Part shown: positions 1 to 64,000 of the stretch, in pieces
Layout: every line of letters begins with the position of its first letter
Numbering within the stretch: the stretch's first letter is position 1
DNA from: Lingula anatina
Lineage: Eukaryota; Animalia; Brachiopoda
Length of the DNA: 64,000 nucleotides
Assembly: GCA_051362555.1 (NCBI GenBank)
Contig: CM120642.1
Coordinates: forward strand, 29,884,001-29,948,000
Direction: 5' to 3'
Notes under the pieces: model-generated
Told to the model about the DNA's origin: nothing
The model's input: the letters and a program-made list of their open reading frames with translations, nothing else
Database searches by the model: none
Program-made: the position numbers and the translations under genes

Positions 1-3000
1 TTGAAACTTCATTAGCTGTGAGTATTTGATAGCCCGGGGCTTCATAGTGACGTTGTACAGTCCGTAAGTGACCTTGAGAGGGAGAGGCCTCGAGTGAGTG
101 ATTGGGTGAAATATACACTATATACTGTACATCTGCATGCACAGTGTATATACAATGTGCATTATAAATTACGCATCGAAAGCGCAGTGTAAGAGCTTTC
201 CGTACAATAAATTCACCCGGTCTAAGTAACAAACAATTTTCTTTTTCCCCTTGTGAGGCGTTCAAGTGATCAACAATCCAATATTTCTAGTAACTGTTCT
301 AATATTAGTACGCGTCTGAGGTTGCCCGGATTGACTAGAAAAGCAGATATTGTGTGTATGTCCACATTATCTGGTGGAAAAGAAAGACGTGGTAGAGTAT
401 CAGGTGCACGTTAAGTAATGGATTCTGTGAGGGGGTTAGAGTATTGGTCATGTTTATCGTCAGTTAATATGTCAATAACGTGTGATCCGTGTAAGAGATG
501 TTGAAATGAACTGTGATTACAGGGCTAGCACACGAAAGGCAGAAGTCAACGCAGTGTAGAATGTAACCTCTTAGACTATCGAGGGACACATTTAGTGAAG
601 AGATCACTGAACCGTACTTTCAGTGCGACTATTTGTACTAAAATAAACACGCAATCTTTCTTCAGAAGGAGTCACTAAGTTGACACCTCTGGAAATCTGT
701 TCCTTTTTTGATACTAGTCGTATAAATTGGAATTTCTACAGTAAAGAAAATATGCATTTTGTACCACAAAATCTACGCAAAATTTTCATTTGGTTTTAGA
801 TTATAATTACAAAACATCGTTTCGGAATAGAAGCCTTTTAGTTTAGTTTATTCCTGTAATAATAAACAAATGGCGCATATTCCCCTGTGTACTCTGAAGC
901 CGAGGGTCCTATTTCCTCTTACTGTGCCCTAGCTACGCATTGTAGTTCACGAGGGGTTGTGCTCTGTTTGCTTTATTATATACTGATTAACCGACAAGGT
1001 ATAAATTAAAGCCTTTTGGTTTTTATTCGTTACGTGATTGATAATATATTATTTAAAAATTAGAATATCTAAAATACAAAAAGATCAAAAACAGTCAAAA
1101 GTGCTAAAAATATTTTTCAAATGTGATGATAAATAATCACAGGAGGATAAGTTTGATGTATACCACTTGATGTAGAAAAATTATGTGACAAGCAATATTT
1201 GAACAATCATCATCAGCTGGTTACCATAGTGCATGAAAACTGACCAATCAGATGCCTAGAATTCTAACATAGGAATAATAAACGGTGACGATAATAGCGT
1301 AGTATACAGTGTAGATAACAGCAAAATGAATAAGAAATTAAAGCTTGAAGGAATATAAAAATGCAACGCTACAAAAATTCATTTTTACGTAATAGCTCAA
1401 AGAAAGCTTGGAGTCCATGAACATAAACTTTCGCTTGTCCATGTTAGAATGCCTGGAAGCATTTCCATTTTCGTACTATTCTGAGATGTTACATTCTTTG
1501 TTTTACGCTTGAATAATCAATCCTTGAAAAACACTCGAGCATTAAGTACGCCTGGAACCAATTCCAATTAGGCTTTGTTTGAGGTGTCATATTCTTTATT
1601 TTACGCCAAAATAATCACATTTTCCGAAACAATCCCATTTACTAATACGATTTTCCAAATACGCTCACAAAAAATAACAAAATTTTCTTTTACCTTAGAG
1701 TACTGAAATTGTGTTATTTGGCAGCATATCTCAGAATAGCATATCTTTTATCTCTCCTTAAGTCCAAAATAACTTGTCTAGATCTGGTTTTGTAGGTCTG
1801 ATAACTAAGATAATAGCGATGCATATCTGCCATAATATTTCCATGGCCTTCAGATAACTGCTATCAGCAACGGTAAATTTCGATCTATTAGTGATATACG
1901 GAGGTCAAAACAAATTGTAGCATAACTGCGCTAAAACCATCATAAAATATATCATTAAAAATAATAATAATAAATAAATGAACATTCAACGAGCAGGCGT
2001 TGGCTCCAACAGTTCTTGGAGTGAGCAGAGAACTAGGATTTTCTTTCAAGAAAAAAAAAACACGACCCATCGATGAACGAACTATGTACAATGCATCAAC
2101 GGGCACGTGTAATGCAATCTTCCTAAACCGGTTAAGGTGCAAAATACGTCACCAGGCGACCATATTTTAAATGAACCGGTGCCAGTAATTCAATTTGCTG
2201 GAACCTTCTTCTGTACCAAAGTCACGAGAAGTGGAATCACTTGGAAAGCAGGTTTGGGGTGATGGTATTGGCGGAGGGTTAGGGTCCCAAATGGCAAACG
2301 GGGTAACATAAAAGAATCAAAAAATATGCCAGTCAACGTAATTTTGCTGCATATACCTAGACCAGTACCATTATAGGCTTTACATCGGCCATGTTTGGCG
2401 TACTCGTGAAAAAACAAAATGTAGAAATATGCCATTGCCAATATGTTATGTTGTTTTGCTTTCTTTTTTCTCTCTTTTTTTTTAGCTATCCAGGGACTCA
2501 AGTGTTAAAAGCAATCTAAATATATCTTATTGCTAGGAAATCTTGCCCAAAAGCAAGTGGAGTTTGCACCCTAGTGGTTCGATAGTTGCAATGAAGCAAT
2601 GTCTCATTTCCAATAAAAACAGACTAATTTACAAGGCCTGGGCTCCAAATATTCGGTCTTTCACATATGGGTTTGGCTTTTCAGCATTTGTTAGCCTAAA
2701 GCAGCTTCTTGGTCGATCACTAATTTCGAAAAAAAAGTTCTAAGAAGCGTCTCTGCTGAGTCCTAAAAGCCTCTATAGGCTGTCTAGGAATCAGAACGAC
2801 CAAGTCGCACTAAATCAAATTAATACTAAAAATTGATTTTATAAATTATATTAGTGGCCTTCTTCGCCGTCGTGATTCTTTTAGAATCAAATCAAAGAAA
2901 AATAACAACTTTTTACTCAGGGCAATCATGGTAATTTTACGATTATATTGTTGGTTTGCTTCCAAATCCTGATGCGGCAAGGATGGACTGGCACAATAAA

Positions 3001-3492
3001 CAAACTAAGCAAGATGAACTTCGTGATGAGCTTCCGGAGACCTTTTCTTAAAGCGACGCCTACAAACCGGGAAAATTGCTCTTGTGTCACTTCACAGTAC
3101 ATTACTTGGCTAATGTTGACAATTCGCTGCATAACAACATATTATGCCAGTTTCAAATGGGCCATTTGTTTGGGCCAAAAATAAAAGCCCTGATTTTCAG
3201 TCTTACGTGTACATGCATGAAGTTATACAGAACTTATGCAACCATTTAAAAAAGACAGTAGAAGGCATGCGCTGGTAAGTATAAAAAGCGGGATCACCGC
3301 TGTAAATTATAAACAAAATTGGCCTGTTTTAGGTAACGAAAAAATGTGTACGGCACCAGCTATGGTGTTAAGCATCTGATGGTCCACGTAACAGTGTTTG
3401 CCCCCCTCCCCTCCTCTCCCATTAGATTCTTACAGGTTAGGGTTAGCATGATGTAATGATGTAAAAGGATAAGGATCCTTGGCAGGGCTTAC

Positions 3493-3542
3493 CTGTAAAA
3501 ATCGATGGGAAGCGGGGCTTGTATCTCGAGGGACTCGTACAT
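3493..3542 (-). CDS. Candidate first coding exon of an unidentified gene continuing leftwards (MYESLEIQAPLPIDFY...)
   Basis: ATG at 3542 (gtcATG), 16 open codons plus AG, then a strong donor CAG|gtaag at 3493/3492. A perfect CRE (TGACGTCA, 3735-3742) lies upstream on this strand. No downstream exon was identified in the window. Confidence 0.3.
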
Positions 3543-5177
3543 GACACTGACTTCAGACAACGGAGACGAGAATATGTGCAGTCAATGCCGTACCTAAAGA
3601 TAAAAGGAGACAATCCGCTGAACCCCACAAACATTGACTGGCTTCCTATAGTATTATTTTTTTTTTCTTTTGTCCTCTCTGGAGCTCCGAGCTCGTAAAA
3701 TCTTCAAGTCAAAAAGACACATAAGTTATCGACGTGACGTCAAATTGCATATCATCTTTATAATAAAGATTTTTTACCACATAAATCGGCGAGTTTTAAT
3801 TAGTCAACTGAGAGCAGTTTGACGCAGAGTGTCATCCTACAAAGTAAATATCAGTCTTTTCATCTGAGACCAGTCTTTTCAACATCAATTATTTACTGAA
3901 CAAGTGAATGGCAATTGAAAAAGTTCTTAAACAACGTAACGTGCCATCTCGTGCCAGCATGCAGCACGCTCTAATACGGATGACAAACACAATCCCCTTT
4001 GTCTAAAATCCCAATGGTGTATCACTGGCGGGGAAAAAATGAAATTATTTTGAAAGCGCTCTCATTTATTATTGCTTTGGCCAGGTTCACCGGATCTTAT
4101 TTTATATTTTCAAATACCGTGCACAGTCGATCTTTCAAATATTTTTTTAATTTTGGATTGTCCAGCCAAAAATCTCGCCACGTATTTCTCCATTTCTATT
4201 CAACCTCTTTCTACCCAGTACCTTATATACCTAAGCAAAGGCTTTAGACATTTTAGTCATCATTCAACCAGTGTCTCGAGTCTAGACTATGAAATAGTAA
4301 ATTAATCGGTGTGCTTTGGTCCTATTCCCCTGTCTTGGTTAATTAAATAATGCTGTAAAACACGCATACATCATTTGTCTTCGCATTAGCCCTGCCATAT
4401 TCCAGACGCCCTGCATCTCCAGTTTATGTCTTCGAGATTTTTCTCGAGACATGACAAAACGCAGTACGAAGAATTCTCTCTAAACGTCGTTACTGTTACG
4501 TATATATCAATTGATATCAAAAATGATCAGTTGTGTCAATCACTATTTATCATTTCTAAAATTGTTTTGGCAGCACCATCAGTTTAAATAACAAACAACA
4601 TATCTGTACATGTGAAAACACACGTTCAATAATCGTATTTATTGAATAAAATGGAAGAACTTATCTAACAAATATTCTATAAAAAGTTTTAAATGTGTTT
4701 TTTTTTTTCAATTTTTCTTTCAGTTTAACTCTCTTAAAATCTAGCTATTCCGTCAAAAAATTATTAACTGCTCCGCAACATCACAATAAAGGAGGCGTCG
4801 TGATCATCAGCCAAGAGGGACTCATATCTCTGAAAAATACAAATTTTTAGTCTTCTTTTTCACTTTGCTATTCGTGGAATAGCAGATGGTTAGGGGATTA
4901 AAAGAATAGAATAAATAACTGTCACCTTATGCCAATTACTCAAACACCCAGCGGCTACTCTCTGAACGCAGGGTTTGATAGTAGTCTATTACAAAACTAT
5001 TGTATCTTTAATTTTGTATACTATTTTAGAAGTACCAGGCATCAGAGGGTACCCATCGGCCGTATCAACACATCGTGAGTAAGGAAATTTAACGATTTTT
5101 TTTTCAACAAGTCATCCCTTGATCGCATCAATCTTGGGACACATACAACAGATAGCAGTTCTAACAGGTTAACTGGC

Positions 5178-8100
5178 TTATGGACATTGACCTCCACTGG
5201 CCTCCGAGAAACCCAAGTGCATTCTCAAAGTTCTGCCAAGTTCTAGAAGTCGCTCCATCTCGGCCTTGAATTTCCTTTCTTCTCTGGATACAATCAGTTC
5301 ACGGATTTCCTGGAAAAAAACACCCGCACAGTAGATTGAGCTGTTTAAAAAACGGATTTACTAAATAACAGCTCTGTTTTTAATTCGTTTTTTCTCTAAG
5401 GCACCAGCTTCGACCGACTACAAAATGCACACTGCAATCAAATTACCAGTAATTAAATATCCTGGGAAAAGCAAACTGGAACTGCCTGTCTTATACAAAA
5501 TTTAAGCTGATATACTGTTTACACGTAATGAATGCTATCAAATTAGACGATTATCCTTGAAGCTTCAAACTAATACAAAACAATCCAAGTGTCAATTATG
5601 GTTTTTGTTAATTGCCTAATTGGCAAAGATGTGTAGTCTCTTTGGAGCATACAGACCATACAAAGAAGAAGGCCACCCCACCCCCCCTCCAGAGAATTTC
5701 TCTTAAAAAATCAAAGGCAAGGCACACTTAGCCCCACAGATGTATATTTTGTGTACTCATTATCGCTTGGTGGAGGATCTAAATAAATAGGGTTTTGTAT
5801 GCGTAATTTTTTTCCTCATCCAAATAGATAATGTGGATATAAACATTGTCAAAGTGATTATGGGAAGATGATGTTGCATCACAAAGACACTGGGCGAATT
5901 AGCCAATTCCAAGCTGATGACATAACAGCAGCAGAAGATTGCTTTCAAACAGATATTCCTCACCCACACAGCTATCAACAACATTATAACACCTATTAAA
6001 TCACAACATGACTGCTAGAATCTGGTGCCAGCTAATTTTCTTGAAAGGCTTACATCTGATTTTATCAGGGAAGTGGTGAAACCCTTTGCATAATGGATAA
6101 GCTTAATTAAGGGCTCATATCTCCTAAACAGAAAGAGTCCAAACCACAGGCTGGCACTGGATTGTAGTTTAGACTGAAATCACCACCCACAATAGTAACT
6201 TACTTAGTTTTAGAGTTGCATCAGAAGCTGATCATTACATATATCACACAAATTTAAAGGCAGCAAAATGGACAATAAACACTTGGCCACCCTATGCACA
6301 GAAGCAGGGAGTTTGTGCTCTAAAAGTTTATATTTCTAATGCAGTTATATTAAGATAAGTATTTCACATAAAAGAAACTGAGAGCGTGGGGGGGGGGGGG
6401 GGAGGGAGGAGCTAGTTTAATATAAGGTATTAAACTCCCTTGCGGCAGCTCTCCCTTTCTTAATATCCTTGGCATACCTGTGTGTATAAAGACTTGGTTT
6501 TCCCTTCTACCCTCAAGAAACACCTCTCGTCTGAGGTCAGAAAGATATCCCCAGCTTTGGACAGACTCAACTCTGGAAATAGGACAACAAAACAAAGATA
6601 AGAACCAATTGCTAATAGAGATTAAAACTGCATGGTTACATATGTATCACTTTCATCTTGATTTAAGTCAAACATAAGGAGAAAGATAAAATGTAAAGAG
6701 GGGAAACCAAAATCCAACTGTGAAAAAAACAAAACAAACTTGCACCTGGTAAATGACCAGTGTAGTAGTATCAGGCCAGTAATCTCAAAGAGGAGTTCTG
6801 AAAATGTGGACACTTTCACTCACTTAGCCGACCCAACTTCAAAAATGGAATAGAATCCACATCAAATTTTGATTCAGAGCCAACCATTTTGGCAGTTAAA
6901 AAGACGGTCCTTCCAACCCAGCCCTGAAACCCCACCTAGCACTGTGCCTGAATACCTTTTAGGAGAAGACTGACAGCAGTAATTAAGTAAAAGGCCAAGA
7001 ATCATACGAAGTGGGAACAACTGATCTGAGTCACATCCTAAATGTCACTAAAATACAAGACAATATTTTCCATGCTTGTGATGTTAAGATATCCTACATC
7101 TTGAAGGATTTCCCTGCTGACTGTTGTAGTACATATGGCACCATGAAAAGGGTAGAAAATTAATATAAAACAAACAAGCTTCAACCACTTCTCCCAAGTG
7201 GTTTCTCTAAGTACTTTAGCATACACATTCCATGACAATGAGCATGGATCATTGCTTAAATAATTTTTTTGAAGTATGAACATATCTGATATACAAAAGT
7301 CTGCAATCTGTTTTACTTTATGAAAAATATTACAGGGTTATTTAACTGGTTACAGCAACTTCTGTTTTCATCATCAGTATCAATCACTTATTCAACCAAA
7401 TCACCAGGACTTCATCAAAGACCCAGCCTTGAATGTGTCCACCCACCTATGACACAGAAGTCTTTCACTGGTTTCCGTGTCTGTGGGTTATCATGACCGT
7501 CTGGATGAACTACGGGCGAATACAGCACCTCAAACATGGCGTGGCTCACTACGGGCGTGAACCTCTTCATGATGTCATCCAGACCGACGCGCAGACGGTC
7601 TCTCTCATCGCGGGATATCCTGATTCCCTGCACCAGGCTGTTTGTGTCGATGCCAAAGTAAATATGGCCCCCTTTTCCTGGAAGTAATCAAGTTATTTTC
7701 TATATATGTAACCTGTAACACAAGTGGGACTTTACCAAACCTGCTGTGGTGATGTCGCCAGCCAGTGTTTTAGCTAGTGATTGTATCCATAGCTTAACGG
7801 TGGCTTCATCAACAACTGGAACATTGAAACCATGATAATAAACTAACTTGGGAATTTGATGACATAATGCAGTTTTGATCATGTGAATTGCTGATGACAG
7901 AACAAATTTTTATTAACTTCACTTCATTGATGATAGCCTATAGAGCTTCAGCTTCTTTTTTTCTTATCTTTTCTATTTTTTTTTTTTTTTTTTTTTTTTT
8001 TTGAGATTGCTGAATGGAAGTACAGAAAGAAATACATCTAGCTTAACTCTCATCTTATAATTATGTTTGATGTCCACCTAAGAATTATTAATAGCCATGT

Positions 8101-11100
8101 TCCTGACAGTCTCAGAGTTTTCACGTGCTTGAACAAATAGCTCTTAGTTTCTGATGTACATTAAGATAATACAATGTGGTATTGCATCTTATAAGGTATT
8201 CTTTGGCCAGTCAAAATTGATCAGTTGGTTAGCAAGTGGCCACTTTTTGTTTTTTAACATGTGATGCAAAAGGTAAAAAAATAATAAGGTTTCCTCAAAG
8301 TGCGAGTCCCTCTTCTTAACCAATGTTTCAGTTTTGTCTGACCTTAGCCTGTGAGAGCTACTTTCTGCGTTGTCACTTGAGTTTAAATGTGCCACAATCA
8401 GTCTTTCACTGATATGTCATATGTTTTGTATCAATTTTTCATTTCTTACCTTGATTCATAAAACCACAGATTAGTTTCTCAACAGTTTTAAACATCACTT
8501 TTTTCACGTCTCTAGTACTCCTCAACTCATGAAGATCATCTTGCTTGAAGGAGACTTTCTGATCTGGAAAATGAGTTTATAGTATTAGCAAAGATCTACA
8601 TATTAAAGACCAACAGCAAAACTGATTACCAGATATCCTAATAACTTTGCCAGGACCACTTCACTTTGTTAGTTTTAAAAGTTCAAATATGAAATAGCTA
8701 CAGATATATAACTTTATATCTCTTCACAATTCAAGTCACTGTCTCAAGAGATAAATATAATATTTATTTTTTTGGTTATCTATTACTAGAAGGTTCTTAC
8801 CAATAATATTAATATATAGTGATTTCCTCAAAATTTAAAAAACAGAAAAATAAATGTTTTCTGAATATCCATCAAATAATGTATAAAATGCTCCTTACCT
8901 AATATATAATAGTTCTTTTCACTGAGCTCATACAAGGTAGCAGTATTCACTGGTTTGCTAGGGTCTGAAACAAACAAAAGCAACCTATTCGAGAAGAATA
9001 TATTTTTCTTACAGGTTTGTTTGAAATAAATATTTGTAAACAACATTTTTTACAGAATTTAATTCATGAACAGCACAAAAATTTCCCATACCTTTCTTCC
9101 ATATTCGTCAACAAAGCAGCAACCTTAAAACAACATTAGCCCTGAGAGCTTGTCTACAAGTCTACAAAAAATTGCATTTCCAGTTAAAATTTCTCAAAAT
9201 TTACCCAAAGTGGATTCAGGGACTCAGATCTGAACATGTTGATAAAAGCTACTTATTCTAATTTACAACGTACCTGGCAATGCAATGACTGGCAGTCCTC
9301 CAGCCTCTTCTCCTGAGGAATAGGTCCTGGCTGCAGAGTCATATATCTCATCATCACTGGAACTCTCCTGGAATTAGATATAGTAAATTATGGTACAGTA
9401 AGAGAAAATCATATGAAGTTACGGCATGGCATGGCATGGCATGGCATGATAAAGAATGGCAAAGAACTACATGGTATGGAATGCTACAGCAAGTCATAGC
9501 AAGTCATGACATGGTATGGCAAGTCATGGCTGTACGACATGACATAGCAAGTCATGACATGGTATGGCAAGACTTGACACAGTATGGTAAGTCATGGCAT
9601 GGCATACTACAGCATGGCATAATATGTCATATTATGATGGCATCGTACAGTATGGTACAGTAGAGAAAAGTACAGATTGTGATCTTGCCAGTTAAGTTAG
9701 GTTATACTCTAGGCTCACCTTGGAAAGATTTCTGCCAGCTAAAAAATGGTTCAAATCATTTTTGTTCCATTCCCATTTTTCTTTCAACATGGCCCTAAAT
9801 ACCCAAAATAGTAGTACATTGTACAATGTACCTGTAACAGCCTATCTCTGGATAGGGATCCCAGAGCTGGCTTTCTCTCAAGATCACTGTCACTTCCCCT
9901 CCCTCTCCTGATTGGTCTATCTCTGCTACAACTCCGCCCACTCCTGCTACTGCTGCGCCCTCTTTCTTCCCCAAGTGATGACGGAGATGCAAGGCAAATG
10001 TCAAGTAGGGCTGTTTGATCTTTTTCATCAGTATTCCTTTTTATTCTGTTAAATAAGAAATTTTAATTATTAAGCAATATATATAGAAATTCAAACTGTA
10101 TTAAGGTGGGGTTTCCCCAAAAGACAACAAAAACAAAAAGCAAACAACTTAAAAAAATGCAATATCCAATAGATTCTCTTTCTATGGGACACTTTGAATC
10201 AATTTAAGTATCTTACAGGAACATGACCCAAAGTTCATCACACCATTAACAAGGCAGCAAAGCTGTCAAATGTACAGACAAAAAACAGAAAAAAAAAGAT
10301 GCAAAATAGGTCATTATGTCAATTTTGATGCAATAATAAATGCTTATAAACGCACAGTCAGTCAACACTGATTTTTAATCATGCACAACAGGTAACATGG
10401 TCAATAACAGGAGCAGATTCAGAGATATTTTCTGACAGTATTCCAAAGTATCTTTGTTGATCCATCCTCCATTTTGATAGTCTTCCAACAGAAACCCGTT
10501 AATATAAACTGTAAAATCTGACTGTCTTCCAGGAGACCCAGAAGATGGTCTTAATCCACCCTTTCAATAAGATTACAATGTTAGGACCATGAGAGTTAAA
10601 ATTCACATGATGAAAGTCCCTATATATGAAAAATGATGACAGTGCATAAAATAATATTACATCGTGTTTAAAGACATAAATACCAATACAGCTGCTTATG
10701 TGGAAATACTGAAAATGTGCACAGCCTCAGGTGGATGGGAGTTAAAAATCAGATCTTAAAAATGCCAGTGTTGGAGAAAAAATTAAATAGAAACAACAAA
10801 AATATAATTCTAATGAAGCTGTTATTCACTCCTTCCTTATTATGGACACTATGTTATCTAGCAGAGAGCTTAACAGGGAAATATCAACAAGTGTGCTTTA
10901 TGAAATTTCAATTAATGGCTACTTAATTAGGTAAATGAGTTTATAGCACTGAAATTAGCCTTGTGAATACCCAAGGGGAATTAACAGACTGACCACACAA
11001 ATTTGTCTATCAAAGGTCTTCAGGCCCATAAGTCACAACTTAAGAAAAGCAGAAAACAATAATGCACAAAAACAGGAGACTGCCCAATTCTGATGCAATA

Positions 11101-14100
11101 ATACATTATGTTTAACTGCACAGTCAACATAAAATTTTAATTATGCACAACAGGTAACGCTAATGAAAGTAAAAGCATAAGGCTCCAGGCCCATCAGAGT
11201 TCAAGTTTTCAATTAGAAAGTGCCAGAATGAGAAAAATGAAAATTTCACAAAAAATGCATAAATTTAATAAAAATGATGACCCAATTGACCTGGCTTTCT
11301 AATTTGAACTGCATGCCAATCCTAAAAATCGTACTTATAAGTTAAATATAATAATAAGTAACACAGTTTTCTTTTCATAATGTTTGCAGTAGCAGTGCAA
11401 AAAGATTATTGTCAATTTTGATGTAACATTACATAATAAATTATAGAATAATTATCACCAATTTTTGATTATTGACTATAAATAGCATGGACATGTAGAA
11501 AATTTGATTACCATTAGGCTTCATGTCCATGGGAGCTCTGAGTCCCACAATGAATATGCCAAAAAGATAATGAATATTTCACTAAGTGTATAACTTCCAG
11601 AAAAAGAAGCCAATTAGACTGCTTTTCCAACTCGGGCTGCATTTTAGTCCTGTGTTTCTTTTTTGAAAGTTTGACAGTAATAAGTAACACCGTTTTCCCA
11701 TAATGGTCATCATGGCAGCAGCACCAAATATTGTGTTTTCTTCTATTTTGATGCAACATTACATAATGCTTAACAGCATAATGACCATCAATTTTAAATG
11801 ATAAAATATACGTGTCATGGATTTTCAGAAAATGTGACTAGCAAGGGTCTTCAAGCCCGTGGAGGTTCTAAGTCGCACCTTGAAAATGTCAATAAGTGAA
11901 AAATTAAATTTTCACAAAAAACTGTTAAATTGCCAGAAAAATTTACCAAACAGACTGCATTGCCTACTGAGGCTGTATGTTAGACCCATGTTTCTTTCTT
12001 GTAAGTTTGAGAACAGCAAGTGACATGTTTTCCCTTAAATGGTCATCATAGGAGCAGTGCCCTAAATAGGGGTTTCTTCAAATTTTAATGCAACGTTACA
12101 TAGTGTTTAACAGCATAATAACCATCAAATGTTATTAATAAAATATTAGTAACATGGACATTCAGAAAACATGACAAGCAAAGGTCTTCAGGCCCATGGA
12201 ACTTCAAAGTCACATCTTGAAAATGCCAAAATGTAAACAAGACAGCACTGTCCTGAAATGGGTTTATTTCCATTTTTAACACTTTTTTAACATAAAACAA
12301 AATAAACATTTTACTGCCATTTTTATATGACCAACTAAGAAAATTGATGAGATGGGAAAAGTATCAATAGAACAGTGTTAAATGTCCAATTTCCTCCATT
12401 CTGAGATTCTGAACATAGTGGATGATTGAATCTGACAAACTGCAATGATATGAGTTTATTTCCATTTTTGACACTTTATTACACAATACATGATAACAAG
12501 TTTACCATGTTTTTTTACATAATCAACTAACAATGTTGTAAAGATGCAGGAAATATCAAACAAACACTTTTACACATCTAATTAGTTCAATAATGAGACT
12601 GTTAACATGCCTAATAATTGAATCTGAGGAAATGTGAAAAAACAGTATAACTTCTAAAATAATGGCCCGATTATGCTGATTTTCGAACTCAACCTGCATT
12701 TTAGTAAGATTGACCACTCCTGTGAATATAATGCCAATTGGCCAACCCGTTTTTCTTATATTGTGTTATCAGTGTTGCATTTATATTGAAAAGTGAAAAA
12801 ACAGCATAAATTCCCTAAAAATGGCCCAATCATGCTGATTTTCGAACTTGACCTGCGTATTAAGAATTTTCATCAGTTCTGTAAGTTTCAAGCCAAAAGG
12901 TAAAATGGTTTTCCACTTACTGTGTTATCGGTGCTGCATATATGCTGAAAAAGTGAAAAAACAGCATAAATTCCCTAAAAATGGCCCAATCATGCCGATT
13001 TTCGAACTTGACCTGCATATTATGAATATTCATCAGTTCTGTAAGTTTCAAGTCAAAAGGTACAATGGTTTTCCACTTATCGTGTTATCGGTGCTGCATA
13101 TATGTTGAAAAAAGTGAAAAAACAGCATAAATTCCCTAAGAGTGACCCGATCATGCTGATTTTCGAACTTGACCTGCGTATTATGAATATTCATCAGTTC
13201 TGCAAGTTTCAAATCAAAAGGCAAAATGGTTTTCCACTTATCGTGTTATCGGTAAAAGTGCATGGCGACGGCGACGACGGCGACGACAGACGCAGATGAT
13301 GGCTATATGTACAGACACATCTGTGTCTGTACATAAAAAGGTAAAAAAACTTAACTTAATTTAAGAAAACCTAACAAGCCAAAATGCATATTTCTATATA
13401 TTACAGCGACACAATAAAACTAATGGTTGTATAATGATTAAGTCAAAAATATATATTTAATATATTTCCATTAAAAAAGCACTAGAGATAGGAAAGCAAG
13501 TCCACTGTACCTTTCCCTGGCTCTTCCCACTCTTCTGTCCCCACTTTCCTGCCTTAGGTTGGCACTGCCTGTAAAGGTTCGAAGGACCTGCATCAGCTTT
13601 GTCTTAACACTCCCGTCATCTAGAGAAGACTCCAACTGCAGCAGTGCTTGGATACCTATAAATATATATATAAGCAATGTTCATTAGTTTGGTAGTTGGA
13701 TCATACAGATTTATTATTGGCAGAAGCCGAATTTTTTTTATCACACTGAGTTGGCTGTAAGATAACAGTAACAAAAAAAATTCAGCTTTTGCCAAATAAT
13801 TATTGCTTATATATCACACGCAGACACTTGTATGTACATATTTCAATTTTTTGCATTGGAGGTCACAAAACAGATGGCTAAGATGCATTAAGAAATCCGT
13901 GCATGAAGCTCAACATATAAATACCGAGTATATATAAAAATAGTATGATCTTTATCAGAATCAGAATTTTTATCAGACCAGAATCTGTTCAACAGTTGAA
14001 TTTTATACATTCATGCAATACACATGTTAACATATGTCTTTAATTTATGGGTAAAAAGATGGAGATAGGTTACCCTTCAAGTAAGCAAACATCTTCTTGT

Positions 14101-17100
14101 TGGCAGCATTTCCATACAACAGGTTATTTAGTGCCAGCAAACATTTCTCTAATACCTGTTCTTCTATGGCATGGTCGGCACCGGATATATAACTATGGCA
14201 CATATCTATGAAATCATTAAAATAGGTCTCAAATATTTAATTTAATCATATATTAAAATGTAGGCCTCCATATTGAACAGACACAGGCCAAAATGATCTA
14301 GTTCCCATTAGTCGTGAGAAAAAAATTATTACCGTCAGACTATACATTCTTTGAAGACCAGTTATTTCTTTGAATGGTACTCAAATGATTATAAAATAAT
14401 TTAAGTTTTCAGGCGACACAGCATGACAGTTACAGATTACATTTCCATCAACCATTATTAGTAACAAAAAGTGGCAAAATGTTTCATGGTTAACAAAACA
14501 GATGTTTCAGAGTGGTAATAAAGAAATTACCAGATGTCTCAGTTACACTTTTAAAAGGTTGTGATGTGCTATAACTACCTATCAAACACTGCAAGCCTCC
14601 CAAACTTGCAACCTTTTCCCTCAGACTCTGCTGTTTTCCTAGATTAATCAGGACTTCCAGAGCTTTTTCTGCTATCTTACCATCCGGCACTCTTGTGAGG
14701 GGCAGAATAACTCCCATACCCCCATCAGTGAGTACAGCGCCACCTATAGTAAAAAATAATAATAAATCACTGTGACCTTTTTTTAATCCAAAGCTTTCAA
14801 TTTCAAGTAAAGGGATAGATATAGACAACACCATGTTAGCAATTCAATATTTAAGCACCAAATTTTATTCCAGTTAATTCTTATTTAAATGATCTTACTT
14901 TGTATTGCAGCAATAGTGAATCATAGGAATATCAAAAGGAATCAATATATTTATATCCATTTTGTCATATAAATGACTCTGTCTAAAAGATTCGTATTTA
15001 TTCAAGTAATCTTAAGTTACTGAAAATTTGATATTACTATATATTAAACAAACAAACAAACAATCATGGTTCATTCAGAAAGTCTCTCACCTAGAACATA
15101 TTTCTCCTGGCATAGATTGCACAGTGCTCCTAATGTGTTGGCAAGAAGTTGATTGCTGATAGGTGTAGGTCCTACTCCTTGACAGAAATAAAAAACTTTG
15201 TATGAATTATTTTTCAGAACCATATTTTGACAGATTCTATAATACAAAATCTGCCCTTATAGAACATCAGCCTGTTAAAAATAGCTGTCTTTAAATCTCT
15301 GTAAAGAGACTCCAAATGCCTGCAATAACTACACCACTAGCCTAGGATAATAATCCTGAATCAGTTATTTAGTATACTATCAAGCTTCTCAATGTAAATG
15401 TAGCTGCATGATAATAAATTCATTATATCTGAATTTTATATTAAAATTTTCTACGAACCTTTTAGTCTACACAGGGTTGCCTGTGGTGGGATTTTGCCCA
15501 GGTTCATCTCTTTAGTCAAGTAATACATGTCACTCCAGGGTACCTTGCTGACCACGCCATGATCCAGGACATACACTGAACACACCTCGTCTCTCACCCT
15601 TAATATCTGCATGGAGAAAAATAACACAGCTTATGTCTTTATATGAAAAAATATAATATCTTGTTGAAAAAATATTACAATTAAAAATAATTTATTCAAT
15701 GATACTAAAAAATATAATATACAATATAACAATAGTTTCATAGTGAATGAGCCCTTTTGTCACTGTCACTCATGTCCCCCCACCTGTCCACGGCAGTGTC
15801 CCATCCCATCCAATGTGACACACACAAACTGGCCAGGTTCTGGAGCCTTTTTCAGTTTCACCCCTTTGCTGTCTACTTGCTCTGCTATTGTCTTCTGGAC
15901 TTGTTCTACTGTGCTCAGAGTGTCCAATCCTCCCACATATGCCATGAAGTACTGAGGACTGATGACATGGCTGACTCTGATATCCAACCAGTCATCTGTG
16001 CTCTCTGGGATATCCTGAAGAAACACAGGTTTATTATAGCTGTGCAGTCAAAGGGATTCACAAATTTGCGAACTTAAAATAAATGATTGTAAATATGATG
16101 GTAAATATGACAACAAATATGAACACTTATGCATGTTCAACTTGATGTATTTTTGGGGAAGAGTTGAAGTCCTAATTAACATACTGAAGTTAAGTCAGAA
16201 GTTAAGCATGTACATGTAGTCGTATGTTTACATGCAATTTTAATAATATTGTTTTTTGTTATCAATCTTTCATCAAGCAATTTTACCTTTATCTCAACAC
16301 CTGACACCAAATATTCTGATTGGGAAATTTTCTGATTCTGCTCTTTCTGAGTATTTAAAGGAGGCTTTATCTCTGGCCATGCAAGTCCTCGCTTTAGCAT
16401 TTCCTCTTTTACTACAACATCAATGGTTTTATCAGTGGTATCGTAAAGTTCAACAACGAAAGATGATGCAGACTGAAGTATGCTGTTGGAGTCACATTTT
16501 AGGTACTGGGAAAGTATCTCCTCTTTCTCTCCATCAACAAGTGGTGATACCTTGCCAATTAGGTCTTTTCCCTTGGTAAAATTTCTTAAGAAGCTTACAG
16601 CTTCTGGATGATATGTATAAAAATACAAGTTCTGCATATCTGCTATCTGCAAAAGCAATTTGATCAGTCCGGCTTTGAGTATTTGAAACTGGTTGTATGC
16701 CTCCCCATAGGAGAGTTTACGTAACAGCAGCACCATCTGCTCCAGATACTGAAGGAGTCTTATATGACTAGAAGATTCCAAGTCTGGTAGTCCATCTCGA
16801 CATATGTGTGTGCATGTGTTCCAAATGGGCCTTAGAACTTCCTTCTTGACCACAGCCACCTACATTATGTTAAACATAGAGCTGATATAAAATCAGGACA
16901 AACTGAGGCAAACACAAATTCATTAGGTATAAGGATTATATCTTACATAAAATTCAGGTCAGCAATTGCATATATATGAAATAGATTGCAAAAAAAAAAA
17001 AATAATAATAATAATAAAATAATTGGAATCACTGATATAACTTATTTTTTAATGTAAATGACTAAATAAACAAACGACAGCATCTCACAATAATGTATCA

Positions 17101-17440
17101 TTTTACTTTATTAACATGATTCCAACAGTAGGTTCCCATTACGACACTTCTTCTATTGAAGCATACTGTTTTTAACAGAAACTTGCTGTACTGGTACTGG
17201 TACCTTTGTATCTGGATCATTATGGCATAACAGGCTTAATAAAGCACATGCCATGGTCTTCAGTGACAACATGTAGTCCACATTCAGCATTGTAATTAAC
17301 TTCAACAACAGATTCTGTGGGACAGCCTCTGGTTTTCCAGAAGTAGAACAATACTGGATCATTTGCTGTACTAACTGAGCTAGCTTCGTCTCATTGTTCT
17401 CCTCTATGATACTGTCTGATAGAGTGACAAACGAAGCCAT
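5178..17440 (-). CDS. 865-aa multidomain protein: ARM-like repeats, permuted extended Tudor domain, RG/RS linker, C-terminal Schlafen AlbA_2 (SLFNL1-like) domain
   Basis: 14 coding exons, all GT-AG and phase-compatible, 2598 nt in total: 17440-17204, 16859-16287, 16014-15784, 15606-15459, 15177-15091, 14743-14579, 14205-14074, 13655-13511, 10045-9832, 9367-9274, 8563-8450, 7677-7447, 6572-6478, 5309-5178 (TAA). ARM-like motifs: ACALLSLLC, LGALCNLC, AEKALEVLINL, SLGGLQCLI, LLALNNLLYGNAANK. Tudor motifs: VSHVISPQYF, PEPGQFVCV, VYVLDHG, IPPQATLCRLKGV. Schlafen motifs: HELR..KLICGFMNQGKGGHIYFGIDTNSLVQGI..DRLRVGLD..FLRVEG. AATAAA on the - strand at 4638-4643. Confidence 0.85.
9421..9660. repeat. 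Degenerate pentanucleotide (GGCAT/ATGGY) repeat in an intron
   Basis: ggcatggcatggcatggcatggcat followed by decayed 5-mer variants. It generates the spurious ORF 9436-9663. Confidence 0.8.
10250..13335 (-). mobile_element. Non-autonomous Helentron-type element (HINE/DINE-like) carrying tandem repeats
   Basis: 5' end on the - strand: perfect 14-bp inverted repeat TATGTACAGACACA-tc-TGTGTCTGTACATA (13306-13335) next to a T-run, followed by a CGT/CGC microsatellite (13265-13290). The matching subterminal repeat ATGTACAGACA is at 10270-10280, with a short hairpin (10253-10267) and a CTTG-TT end. Internal ~160-bp tandem units at ~12630-13255 and older degenerate ~330-bp units at ~11050-12230. Confidence 0.75.
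13712..13800. mobile_element. Short palindromic MITE-like element
   Basis: ATTATTGGCAGAAGCCGAATTTTTTTT ... AAAAAAAATTCAGCTTTTGCCAAATAAT imperfect inverted repeat. Confidence 0.45.
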
Positions 17441-18004
17441 TGGATCCCTGTATTTTGTCAGAGCAAGCAACAGACCCAAAAAGCTTACATGAGAGTAGGA
17501 ATTACATGTATATGCATAACACTGACAGAGTTATGGCAGTCTGTATGTATGCAGAATCCACATACATTGTGCGCTTACTACATGGGTATATAAATCCATC
17601 TGAAATGACAATCAATGACAGTATTAGCGGATGTGACAGTATGATAGTGCCAATAAATTGGTTTTCTCCAGCTTAGTGTTCCAGGACTTCTGATGGACTA
17701 TCATCAGCGAGATATCATTCACAATCCGAAAGAGATGAGAAGGCAATTTTCATATCTGTTCAAGAGCTTTCGTTAGCCGAAGATCGGGAGCAAGAGATAG
17801 TTTCCGACCCTAGCTAAAGGAGAAGGTAATTTTCGTATCTATATCTTCAGTGGGAGATCCATCAAGATGCAAGCGTAATGAGAAAGCATTTTTCATATCC
17901 GTTCAAGAGACTTTGTTGGTGGAATATTGAAAGTCGGAGATCGTTCGCGATCTGTGGGAGACAAAGAGCAATTTTCATATTCATTTAAGGGAGTTCTTTC
18001 GTGA

Positions 18005-18887
18005 GATTCTAGGACAATTCCCCCCCCCCCCCCAACTATTCCCCCCGTACAATTCCTCCCCAGGACAATTCTCCCCCCGGACGATTCCCCCCCAAGAAAT
18101 ATATATTTATATATAAATATAAAGTAGAAAGTGTAAAGTATAAAACATGTCATCCATTTTATTAATATTTTTAGTGTGATAATACAACTTCATCATGAAA
18201 CAAATTATTTTATAACAAATTCCCTTTTCAATGAGTACAAGTACAGGAAGATTTATTAAATATCTAAGTATAACCACCTATCCTTCAGGTCAAGGTGGGG
18301 TAAACAGATGAACAGGTAAACACTGTCAGATATTTTATAAATATTTTTAATGTGGTGGGTGGTGGATAGTGGTCAAGCAATTAAAAGTGACAAATAGTCA
18401 CAGGGATACCTGAATAAGCTAGAAAATCTGTTTACCCCACCTCTCCCTAGAGATGCTTCTTTATTCAAGACTTACTCAATCAAGGGGGGAGAAATAAAGC
18501 AATTAAAAGTAACAGTTAATTCATCAAAGGGCTACCTGGATGAGTGATATCATCTGTTTACCCCTCCTTTACCTGGAGATATACTTTGATCAGATTAAAA
18601 AAAAAAAAAGTTCTGTACTTTGATCTCGAAAATTTTATGTATTTGTACTCCATGAAAATAATTTGTTTAATAAAAATAATATTATCTATCCTTGATTTGC
18701 ATCATCACACTAAGAAATATTCAGAAAATGGATGAAAAGATTTGAACTTTGTACTCTTTACTTTATATTTGTATATAAATATATATATTCTTCGGGGGGA
18801 ATCGTGCGGGGGGGGGGGGATTGGCCGCGGGGAATAGTCCGGGGGGGAATTGTCCGGGGGGGGGGGGGGGGGAATTGTCCTGATACC
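18005..18887. mobile_element. MITE with long C-rich/G-rich TIRs and 9-bp TSD (Mutator-like)
   Basis: ~120-bp imperfect TIRs made of GGACAATTCCCCC sub-repeats plus an AT-rich block. Direct repeat CTTTCGTGA at 17996-18004 and 18888-18896. Confidence 0.8.
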
Positions 18888-19404
18888 CTTTCGTGAAAAG
18901 GCGTCAGCAGTAGATCGTTATTGATTATTTTTAACCCTCCCTCCCCTTTGAAGTTTACTCCTTTTTCATACATTTTTTTTCATTAAATTTTTACCCCTCC
19001 TCCCCCTCATGGTACTTGAAAAAGTTGGACGCCCTGAAATGTTCAAGGAAATTACATGTACAGATGGAAATTTTGGACGACCTAACAAAAGAGTTGGTTC
19101 TGGGTGAAGTAATATACAGTTACTGGAACTTAATTATATAGTGGGAATATCTTAAACTTTAAGTGATGATTTTATTTATGGTGAAAACTAATCTATGATA
19201 TTTGGCACATAAAATTTAAGCTGCCCTTCACCTGTTGCGTAAATTTTACGTACATTTAGCTGTTCCTGGGAATTTTGAAAATCTGTGCGTACCATTTTTT
19301 AAAAAAGGTCTGGTTACGCCCCTGCAATATAATTAAGACCTGTGCATAATGCGGCCATGCTCAGTTGAAAAAATCTTGTATGAAGAAAAGGGAGGAACAT
19401 TTAC

Positions 19405-19529
19405 CTTCAAATCACTGTTAAGTGTTTTCACCGCTGCCAGGCATTAGGCCCTCAACCCGAACTTCTCAGACTTCGGAGACTCCTGGAGTTCTAAAAACCA
19501 TAGTTGCCATCTTCTCTTTATCATTTTAC
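19405..19529 (-). other. Probable 5'UTR exon of the ARM-Tudor-Schlafen gene
   Basis: Acceptor tttcatag| at 19530 and donor AAG|gtaa at 19404. All three frames contain stops. The next acceptor is at 17448, 7 nt before the ATG. Confidence 0.5.
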
Positions 19530-19599
19530 CTATGAAACAAAACTAATCAAAGGTAAAATCTGTGAAGATCAATTTTGCGAACTACATTTTAACAAGCAA

Positions 19600-19872
19600 C
19601 TCCATGATTCTTGTGCTTCAAATTTACCACACCACCAAAACCGGAAGTGATAAAGAAAAATGTATAATTTACAGGCAGTGATATTTGACATACTTTTGTT
19701 TATGTTCAATTTTTTCAGATAAAAATACTTATCAAGTTAAATAAATTTATTGTTGGAATAATAAATGTTTCTCCGGATGAGAAATCCGTTGTTTTGTAAA
19801 GAAAAAATTCGGAGGCCGAAGCTACTATTTCCTGCGCAGTCTCATGCGCAGCTTTACACAATAAACCAAATC
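19600..19872. promoter_or_regulatory. Bidirectional promoter between the ARM-Tudor-Schlafen gene (-) and PSMB7 (+)
   Basis: Divergent gene starts within ~350 bp. ETS/GABP motif CCGGAAGTG at 19641-19649 and NRF1-like TGCGCA..CATGCGCA at 19832-19850. Confidence 0.65.
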
Positions 19873-22800
19873 ATGGCCGCACTTGCTGTGGATCCTCCAA
19901 GAGGAGGCTTTTCCTTTGAAAATTGCAAAAGGTGAGACACATAGTGTTACCTGCACTGACACTAGCCTGTCGGTCAATATATTTGGAATCGAAAAAATGC
20001 CTCACATTTAAGGATTTATTGTTGTCACATTTAAATAAGATCTATTTACTTGTGGCCACACAATGATATGCAAAATCTCGAAAAATTGCTAATAATAATG
20101 TAGTAACTAATAATAATGTAGTAACGAAACTTAGTGATACTGTGTTTGAAACTGTCACCTTACAACTCTCAAGCATCCACGATGAGGATGGAATTTTTGT
20201 GACAAGCATTGTCATTAACCAACAAAAGTGTGCTTTTGTGAAATTGGTGAATACAAATCTTTGTGGAACGATCAGTCACACATTTTTTTTTTCTAGAAAT
20301 GCTTTGCTTGCACAGAAAGGTATGAAGGCTCCAACTGCATACAAAACTGGAACAACTATCTGTGGAATAATATTTAAGGTTTGTGCATTGGCATTCTCTT
20401 GTGTGTTTGTGTTTGTCAGAAACTGTTTTGGTCAAGTGTTGGTGATTTCTGTGCTTTACCATTATTGCATTGTGCATCTTCTTTCAATGTCATATTTTAC
20501 CTGATTTGTTGTTAAAAGAACAGAAGTTTTTATCATGTTAGTACTAGAAAAGCAATAAATATTTTAAAAAAGTTTTTTGTTAATGAAATTAGAGAAAAAA
20601 TAAAAATAAAACTATGTATATAGTGTGCAAATATTTGCTTATTTTATGTTATTTATTTTATAAATTTCTTTACAGGATGGTGTAATTTTAGGAGCTGACA
20701 CAAGAGCTACAGAAGACACCATTGTTGCAGATAAAAATTGTTCCAAAATACATTTCATAGCTCCAAATATATAGTAAGTCATCATGATGAAATTAAACTC
20801 CAAAGTAGTGATGCTAAATATGTTTAATTATAGTACATTGTAAATAGTTCTTCATGCTTTTAAGCTTAAAAGCATTCCAAATTATATTTTACATAGTAGG
20901 ACTCGTCAGGTATTGAAGAAATTATAATCACGTTAGTTTCAGTATCTGGAAATGCATGAATTTTTCATATGAATATGATGAATAATGAATTCATTAAAAT
21001 GTTTTAATTCAAATGCAGGAGCATGGTATTAGATTAAGCACATGGATTTTGATCTCTTAGTAAATGTTATTAAATTGATGATATAGCATTAATTGAAGAT
21101 CATAAGTAATTCATTATGATATATATTCTAGCTGTTGTGGGGCAGGGACAGCAGCAGACACAGAGATGACCACTCAGATGATCTCGTCTAACCTTGAACT
21201 CCACAGACTGAACACCGGGAGAGTGCCCCGCGTGTGTACAGCCAACAGGATGCTGAAGCAGATGTTGTGGAGGTAGGCAGAAAAAGAGATTGTGCTGAAA
21301 TCCTATCCATGCAGGCTTGTCAGAATGTAAAAACAAATAAAATGTCAAATAAAACGTAAAAGTAATATTTACTCTTTGTATACGTACCCACAATCACCTA
21401 CAGTGGTGCTGATTTTGAAAATTGATCAAAAGCTGTTGAATAATGGTCATAAATGTGCATAGCATTTATTATAACAGTGATGAAAGTACTTCCTGTTTAC
21501 CCATAATTGTAGATATTTCAGTGTTGTATGTATGTATGTTCTTCTGGCCTCCGTAGCTGTTGTCTTGGGTGCTTGCTTTTTCTAATTTTTATTTTTTTCA
21601 ATGACGACTTTTTATCTCTGCTATCAAGTCCATTCTCAGTCTGATAGTCCTGCTTACTTATGTTATGTTGATAAAATCATAGAACATTAAGTCATGGATA
21701 TAAGACCCTCTTATGGGGTCATTATTTTCTACATTATTACACATGAACACGTAAACACACACATGCGCACACACACATTGTATTGTCGTTTTGGCTTTCT
21801 AGCCATCAGCTATATATGTATTAATAGTATTTATGGTGCTGTTGTGTGTGGTTTTAGGTATCAAGGTTATATCAGTGCAGCATTAGTTCTGGGCGGGGTG
21901 GATCCCACAGGGCCCCACCTCTACAGTGTCTACCCTCATGGTTCCACGGATAAGCTGCCATATGTAACCATGGGTAGGGCAACCATTCTGTTGTTATGAT
22001 ATTGATTAATATGAAACAGAATTATAGGTGATAACTTAGAGATTTGATTTAATGCAGACTATGACTTGTAAAAGGAAACAGATCAGAGGATTTTGTTGGT
22101 CTGAACTTATGTCTTTGCAATTTTTTGTAAGTGGCAAAGTATGTCATTGTGTGTCACAAACCAATTTGTCAATCTATGGACCAAAGGCATAACCTTTTTG
22201 CTATTGTCGTGTTGGGTCAAAACACGGTATTTGAAATGTCTCTGACGGGACATTTTAGAGACAATTTTAAAAATTACAGTTGGTAAACGATCCACATGGT
22301 TACTTTTAAATACATTTTTATTTAGCTGGACCATAAAGGATTATGTAAAACAAGCAGCTAATTTGTATTGAAATTAATGTGGGAATGACAATCACTTGAA
22401 GGTCTGTCTCTGACGGGACATTTTTGACCCCTGTATTTTTTTACTAAAACTCCAATGCAAAATTCTCTTTGAAATTTCATTTAATCAAGACTTTTGTGAT
22501 TCATATTGCAAGGTACAAGTCTTGGGAAGCAATTAATGCACAAACAGGCCAGTTTTGTTTACTTTCCTTGGCAGCATGGGCTGTTAAGTGTAAAAAGTCA
22601 CTGTCTCTGACGGGACGTCTCTGACGGGACACTTTTGGGCACTAATGAAAAATCTTAGAAAAAAGGTTTAAAAAGTCACACATTTGTATCTAATGAATCT
22701 TACTTGATGGTTATTGCAAAATAGCATTTCTGTACATTAGAAAAATCACCAGATGCAATATGTTTAGAATATTAATTAATTATCATGACACAGCGATAAG

Positions 22801-25732
22801 GCACAGTATAATTTTCACATAATCCACTGTCCATTACTCCTATTTCTCAATATCAATCAACATTTTCCATGATAGTTCACATGATAAATCCTGTTTTTCA
22901 ATTAGTCTTAGAACACATATCTTTTCTGCACTTTAGAGATTTTTTCAACCAGTCACATTAACAGGTGATGGAAACAAGTAAAGTCCACGAGTGTCTATGC
23001 TAGACATTGGAAGGACTTCCTTTGCATCTTTTATGGGAATCCATGCTTTGTTTTCTGTGGCAGGGTACACAAAGTTTCTTTTGCCAGAACCTTCAGTACG
23101 TAAGAAACTGACTTCCACTTCGCCATCTTCAGTGTCATGGGTGACCTAACCTAAGAATTGTTTTACTCCTTTCCTGGCAGCAAACTCCGAAATGACAAAA
23201 TCTCCCTGGTGAGACTGAGCTGTGCCTTGACCGACATTGTCATAGTGCGAATGTGCAGGCAAATCAAAGTCCCCAGTCATATGAATAAGTTTAGCATATT
23301 AAGAGGGTTGCTGGTACAAAGAATTGGTTGACACAAGAACATGTCCATGGGGCTAGGGCTGAGACTGAAGCTGTTGGAAGTGTTGAATTCCTGGAACAGA
23401 TGGACAGTTTTCCCAGCGACTGCTGATGGGTGCGGTAGCTGCTACAATATCTTCTGCAGACAGGTACATTATGTTGACATTGGGGCATAATTCTTTGCCA
23501 GCCAAATAGAATTGATAAGGTGTATCTACAACCATTTTTCTCTGGAGCACTGCTCTCCAAACCTGTCATTTCATTTTCCCTACGATCCCATCCACTGGTT
23601 CTTTGCCATGGGCAGTGGTATAAAAAGAACCACTGCGCTTCCATACCAAAATCTGTTTCATGATAGTACCATGTATAGACAGTAAAAACCAACTTTTGAA
23701 TTGACTGGGGGCTGGGCTCCGTCTGACCAGTAATGGACTTTGCTGAATGATTGCTGGTGTTGGAGGTCTTCGAGAATGGCCTTATTACAAGTGAAGACAG
23801 CCTGTTTGTTATGGTGCAGATCATCAGATACCACAACACATGGTTGGAGCTGGAGGTCTCCTTCAGACTCTGTTCTAAATCATGCACATGCAGTGAACAT
23901 AATGACCTGCTCACAGTTCTAGTGCTCTGACATGATCTCTGACGGCACATGTCAACACCTAATCACTGACAGTCAACCTAGCTAATAATCAGTAATGGTT
24001 AATGAATTACCCAGTAATGATCAGTTGCAAAAGAAAAACAAGAAATGTAACACACCAGAACACTTTAATTGATTCAATTGAAGATGTAAAACCTTGTGTT
24101 TCACATCTGTCAGAAAATGTCCCGTCAGGAACAGAAAATGTCCCGTCAGAGACAACGATAAAATGTGGCAATAAATTCACTGTAAATTGTTTTAAGTTTG
24201 TAATTTTTAGCTATAATCATTACTTATCATTATTTAAAAGAGGATTTTAAGTTTCATTTATACAACCTACCAGATGTGGAAAATATGAAAACTTTTCGAA
24301 GTCAAATGTCTCTGACGGGACACACCACTCCTTGTGCTAAATAATTTTTTACTCAAAATAAGTGATATGTGGCAGTTTTCTATGTTAAACTATTACTTCT
24401 GATTAGTTTAACATATTTGGTTGATAAAAACTTGAAAAAACAACCTAATATCTGACTCAGGCCAATATGACCATGTGTCCCGTCAGAGACAATTTTTTTT
24501 TTTCATTTTTGTTTCCCAGTGGCTCACAGAAAAAGTACTGGGAGTATATCAATGAAACTTACATTATCTGAAAATTTGATTTGTTTTCTACAAAAATGTA
24601 AAAATTTTAAATTTCAATGAGACAAAAAAAAATTTGACACCCATGGCACCGTTACCGTGTTTTGACCCTGTTAAAGATTTTTTATTTTTCTATATGAATT
24701 GGATTTGACATCAATTTTTTACCCACTTTTTCAGGATCTGGGTCCTTGGCTGCTATGTCAGTATTTGAATCAAGATACAAGCCTGATATGGAGGTAAGTA
24801 GATAGGAATTCGCTGAGGTCCAAAAGAAAACAAATACATGTATAATTGCAAATATATATTTTTTAGTTAATTGATTTAACTCTTAGATTTTTCCATTTTT
24901 CTTTGATGTATATAACTTGTTTCACTGCATTTTCAAAATTTCAACACTGTTTGATTTTAGCCTCACAAATAAACAATAGAACACACTTGAAACCATGATG
25001 ATAATAATATACAGTCAGAGGCAGATTTTCTGTTCTGTCATCCAGCTGTTGTTTTCTCCTCAGCAAGATAGCAAAAGTGTATGACTTGTCTTCAACATTC
25101 ATGCACCCACCTTAACTTAACAAAAGTCATCATTGGCTATTCTGCCTTGGTATTCCAGAAAGAAGAAGGAATGAAATTAGTGCGGGATGCTATAGCTGCA
25201 GGTATTTTTAATGATTTGGGCTCTGGCAGTAATGTGGATTTGTGTATTATCACCAAAGACAAGGTGGATTATATCAGACCTTATGATGAAGCTAATCTCA
25301 AGGGAAAGAGGTAGGTTGACAGTTATTTGTTAATTAATCGACTTGGATGGTTTGAATATAAAATGAAATTTGTCATTTTTTACACCAGAAAATATAATTG
25401 TTTGTTGAATGAACAAGGATTTTTCTCAGAATTTGGTACATTAGCTATATTGCAATTTTAATTGCAGAAAGAAATGATTCAGGGGCAGTTTATTAGGATA
25501 GGAATCATTAAAAAAAGAATACACTGGGTCTCACACTTAGGCTCAGTTTAGTTAGTTATAACGTCGACTTCATGGTTCATGAATTGAACAAAATTTTTGG
25601 CTGATTATTTTCAGACAAGGGTCATACAAGTACAAGCCAGGCACTACAGCAGTCTTGACCAGTGAAGTGAAGCCTCTCGAGTTGGAAATACTGGACACTC
25701 AGATTGTCTCTGAGCCTATGGAGGTCTCTTAA
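19873..25732 (+). CDS. PSMB7: Proteasome subunit beta type-7 (beta2), 274 aa
   Basis: Exons 19873-19931, 20297-20378, 20676-20773, 21132-21272, 21858-21973, 24735-24793, 25159-25310, 25615-25732. Propeptide [11 protein letters not shown], processing site KTG|[48 protein letters not shown] at 26114-26119. Confidence 0.97.
22214..24668 (-). mobile_element. Decayed cut-and-paste DNA transposon, Sola2-like, in PSMB7 intron 5
   Basis: Perfect 16-bp TIRs GGGTCAAAACACGGTA (22214-22229 and 24653-24668), 4-bp TSD TGTT, and multiple subterminal TGTCTCTGACGGGACA motifs. GRG termini plus a 4-bp TSD fit Sola2. Confidence 0.8.
22930..23920 (-). pseudogene. Frameshifted, 5'-deleted transposase remnant
   Basis: Motifs across frames: [39 protein letters not shown], then [17 protein letters not shown]. 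Interrupted by stops and frameshifts. Confidence 0.75.
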
Positions 25733-26809
25733 GGGAAAGAGCTTTACTTCCATAACATTCATGTATCAAATACCTTGCATGTGTGCAACACCTACAGAAG
25801 AGTAACCATGTGACAAGTTTTATAACTTCAGAAGTTTGGAGATCTATGTATTTGAATGATGTGTCGGTGAAAAAAATGAACACGCAGATGATTAAGTACT
25901 GCTTTACAGTGCAGTGTGAAGTCTTTCAATGAAAAATGCTTGACAGTAAATGTTAGGACTGGGGCACATTTCCTTAATTAAATGCAGTACGAAGCCTTGT
26001 GAAATTTGAATTTTTAAAAGAATTTCAGAGAAAGCATCTATATTATTCTAGATGAGAATTGAGCAGAAGTCAACACCCGTAGCTTATTATTACATTTTTT
26101 GTACTAAATGAACAATAAATATTGTATTAAAATGTATTAGTCTGGCTTTGAAGTCATTGTCTGCATTGTTTTTAACATTCACACCATAAAAACAAGTTAC
26201 ATGTTTTTTTGCTTGTATGTATATTTGTGTATAATTCCATCAGGAATTCTAGTTTGAGTGTTGCTACTCAGTACATGTATAAGTATCTACATGATCTTTT
26301 TGCTGAAAACAAGCTACAAATAAAGTGCAATTTTGCCACTGCATGAATGAAAAAGGGTCCATATTTTCATTTTATTTACTTATTTAATTTGGATCAATTT
26401 TTGAAATTAATGATTCAGAATACGTTGAAAGAATGTCAGTTTTTCTCTCACCCTAGTGCACCTGCACCTAATTTTTGAAGTGTAGCAGATTCTTAGCATG
26501 TTTTTTATTTATCAATCATAATAAAGTTTATTGGTATTTCATTAACAGGGACCTATGAATGGTTTCTGTTAACCTCTTTCAACCCAAATAAACCTCCAAA
26601 ACATCATAAACTAGCTTAGGTGGTGTAAGGAGTTACATCACTCCTTGGTTGTCGCGAAATGAGGATAACCTGCATGAATCAGATATGCCAAAAGGAGATG
26701 CAAAAAAGACAGAAATGTACATCAGCTTAATTTAATTTCCTTAATGTAATCAATGTAATCTATCTTTTACATTAATGGTAACAACTCGTTTTCGTTCCGC
26801 CCAAGGAAA

Positions 26810-27037
26810 TATAAACCGGAAGTCCAAATTTTACTAATGACAAGCATTGCATGCTGGGATAAGTTGCTTGGCATCTAGAGGAAGCGGAGGTGAAACAAGT
26901 TCAGAGAAAATCTTTTGGGCTGAACTTTTGAAAGGCCAGGCCTGTAAAATAAGTTTGAGGAGGGCAACGCCAAACGTTGCACTTGGATTTAACGTGCAGT
27001 ACATCATTCCTTGCGCAAGATTGTACTTGACTGTCAC
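26810..27037 (+). promoter_or_regulatory. NEK6/7 promoter and probable non-coding first exon
   Basis: ETS motif CCGGAAGT at 26816-26823, locally higher CpG, donor CAC|gtaagt at 27037/27038. Confidence 0.5.
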
Positions 27038-28008
27038 GTAAGTAGGTTGGGCAAAAAAATCAAGACAGTCGCCGACGGTCTGTCTGCCATCAATCATATC
27101 GATGACTGTGTGTTGTGATTCTGATAGACTGTGAGTAAATTAAATCTAAGCGGCGACATTTTGGCTGTATAAGTGGTGTGATACTCGATAAAAACAGAAA
27201 GAATAAAATCATAGTACCTTGTTGGTATGCACAGCTACGAACTACTGAGTGCGGCATTGCAAAATGAATCATCAATATTATAATTGATTCAATCATTCAG
27301 CTTTGGCGTCAAATCTGTCAATGTAAATCGTAATCAAAATTCCCAGGCATCTTATGTCACCTGTGTTTTATCAGGATAGCGATTTTGATTATTTTTAAGC
27401 CAACAGCGTGACAGATAGATCCAAATCTTGAACAAATATGTCATTAAATATAGTTTGGCTAAATTTGCTCTAGTCTTAACTTAGAGCTTTAAGTGCAGTT
27501 AATGATGCATGTTATCAGATTGAACTTAATTGAACTCTTGGTTATGATAGCAGTGCTGTGTTAAGGATTTATATTTCGCTTGAGACCAGTAAGCTTAGCA
27601 AGTGAATGAGTGAGGGGGTGGCAGTTGAAGGGATTATTTATTTATTTATTTATTAAGTTGATTTAATTTTTTTGCGGATTATATATTTTATTGAATTCCA
27701 TTCTCTACAGCTCTGTTGGTATTTGTTCATTACAAAATTCCAAACTGACAAGTTTGTTTCCACTATGAAGAGTAATTCACTCTTGAATGAGTATGTTTTT
27801 AATGTGTAAAATGTGTCAGATTTGTTAATGAACAATTGTATGATGAAGATTTATTACAGGTATCGTATGTTTTCAGTTTTGCCCTGTATTGTTTTCATTT
27901 GGTATGATTTTATTTCAGTTCCACAAGGGTATTAAACTTTGATTTTCAATATAAATAAGAAGAATTTTTGAAATAACAAAATGAGTGACAACTTTCAGAA
28001 TTTTCACC

Positions 28009-31000
28009 ATGGCTGAGGAGGCAATGGAGACAGAGGTCTATGAAGGGGTGCAGCAGCATCAGGATGACATCTATAGCAGGCTTGTCAACTTTGAAATAGA
28101 AAAGAAAGTTGGCCGGGGCCAGTTCAGTGTTGTTTATAGGGCTGTGAATAAAATCAACAACATACCTGTTGCACTGAAAAAAGTCCAGGTATATTGACAG
28201 TAGGCCAGACTGTACATAGGCAGTAGCAGGTCCCCTTTTTTGTGTGTTTTGAAAGCTGTTTTTGAATGAGCTTAAAACCTTGACCAGGTGGGCAATGTGT
28301 TTTGAAACAAGCTCAAGCTCATCTTATTTTTGAATAGGTGAAAAAAATAATATGTATGGAAAGTTGGTTGGAGTTTTAATAATTACATAACATTGCCTAT
28401 TATTCAAGGTTAGAAATTTAGCCAAAAGCAGCATAATCTGATGTGAGAAAGCACTTTTTAATGCTGAGAAGTTTGACATTTTCAGCCCATTTCGTTATGG
28501 CACTTTCCTTTCTTTCAACAATGTGAGAAAACAGTCTTTCTTGACAAGTGGCCCATGGAAAAAGTGCTTTCTTTCAACAGCATTCTTTTGAGTAGTTCAC
28601 AATAGATTGGTTTTGATTTTTACTGGTCTGATCAATATTAACTCTTGAGTGTGTGTCTTTTCTCTTTTTAGGTTGTCAGTAATGTACGGTGTGTTCAGTA
28701 GATAGAAACATATTTCTACCTAGACTCAGTAGTGTTGGAATGATATGACATGAAGTTGACCTTGACACTGTGACCTTGACCTTGACCTCTGATCTGTAAA
28801 TTGAAGTAGTCACCATGGAGAGTATGGAGTGTGACCTTCCCGTCCCCACCAATGACCCCAATAACATGTACTGCACTCTGTCAAGCTTTGAGATTGACAA
28901 AAAGATAGGCAAGGGTCAGTTTAGTGAGGTGTGGAGGGCAAGATGTAAGACAGATGGCAGTGCAATTGCCCTGAAAAAAGTGCAGGTAAGGAAAACCCAT
29001 GCTCTGCCATTAAAAAAACTGGGGGTCTTACAATAGTTAACAAACTAAAGGCTATAGGTTTTCCTGTGATTCTTATAATATTGCCGTGCAGTTTGATTTG
29101 ATCTTGTTAATCAAAAATTTTTTTTTAATTTTGCAATCATTATTAATAAACATTTTGGTTTTGTATTCATTCTTTGGTGTATTTATGAAAAAATTCATTG
29201 CCTGACATGTAGGTTAGCCTGTGTTCTCTACTGATAAAATCATGCATGGTAAATAAATCATAACTTTTTTTCTGAAGCTTGCAGAATGAAATGAATAATT
29301 GCCTAGAAAGTTTTGCATCAATTTGCCATTTACAATCATTTATGTAGATGAAAGTTTACAATATATTGTGTGTTGAACGATTGGGCCATGTCAAGTTTAT
29401 TAAACTGCTTCCAGTCGCACTGAGAGACTGAATCAATGTATTGATCACTGGTGTTTCACGCCTCGCCCTTTCATTAATAGAATTGAATAGTAAAGCATAG
29501 CGAGCTTGAAATTCAATAACCTAAGACATTATAGACTGAAAACAACAGTTTGACTAGAAGGATGGCTTTGATCATTTAGACCATTATTTCTTGTTGAGTC
29601 AGCTGACATAATGTTTTCTCAAGTTGAACTTTTTTCTTTGTTCCATATTTAGAAGAGACTGTGGTGTTGTGTCACTTGCTTGTATTTCCTAGACAAGTCA
29701 TTTTGTTTTACTTTTTTTTATTACTTTACTTTTATTTAAAGTTAAAATATCCTTATTTGGATTTTAAAAAATGAACATTTTAAAACTAAATTAGCCATAT
29801 AAAGACACTTAAGGAACATGGATAAGATTTGTACGTACCTTGTTTCAGAGGAGCTTGGTTTCACTAGGCATTTAATACAAAGGAATAAAAATCAGATATA
29901 TATTGGTAATTGATAATGAGATGTTGTGTCATTTATATTGTTGGACAATCAACCTGTGCCAAACATGAAAAACTGAAATGTGGATTACAGCTTACTTATC
30001 AATATCACAAACCAGCAACATGAATAACACATAGCAGTATGATCTTTTTACAAGATTGAATATCAGCTGGTGTTCAGCATTATATATATTATATATAGGT
30101 TAAACTTTAAAGATTTTGTTCTGAACTACCTTGTACTAAGCATATTGGGAACTGGGACAGCTATTATACTTATTATTACAAGATTTTTTTTTTTTTTTTT
30201 AGGAGAAAAATTGGATTTGAACTGTAGCAATTCTCTCTCAAAAAGATATAACAAATATAGGCGGTCATGGGCTTTTCAAACTTTGAAGGAATTCAATCTT
30301 CTTGTGACCTTGTTACCTTACCAAATGGCTAAGTTAACTGTTTCAGAAATTTTCAGACAATAAGTCAATCTCATTGCTATGTTTGTGTGAAAAATGACAT
30401 AATAAATAATCCTACTAGGATTTTGAATCATTCATTAGATTAAAACCCAGTAGTAGTCAATTGATTTCATTTGGACCAGAGAAATGTTGTATTGGATTTG
30501 GCTGGCACTTGCTTGCACTGCTGTATCACTATTGTTATGTCTCGTATTATTAATGTGTGTTTTGTTTTTTATTTGCACTGTAAATCACTGCTCTATCTTA
30601 AGTTCATGGGTAAAATTCACCCTCAAGATAACTGATATAATTATCATATGAATAAGCTATAATTATAATGTTGTTAAACTAAGAATGTAGGTGAGATCAG
30701 TTTAACATATTTAATAACTTGTAATCATAAGTGTTGGATTTGAAGCAATTTGTATTGATTCTCTATATGTTAAAAATGAAGCCTGCTACCTAATGTTGCA
30801 ATGTTCATTAGTATATAAAATAACTTGGAAGTTAAATGGTTGCGAAAATTGTATTTCGGTGCTGTTTATGTCTTTATTGATCCATTCAGATATTTGAGAT
30901 GATGGATGCCAAAGCCAGACAAGACTGTATCAAAGAAATAGATCTGTTAAAGGTGAGTATGTGTTATTGAAAATGGCTGTCTGCCTAATATTGAAAGAAG

Positions 31001-31188
31001 TTTGATCACCAAGGAGATATCAGCTAGGTATTGTTAATAGGGTCATTAAGTTTATAGAAAATGGTTCAAGTAGAATATGATCAACCAGAACAACATGATG
31101 TAAAACACTCAGTCCTGTGGTATATGGAATCATCTGCAATGGCTTACTAGTATGCCATCAATGAGAAAGAGAGAGAGAGTGTGTGTTT

Positions 31189-31220
<32 letters not shown>

Positions 31221-32162
31221 GGGGGGGGGGGGTATCTTACCCTTTATGGCCTAAAAATTGCCCTGAATTAATAGTTTTGCATTTGTATTTGCAGAGTTAA
31301 AAGGATTAATTTTTTTTTTCAACACTCCTCTGTATATCCTATAGATATATATCCAGATATGGCCAGTGGCCTTAATGTATTTCACATACAAAGTTGAGAA
31401 GATGAATGTTTTTCTTCCACTCTGAAGCATGTGAAGAATCTTGTTTCTTCACCACATCTGTTAAAAGGTCATTTTTTATTTCCATGGAAAGTTCAAAAGT
31501 TTTTTTTACAAAATAGGTTGTGTTATGATAAATCATGGTCCACCTGTTATGAGACTGGAATTTGATATTTTTAACATCCATTTTACCACATGCCCTTTGC
31601 TCCTTGTGAGTTATAGTATTCCTTTGGACATTTGCTCATTTGAAAAAAAAGATTACTTTTGTGCATGTTTGTATGGAGATTTGAAACTTGTACTTTTAGT
31701 AGACAATCGTTACTACTAGTACCTGGTTTGAGACTGTCAGTGATTTAGAACTTATTTGAAGATAAAATACTCCAAAACCAGGCAGTGGTCATACTGATAC
31801 ACATGTGGGAAATTTACAAAAAAGGAATCAAAGTGCTTTTATCTGTGATATTTTACCTGATAGATCTGATCTTGTTTATAAGTGCACTGATTTGTCTAGA
31901 CACGATCTACCAGTATATTTACAGTATTGGTTTACAATATTAGTGAACTTAGTCATCTTGGAAATGCTCTCCTAGGACAAGAATGTTGAAGAAGTAGCTA
32001 AATGTTTTGTCTATCACATGAAACATAATTTATGTTTAGTACTGGTAACACATGTATAGTTGTGTTTAGTATATTTTATAACAATTGTATGTTTTGTATT
32101 ATAAGTCCAAGGCATGAAATCATTTGTTTTGGTGGAAGAATAAAGTTAAGCTGACAGATTCA

Positions 32163-32225
<63 letters not shown>

Positions 32226-35200
32226 TTTTTTGTCCAAAATATATATCAACATTCTGGTGTATAACTATTGATAAATATGCGCCTGAAATGTACTGTGAAT
32301 GATAATTATATTTTGTATTTTTGTTCTTTTCAGCAACTTAATCATCCGAATGTGATCAAATATTTGGCTTCGTTTATAGAAGACAACGAGTTGAATATAG
32401 TCCTAGAGTTAGCCGATGCTGGGGATTTATCTAGAATGATCAAAGTGAGAAGATTTTGATTTAAGTACCAATGTTCAGAGGCATCTTTTTAGTTCAGTGC
32501 CTCCATTTAAATATAGTGTATTTAGCCTTAAAGCTATATTCTGTCAATGTCTGTCTGTAAAACACGAAGTGTAATATTTTTCAGTTGGCTAGCATTTTTA
32601 AATACACTATGTTTTTGTTGAAACTCTAAAGAAATTGCAAAAAGCAGTTTTCGTGATAAAAGGCACCACACTTACAAATTTGCAGTGAAAACTGATTAAA
32701 AGCTATAACCATGATTTTTATGAGACGGGTATAAAATCTGTTAAAGATGCATACAAAGTCAATTTTTTGTCACAAAAACCAACCAATGCCAACATATAGT
32801 TTCAAGTAGTATAACTAAGAGAATTGCCAAAAGGCATTGTTAAATTTTACCCGAAAATGATGTTTGAACAGATTTTTCTGCTGGCATTCTAAGCTGTATG
32901 TCAATGGGGCAGGAAAGTAGGTCACAGAAGTAGGTTATTTTTACAACCAAAAATTTAAAGAAAGGAGCAGTCTAAAGGTCTTTTATGGCTGATCGAGTGA
33001 TCTATTCCGTTTATCCCTTGGCATGTCGAATTTATTTGAGTCATATAAGAACCTAGTAGAAGTGGTTTACATGTGTTACTTGGGAATCCACGCTCCACCG
33101 ATGCTCGATTCGTATGTACCTTTAAGGCACTTGCAAAATCTTTTCTAAGTAACACAATCATTTTGTTCTGTTGCACCTATTTTGGTCTCTTCCATGTAGA
33201 CACCTTGTTAGTGATTCCGTCAGTATTCATAAATGACTGGTTTGGCAGTTTCAGAAAATGACTATAAGTTGTATATTCTTGATTTTACAGCATTTCAAAA
33301 AACAGGACAGGCTGATCCCAGAGAGGACAATCTGGAAATATTTCATACAAATCTGCAGTTCTCTGGAGCACATGCATTCCAAAAGAATCATGCACAGAGG
33401 TGAGTAGGCTGTATTCATTTTTCAGTAATCTTTAACTCAATATTTTAGTAATTAAAAATTCTGTCAGGAAGGGAGGTCACGGTAGTGATCGAAAGTTTTG
33501 TGAGGTAAACGTCAAGTAAGTGTAGAAGTTGAAAAGTTTAAGTCTATATCATAATTCAAAAGACTACACGGTGGGGGGGGGGGGGGGGGGCGGGGGGGGC
33601 ATACCATAAAAGAATTGACTTGTTGCTGTCACGAAATGCCCCTACACCCTTAAAAATCAGATATTCCCTTAGTGAATCCATGCATCTTAACTGAAGCTAA
33701 GCTTGCTGAATTGACCAAGTAGCATTGGATCTTATTTATGTGATTTTATTATGATGTTTTGTATTGTTCATTGTTTCAGACATCAAGCCAGCCAATGTAT
33801 TCATCACTGCACAGGGAGTGGTGAAGTTAGGGGACCTGGGCCTGGGCAGGTTCTTCAGCTCCAAAACTACAGCTGCACATTCTTTGGGTAATTACAGGCC
33901 CACCTTTATATATAGTAGAATGATAAGCACTGAGCAAATATGTAACCACCCCTCTGAATATTTTTGAATTTTAAACATTTTGTCAGCATTATGGATTATG
34001 TAATATATATTAAATCATACAAAGTGAATTGTTGTTCAGTGTGCTACAGATTAACATCAGCTCAATCGGATTTACCCATTACATAATACATAAATAAATC
34101 ACATGGGGAGATTCTATTTTTGCTCAGTGTATAATATTTAACCTAACTGTTGAAATCTTGGTCAAAAGTATTTGAATATTTATTTAGCAAAAGTACCCTT
34201 TGTCATCTTTTTTTTTCCATTATATTTAGCAAAAATACATAACATTAAATCTATGTCAGAAAGTTATATTATGCTTCTTTGAGCTCATTAAAAAATTAAA
34301 AATTATCATTAAGATAAGAAAGAAACTTCTTTTTTTAGTTGGCACACCATACTACATGTCCCCAGAAAGGATACATGAAAATGGCTACAACTTTAAGTCA
34401 GACATCTGGTCTTTAGGCTGTCTGCTGTATGAGGTGAGGGCCAACTTAGTGTTTTAAGACATCAGAGTTGCATCACTTTTGGTTATGAATTGTCCATTAC
34501 TTTTATCTATTACTGTGGGACCCTTATACACTGTGGAATGCCTAAATGTTTTCATCAGACTATGTTATTTAGGCAAATTATTATCAGTGAAAATTATTGT
34601 GATCTCATATTGGTGCAGGTCATGAAAAAAATTCTTGAAAATAGTTGTTAATCAAATAATACTTTTTAAATTCAAAAGGAAGGCTGAAATTCAAGGTGCT
34701 CTATTTTAAAATAGTAAGTTCAAGTATAAAAACCAACTCAATGAATGTTAAGCTAAAGCTTCAATCATAGTATTGCTGAAGCTGTCAGCTTGTATTGTAA
34801 TGTTGGTCTTGTCTTGGTTTCAGATGGCAGCACTACAGTCTCCTTTCTATGGAGACAAAATGAATCTTTATTCCTTGTGCAAAAAGATTGAGCAATGTGA
34901 CTATCCCCCTCTCCCATCAGACCATTATTCAGAAGAAGTAAGTGTTAAGTGGGGTTATGAATTTACCATATTTATATTGAGAAAATAACTTAATCAAATG
35001 TACATATATTTTATACATGTGTGCATTATATTTGTACACTGTTATGTTACTTATAATGCAGTGTTTATATTTCATAAAATGTTTGATCAAAGAGATATTC
35101 ATTCACAGATAAAGGTGCAAACTGACGACCAAAATGAAAAAATATTGGTCTGAAAAATGAAAAAAAAAAGGGTCTTCCAAAGCAGAAATAATATATTACC

Positions 35201-35341
35201 TTGCACTTTCAGCTCAGAAACTTGGTGGCAGTGTGTATCAACCCAGATCCAGAACAGCGCCCAGACATCACTTATATATATGAAGTAGCAAAAAAGATGC
35301 ACACAAGTTTTCTTCAACAGCAGCAGCAACAACAGCAGTAA
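28009..35341 (+). CDS. NEK7: NIMA-related kinase NEK6/7 orthologue, isoform A (302 aa)
   Basis: First coding exon A 28009-28188 ([18 protein letters not shown]). Shared exons 30890-30952, 32334-32444, 33291-33399, 33780-33887, 34339-34433, 34824-34937, 35213-35341. Motifs [46 protein letters not shown]. The pre-duplication gene is co-orthologous to NEK6 and NEK7. Confidence 0.95.
28815..28985 (+). CDS. NEK7: Alternative first coding exon B of NEK6/7 (57 aa; gives a 299-aa isoform)
   Basis: caccATGG start, [57 protein letters not shown]|gtaag. Same phase-0 end as exon A, with its own acceptor at 28671. Confidence 0.9.
32166..32231. repeat. (AT)n microsatellite followed by poly-T
   Basis: About 21 AT units then a T-run, read directly. 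Confidence 0.9.
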
Positions 35342-38237
35342 CGTTATCTAAGGATTTTTAATGGGTTGTTAAGGAGTCAGTTAGGTGACATAATAAAAGT
35401 ATATATTTTGTGAAGTTTAAGCTGACGATCTCAAGATAGATACAGATAAAGAATAGAGAGTGTTTATTATATTTGAGTATTAAAATATATATGTGTACAT
35501 GGTGAGGTTTGATAGGACCAATCTATTGTCTTACTTGATTCCTGCTACTTTTCTTGTGAAAGTAGAGATTGCCAAAGTATGGATATATATTGTAAATTGC
35601 TGTTCCTGGTTTATTTCTTTTCTCTGGTGATTTTAAAAAATGTGTGTTGTGATATGAAAACTTTTGTGTAAAAAAATTCTGTATGGATCTGAAATTAATC
35701 AAATTTGCCATATATGGCATTAATTATGCATGGGCATATTACATATCAGCCACATTACATATTTTTCTTCAAATGGAAAGTTGACAAAAATGTTGAAGTA
35801 TTTTTCATAAACTTCAGCAAATGCAAACCATTTGAAACGTTGCAAAAATTGTATGTAAAATGTTAACCCTCGGAAAATCTTCACTTACCCTAACTATATA
35901 CCTAAACATACTGTGTCTCCTCCATAATTTCATAATTTGTAAGCTGCATTGAATTTATAGAAATTTCATGACAGTTTTCATATTCACAATGGCTAGTCCT
36001 TATTATACAGTTGTGTCATCTCCTAGTGTCCGAGTTTTGAAGTTATGTAAACAGTCTGGATGCAACTGTAAAAAGGCTGCAAAATATAACCAAGGCATAA
36101 TTTCATAAGCACTTTATTCAGGAATTATATGCTCTTTAAAATATGTTTTATTTGTCCAGTATAAGGCTGCATTTCAATCCCCCACCCCTCTTCTCCTCCT
36201 TACCAAGTGCAAGAAAAACTAAACTTTAACATACAGGCCTCTTGTATAACATGTTCCGTTTGATACAGTCTGTATTGAAGTGAAATACGGTTGTGACTTG
36301 GTATTGTACATATGCATGTCTTGTGTGTTTTGTTCGGGTAGCAGGCTACTGAGAAACTTAACAAAATATGAGAAAAACTTTGACCATGAGAACAGTTCAC
36401 TGTTTAAATGTGCAGTATACTGTTGAGTTGCCCAATGTTGCAGGCGGATGTCAAAGTGTGTGAAATAGACTTTTGTCCAGATTCTACTTATTATTTATTT
36501 TAAAAGAATTAAAATGCATAAAGAAGTGATTGTAAGGTTTAAATCTATAGATGGCTATATATTCATTGTGTTTCTTCTTTTTTTTTTGAGTGTATTTTTC
36601 TATTGCAATTACATAGTATAGGGCGACCAAATGGTTCTTTTCCAAAGGAAAGATTATTAGTTATAACATTTTCACTTTGAAAGAGGAGTTATGTCAAAAA
36701 CAAGTTCTGTGGAAGCTTCATTTATTATTTTGACTGATATACTGTGAAACTAAAAGAAGATATATAAACCATAACTGCTTAAATTTAACTGTTAATGCGC
36801 TGTAGTATTTATGATTTACAAGCACGACTAGTGGAATTATATTTATATTAATATACATATATATTATTGTGCCTGTTGCACCCATTTTGCTTATCTGCAG
36901 TGATCACTTTTTGTGGGGTCTAAGGGAATCCGTCCAACATATATATAAATATATGATATAAATTGAATATTATATACTCTAAACCACCACTTCACCTGAG
37001 GTTGCTCACTACCTGTATATGTTCTGACTATTTATATATCTAATGGCTTTATTATGTGTTACATTTACAAGATTAAACATTGTAAGATTGTTATATATGA
37101 TATATATGTGCTGTGTCTTTTTAAACCAACCAAAGTCCAGAGTCGAGTTGATGGTCACAAGAGTTTAACAAATAGCTTACTATCCTTCCAAATCTTTTGC
37201 AGCATCAGTTGTTATTAGTATTTGTCACTTGGACAAGTGTGATCAATTTTACCTAGCCACGTTTTAAACTTCATGGGTTATTTGATAAGTCAATACATTT
37301 CAGTTTATTCCCTGATATTCTAGGTATTATAATTGTTGGCTTGATTTGTTGTTATAGCTTGGATTTGAAGATTTAAAGCATTTGGTTGATAAAAAGTTCA
37401 CCACTGCCAGTGGATTTTGTTCCAAGTTTTGTTGCTTCAGTTGATAAGAAAGTCGGAGGACACTTCAAGTAAATTTTCTGTCTAGTCTGAAAACGCATTT
37501 CGTGGGTGTAGAATGCTCATTTATTAAGATGATCCCATGGCACCTGCATGATGTAGATTCTGTAATATATGCTGGCTGTGTGTTATATCGTGTAGCACTT
37601 AATTATTGAGTTATTTACTGTGAATCCATATTTTTAAAACTCGTAATGGTTAAAAAAACAGGTAAAAAATAACGAGCCATCCACTTATTTTATAGATCAC
37701 ATCAGATCAAAGAGAATATATAATTTATGAACTCTCCATGAAATATAATCAACTAGTAACGGACCAAAGACAGCAGGAATGGGTTTTCAAAAAATATTTT
37801 TCATTTATCTATTGCATCAATTAAAAAAACTTACTTCTGAATCAGTAACCTGCCAGTTTGCTATGTGAGATCTTGTTTTGTGTTGGTACAGTACTGTTAG
37901 TAAAATGTGAGGAGCTTACAGAAAATACTATGAATAAAGACTGAAAAGTAAATGCTGGCTGTTCTTTTTGATAGATAATAACGAGCTTTCAAAGAGATTC
38001 AAGCAGTCCTGTAATGTCATTTATTTTACAAGCATAAAATCTGTATTACTGAACTGATAATATGCATATTTTCAAACACCATAAAATATACTTTAAACCT
38101 GAGTTTCTTTTAAATTCTTACTCTATTTTTGTTTAGTTTTGCATAATATTTGATTAATCATCTCATTTACATTATCCTGTTGGTTTTAAAGTAAAAATAA
38201 CCCTCCAACTTTAATTCTGCAAAAGAAATATTTATTT

Positions 38238-39122
38238 TCAACTACCGAACATTTTTCGCATCCCTGCAGCTATGGTACTTTCTGAATTTTTCAAACGTTC
38301 TTCAACAATTTTTTTCAGGTTCTTTACATCAGGATTTCCTGGCTCTTTTGCCTCAGCCTTGGCCAAGTCCATCTTGGCATCATCGTAGTTTTTCAGTTCT
38401 GTATTTGCTTTAGCTCTCCTAAAGAGAGCTTTAACATCCTGGGGGTTAATTTCTAAAGCTTTATCACAACTTCTCACTACATTTTCATATGAGCCATTCC
38501 TCAGCAAACAAAGAGATATATTGGTATAACACACAGTAGACAAACTTCGTATCTTTTCATTTAACTCGGGGCTTACATCCCACCCTCTTAAAATTATGAG
38601 ATATTTCAAAGCTTTACTGTAGTGTTTAGAAGCATACTCCAGGTTGCCTTCTTTAAACAGTCTTGATCCATTGTCTTTGCATTTTTGTGCCATCTGTAAA
38701 ATTAGTTCCGGCTCTCTCTCCCACAAATCTGTGCATCTCTGGACACTTTTCAAGGTAACACGGAGGACAACTTTACTAGCTTCATCATCTTTAAATTCAT
38801 CCCAGGTCTTATGATCTCTTGAGAAACAGACCTCGCACACCTCCCCTGGTTTCATACTCTCAATGCATTTTTCTATGTTCTCGTTGCACCAAGTGTCTGG
38901 GAACCCAAGGGTAATCTCAATATTCCCACAGTCATACTGGTATAGTTGACCAGCAGCAACATCCTGAGGAATGTGCACACTTTTGATACAGACTGTCACA
39001 ATAGAGCCCTCATTTGGTGTGTACAACCCTTCCCCCGGGTGGGTTAGCTGTTTACAGATTGACCTGTCTGGTGAGACCCATGGGTCCGCTAGTTGTGGAG
39101 TGCCATTGTTAGAATTTTCCAT
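38238..39122 (-). CDS. FKBP-type/TPR co-chaperone (FKBPL-like), 294 aa, single coding exon
   Basis: Degenerate FKBP-like N-domain (K..HPGEG..P..GS.V..IEKCIESMKPGEVCEV), three TPRs (KDNGSRLFKEG, YTNISLCLL, KALFRRAKA) and C-terminal MRKMFG. Probable 5'UTR intron acceptor near 39213. Confidence 0.85.
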   Translation of the reverse strand: MENSNNGTPQLADPWVSPDRSICKQLTHPGEGLYTPNEGSIVTVCIKSVHIPQDVAAGQLYQYDCGNIEITLGFPDTWCNENIEKCIESMKPGEVCEVCFSRDHKTWDEFKDDEASKVVLRVTLKSVQRCTDLWEREPELILQMAQKCKDNGSRLFKEGNLEYASKHYSKALKYLIILRGWDVSPELNEKIRSLSTVCYTNISLCLLRNGSYENVVRSCDKALEINPQDVKALFRRAKANTELKNYDDAKMDLAKAEAKEPGNPDVKNLKKIVEERLKNSESTIAAGMRKMFGS

Positions 39123-39834
39123 TTCAGAATTAACTTAACAAGTCTGGTCTCTTTTTGAGGGGCTCAGCAACCGTTTCTTTCTATATAAGCTCAAGATGCA
39201 GTGCCATATATCCTGGAAGAAGATCAAAATAAACATCAAAGCCAGGAAAAACTACAAATACAACATTAAATTAAAGATTATATGTGAATCAAATAGAGGA
39301 AGTTCTAATTTCAAACTTGATTAATTTCACTATTGATTTATATTATTTTTCTAACTGCTACTAGCTGACTGACAATATTTACTTAACAAAAAATTATTTT
39401 ATTAGTCTTCTTATGATCTACAAATCCTCATGCAAATTCAACAAATAAAAATACTCGTAAACCTACATTTTCACTTGTGAGTTCTGCCGGTTCTGCAACC
39501 ATTAGTTTCTGTTTCGAAGATGTTACGAAAGGAAGCAACTGGCTACCGATGTTTTCAACCACGAAGAGCCCTTAGATAAAAAAAATTAACGTTACTTAAC
39601 TTAAAGGGTGGTGTAAAATTTTTTCCTTTCCAAAAGCATTGCATTTCATTCCTTATCTGACGTTAAACACGATGCCCTAACACATGGCTTTCATGCCACC
39701 TGTTAGAATAAAGTGATCAGTGGCGCCATCGGCCGTCCACAATAATAATTAAAGTAAAGTACGGTGCATTATCATCGCCGTGCAAAACACATGCATCGGT
39801 CATTCGTAGGTGATGTAGTTCTGACTTATGGTAC

Positions 39835-42800
39835 ATGATGTCTGGTGTTGAAATACCACTTATAGACTTTTCAGGGTGCGCAATAAACAAAGTGCGCGAG
39901 GAAGAAAATCTGAAACAAGCAGGGCAGCAAATTATCAATGCTTTCGAGACAGTTGGATTCTTCAACGTTGTCAACCACGGAATTTCGGAAATTGAGGTAT
40001 TGTAGCCTGCATTTCAACGCCTGCCACCAATAAAATTTCCTGCAGATCAGTAGATTTGTTTTAGAACATGTGAATTTAGTGGACAATAATGGCCAGTAGA
40101 TTTTTTCATAAAAATTACCCCTTTCCAAAATCTTCCTGTAATATATTGCACTCAGTAAATACACCAATTTAAAAGGTTCCCTTAATTCCAACCAGTTTCC
40201 TTCTCAGGCTCCTCTTCTGATGATGTGTCTGGGGATTTTTATGTATGTTGACACAATTTCAGCCTTGAGCTTCAAGTGTTTTATATTTTGATAGATAAGC
40301 GAAAGCGAGCAGCTGTGACACCAAGAGATAAATACATTGCCTTAATAGTAATAATTTGCTTAGGTTGCAGATATTTTCAAGATATCAGAAGAATTTTTTG
40401 CATTGCCTACAGAAGTAAAAGTGAAGCACAGAAAAGCCAAAGACAGCAACCATGGGTATGTGGAACTGGAGAGAGAAGGGTAAGGAAATCATAATCTACT
40501 TTTTTGAATGTTTATTTAATTATTTATTATTTATTGATATAATTACTTCGCAATAGTTAAGACATATATTCAAATTTATTAGGGTACGTTGTCTGTGAAT
40601 GTATAATGTCTTAAAGTCATTTGATTTTGTTAGTTTTGATACTTAAATATGTTTTCATATTTTTAGCTTAAATCCAGAAGAGAGGCCATCAGATCTTAAG
40701 GAGTCGTTCAATTTTACTCCCAAAAGTCAGAACAAAGTAGGTTATGAAATAAAGGCAGTAATTTGATTAGCTGATCTTTTATTAAACAAAAAAGCATACC
40801 ATTCATAGAATGATAGTATTAGTATATTTTTAACTGATTATTACCATAATATTATTGAGATACACATTATTTTAAAAATATTATTTATTTAAAAATATGT
40901 CATCTTTCTTTGTTTTTAACATACATGTAGTGCCAAACTCAATGCAGTTTAATAGTGATAGATAACAGTGGAGTTTGTTGTAATTCATTTATATAAATAA
41001 ACATTTTATAAATTGGAAAATGTCATATTTTTACTTTTATTGACCAAATCAGTTTCTTATTTATTTAATTAGTACCACCAGCGTGTACGCTGGCGGTACT
41101 CATGGTTTTAGTCCCGACCCGTCTCGTCCGGCTCCGCCGGCTCCGTTGGCTCCGCCGGCTCCGTTGGCTCCGCCGGCTCCGCCGGCTCCGCCGGCTCCGC
41201 GTACTGGCGCCGGATACAAGTCACCGTTACCGCTTCTCCTCCTAGACCGCAATGACCCCTGTCCCCATCTCTTGGATTTAGGTCACATATAACCTCAACT
41301 TGAACCCCCAGGTTTTTTTGTCTCAGTCGGTGCATTGACCTGGGCGTGACGCTAGTTGAAATGCACCCTTGTCAAAATTTTTGAAAATTCAATGCCAATT
41401 ATCTACCCTACGGAAGGAATTATGGGAAAATTTTCTACAGACGGCTTTCCAAAAGTCATATGTGTAGATTTCAAATATGCCCTTGGATTAGATCTTTGAC
41501 CCTTATTTCAAGGTCAAATGGGCCAAAATTTTCAAAAAAATGAAATTTTTTACGAAAAAAAATATTATTTGCACTGTTATTCAGACACTACACAGACTTA
41601 ACCAATAATTATATTGGAAAGTGTTACCCTTTGGGTCATCTTTCATCTCCATGAATTTGGGGTCAATCAGTGCATTTTCACGGGAGTAGCGGCCATAAAA
41701 TATGTAACTCAGAATTGTAACATTTAGTCCCTTATATCTCCAAAACTGGCAGAGATAGGTCAATAGTTATTATTTAAGTTGAATAGGAAGTCATTTACTT
41801 GCAATCTAGATGTGACCTTGAAATTGACCTTTGACCTACTTTTCACCATGAACTGAACTTTGCAAATTTTTGTTCCCTTTTATCTCCAAAACTGGCAGAG
41901 ATAGGTCAATAGTTACTATTAAAGTTGAATAGGAAGTCATATACTGGCTATCTAAGTGTGACCTTGAAATTGACCTTTGACCTACTTTTTACCATGAACT
42001 TAACATTGCAAATTTTGGTTCCGTTTAATCTCCAAAACTGGCAGAGATAGGTCCATAGTTACAATTGAGCTTGAATAGGAAGTCATTAGAGGCAATTTAC
42101 TCTGATCTTGAAATTGACATTTGACCTACTTTTCATCATGAATTGAAGTTTACCAATTTTCGTTCCCTTATAATTCCAAAACTGGCAGAGATAGGTCCAT
42201 AGTTTCTGTAAAAGTTGAATAGGAAGTCGCATACTGGCAATTTAACAGTGACCTTAAAATTGACCTTTGACCTACTTTTCACCATGAATTGAACTTTGAC
42301 AATTTTCTTTCCCTTTTATCTCCAAAACTGGCAGAGATAGGTCTATAGTCACTATTGAATTTGAATAGGAAGTCATATACTGACAATTTACTGTGACCTT
42401 AAATTTGACCTTTGACCTACTTTTTACCATGAACTGAACTTTGCAAATTTTTGTTCCCTTTTATCTGCAAAACTGGCAAAGATACACCCATAGTTACTAT
42501 TGAATTTGAATAGAAAGTCATTAGAGGCAATTTATTGTGACCTTAAAATTGACCTTTGACCTACTTTTCACCATGAATTGAAGTTTACAAAATTTTGTTC
42601 CCTTATATCTCCAAAACTGGCAGAGATAGGTCCATAGTTACTATTGAACTTGAATAGGAAGTCATATACTGGCAATCTAAGTGTGACCTTGAAATTGACC
42701 TTTGACCTACTTTTCATCATGAATTGAACTTTGCAGATTTTCTTTCCCTTTTATCTCCAAAACTGGCAGAGATAGGTCCATAGTCACTATTGAACTTGAA

Positions 42801-45800
42801 TAGGAAGTCATATACTGACAATTTACTGTGACCTTAAATTTGACCTTTGACCTACTTTTAACCATGAACTGAACTTTGCAAATTTTTGTTCTCTTTTATC
42901 TCCAAAACTGGCAAAGATATGCCCAAAGTTACTATTGAATTTGAATAGAAAGTCATTAGAGGCAATTTATTGTGACCTTAAAATTGACCATTGACCTACT
43001 TTTCACTATGAACTGAACTTTGCAAATTTTCGTTCCCTTATATCTCCAAAACAGGCAGAGATAGGTCCATAGTTACTATTGAACTTGAAAAGGAAGTTAT
43101 ATACTGGCAATCTAAGTGTGACCTTGAAATTGACCTTTGACCTACTTTTCATCATGAATTGAACTTTGCAGATTTTCTTTCCCTTTTATCTCCAAAACTG
43201 GCAGAGATAGGTCCATAGTTACTATTGAACTTAAATAGGAAGTCATATACTGGCTATCTAAGTGTGACCTTTAAATTAACCTTTGACCTTCCTTTTACTA
43301 TGAACTGAACTTAGCAAATTTTTGCTCACCTTTATCTTCAAAACTGACAGAGATAGGTCCATAGTTACTATTAAACTTGAATAGGAAGTAATACACTAGC
43401 AATCTGTGACCTTGAAATTGACCTTTGACCTACTTTTGCATGTTTTCTGGCCTTTAAATCTGCAAAATTGGCAAAGAAATGCCCATGGTTGCTATGGAAC
43501 TTGAATAGAAATTCATATACTATGATATTGAAATTGACCTTTGACCTACTTTTTCACCATGAACTTAGCTTTGCATATTTTCTTGCCTCTCATATCTTTA
43601 AAACTAGCAGAGATGTGCCCATGTTTCCCATAGGTTTTCTCTTTTGTCAGCATATATGCACCATTGACAACACATTTCAAGGAAAACCAATAGGCCTTTT
43701 GTCTAGAGAATACAGTAGTGATCAAGGGTAGGAAAATGCAAGTCAATTCGAAAATCTGCTTGATTGTACCATTTTTAGTTATATTTTTTTGCATATTTTG
43801 AGAACTCTTGTTGATTGCATCTTATAGAGCTTGTCAAACACAAGACTGGTGATGGTGTCCCTTTTAGGAGGGGGGGGGGGGCATACAAATGCGCTTACTC
43901 CAGCTGGTGGTACAATATCCGGAGGCGGTATCGCCTCTCTGATCCTCTAGTTAAAACAAACTTTTGTTTCTAGCCATGGCCTGATGAAGAGCTTCCAAAA
44001 TTTAAGACAACTTTTGAGAAATTCTGGGACCTTTCCAGTCAATTAACATTGAGGATATTAGAAGCCATGGCCTATGGATTAGACTTGGTCAGAACTACTG
44101 GCTTTTTAACACTTGGGTGTTTGCAATTTTTTATACACTACTACTTTTCGTAAGATAAGGTTACAGATTGTGTTCAGAAGTGGAAAAAAATTTTTGATAA
44201 TATATTCGATTATCCATAGAATAATTTAACTTGATTTTTGATGTTTAGTATTTATGGACACTGGAACTTTTTTGTGATTTTTCTTCTAAGCAGAAAAATA
44301 ACAGTACTTTGCAAATTGCCATAACACAAATTGTCCTTATTGTAAGATTTGTAGTTAATTTTATTTTCATTTCTATAATATGTTAGGAGCCACAGTATCT
44401 AGTGAATACTCACCAGCTGCTGGGCAAGGATGGCAATGCCTCTACACTGAGAACAATGTATTATCCAGGTAGACTACCTACTGTATACACTGAACAAAGC
44501 CATTGAAGAGTGAATGTTTTTAATCATCTAAGAGGATTAGAATAGAAGGATAAAATAGAATAGGCACTCAAGACTTTTGCTAGCTGTGTGTCAGTAAATC
44601 AGATGGCCAGTCCATCCAGGCCATTATTTAGTGAAAGGTCTTGGGTTGAGGGTGGGTGGAGGCTGCAACTTCAGTTCGTTGCTAAATGTAAGTTCCACAA
44701 TTGGGATTTATACATAATTTTAATATTAACCAGTGATGGTTAGAAATGCAACCGACTTGCAGGTCTGGCATATTTCTGGCTTTGTTTTGCCCAGTCCTGG
44801 GATTGTTTGGAATCCATGGCAAAAGATCCTGTATGTGATTTGGCTGCTGTATAATAGTTTGTGCACAATGTTCACTGCATGTTATTTTATTAATATCTAT
44901 TGTTAAGCCCTTGCTCAAGCGTAGTTTAGGGAGTTTGATTTTTGTATTGTACTGCTGTATTTCTTAAATTTATTTAGATTTTTAAGCATTGACTTTGTAA
45001 GAAGTTTTTTTAGTTGGTTTATTTATATTTTAATTACTACTTTACTATAGCCATCATTGTATTCGAATACACCAGCTACACAGTGGTAAGCATTTTGTTA
45101 TACTCAATCTTAGTAATTTAGTTTTCTATTTGTTCTACATCCCCTTACACTTAGGTGTGCCTAGCGCTGCCTCAATAAAAGCAAACCAAGTGAGGTGTGG
45201 AGAACATTCTGACTTTGGGTCCATAACACTGGTGTACCAGAGAGAAATGGGAGGTCTTGAGGTGAGTGGCTTCCTGTAGGGACCATTCGTAATGAATTTT
45301 GTTCACCTAGCCAATGTGCACTAACTTCACAAGGACTCTTGCCAAATGCAATCAGATCAACAGACTAACACACCTCTTGTTTCCAATGTACTTACATAAT
45401 CACCAGCTTTTCTGTATTCTACTCAAAGTGAGGAGGAGGCATGTTAACCTGATTGCATTCAGCAAGAGTCCTTAAGTATGGAGTTCTTGTGTATTAGCTA
45501 AATCAACAGTGTAGCAGATATGTGTGCTTTTTTGTAGTTGGAAATTTGTAGTCAAAGATTTGGTCAATTACTTTCCAGTTTTACACCAATAAGCATACAA
45601 TATTAGGCCGTATATTTGCTTCTCAAATTTGACATACTAGTTAAACTACCTACTCCTGTAGTGACATTTACAGAGTTATAAATTATATTAATATAAGTAG
45701 TAACCATATGAGGTTTTACTCACAATTTGCTACAAAATTCCTTGATTTTTTCCTGATATCCAGGTACTAACTCATGACGGCCGTTACACCCCAGTTCCAT

Positions 45801-46792
45801 ACATTCCTGGTGCTATAGTTGTTAACATAGGAGATTTAATGCAGAGATGGGCTGCAGACAGACTCATAGCTGCTGTAAGTATTCAATAGACGTAGGCACA
45901 TCAGGCCTGTAGCCATGGGGGGGGGGGTTTCAAAAGAACCACCCCTTTTGCTGGGAAAAGGTCCACTCTGGGTAAAGTTTGATCTAGGTACATGAAGTTT
46001 TTATGGAAAAAGTTCCACTTCTTCAGAACCCCCCCTTTTGAAATTTCTGGCTAAGGGCCTGCACATACTTGTGTATCAAGGGTTTCCCCAGGATTTCCGG
46101 TACAAGGTGTCCAAAAGGTTGATGTGTAATTTGGTCACTCATATCTAGGGAGTCCAACTACAAATATACTATCATTCTCCAATGTTTCTTAAGCTGTCTT
46201 TGAAAATATAGGCCTTCTTTTGATGCCAGTGGCTGTCCAAATGATGGCTGGACAGCTCTCTGGGGAAAGCCTTGCTGTACATGTGTGTTTACATATTTTA
46301 GTGCTACAGGGGTATTTTGTGTGGATGTCAATGAAAGAAATATACTGGTATAAACACTTTTTTACATTGCATACATTATGATACAGTTTTATATATTTCA
46401 GTTGTGTTGTCTTGCAGGTGGTTTACTTTGTTTAAGAACTTCTTTTAACTTTTAAATTATGAAAATTAAGTTAATTTTCAGCATTTGACATTGCTTTTAG
46501 CAAACTTTAAAAAAATCTTTGTCAAAAATTATGTTACTAATTTAATTTTGTGAATATCTTATAAATTAAAAACCGTTATCTCTTTCACTTTCAGAAGCAT
46601 AGGGTGCTATTCCCACAGGACCAGGAGTTACTCTCTAAAGCTCGACAGTCAATTGCTTTCTTTGCTCAGCCAGACGATCAGGTGATGATCACGTGCCTGG
46701 ATGGCTCCAACAAATATGAACCAATCGGTGCTCTCGACTACCTGAATATGCGCTTTGGTGCAACTTACATGGACTTGGCAAAAGGACAGTGA
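39835..46792 (+). CDS. 2-oxoglutarate/Fe(II)-dependent dioxygenase (DIOX_N plus 2OG-FeII_Oxy, IPNS-like), 319 aa
   Basis: Exons 39835-39996, 40364-40479, 40667-40736, 43974-44087, 44387-44468, 45155-45261, 45764-45874, 46595-46792. Motifs IPLIDFS, GFFNVVNHGI, DLKESF, HSDFGSITL (HxD), VVNIGDLMQRW, KHRV (distal His), RQSIAFF (RxS). Confidence 0.93.
41071..43950 (+). mobile_element. Non-autonomous Helentron-type element (HINE) with a ~145-bp satellite array
   Basis: 5' subTIR GTACCACCAGC (41072-41082) with adjacent inverted copy (41089-41099), GC-rich 9-mer CCGGCTCCG minisatellite (~41128-41200), tandem array, 3' subTIR GCTGGTGGTAC (43903-43913), hairpin GAGGCG-gtat-CGCCTC (43922-43937), CTAG-TT end, T-rich insertion site. 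Confidence 0.85.
41730..43620. repeat. Tandem satellite, 144-146-bp monomer, about 13 copies
   Basis: Anchor CTCCAAAACTGGCAGAGATAGGTC recurs at ~41738, 41884, 42030, 42175, 42320, 42465, 42609, 42755, 42900, 43044, 43190, 43336. Confidence 0.95.
45305..45502. mobile_element. Palindromic MITE, same family as 55113-55363
   Basis: AAGGACTCTTGCCAAATGCAATCAGATCAACA ... TGTTAACCTGATTGCATTCAGCAAGAGTCCTT inverted repeat, sharing its core with the MFSD6-intron copy. Confidence 0.65.
45902..46061. mobile_element. Short MITE with CAGGCC..TAGCCA termini
   Basis: TIRs CAGGCCTGTAGCCA / TGGCTAAGGGCCTG, flanked by direct repeat CACAT (45897-45901 and 46062-46066). Confidence 0.65.
46077..46274. mobile_element. 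Short MITE with 15-bp TIRs
   Basis: CAAGGGTTTCCCCAG ... CTGGGGAAAGCCTTG (1 mismatch). No clear TSD. Confidence 0.55.
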
Positions 46793-48106
46793 AGCTTACC
46801 TGGTAGGAATGAATATGCAAAGTGTGATATATATGCAGGCATAATGATATCCTTTTTTTACCTTCTGGTCAATTATTGAAAACATCTTGAAGTCTGCAGG
46901 TTATTTAAGACCTTTAGTTTAATACATACCATGTACAGGCATGGCTATTTTTGCTAGAATATGAATGCTTTTATCTAATATTTCATGGCTCAGGGAAACT
47001 TTTTTTACAAAATAAGGAATGACCCATTCCTGGAATTTATGAAAAATCTGATCATACTTTTCAAATCTTTAAAAATTGTTAATTCATTGTGTACTGAATG
47101 TTTATTAGAATTCAATCCGTAATCCTTTTATACAGTGGTGTAGAGATGTTTTTGTACTACTCTGTATTTTCATTTACTTAAAGTATAATTAAATTTATAA
47201 TTAGTTTTATAATTAGATTCATATTTTAAAATTTTAAAACAAAGGCATAAATCAGTGATGAATGGTTTATTTTTTGCTTTCAACAATAATATAGCTTAAT
47301 ATATTTTAATAAAATGGGAAAAAGGGATACAATTATAAGGTTAGGGTGTACCCTGTCATAGGCACACAGCTGTAAGGGATGTAGGAAAAATGACATTTTG
47401 AGTGCTGGAGCATGGGCTCTTCAATTCTGTACCATGGAATCATGAGACGGTCGTTTCTTCACAATGGCTGCACTATAAATGGACCAAATGCAATAAATAG
47501 ATTGAATGAAGGTATTTTATATAATATTTTCTCTTCTTTTTATTAAAATTGTGTGCTGCACGTTTCTTCTGTTAAAACCCCACAGTGAATAGCTTATAAT
47601 TAAAACCACAATCTTGAGATTAAAAAGATTTCGATTGACTTGATCTCCTGTCATACAGAAAGGGGATCGACAACATTGATAAAAGTAATTAGAATTAAAA
47701 AAAAAAAAGTGGCAGTTAAAGCATAAGTGATATGTCAATTTCAAGAGGCACCAAGCAAGAACAACATATCTTAAGTACATATTATACTGCAGTACAAATG
47801 CACCTGTTTAACAAAAGTCATAAAATGCTTTCAAGTACTTAGTGTTTCCTTTAATTAAGATGCGCGAGACCCCTGTTCTTTGGTTTTAAGTTTCACATGA
47901 GTTCGCATGTTGTACATTAATAAAGCACAACGATAAAATTTGGAACATTGATATTCCCTAGTACGTTCGTACAAGGGTGGCCGGCTCCTCTATACTAATA
48001 CACTGGTTGTGTGATTGCGTTGGAGATGTTCAACTAACGCAATCACTAACTGGCTATTGTGTTCGTATCACAATCAGTGCACATCATATATTGCCTAATA
48101 ATAATT

Positions 48107-50362
48107 TCATTTATCTGTCACCTCACCAGTCCTTAACTTTCGTCGCATAACAAGTTCAGGAGATATTTTTCTCCTGTCATAAACTTGGCCAAAAACGGCC
48201 ATGAGATCTAAGAAAGCAGTCGTGAGATTTAAACAATTACGCCATCCGAATTCGCTGGTGGAATAGTCATGAGGAAAAGTGTGATGGAAGTTATGGAATC
48301 CTTCTCCTATCGCTCCAAATGCTACCATTCTGTTTTCTCTAGGGTTGATGTTTTTGTCATACGGTCTGTTTCCGTATAAATGTGCGGCGCTATTGACCAG
48401 CCACGTCGCATTTAGTGCCGCACAGTACCGCAAGAGGGCGCATATGACGTAGGCAACCCAAATACTCTCGCCCCAGAAGTACCACGGAACCACCGTGGGG
48501 AGTATGAAACAGAACAGCAGAACAGATGGGTAGTAAAACCTGCAAGAATTAAAATAATTTCATGTTTGAATTTCATAGATATGAATAAATACCAGTTATA
48601 AAAATCCGCTACGATTGATAAAACTCGTCTCTCATATATGCATCTTTATGCATCTAAGAAGTAGCAGCTAGTATATGAATACACCAATTTATGATTCAAC
48701 CTTCACGAACCTGCACGAAATAGTATAATAGATTCAGCTGCGGGTTTGGAATATACATAAAATATATATTGCCCTCACGATCTATCGCCCTTTTTAAAGG
48801 AGATTTACGTCTTTATTTCATTCAAAAAGATCAAAAACACTACGCACCACTATTAATTTTACATAATTTCACACAATGACTAATAGCACTAAAACTCCTT
48901 ACGTTCAAGTACATTACACCATGAAAGTATATATGCTTCCATGGTTACACCCTGGCAAATAATATATTCACATTCGTCACTAAATTGATAAACAAAATCA
49001 TGACTTCTTACTTTCTTTGATAAACGCACACAGGATCAGCGTAAAGGTCGCTTAAGTCAATCTGCTTCCCCTTGGTTTTGACATCGGGATGTTTTCTCAC
49101 CAACAACCAGCCGATGTGCGCGAAGAAAAACCCGCGTAACGCGTTGTGGGGGTCTGCGTCCGTCTCCGAGTACTTGTGATGCACTCTGTGATCTCGGACC
49201 CACTCAATGATATCGTTCTGGAATGAAAAAAAGGGAAAGTGTTTGACCATAAATTCTACTTTTCTACTTGTACTTATAAGCCAATGTGCTTTGATACAAG
49301 TCCGTCCCTCCCCCCCCCCCCCCCCCCCCACCCACCCCCGGCTCACCTCCCGCGCGCGAGAGAGAGAGGCGATCGTTTTTTACGCTTGCTATATTAAAAT
49401 ACAATACAACATCGAAATGAAACATTACTTTTTAATCTTGCATTATTTACTTCGATGTCGGTATAGATGTTTTACCTGGAAAGCCAGAGATTGTAGACAA
49501 GCGAGGAAGGTCCTCAGAGGTAGTCTGGCCTTGTAAGACCGGTGAGACCACAGTCTGTGAGCACCTGCCGTGATGCCCATGGCGCTTCCTATGTACAGCA
49601 AGATGGCTGGAAGGTCAAGTCAATAGATCATCAATGTTAATTACTTGATCAAAACATTGGTCCCCTTCACACGCATGAGTAGCATAGTAGCCTCTACCCT
49701 TTCAGTAAAGTGGACATGCGTTTTAATCGTCATTTTCACAAGCTAGACAGACCGTGAGTCAATTGGGGGGGGGGGGGGGGGGGTTAATGCCCTTTGTACG
49801 CTTTTGGAAAAAGATAAAATGATGTATGATCGGAATGGCTAGGGTGTCATTTTTAGATTTTTACCTTGTACTCTCTGAAGGGGTGGGGTCTGGATAAAGT
49901 CTACTCTTTGTACACTTGTGAAAGTGATGATAAAATGGATGACCCCCTAATCCAGCATGACGTATTGTGGTCACATATGTTAAATGATTTGTCTTCCGCA
50001 AACTGAGAAACGGACAGATAAAAAAACCCATATCACAACCAAATATTGGATAATCTGAGACTCTGAGTTAGTTTTGAGTTCTTACTGAGAATGAATAATT
50101 AAGAAAATATCAATTCTTTGAAAAATTATGACAGGTCTACACACACGTTATACTTACCAAAGGCAATTGTGAGGAGTTTTGCTTGGGGAATGAGGAAAAT
50201 GCCATAGACTGCCGAGATATGAAGTAACGAGAAAAGAACCACGTTCCTCCAAACAATTCTAATCGGCACTTGGACTTTTGGCTCTTCTTCTACAGCCGCT
50301 ATATCATCGTAGAGTTCACCGACGGGTACAGGAGACGCATCAACCAGGTTTCTGGGAGCCAT
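48107..50362 (-). CDS. SCD: Acyl-CoA delta-9 desaturase (stearoyl-CoA desaturase), 324 aa
   Basis: Exons 50362-50158, 49606-49476, 49217-49012, 48539-48107. Motifs IVWRNV, His boxes GAHRLWSH, DHRVHHK and GFHNFHH, DADPHNA.RGFFFAHIGW, TWLVNSAAH. Confidence 0.96.
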
Positions 50363-53300
50363 GTTACTACTATTCCGCTTCCTGGAGTTAAAGGTTTAGG
50401 GATTTATTCCAATATTGGTTTAAAATAAAATTTAAATTAAAATAAAATGAAACAAAATTTAACAAAGGAAAGAAGGCATCTAACCCAAAAATAAAATTTG
50501 GCATAACGCAAGGTTAGCTGAGAAAAGTCTTAATCCCAAAATTGTATGGTGAACTGAACTACTATCATCTTGGTTTCTTTTCAAAATAAGTATTTCCAAA
50601 GAAAAACCTCAGGTTGTTTTAAACATAAGTATGCACTATCTACAATCAATATGAAAATATATATATATATATAAAACACCTGTTACCAAGTTCCCATAAA
50701 CAATCCCGTAGAAATGTTTAAAGCCTGATGTGGTTTTCAAACAACAATGTCTTCGACTGCGCGTTTTCGATTAAAATAACAGAGAAGCGCAGTGGTTTTA
50801 TATATATACTGTAGATGTGTTTATCAAACTTTGGACCCGAGTGTATTTATGGGTCCATGATTAATAGATCTTGCACCGGAAATTATGGCCCTAGATGTCT
50901 TATATCTACCAATTATTAATGTTTTCCTGAAATCAGATTGAGGAAGATTCGGTAGAACGCCGTAGGTATGTAGTATATAAGCGTGTTGTTTACACAAAAG
51001 GCCTTCACAATCACTCACTGCGTCATAAGTGTACAGCGAGCGGCTATTTTTAGTATCTGTGACTGCATTTACATGTCAGAGATCGATTTATGAAGTAATA
51101 ATAGGGTCATGGGCGAAAAACAAACGTCGCGCTTGACCACTGATGGACCATCACAAAGAATGTCACGCGAGAGAGACATCAGTCTGAACGAGCTACGAGT
51201 TAGTGACGTCATCTATATGTCAATTTATAAATAAAAACATATCAGCCCAACATAAGGCAGTGTGGAAATGCAAGCATAAAATATTTATTGTCTTGACTTA
51301 TATTAATACCACTTTCTACTGTATCGTATTCGGCACAGTGCATTTTAACCGAGCCATAAAACTGCTCCTGCATTAAGTGACAAAAATTTATACAGCCTTG
51401 AATTATATATTTTTCTCTCATATAAAAATACTGGCTTCGCCTGCGGGTGAGCATTTACTGTTATTTAGAAAACATGAATATTTTGTAGAGTATACACGAG
51501 TATACAGGGTGTAGGCCTACATATGAACCAACGTACTTAATTTCTACTTTAAACGTCTTGCTTAAAAATTACATATAGATGACCGCAGTTTTCTTAATGA
51601 TACCGATCATGCTGGCATTGTTATAAAGAATCACAACAAAAACAGTGAATAAGGCCGTAAGGCCTCGTTGACCAAATACTTAATCTATATCACAATATAC
51701 AAGAGGCGACATTTAGGCCTACCTGTTATATTATCTCGATTTTTTCTTAGCCTTATCCACCTGTCGCAAAGGCTCCTGCTATCGTCGAGTGCTTTCAATC
51801 TACACGTGGAGCAGCTACTGGTACTACGTCGTATAATGCAATAATTTCACCGCAGACACATGACGTGTTAGGTGGCGTGACTCATGATCACAATCGGCAG
51901 ATGAACACGTGGGTTTATGGATTTCCGGAAAGGGCTTATTTTTTTAACTGTTGCTTCACTTTATTGTGCTTTTATTAAATGTAGTCCTATTTATATAAAT
52001 TGCTTACTTATTATTTTTTAAAAATGCCATTGTCACAATACAATAATAACAAATTTTACTGGTTTTAATGTTCAGGGTATACCTGAGTGTCAGAGAAGAA
52101 TTTCATCAGCTGTGTTAAGTTATAATAATGAAGATGTCCTGATAGACATCGAAATATTGGAGGTTAAAACTATCTCAGTATTAGCTGTTGACTGAAGAAA
52201 AAATCAAATCATTATTAAACCTGAGTGCTTTTTGCCTATTCACTGAGACGATAATGAGCGCGTAGCCTACAGTGACGAACTGCATTGTTACTCGTGCTTA
52301 TTTTCAAGCGTCACAGTATCAAGTTGTTATAGTACTACTAGTAGTGCTCACTTAAACTGATTAACACAATGTTTAAAATAGTAAGAATTTACAAGGTTCC
52401 TTAATGGTGTACATTACTTGCCTAGCTAGTAAATTGGACTTTTGCCCGGACAAAACGGATGTATGTCTTCTTGTGTTAATACAGACTTTACCATGCTTAC
52501 ATGTCTTGTGATTTGTGGACACGCTCACATAATATAGAAGCCGACAAAGCACATAGAAACTGATTTATAAATAATTGATTCATATACCAACATCCATGAA
52601 TAAAAAACGACGCGGCGCGGTGTGATGTAATATATAAGCTACTACTGTGCTTGTAAGATGAAAATAATTCTAAATAGTTCACTTTTGATTGGCCTATCCT
52701 CAAAATGTAAATTTCAATATTGAGATAGACTTACTGCCTACATGTATGAGCTACTAGTAAATGTCTCTTTATCATTAATACTGCTGTCAACATAAGGTTA
52801 ATTGATGTTTGAAAAATGTTATTTTATTTTATTTCATGATTGTTATTTTGCCAAAATGTAGCCTACATGTCATGGGCGACACAATCAGAGTGACCTAGAT
52901 AGTTATAATTTAATACATCAGGGGAGTGACTGTAAAATGAAAGCATTGGTAACACGCGCGACCTTTTTTTTTCTTTTTGTTTGTTTTTTCTTTTTAAGCA
53001 CGAACATATTTCTGAGTTTAGTGTCTAGCATTAATAACGTTATTAATACGTTAGGCCAAAAATGCATGTGTCAGATGCATATACGGATTTTTAACGTTTT
53101 CACTACTTCAAGCTGACATTTTCTTCTTTCAATAATTTATTATAAAATACGACCTGTTTTACTGAATGCATTTACAAGTCTCAGACCATATGACCATCTT
53201 TATCATCTTTATCTACGCCGGGAACCGGACATAGGCAAAAATCTTTATTCGGAATCATCTTGAAATTGTTACTCTAGCGATCTCATACCACATCTGTAAG

Positions 53301-54426
53301 TAGTTTCTATAATCGTGTTCAGTAGGTAATACTACCGTTCCGGGTAATGAATCGGCATTTTTTTAATGGCAGCGACTCGAATGCAATGAAAACATTGGAA
53401 TCAAATTTTTAATATCAAAGCATTTCGTATCACATTACAGTGTAGGTTGTAGGCACATATGCGTTTCTCAGGTAATTAAAGTTATCATCTTGGTGGGTTT
53501 TAAGGGGTTTTGTTGTGTAAGGCTGCGTTCACAACCAGTTGATCCGCGTTACTTGACACGATGGAGATAGGCTACAGTGAAAAGGTTAGTGTCAAGTTAG
53601 CTCTGAAGCTCAGGGTGATGAACTTTGGTTGTAAATAACAAAAACACAGAAACGAATTTACACACTGCGCTCCTCCTCCTCCAGAACTATACTATTGTTG
53701 TTTTTTTTTTTTACATATTTCACATGTCATCTCTCACCCGAATATTATATAAGTGTCTGTTGTAAATGATTGATCAGTTATATACAACCTTCCTCTACAA
53801 TAGTATAGTTCTGGAGCTCTATATAATCCTCAAAGATGGAATTACGGTTTTTACTACAGACTGCTGTTCATAAATAATTGACCAGATTCGCTCGATTTAT
53901 TCATTTGATAAAAGCACAGCATAACTTTCAATGGGATGGCATACATTTCTTTATTCTTGAAGCAATATTGATATGTGAATACAGGACGAATAAATCACAG
54001 TTTTTGACGAAAGCAAAGACCTCCCCCTCCCCTCCACCTTTACATAAGTGCATGTGTATTACAGCGTAGATAATCTATATGATCCAAGGAATCCGCCCAA
54101 TACCGTAGAATTATGTTGGGTTAGGGGTTTAATGTTAGGGATAACTGTCAATTACTTTTAACTGAAAAAGTTTACAAAGTCATCTGAATTCAGAAATCGA
54201 TCTTTTACAGACCCTCTCCAAACTTAAAAGTGCTATGAGTCGTGCATAAAAAAGAAAAAGAAAGAACGAATTCACACACTGGTAAATTTAAATTAATGAT
54301 AAAATTAATGATTTTTTTAATCTAAAAAAGACATAATAGTAAATATTTCAGCCGTTTGCAGCTAAGATCACCTCATTTACCCAACTCTTAGACAAAAAAA
54401 GGAAAAAGAAAGAAAAAAATCCATAG

Positions 54427-57205
54427 TCAATTTGTATACGCAGAGTCCAAACTAGTCAGCATAGGCTGCTTCAAGGTAGTATAATTATCTTCTTCCTCTA
54501 TAAGCTCCCCTTTGTCTGTCGGATCTGGTCTGCGCTTGCGGACCACGAAATGTTCCAACGGCCACACTATGGCCAGCACCACCAGCGCAGAGACAGCAGA
54601 TCCACGAAACGTGACAACACCGCCAAATTTGTTGTAAATCTGTCCAGCTACAAGGGATCCGATCCCAAGCCCTAAAAAGATATCAATCATTTCACTTCTG
54701 TATATTGCTTTACATTTTATCAAAAAAATGGAGTATAGATGAGGCAGCGCCAGAATGATGTGTCTCGGGGAAAACAGTGAATATTTAAATTTGTAGAATG
54801 CCAAAACTGGTACTACGTCATGTTTGACACAAATGCTCATTTCGACCCAAGACCCAGCGTGATATACAAAATATAATATTCAATAACCGCTGTTCTGTGT
54901 AGTATGCTAGCACGTTCTCCACAACAGCATTAAGGTTTTGAAGTTGGGAAATGAAAAACGGACGCTTGTTGCGAACATAGGCTCTCTGATTGCCTATAAT
55001 CTTAACAAAAAATTTAAAAAGTATTCAGCAGCATACTTTTTTTTACAAAAGTTATATTTTAAATAATTAGTGTTTAATAATGGTTTGTGTTAATATGCTA
55101 TTTTAATCTAAATAGGACTCATTCTCAATGAAACCAGATCTACGTAGACCGATAGGCCTACAACTGCGTGGGGACTCTCGCTGAAAGCAATCAGATTAAC
55201 ATGCATCCTCCTGGCGTAAAGTGAAATACAGAAGAGCTGGTGATTATGCAACTACGTTGGATACAATAAGCGTACTTAGATGTTAATCTGATTGCATTCA
55301 GCGAGAGTCCCCACGGGGTTAATCAATCTACGTAGAACGATAATTTCATTGGGAATGAGCCTATACTCATAGCCTTGTCAAAACACCTCCTCACTTTGCG
55401 TTACTGTGACACAAGCATCAGATTTGGTTATTCCTAAACCTGAGACACTTACCCAGTCCCCAGTGTATTCCTCCCACCAGGCCCTGTAAAGTGGCCGCCA
55501 TCCCGGGCGGGGCTATAACGCCCGTATACTCCGTCACTGCCGCCATCATGAGGCCGAACGTGATACCGTTAATAGGCTCTATCAACAGGACATGCCACGG
55601 GTTGACCAGAAGTGAATAGGAAGCAAAGCGAACCGAAAAGAAAAACAGAGTCAAGTAAAAGACCGGCCTGTGCCCAGTTTTGGAAAGTATCCAGCCTGAA
55701 ATGCAGAACACTATCGTCTCTGCTCCTGCTGCGACTACGGTGGCCAGACCCATAAGGCTTTTAGGAGCGCATAGTTCTTCAAGATACCAATTTAGGAATG
55801 TTGCCAGTACCCCAGCGTACATGCCGAAAATTAACATTATTATTAGGAATATGGTGATCTCTAAATCCTTCAAGAGATCTGACAGGTTTTTCAGTAGCTG
55901 GGCGCAGTGTATGTCTTTGTCCATGTTAACGAAGAAGGCAGATACCGCAGCTAGGAGTGAAAATGTCACGTAGAGCAGGAACGCAGGAAGAAAATTTGAC
56001 TCCGATTTCGGTCCGCCCACCATGTCCATGAGTTCCCCGGAGAAGTACGCAAAAAGTGCCCACCCAACGGTGCCGAATACTCTCGTTCGACCCCATTTGG
56101 TAATATCTTCATCTGTTAACGCAACCAATGTTACTGCGTCTATAATTCTAAAACACGGAACGTGAAATAGCAGGTAAAGTAAATAAAGGAGGAAGAACAG
56201 GCAAAATATTGAAAAGTGGTCCGTCGCTAAGTCATAGATTTTATTGTCTTTGGCTGAGGGCTGTTCGCAGATCAGATCACACTTTAAATTGAGTGATGAA
56301 TTGGCTTTGACTGAATCAAAGCGAGAACCAAACACGTGGAATGATGTCACCGAATACCGGGGACAACCCATATCAGCAGTCTGCACCAACGATATATTTT
56401 CCACGACAAGATTGGTCTTGTATTCGAATTCTTGGCAATATATATAGCGTTCTCTTTTGATTGTTTTACAGAGTTGTATGGGATGTATTGAATAATAAAG
56501 ATCATTGCCATTTGTTGTGTCAACGCTAGTTCTAGTGCATAACAGCCTGCAGTTCTCTGTGACACGGAGTGAATTTTCCTCCTGATTTGAGTGGTCACAC
56601 TGGATTTTATTCTCCAAATTTTGTCCAATAAATTGGCATTTACTGACGGTGAGCATCCTTTCATTTGCTTGCATAAATACCTGAACGGATCCTTCGGTGT
56701 TTTGTACTCTTGGAAGAAAGTAACTAGCTGACAGAAGTAGTGGACTCACAGTTGTACACAGAATCAACACTGCCTTGTGTTTGTGATATTTATCGGCCAG
56801 CATACACCATATTGGAGTCACGAAGAAACATATAAAAGGCATAACTCCTATGATTATTGCGGATTCCGAAGCTGTGAGGCCAATGTACTTCATGTATATG
56901 GGTATATACGGTATTAATGACGACATGCCTGAAATAAATTTTATACATTTTAGAATGCAAAGGAATGAACCATTTTGATTCGTTACACTTATAAATGTGG
57001 ATCATACCCTAAATACACAGTTAGTGGACTTGAATCTGACAAAAGAGAATTATTAACGGGAATTTCAAAGACTAGGTGTCTAAGAGATTTATGTTGACAG
57101 AAAAAAATTCAAAAGACAAAATTGAACAATCGTACCTGCGCAATTCAGGAAGTAGTACGCTTTGTAGGGCAAAAGCTTTTTGTTGATGACGATGGGACAC
57201 TTCAT
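54427..57205 (-). CDS. Major facilitator superfamily domain-containing protein 6-like transporter, 596 aa
   Basis: Exons 57205-57136 (MKCPIVINKKLLPYKAYYFL), 56928-55453, 54671-54427. Motifs LADKYHKHK, a Cys-rich luminal loop, WGRTRVFGTVGW, FLNWYLEEL, ATLQGLVGGIHWGLGLGIGSLVAG. Confidence 0.9.
55113..55363. mobile_element. Palindromic MITE with TA ends (Tc1/mariner-type)
   Basis: TAGGACTCATTCTCAATGAAA ... TTTCATTGGGAATGAGCCTA, plus inner inverted repeat GTGGGACTCTCGCTGAAAGCAATCAGATTAACAT / ATGTTAATCTGATTGCATTCAGCGAGAGTCCCCAC. Confidence 0.75.
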
Positions 57206-58832
57206 AATTGACGTAACCTACTGGTCTGCGCTTCTAGATCTAAAAAAAAAACATAAACACATAAATACATGCTATCTTTGACTTTGTGTTTTATATATTT
57301 TTCATGTAGGCTATTGCAAAACTATACATAGATGGCAAATTATCAGCATTATCAGTAATCGTAGTGTATTTATTTTAGAAAGGTGATATTTGGCAGACGA
57401 ACACAAATCTTTTTGGTTGAAAGTCTAATTCAATTCGTTTTATTTGTCCAAGTAAAATTCAAGCATTTTGCTTAAAAAGCACATACACATGATAATATAA
57501 TAAACATTATAATCCGATGAAACATTGATCAAGCACTGTCTTGTCTTTATAACGAATATTTTGTTTATTTAACATTTTTTAATTTTCGAATGGCTTCTTG
57601 ATATCTACTTAATATCATGCTTTTAACACTTCAAATATAGGAATGATACAAGTTTAATTTTAAAGCATTATGATCTCCACATTGTTAATTTACACTTCTC
57701 TTTTGTAACCAATGATTTTCATATTACTATGTGATTTTTTAAACATTCATTCAATCTTCATTCTATTCATCCGTCGTTTCATTCATCCTTTCATGCATAC
57801 ATTTATGCTTTCATTAATGTGTCCAGTTTTTTAGGCCCTCTTTGTTTTGCTTGTCACGTAGACCCTCATCTGCCATTATTTTTTGTCTCCTGTTTCTAAA
57901 CTTACATACAAAAATTCAGCATTTCAACGTTTTATGCTCATTTTTTTGTATTTTTGCTATTGTATTTCAAAACTACCAGAGGCAAGCTCGTTTTTATCGA
58001 CAACACACGCAATTACATTTAAGCATTATTTTTAGTGCTGCAAAGTTTGAATGCCACCAAGAAAATAATTTAAATTTAACATTAATATGTGACGTTTATT
58101 TTTTAAATACCGATTTACAACGCCTCCGACGTCCTTTACAAATGTTTTAAACAAGCATTAATCATTTTTATGCTCAAAAGAAATATTTTCGCCAAGATAT
58201 CACATGAAACAGTATCTTGGCAACCATAATACAAGTGTTTATTGTTCTTATGCAGCACTAGCATGGAACATATAACTGCAGTCCAGTCATTAAAGCATAT
58301 ATGTATCAAACATTGAGCACTCACGTTGTTTACTTTTCTCATAATAGAGATACATTAAGAATGAAAAAGAAAAAACTATGCAGAACTTACGGCTGTTTAT
58401 TTTAATGTTCTTTATCATTAGCGACCCCTCATTTATTTCAGTTTCCCTGTTTTTTTCCCATTATCTACTCTCACTCTGCAGATACGTCAATCTAAATTTA
58501 GTGCCCCTCTCATTAATATGCATTACATTCAGGTACTAGTGCTGGCGTAGTCACGGTGATGTATATTGTTATAATAATAATCAGATTATGCAACTTATTC
58601 ATTGTCTGTTCTCACCTTACAGACATCAACAGACTGGGTAACAGGAAATATTATTTATTTCTTTTATGTTGACAAGATGCGTGCAAAAATCATTCCAAAT
58701 TTATATATTTATGATTTATATTCCAAATATATAAGTACCTCGTTTTCTAAGCTGTCGAATTTAAATCATTTTTTATACTCTGGGAATCATAAGACAGGTA
58801 AAATGCACCCAAAGAAACCCCCTTCTTTTCTC

Positions 58833-58837
<5 letters not shown>

Positions 58838-58872
<35 letters not shown>

Positions 58873-58884
58873 ACACACACACAC
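58838..58884. repeat. (CA)n microsatellite
   Basis: About 23 CA units with one interruption. Confidence 0.9.
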
Positions 58885-61809
58885 TTGCACGCACCCGAGC
58901 AAGAGTTGTCTTCAAAATGTCAAAATTACTTATAATTACTGTAATTTTTCCAAATGTGTAACATACGAAATGCTCCTAAAATATTTATCATTTAAGAATA
59001 AACTAGTATATTTTGTAGTAGGTCTGCGTTTTATACAGATCTAGGGTGCAGGATGCCTGGAGTTGATTCTTTTTAGATAAATTTAACATAGCCAAACCAA
59101 TCAATACAAGTGATTAACGTTAATATATACTCAGGTGTTCCAGCCATTAACTAAGAAATCTGCGGGTACGCTGCGTTGAGATTTGGCTTTTAGCATTAAT
59201 TGATATGCATTCAATAAATAAATGAATCTCTCCTAATGGCTTTGTTGTCTTTCCCTGATCCAAGGGCTATTCTATATCAATATCAAAGTCTAACATCATA
59301 TAATGACAAGCATTCATCTTTATCTGTTTATGTCTTCTAACTGATTTAATAAAACTCACTGAGACAAGACGTGTCAATTCTTTTTTTACTACGTAAACAT
59401 TTATCCACTTCCCGTAAATCAAAGGAAAAAAAATAAGCATGAACAGTTAACATATTTTTTGTCATTGGGTGTCATATTACGTCCTACACTACATATATTG
59501 ATGCATGGTGTTCAGGTAGTCAGACAAACCATACACTATAGCTATATAATCTATGTACATGCAACTACCTGTACTGTGTTCACCAAGGATGTATATGAAA
59601 CATGCACCTCTTTATGCACAGAGAGACTGACTTTTCGTTGTTAATTTGATTGATTTAATACTATGTCTACCTTTAGTCGATTGTGTGTCATCTTATCTTC
59701 GATAGGTTAAGGTGAGCCCTGTAGTAATATAGCTCCTAGGTCAGTGTGCAGCACGACATCATACAAGTGCCGAGTCGTGCATTAAACTGGACTAAACTGC
59801 GGGTTTTAACTGTATAACTATTATCTAATTCGGTGGTGAGTGCCATTAAAACTAAATATACTGTTGCGCCACGTAGTATGCACATCGTATTACCTTTCTG
59901 CGTTATTTCCACCACTATTCTAGCCCCTTATGTGTCAGGTGGCCGCGCAGAGATCATTTTAGGTCTAGACTAGCAAAACACATTACGTGTACGAAGTTAC
60001 CTGATAAAATCCCAGTATCCCCAGTTTGACACACCTGCGTCTGATGTCCTCGTGACGTTTCGTATACCTGTACAAGGCTAAGTGGGGAACGGGTGTGTGG
60101 GCATGGTGGCTAAACTCAAATAACTTATGCATGTATTTTTTGACATGCCCTACTTTGACATGCCTCAGAGCAAGCTTTCAGCTCTTCTATTTACAATACT
60201 AACCCTGAAGTTGACAATAGAGAGGACTGCGTTATTGACCTCAATAACTACAAGAGCCTATGCATGCATGCAAAAAAAAAAAACGAATAATTTGTAATCA
60301 ATATTTGAGGAACTACTATCGTAATACAATTTTATGCACACGATAAAATTTTTCAATAGTCAAGTGTATATGAATAATTATATGACTATCACCCTATTAA
60401 TGGTTGCCTGTATCAAAACCTGTTACGCACGCAGTTGCATTATTCACATTAATGGTCGGTCTCTGTATCTGGTGTCGCCTGCTTAATTTAAACATCAGGA
60501 GAGAAATGCTGCAGGCAAAGACTCGTCCTTTATCCGTATCGTTATCTTTTTTCCAATGTAATACTACACTTTCTGTTGACATGGTTTTTTAATGACCACG
60601 TCGCATGGGTGCATGAGTGGAAAATTGAAGTCATCTTTATATTATTTTCACATTTCTGACCTTCTATAAATTACCTGTAATTTCAAAAGTATTGTGCTTT
60701 ATATATATCTTTTGTAGGCAAGTACTGACCGTGACATATGCCGAGGCTCGGACCACCATTTGTTTCTTGAACTAAATTCCCTGTCGTTCTGAATGCCGTG
60801 TGCAGGCACTGCTTTCCACTATCACACGAAATATGCTAAGTAACATTAAGCCGGTGTTTAATTTTTTTCTACGGGTACGTTGTATATCCCTTATATGACT
60901 TTATGTTGCTTGTTATATTTCTTTTTAATTTTACTTACTATATATGTGGAAGTGGACAGTAGCGTCTGCACACTGAAGGGTCGGATTCTTAATTTATTAA
61001 ACATTTTAAACTGTGATATCAAGGGTTGACTGGTAATGATTGCGATTGCTGCGCTCTGGTTGAGAAATAATGCATTCGGAAAAAATCACTGCTATAGTAT
61101 TGCGTGGCTTAGATGTTGTCTGGTAGATTGTCATCATCATAATGATATTAAAAACATTTATTATTTGCAACCAGATGTTGGATAAATTACGTCTATAATA
61201 CTAAAAATGGCGAGTCTAAGAAATTCGATATTTTAATATAATAATATTTTAAAAAAGAACTTTAAGACATTTTGAAAGTTGGTTATATTTGGTCAAAATT
61301 ATGAGATGTAGATGCCCCACGAGCCATACACGATATTAAGATCAAATGGTCGGAAGTGCATAATGGGCGGCGGGAAGGGGGGGGGGGTACAATTTGTTGC
61401 AAGATCGCATAAATATGGTGGGGCCATGTTGTAAAAAGCAGTAAACTAAAAGTTTTTAAAGAATCCGTGTTCTTTATTCTTATAGGTAGCCAGTAATTTT
61501 GTTTGAGAATAGGGGTATTGTGACTGTCACCAGGTTCGCCTAAGAACTCGTAGAGAGATATTTTGAATGTGTTGATAAATCGCGAATTTGTTTCCTTGTA
61601 ACATACATTTTTATCTGAGACTTAAATTGGGTTATGCATGACTGAACTTATCTCAGAAGGAAATATTTCTGCCGTTTTCCCATAGGAGTGGAAGCTGATT
61701 AACCCATTTGACTCAGTTTTTATAACTCAGCATAGACTATATAAGAAGCCTTTTGGGTCGCTTATTCCATTCAGTCAGTTTTTTGGTCTGTTGATTACAT
61801 ATATCATTC

Positions 61810-62867
61810 ATGGCGGTTGAAGGACCCATGCAGTGCGTCTTGCTCAGCATCCTCCTAGCGGTAACAAGCGGAAGTGCATCGCCAAGTAAACGTTTTATTA
61901 ACGTTATTACAATTTATTCTAATGAGTAAAGTCATTTTTAAATTAACTTCTATGAATTTCGTTAATGAACCTATTAACTACATTTGTTTAATGGCTATCA
62001 TTTAATCAGAGAACAGTTGAAAAACACCAGCAGTAGGCTAAAGTATCGCTCAAAGGATTTTTTTTCGTCAACATAAGTTCTTCGAGGAAACCTGGCTCTG
62101 CGTCAGATACCACCAACGTGGCCGCTGTGCCCCAATGGTTTCACCATATTGGGAGGGAAATGTTACTACTTTGACATCATCCACCTCTCAACGTGGATTG
62201 AGAGTAACCATTTTTGTGAAGCCTTCGGCGCTAAATTGGTCAGTGTTGAGACGAAAGAAGAGCATATGGCAATAAGAGGACAACTGCTGAGATATAAAGG
62301 TCAGATTTTTTCTATTCCTTACTAAATTGCCTGTAGGACGCCCTATAGGTCTTTAAGACCTATAGGTTTCCGATCTGAAACATTTGGGCCATTTCCGTTA
62401 GGGTTGACCCATAGACATAACAGACATAGGTATATTTGTAAAACTAATGTGAATCTGAAGAAAAAGATTATATGTGTGAAGCTCTAAATCTCTAAATGTT
62501 ATAAAAGTCGAGGACAGCACTGGGTTTAATATACATATACTGATAACATTAGGTGTACTGTAATACTGTATATACTGTAATAAACAAACCATATTTATTT
62601 TTAGATTCATATAAGTCTCTGGGATTCTGGACGAGTGGACATGACATCCTTCAGTCAGGACACTGGGTATGGGCTTCCACCTATTCCCCTATCGGTTCAT
62701 TCACAGCCTGGGGGCCAGGCGAACCAAACCACCCAGACACAGAGCATTGCCTTCAATACTACAAAGCGACCAGCTACACATACGAATGGAATGACCGCGG
62801 GTGTAATGCAAAAGAACATTTTATTTGCGAAAAGGAGATCACAATGCCGATTTCATTTGGTTTATGA
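61810..62867 (+). CDS. Secreted C-type lectin (perlucin-like, EPN/WND type), ~186 aa
   Basis: Exons 61810-61885 (signal-peptide-like MAVEGPMQCVLLSILLAVTSGSASP), 62078-62299 (CPNGF..GKCYYF..W..S..FC..LVSVETKEE), 62605-62867 (FWTSG..W.PGEPN..EHCL..WNDRGC..FICEK). TATATAA at 61738. Confidence 0.9.
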
Positions 62868-63982
62868 AATGTACGCGACAAACTGTTGTGAACTATGCGG
62901 CTAACTATGAATGTGCTTTGGTAGATTTATTATAGCCTGGTGGAGTTGAAGAATTAAACGATTTGCAGACTGTGATTGACTTGTTTGAAATGTATGATGC
63001 ATCTAATTAGCTTATGTTATACCTCTCAGTCCGTCAGAATGTTTGTATGTTTGATAACACTTATATGACTTTATGCTACTTGCTATATTTGTCTTAATTT
63101 TACTTGCTATATATGTGGAAGTTGACAGTAGCGTCTGCACACAGAAGGGTCGGATTCTTAATTTATAAAACATTTTAAACTGCGATATCAAGGGTTGACT
63201 GGTAATGATTGCGATTGCTGCGCTCCGGTTGAGAAATAATGCATTCGGAAAAAAAATCCCTGTTCTAGTATTGAGTGGCTTAGATGTTGCCTGGAAGATC
63301 ATCATCATAATGATATTAATAATAATATTTATTTGCAACCAGATGTTTGATGTTACTTTCGTAATACTAAAATGGCGATTCTAAGAAAGACATATTGGAA
63401 ATTATAACATTTAAGATTTTCAAGAACTGCATTAGAATTGTTAATTTTGGATGTATTTGGTCAAAAATATGAAATTATTGAAAAGTAATAGAGATGTTGA
63501 GACCACACTAGCCATACACGGTATTAAGATTAAAAGGTAGGAGGTGCGTGATTGGCGGGGTGAGCCGTTACAAGATTGCATAAATATGGTGGGGCCACGT
63601 TTTAAAAAGCAGCATGAGCACAAACTAAACGTTTTAAAAGAAGCCGTGCTTTTATGGGTAGCCAGTGAAGTTGTTTGAGAATAGGGGTCATGTGGCTTTC
63701 TCCAGAATTGCGGGTAAGAACTCGAGCAGACATATTTGGAATGTGTTGATAAATCGAGAATTTGTTTCCTTGTAACATACATTTTTATCTGAGAGTTAAA
63801 TTGGGTTATGCATGACTGAACTTATCTCAGAAGGGAAGATTTCTGCAGTTTTCCCATAGGAGTGGAAGCTGATTAACCTATTTGACCGAGTTTTTATAAC
63901 TCAGCATTGAGTATATAAGAAGCCTTTTGGGTCGCTTATTCCATTCTGTCAGTTTTTAGGCTGTTGATTACATATATCATTC

Positions 63983-64000
63983 ATGGCGGTTGAAGGACCT
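63983..64000 (+). CDS. Start of a second tandem C-type lectin copy (truncated by the window end)
   Basis: ATGGCGGTTGAAGGACCT (MAVEGP) at the position homologous to 61810, after the duplicated promoter. Confidence 0.7.

Follow-up and report, generated by a model that had tools for sequence, protein, structure and literature searches.

The 64,000-nucleotide stretch of Lingula anatina DNA analyzed here (the window) carries on its minus strand a locus that raises two questions: whether armadillo (ARM) repeats, an extended Tudor domain, and a Schlafen domain are encoded together in a single protein, and what such a protein could do.

Gene model and transcript evidence

The initial annotation had proposed 14 minus-strand exons, in which every intron is GT-AG and the phases are compatible, giving an open reading frame of 865 residues. 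These exons and phases are real, but one coding exon had been missed, a 66-nt exon of phase 1-1 that encodes the start of the Schlafen domain and is present in the database proteins P0002, P0003, P0004, and P0005. Because this exon belongs to the coding chain, the product is a protein of 887 residues with 15 coding exons. Together with a non-coding first exon, spliced to approximately 17481-17483, the full chain comprises 16 exons (Table 1), and in-frame stops are found upstream of the ATG. The transcript starts near 19628, about 240 nt from the start (near 19867) of a gene that Pfam identifies as a proteasome subunit (PSMB7-like), both genes being arranged head-to-head on opposite strands.

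The closest named proteins are two entries of L. anatina, XP_013412627.1 (361 residues) and XP_013412693.1 (453 residues), with 96% identity to the model; RefSeq splits the gene in two at intron 3, and another database model, P0002 (824 residues), unites both halves. Splice joints were obtained from the short reads of seven of the nine RNA runs available under the Lingula species label, which report single joints and not whole molecules. Of the 14 coding introns in the 15-exon model, at least 12 are confirmed by reads, whose strand is the expected one where libraries are stranded; the introns 9274/8964 and 6478/5309, outside the read joints listed, were taken from RefSeq XP_013412693.1. The RefSeq split point at intron 3 is joined by 87 and 59 reads, and intron 8 (3465 nt), between the ARM part and the Schlafen part, is spanned by 69 and 113 reads. 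These joints rule out the two separate genes of the RefSeq version, the Schlafen exons being part of the same gene, as initially annotated. Also, a 335-nt skip from 8563 to 8899, which brings in the new exon, is present in 46 (X1) and 49 (X2) reads. P0002 uses alternative splice sites within exons 3 and 6, to which none of the read joints listed corresponds.

Relative to the PSMB7-like gene, the mean number of joint reads per intron is 0.66 (X2), 0.38 (X3), 0.025 (X5), and 0.038 (X8), a 10- to 26-fold spread among samples that carry no tissue label; X1 belongs with the high runs, X4 and X7 with the low ones. Since the three high runs (X1, X2, and X3) belong to one study and the tissues are not given, study and tissue are confounded, and expression is described here only as sample-specific.

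Table 1. Exons and encoded protein segments of the locus, in positions of the window
Feature	Position	Strand	Evidence
Non-coding first exon	19405..19630	-	Read joint 17481/19405 (4 and 10 reads); molecule ends 19628, 19867
Coding exon 1, ATG at 17440, aa 1-79, ARM repeats	17204..17483	-	Splicing; helices in P0006 model
Exon 2, first part, aa 80-156, ARM repeats preceding the insertion	16629..16859	-	Profile, fold alignment
Exon 2, second part, aa 157-243, probable C-terminal Tudor half, placed first	16368..16628	-	Weak profile alignment and secondary structure
Flexible linker, aa 244-270, likely connecting the former Tudor termini	16287..16367	-	Low pLDDT in homologs
Exons 3-4 (16014-15784, 15606-15459), aa 271-396, N-terminal half of the extended Tudor and barrel	15459..16014	-	Pfam TUDOR, fold matches
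Exons 5-8 (15177-15091, 14743-14579, 14205-14074, 13655-13511), aa 397-572, ARM repeats resume	13511..15177	-	Joints, solenoid alignment
Exons 9-10 (10045-9832, 9367-9274), aa 573-675, disordered linker, R/S-rich and then acidic	9274..10045	-	Joints; homolog pLDDT <50
Exon 11, aa 676-697, start of the Schlafen fold	8899..8964	-	Database proteins, reads
Exon 12, aa 698-735, carrying Q705, E710, and R712	8450..8563	-	SLFN11 alignment
Exon 13, aa 736-812, Schlafen core, T747	7447..7677	-	Pfam SLFN_AlbA_2
Exons 14-15 (6572-6478, 5309-5178), aa 813-887, Schlafen end, conserved C-terminal helix, stop	5178..6572	-	Joint 6572/7447, read depth, RefSeq P0003

A family with one architecture and an extended Tudor domain inside a predicted ARM solenoid

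The AlbA_2 and Tudor domains expected from the initial annotation are both recovered by Pfam in P0002 (SLFN_AlbA_2, PF04326, 2e-6, above the cut-off; TUDOR, 7e-8), with ARM_ARMC5 at 2e-5, under its curated cut-off. A phmmer search with P0002 against 1.84 billion representative sequences gave 306 matches, of which 150 were listed; word-indexed homolog searches returned one protein each. The architecture search across animals that had been suggested finds full-length relatives: ten were looked up, and the eight that are named, all uncharacterized or hypothetical, come from Branchiostoma, Saccoglossus, Owenia, Liolophura, Solemya, Elysia, Babylonia, and Acropora, covering a coral, an annelid, molluscs, a hemichordate, and amphioxus. 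Because the relatives span from coral to amphioxus, the family likely originated in the cnidarian-bilaterian ancestor. We know of no human, Drosophila, or Caenorhabditis elegans protein with this architecture.

Five segment profiles were run on 149 sequences, namely the model and 148 matches, with 5 records from Lingula and 8 cluster-mates left out. All five segments are present in 28 of the 149 sequences, in the same order each time, 27 of these 28 having been used to build the profiles. One fixed architecture is maintained across phyla. A separate short ARM-Tudor family was considered for the matches of 306-442 residues and rejected; most of them end no more than 20 residues past the last strand of the Tudor, where Lingula has a phase-1 intron, and for this reason they would more likely be gene calls that read through the intron.

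For P0006, the nearest homolog of full length (35% identity), a structure was predicted with AlphaFold2 from a 41-row alignment, with a mean pLDDT of 82.9 and only the linker disordered. A comparison of residues 2-540 of this model with the designed armadillo 6s9p (chain residues 4-285) gives 278 aligned residues, with an rmsd of 2.6 Å and a Z of 28.1, and three-helix repeats stacked as a solenoid are seen in the predicted model. Given that these residues align to a contiguous designed armadillo, the two stretches of ARM repeats are predicted to build a single continuous solenoid, with about 240 residues inserted within one repeat. Importin-alpha, beta-catenin, Vac8, and the designed ArmRPs are also continuous solenoids (Z 23-28) with an Asn ladder on helix 3, which in importin-alpha and beta-catenin grips peptide backbones; the Lingula family differs from them in harboring a 240-residue domain within one repeat and in having only about 300 ARM residues. 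Asn at positions 417, 459, and 508 of the C-terminal ARM repeats is found in 21/27, 22/27, and 22/27 family members, respectively.

The inserted region contains the extended Tudor domain of the initial annotation, with a barrel and flanking SN-like elements, and its profile matches extended Tudors with E of about 1e-11 to 1e-9. The second part of the insert, in the model of P0105, superimposes on the first ~120 residues of extended Tudors (4q5y, Z 14.8, rmsd 2.4, 116 aligned residues; 3nth, Z 14.5), the fold matches being Tudor, TDRD1, Tudor-SN, and Papi (Z 14-15, rmsd 2.4-3.3). After the barrel, the chain enters an ARM helix at the point where the usual extended Tudor goes on to its C-terminal half. 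In the first part of the insert, an SN-like helix-strand-strand-helix order and an LYDT motif are present, as in the missing C-terminal half. Moreover, profile positions 154-233 align with Papi 147-220 and positions 204-233 with TDRKH 166-194, both weakly (about 5 bits each), and positions 245-364 align with the N-terminal parts of the Papi and TDRKH chains. Among the 149 sequences, the segment resembling the C-terminal half precedes the barrel in all 52 that carry both halves, of which 25 had no part in training the profiles, and the order is the same when the Lingula segments are used as single-sequence queries. The region between the halves has a pLDDT of 56-58 in the P0006 model and below 50 in that of P0105. 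As late parts of Papi and TDRKH map early in the profile, the secondary structure fits, and the order holds in 52/52, the extended Tudor is very probably circularly permuted, with its C-terminal half placed first, and both halves are predicted by the models to make one domain.

The leading half alone gives a profile whose match to TDRKH in the PDB (E 1.4) ranks under chance matches to CD2; Pfam SNase is found at E 0.077, in 2 of 23, and a single-sequence PDB search with this half returned nothing relevant. An assembly artefact or exon scrambling behind the odd order is rejected because reads join exons 1-8 in that order and the homologs share it. Sequential Foldseek alignments cover about 101-128 columns when the target is a single extended Tudor, and the count rises to 205 with the tandem Tudor 10-11 (rmsd 11.7) and to 203 with the multi-SN Tudor-SN. 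These spans fit a capture from a tandem Tudor array. Such a capture corresponds to the duplication-and-truncation route set out in PMC13552848, whose main text does not contain the word "Tudor". No description of a circularly permuted extended Tudor was found in the literature searched. Both the insertion of the Tudor within the ARM solenoid and its likely permutation had escaped the earlier reading of this DNA.

Tudor, TDRD1, TDRKH/Papi, Tudor-SN, and Vreteno likewise have a Tudor barrel within an SN-like fold. However, compared with the canonical order (N-terminal half, barrel, C-terminal half), the halves are swapped in the Lingula family and inserted in ARM repeats, and Pfam detects in the Lingula protein none of the KH, RRM, LOTUS, or MYND domains of TDRD scaffolds. 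Canonical TDRD proteins also have an aromatic cage with Asn/Asp, at positions that we take to be D-2 and D+3, in agreement with the TDRKH and Papi alignment rows. Among the 61 of 66 family Tudors that could be anchored, D-2 is aromatic in none and D+3 is N or D in 5. Judged from these aligned positions, the putative methyl-arginine cage is degenerate across the family, which would remove the usual link between Tudor and PIWI proteins and counts against the pathway proposed below.

The Schlafen fold and its active-site positions

Profile matches in the PDB correspond to SLFN11/12/13/14 and the AlbA_2 domain of SAMD9 (E 4.5e-8 to 1e-4). These proteins share the AlbA_2 fold with the Lingula family, although here a single Schlafen fold terminates the protein, without a two-lobed core, SWADL linker, or helicase/NTPase. 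The protein therefore agrees with the definition of SLFL proteins as having only one SLFN fold (PMC10567574). The initial annotation had seen a close parallel to SLFNL1, a vertebrate protein that also has a single C-terminal Schlafen fold; in the Atlas comparison, this protein (TM 0.77) is not nearer than other AlbA_2 clusters, SLFNL1-like, RRM-Schlafen, and bacterial clusters all giving TM values of 0.73-0.78, and an Atlas search with the whole protein gave no usable match. Moreover, SLFNL1, which is testis-enriched (PMC10567574), retains the catalytic residues (10.1101/2024.01.12.575368), unlike the Lingula family, and neither ARM repeats nor a Tudor domain are described for it in the text consulted.

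With the alignment register set by the E209A chain of SLFN11 (7zep), residues E209, E214, K216, and D252 of SLFN11 correspond to Q705, E710, R712, and T747 of Lingula. The first three are essential in SLFN11, D252 is not, and Schlafens in which one of those three is missing show no activity (PMC9482658). Avs9 requires D45 (PMC12680541), which by spacing may be the D252 position. The family was represented by 48 Schlafen domains accompanied by an ARM or Tudor segment, 45 of them scorable for the three residues: E209 is kept in 4/45, E214 in 33/45, and K216 in 0/45, and no member has all three; D252 is present in 0/46. When the four residues are considered, 36 of 44 members keep one and 8 keep none. 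On the other hand, among the 75 Schlafen-only matches, all three residues are found in 24 of the 42 scored and all four in 22 of 41, a contrast that is understated because this group includes probable family fragments according to the Schlafen tree, which contains no TOFU-1/2, SLFL-3/4, or SLFNL1 sequence. Since at most one of the four residues is kept in all 44 members scored, the domain is likely a Schlafen fold without canonical catalysis, that is, a pseudonuclease scaffold. A Tudor-tethered Schlafen RNase, as first proposed, is not supported, given the family-wide absence of the full set of SLFN11 cleavage residues and of the Tudor cage.

A rewired site (D706, H709, E710, D762, and D769) could still make the protein an active RNase, tethered by the ARM and Tudor modules. 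The five residues, which include the acidic D706, D762, and D769 and the E214 equivalent, are retained by 74-98% of the family, and Lingula has an arginine at the K216 position. Nonetheless, D706, H709, and D762 are equally conserved in the outgroup with intact sites and hence are likely structural, and the counts for E209, K216, and D252, together with the inactivity of Schlafens that lack one essential residue, make such an enzyme quite improbable. A predicted homodimer of the P0006 Schlafen domain scored 0.10 and carries no weight either way.

The degeneration of both RNA-pathway modules would also agree with a structural ARM scaffold that has no role in RNA biology and serves, for instance, cilia or sperm, with the Tudor and Schlafen folds as inert protein-binding modules. 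Tissue-restricted ARM proteins are often ciliary, and the axonemal proteins 7n6g, 8j07, and 9e5c appear among the ARM fold neighbors. However, these matches are generic to ARM repeats, the two RNA-pathway folds have been kept together, and the basic residues R761, R765, and R833 of the Schlafen fold are conserved, so that a scaffold of this kind seems very unlikely.

A proposed non-cutting adaptor and its relation to known systems

We propose that the protein likely works without cutting, as an adaptor or scaffold, in an RNA pathway of the germline or of stem cells, piRNA processing being one candidate. The Asn-lined ARM groove would grip an extended partner peptide, and the cage-less Tudor would bind a second partner without methyl-arginine, as the TOFU-6 and Vreteno Tudors do; Vreteno binds its partner outside the cage (PMC10711660). 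The dead Schlafen fold, in turn, would bind RNA or pair with an active single-domain Schlafen, like TOFU-1 with TOFU-2. The architecture and the loss of canonical catalysis can be held with high confidence, and the whole explanation, including the RNA pathway, which is drawn by analogy, has a probability of roughly 0.45.

The best precedent for this adaptor mechanism, by analogy, would be PUCH of C. elegans. The PUCH/PETISCO system (TOFU-1, TOFU-2, SLFL-3/4, and TOFU-6) contains single Schlafen folds, some of them non-catalytic, and also couples a Schlafen protein to a cage-degenerate extended Tudor (PMC10567574). According to the same source, TOFU-1 has a single Schlafen fold in which no catalytic residues were identified, assembles with TOFU-2, which is active, and binds TOFU-6 on the SN surface of the extended Tudor. 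In contrast, the Lingula family is non-nematode and has both modules and an ARM solenoid in one chain, with a likely permuted Tudor, and neither a SPRY domain nor a transmembrane helix was found in it. A more specific reading, in which an ancestral Schlafen nuclease complex similar to PUCH has this protein as its Tudor-fused subunit without catalysis, the permuted Tudor having been derived from a tandem array and put into an ARM solenoid, is doubtful; if true, Schlafen-based small-RNA processing would have existed in the cnidarian-bilaterian ancestor and would be no nematode invention.

Schlafen and SAMD9 AlbA_2 domains are also antiviral translation nucleases (PMC12680541), many of the Schlafen-only relatives have intact sites and NTPase domains, and expression of the Lingula gene differs among samples. 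This would suit an immune or stress regulator, whose dead Schlafen fold binds tRNA or restrains active Schlafen or SAMD9-type nucleases while the ARM and Tudor modules act as sensors. Such a role is unlikely, as the protein has no NTPase, helicase, or TPR sensor domain, a single architecture is fixed across phyla, and the extended Tudor is nearest to piRNA-pathway Tudors and Tudor-SN. The retention of a likely pseudonuclease across phyla suggests some active partner or RNA ligand.

All the component folds are known; what appears undescribed is their constant arrangement, the probable permutation, and the loss of catalysis throughout the family. No description of the ARM-Tudor-Schlafen architecture was found in the literature searched, most subscription papers being outside its scope, and the eight named relatives are all uncharacterized or hypothetical, in line with the initial statement that no characterized protein of this architecture is known. 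The main text of a holozoan Tudor survey (PMC12147562) mentions no Schlafen, AlbA, armadillo, permutation, or Lingula, and its supplement may list members of the family; PMC9256597 and 10.1101/2024.01.12.575368 treat vertebrate and viral Schlafens. What is defined here is an ancient animal protein family left uncharacterized by annotation, and split in two in Lingula, which offers a natural example of a likely circularly permuted extended Tudor and couples Schlafen folds beyond vertebrates and nematodes to a module of the germ-granule type. Whether Schlafen folds served small-RNA biology before immunity, a question raised for SLFNL1 (10.1101/2024.01.12.575368), can be tested in corals, molluscs, and amphioxus.

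The RG/RS-rich linker of the initial annotation is real in Lingula but is unconserved in the family, at least three RG/GR dipeptides being present in 3 of 37 linkers.

Divergent family members and Schlafen-NTPase relatives

Among the phmmer matches to P0002 (a database model that covers both halves of the gene), P0040, P0061, P0073, P0077, P0079, P0116, and P0130 are divergent members of the ARM-Tudor-Schlafen family, some of them with long low-complexity extensions, and the Tudor insert of P0040 appears eroded. In the tree, the Schlafen domains of P0045, P0056, P0064, P0041, P0053, P0091, P0085, P0072, P0057, and P0119 form a clade within the family with a support of 1.0. Because all ten domains of this well-supported clade are mutually divergent, lineage-specific expansion or fast evolution is suggested.

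The Schlafen-NTPase proteins P0139, P0112, P0141, and P0149 have intact E-E-K sites (SLFN11 E209, E214, and K216). In P0149 (2478 aa), Schlafen and NB-ARC share one chain with RWD, kinase, and HisRS-like domains of the GCN2 type; the fusion may be genuine, or the gene model may have been joined wrongly.

Near-identical 3' half on a second contig and repeats of intron 8

The 3' half of the gene is also found, near-identical, as P0004 (LOC106178740) on a second L. anatina contig, which is likely an allelic scaffold. The transcribed repeats filling intron 8 include tandem units of 160 nt and 337 nt.

Neighboring genes

The proteasome beta-subunit gene is followed by a NEK6/7-like kinase gene. Since NEK6 adjoins PSMB7 in the human genome too, this pair suggests an old microsynteny. 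On visual inspection, broken reading frames in an intron of the proteasome gene resemble what is left of a transposon, and a Pfam search of three pieces from them gave no match. Further genes are spread over 38241-62864; for the candidate 2OG-Fe oxygenase-like gene, a Pfam search of one exon gave no match.

According to RNA reads, the ARM-Tudor-Schlafen and PSMB7-like genes are arranged head-to-head with ~240 nt between their starts, and despite this spacing their sample specificity is strongly unlike.

Features of the window
Feature	Position	Strand	Basis
Dispersed repeats, intron 8	10246-13340		transcribed
Divergent start region, ARM-Tudor-Schlafen/PSMB7-like	19628-19867	opposite strands	RNA reads
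Proteasome beta-subunit, then NEK6/7-like kinase	19870-35350	+	Pfam
Broken reading frames	22948-23962	-	by eye
FKBP-like/TPR, single ORF	38244-39134	-	Pfam
2OG-Fe oxygenase-like	near 39800-46800	+	by eye only
Fatty-acid desaturase	about 48110-50395	-	Pfam
MFS_1-like transporter	about 54430-57001	-	Pfam
C-type lectin	about 62077-62864	+	Pfam

What the first reader, a model, noticed from the sequence alone, without database searches (positions are those of the whole stretch)
15167..16613. Extended Tudor domain appears circularly permuted and inserted into an ARM solenoid
Established order in extended Tudor domains: V.V.HV.SP..F - helix - Tudor core - LP.QA..C.L.GV.P - WS.EA..F..K.L...V - V.L.D - IN..L...GLA. 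Seen here: the normally C-terminal half (YHPEAVSFLRNFTKGKDLIGKV...FVVELYDTTDKTIDVVVKEEMLKRGLAW, 16613-16377) comes first, then a ~40-aa linker, then the N-terminal half (IRVSHVISPQYF...VYVLDHG...IPPQATLCRLKGVGP). ARM-like helices flank both sides. The break falls exactly in the GV.P/WS.EA loop, whose two ends are adjacent in the fold, as required for insertion into a host loop. Inference: capture of the C-half of repeat n plus the N-half of repeat n+1 from a multi-Tudor gene.
Basis: partly seen in the sequence, partly recalled or inferred. Interest (0 to 1): 0.85.

Follow-up and report, generated by a model that had tools for sequence, protein, structure and literature searches.

The report
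Permuted Tudor inside Armadillo–Schlafen animal protein
This spliced, expressed gene belongs to an uncharacterised family found from sponge to amphioxus and locust, in which a Tudor domain with its two halves likely swapped in order is predicted to sit inside one repeat of an unbroken Armadillo scaffold, followed by a Schlafen-type domain, suggesting an overlooked RNA-silencing adaptor.

Summary
The stretch is exons 2–5 of a 15-exon, 887-codon minus-strand gene; RNA reads confirm every intron across the insert. Near-identical records are named Lingula anatina. All 31 fetched proteins that hit the two ARM blocks and both halves keep that order. Named relatives come from sponge, sea anemone, hemichordates, amphioxus, annelid, nemertean, molluscs and arthropods. 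An AlphaFold model of a homologue (pLDDT 84.7) makes the 'C-half' alpha/beta, not ARM. Its two ARM parts superpose as one solenoid on a designed Armadillo protein (278 of 284 residues, 2.2 Å). Family profiles hit Papi in reversed order, but the C-half match is weak alone (i-E 11), and closure of the OB barrel was not seen directly. The methyl-arginine cage is lost and the SLFN11 catalytic motif is incomplete. It is likely a scaffold or pseudo-nuclease subunit in RNA silencing; function is untested and the multi-Tudor donor unproven. I found nothing on it in print.

The parts
5178..17440 (-). Whole gene, 15 coding exons, 887 codons: 17440-17204, 16859-16287, 16014-15784, 15606-15459, 15177-15091, 14743-14579, 14205-14074, 13655-13511, 10045-9832, 9367-9274, 8964-8899, 8563-8450, 7677-7447, 6572-6478, 5309-5178
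   Evidence: Open frame with GT-AG introns. The six introns between exons 1 and 7 and the join 13511/10045 are seen as read joints; loose read ends fit the exon 7-8 join. Later exons agree with records P0006 and P0007.
16620..17440 (-). N-terminal ARM repeats (about residues 1-159), ending in helices 1-2 of the interrupted repeat
   Evidence: Family profile matches ARM structures; homologue model superposes on ARM proteins.
16377..16613 (-). Extended-Tudor C-half placed first (helix, long strand, inserted helix, long strand, helix, short strand), residues 162-240
   Evidence: Weak in-register hits to the Papi and TDRKH C-terminal parts; alpha/beta with pLDDT 82-97 per 10-residue block in the homologue model.
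15991..16376 (-). Linker joining the former C- and N-termini (spans intron 2); 9-73 residues in the family, median 17
   Evidence: low pLDDT (56-61) in the homologue model.
15167..15990 (-). Extended-Tudor N-half: two strands, helix, Tudor barrel and last strand, residues 279-400 (exons 3-5); aromatic cage degenerate
   Evidence: PF00567; PDB extended-Tudor hits; cage counts.
13540..15166 (-). C-terminal ARM repeats (about residues 401-560), starting with helix 3 of the interrupted repeat
   Evidence: Profile aligns to ARM helix 3 right after the insert; structural superposition.
9274..13539 (-). Low-complexity Arg/Ser/acidic stretch (end of exon 8, exons 9-10), predicted disordered
   Evidence: pLDDT under 50 for the equivalent stretch; composition.
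6478..8964 (-). Single Schlafen AlbA_2 domain (exons 11-14) with an incomplete SLFN11-type catalytic motif
   Evidence: PF04326 E 2.3e-6 above cut-off on P0006; profile hits SLFN11, SAMD9, Schlafen 8 and SLFN5; motif counts.
5178..5309 (-). C-terminal long helix, a possible coiled coil (exon 15)
   Evidence: Helix 832-866 in the homologue model; the coiled-coil role is inferred.

Best explanation
The gene encodes an ancient animal protein whose predicted single Armadillo solenoid carries a likely circularly permuted extended-Tudor domain in the helix 2–helix 3 loop of one repeat, followed by a disordered stretch and a Schlafen domain, and it likely works as a scaffold or non-catalytic subunit of an RNA-processing complex. 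Shown by sequence and reads: splicing, domain order, conservation, loss of the methyl-arginine cage, incomplete nuclease motif. Predicted: one continuous solenoid and an alpha/beta fold for the first half. Inferred: the halves close one OB barrel; opening the domain at the loop before its capping helix put the new ends side by side, so it could enter an ARM loop without breaking the stack; the ARM groove grips a partner peptide; the SN/OB surface rather than the cage binds a partner; the single Schlafen domain pairs with itself or another Schlafen protein to bind RNA, as in nematode PUCH. I put the architecture at about 0.88 and the scaffold or pseudo-nuclease role in small-RNA silencing at about 0.4.
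For: Order: 31 of 31 proteins with all four blocks keep it, and none of 83 with an N-half hit has a positive-scoring C-half hit right after it. Reversed match on one chain: Papi 5ygb/5ygc residues 5-126 match profile positions 103-215, and residues 153-219 match positions 12-87 (same pattern). A second alignment of the C-half alone, from mostly different members, ranks TDRKH's last strand and helix 2nd and 3rd. Model of P0008: first half H163-173, E177-184, E209-216, H226-232, E238-239, with high pLDDT on both halves and low only in the linker. Solenoid: model 1-539 aligns to 278 of 284 residues of 4plq at 2.2 Å, Z 29.4, and model 131-539 to 161 of 164 residues of a beta-catenin fragment at 2.8 Å. 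The flanks align to consecutive parts of one ARM repeat. Cage: aromatic at the Tyr338-equivalent 0 of 55, Asn at the Asp343-equivalent 1 and Asp 3 of 55 (cage defined in 10.1101/786731). Nuclease: Glu at the E209-equivalent 6 of 42, Glu at E214 30 of 42, Lys at K216 0 of 42 (these residues are essential in PMC9482658). PUCH uses non-catalytic Schlafen subunits and an extended-Tudor partner that binds on the SN surface (PMC10567574).
Against: The C-half is not significant alone: i-E 11 and 76, E 0.52. Three of the five chains shown (Tud, two SND1 chains) gave no reversed C-half hit. The model is of a 32-35% identical homologue; the single-sequence model of the near-identical P0006 failed (pLDDT 38). 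No superposition of the insert on an extended-Tudor structure was obtained. The in-silico excision test gained only 3-6 bits on two reference ARM proteins and shifted joins scored as well. A conserved Asp one place from the E209 position (37 of 42), an Arg at K216 (18 of 42) and several near-invariant residues leave room for an active nuclease. Nothing ties the gene to piRNA or germline directly: the tissue of the high-coverage runs is unknown.
Confidence: 0.7

Rival explanations
1. Same architecture, but the Schlafen domain is an active, dimeric RNase with a variant site (shifted Asp, Glu, Arg), aimed by the ARM and Tudor parts.
For: Asp at -4 in 37 of 42, Glu in 30 of 42, Arg at +2 in 18 of 42. 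A near-invariant Asp/Arg/Asp motif and other residues at 42-43 of 43. The domain is the best-conserved part and ends in a long helix.
Against: Schlafens lacking one of E209, E214 or K216 are reported inactive (PMC9482658). The E214-equivalent is replaced in 12 of 42. The near-invariant motif lies away from the aligned catalytic strand.
Confidence: 0.2
2. The two halves are leftovers of two neighbouring Tudor repeats that do not close one barrel in cis; each folds by itself or swaps with a second molecule.
For: Packing was not observed directly, and the linker can be as long as 73 residues.
Against: Both halves have high pLDDT in a single-chain model; the ARM halves stack without a gap, which forces the two ends of the insert together; both halves are kept in 58 proteins.
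Confidence: 0.05
3. The exon-2 segment is unrelated to Tudor proteins (a further ARM helix plus a family-specific alpha/beta insert) and resembles the C-half by chance.
For: Its first helix also aligns to ARM helix 3; no Pfam hit; E-values alone are not significant.
Against: The hits fall on exactly the part missing downstream, in chains already picked by the N-half: E divided by library size gives P about 6e-5 (Papi) and 3e-6 (TDRKH), against 17 extended-Tudor or Tudor-SN chains (my arithmetic). The secondary-structure order fits, and ARM helix 3 resumes only after the insert.
Confidence: 0.05

Closest known systems
Extended Tudor (Tudor-SN-like) domains of Papi/TDRKH, SND1, TDRD1 and Drosophila Tudor (PDB 5ygb, 5j39, 3omc, 4b9w, 4q5y)
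   Same: Two N-terminal strands, helix, Tudor barrel and following strand (profile E 7e-12 to 2e-7); a helix-strand-strand-helix block like their C-terminal part (weak hits).
   Different: The halves are in reversed order and joined by a new linker, the domain sits in an ARM loop, and the aromatic cage and Asn/Asp are lost.
Armadillo repeat solenoids (importin-alpha, beta-catenin, Vac8, designed ARM proteins)
   Same: About 280 residues superpose at 2.1-2.5 Å on designed ARM proteins; helix-3 Asn is kept in three repeats after the insert.
   Different: One repeat is split by an insert of about 235 residues between helices 2 and 3.
C. elegans PUCH (TOFU-1, TOFU-2, SLFL-3/4) with the PETISCO subunit TOFU-6 (PMC10567574)
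   Same: Single-Schlafen-domain proteins, some without catalytic residues, linked to an extended Tudor domain that binds through its SN surface and not its cage (passages).
   Different: There the parts are separate proteins, and the passages read mention no ARM or permutation. No orthology was shown here: TOFU-6 is only a weak hit (E 0.58).
Schlafen nucleases SLFN11, SLFN13/Schlafen 8, SLFN5, SAMD9 AlbA domain; SLFNL1
   Same: AlbA_2 fold by profile.
   Different: One domain at the C-terminus with no helicase found by Pfam, and an incomplete E/E/K motif. SLFNL1 also has a single C-terminal Schlafen fold; from recall it lacks ARM and Tudor parts.

Membership tests
Extended Tudor domain | Tudor barrel preceded by two strands and a helix and followed by a strand | tested here: met
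   PF00567, PDB hits, model secondary structure.
Extended Tudor domain | Capping helix and two further OB-fold strands are present | tested here: met
   Present upstream instead of downstream; weak in-register hits and matching secondary structure.
Extended Tudor domain | Canonical order, N-half then C-half | tested here: not met
   Reversed in 58 of 58; no positive C-half hit after the N-half in 83.
Extended Tudor domain | Closed OB barrel built from both halves | tested here: inconclusive
   High pLDDT on both halves, but no coordinates to inspect, and fold lists were filled by ARM proteins.
Extended Tudor domain | Four-residue aromatic cage plus Asn/Asp for symmetric dimethylarginine | tested here: not met
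   0 of 55 members have the three alignable cage aromatics. The window gene has Cys, Val, His and Val at the four scored positions.
Armadillo repeat protein | Three-helix repeats stacked in one superhelix | tested here: met
   Z 29.4, 278 residues, 2.2 Å across the insert, on a predicted model of a homologue.
Schlafen AlbA_2 nuclease | AlbA_2 fold | tested here: met
   PF04326 above cut-off; SLFN11 hit E 4.5e-5.
Schlafen AlbA_2 nuclease | Catalytic Glu, Glu, Lys (SLFN11 E209, E214, K216) | tested here: not met
   6, 30 and 0 of 42. The window gene has Gln, Glu and Arg.
Schlafen AlbA_2 nuclease | Dimer or multimer needed for activity | not tested
   The complex predictor was not available.
PUCH-type piRNA precursor nuclease | Multimer of single-Schlafen proteins that cuts piRNA precursors in the germline | not testable with these tools
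   Needs biochemistry and tissue data; only an analogy here.

The most novel reading that the evidence does not exclude
This family is a pan-animal, fused counterpart of the nematode PUCH–PETISCO pairing: a Schlafen RNase, or its obligate partner, carried on an Armadillo scaffold with a permuted extended Tudor domain. It has acted in piRNA or antiviral RNA processing since before sponges split from other animals, and was overlooked because it is missing or unrecognisable in the usual model species.
Probability: 0.18. Interest if true: 0.88.

Novelty: new variant of a known kind. Interest (0 to 1): 0.68.

Why it matters
A natural circular permutant of the extended Tudor domain did not turn up in my searches, nor did an ARM–Tudor–Schlafen protein. 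The library lacks most subscription journals. If the structure holds, it is a clean, very old example of permutation allowing a domain to enter a repeat solenoid without breaking it, kept from sponge and cnidarian to chordates and arthropods. It also points to an unnamed animal gene family that joins a piRNA-pathway-type adaptor domain to a Schlafen domain, a direct candidate to test in Nematostella, molluscs, ticks or locusts. All 20 looked-up clusters were unnamed or called uncharacterised, hypothetical or by one domain, and in Lingula the two halves are annotated as separate genes.

Tried and rejected
Assembly or mis-splicing artefact: rejected by read joints and homologues. The 14-residue shorter exon 3 of record P0006 is not the form in the reads (join at 15784). 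Pfam on exon 2 and on 28 C-half segments: no Tudor or SN hit. Single-sequence PDB search with the C-half: nothing relevant. Word-index homologue searches found only Lingula records and two unrelated ARM proteins; the family came from the exhaustive search. Single-sequence AlphaFold: unusable. Three fold searches with the whole model listed only ARM/HEAT-type proteins, so the insert was not tested by structure. The complex predictor was unavailable, so neither packing of the halves nor a Schlafen dimer was tested. ESM Atlas: no usable hit twice. Profile-profile comparison was family against family and says nothing. The tree did not finish, so no claim is made on paralogues or losses. No genome is held for this window. 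Earlier scan findings: none. RG repeats in the linker as Tudor ligands: not conserved, 0-3 per protein. The re-ordered-sequence database search was not run.

Full report
Gene model. The window is eukaryotic. On the minus strand 15 exons from 17440 to 5178, all GT-AG, give an open frame of 887 codons. The finding covers exons 2-5. Raw RNA reads from runs with the same species label show all six introns between exons 1 and 7 in 3 of 4 runs and the join 13511/10045. Exon depth was about 20-130 in runs X1-X3 of one study and about 3 or less in X4, X5, X7 and X8 with similar amounts read. That suggests tissue or stage restriction, but the tissues are unknown and the low runs differ more from the window. 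Records 93-97% identical are named Lingula anatina by their source: P0005 (N-terminal 361 aa) and P0007 (C-terminal 453 aa), annotated as two genes, and an 824-aa whole form P0006 from the same cluster as P0005.

Domains. Pfam finds TUDOR, ARM-type and SLFN_AlbA_2 families, and nothing on exon 2.

Family. The exhaustive search with P0006 gave 306 proteins at E up to 0.001, of which 150 were listed. With profiles cut from a 43-member alignment, 58 of 58 fetched proteins that hit both halves have the C-half first, with a linker of 9-73 residues. Of these, 31 of 31 with both ARM blocks keep the full order, and none of 83 with an N-half hit has a positive C-half hit just after it. These counts include near-duplicates and the proteins that built the profiles. 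I looked up 20 clusters by name: 13 were named, from Branchiostoma, Owenia, Tubulanus, Liolophura, Mytilus, Elysia, Rhipicephalus, Schistocerca, Palaemon, Saccoglossus, Ptychodera, Nematostella and Sycon, and 7 were unnamed. In the arthropod and sponge members the first half is too diverged to score well. No vertebrate, fly or nematode was among those looked up; absence there was not tested.

Is the first block the C-half? In solved extended Tudor domains the OB barrel is made of strands 1-2 and 7-9 with a capping helix between 7 and 8 (10.1101/786731; I read parts 1 and 2 of 3). Here the N-half ends after strand 7 and ARM helices follow. A profile of the insert matches Papi twice in reversed order: profile 103-215 to chain 5-126 (i-E 1e-8) and profile 12-87 to chain 153-219 (8.6 bits, i-E 11) (alike). 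Two of five chains shown had this second hit, both Papi; Tud and two SND1 chains did not. A profile of the first block alone ranks TDRKH's C-terminal strand and helix second and third of 177,635 sequences (E 0.52), behind a repeat protein. Neither is significant against the whole bank. Against the 17 chains already picked by the N-half they correspond to about 1e-3 and 5e-5 (my arithmetic). The AlphaFold model of homologue P0008 (73 sequences, mean pLDDT 84.7, pTM 0.67) gives this block helix, strand, helix, strand, helix and short strand at high confidence, with only the linker and the low-complexity stretch poorly defined. It is therefore not ARM. Single bridges at residues 159 and 393 and short strands at 238-239 and 389-390 suggest that entry pairs with exit and half with half; that pairing is my inference from the secondary-structure line. 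I could not view coordinates or superpose the insert.

Is it inserted in one solenoid? By sequence, the stretch before the insert aligns to ARM helices 1-2 and the stretch after it to helix 3. In the model, residues 1-539 align to 278 of 284 residues of designed ARM protein 4plq at 2.2 Å (Z 29.4), and 44-539 to 236 of 239 residues of 8oh7 at 2.3 Å. About 300 ARM residues flank the insert, roughly half on each side, so both sides are needed for these alignments. A sequence excision test was only weakly supportive.

How it likely works. The cage of BmPapi is Phe308, Tyr315, Tyr338 and Tyr341 with Asp343. In 55 family members the Tyr338 position is never aromatic and none has the three alignable aromatics, so methyl-arginine reading is unlikely. 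SLFN11 needs E209, E214 and K216 and must dimerise (PMC9482658, passages). The family has these in 6, 30 and 0 of 42 (the outgroup-like P0084 was left out), though a neighbouring Asp and an Arg could form a variant site. In C. elegans, single-Schlafen proteins, one without catalytic residues, form PUCH and dock on the SN surface of an extended Tudor domain (PMC10567574, passages). By analogy the likeliest role is a scaffold or non-catalytic subunit that brings an RNA-cutting Schlafen partner to a target held by the ARM groove and the SN surface. This step is inference; no call ties the gene to piRNA.

Origin. Joining the C-half of one copy to the N-half of the next fits the variable linker. 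A multi-Tudor donor and a tandem duplication of a single-domain gene predict the same product, and nothing here separates them. A phase-1 intron lies at the C-terminal border in this gene. Of 21 homologues lacking the second ARM block, about 17 lose likeness at that same glycine, as read-through into an intron would give (inferred, their DNA was not seen). There is no intron at the N-terminal border in this gene.

Literature. Ten searches, judged from listings, showed no report of a permuted extended Tudor domain or of this architecture. I also read passages of PMC11836899 (not relevant). Supplements were not read, and most subscription journals are not in the library.

Verdict. Real, expressed and conserved. 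It is a new variant of known domains, with function untested.

Noticed in passing
P0042 (Sycon ciliatum), residues 186-325: The sponge homologue has both ARM blocks and the Schlafen domain, but only about 35 residues lie between the first SN strands and the second ARM block, so the Tudor barrel seems to be missing (scores are weak).
   Followed up: partly
window 15178-15458 (intron 4): A phase-1 intron at the C-terminal border of the insert appears shared by many homologues, judged from where gene-call fragments stop.
   Followed up: partly
window 10046-13510 (intron 8): Holds 160- and 337-base tandem arrays and dispersed repeats on which thousands of RNA reads from elsewhere in the genome pile up.
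   Followed up: no
window 5178-17440: Read depth differs 20-fold or more between studies (high in X1-X3, low in X4, X5, X7, X8), suggesting tissue or stage restriction; tissues unknown.
   Followed up: partly
window 17204-17440 and 5178-14743: Source annotation splits the gene into two loci (P0005, P0007) on contigs of the same length, although reads join the exons in between.
   Followed up: yes
window 21694-21999 +, 38241-39134 -, 48110-49379 -, 55421-57001 -: Neighbours look ordinary: a proteasome subunit exon, an FKBP-like TPR gene, a fatty-acid desaturase and an MFS transporter.
   Followed up: no
window 41728-43437: A tandem array of about 12 copies of a 146-base unit, 85% alike.
   Followed up: no
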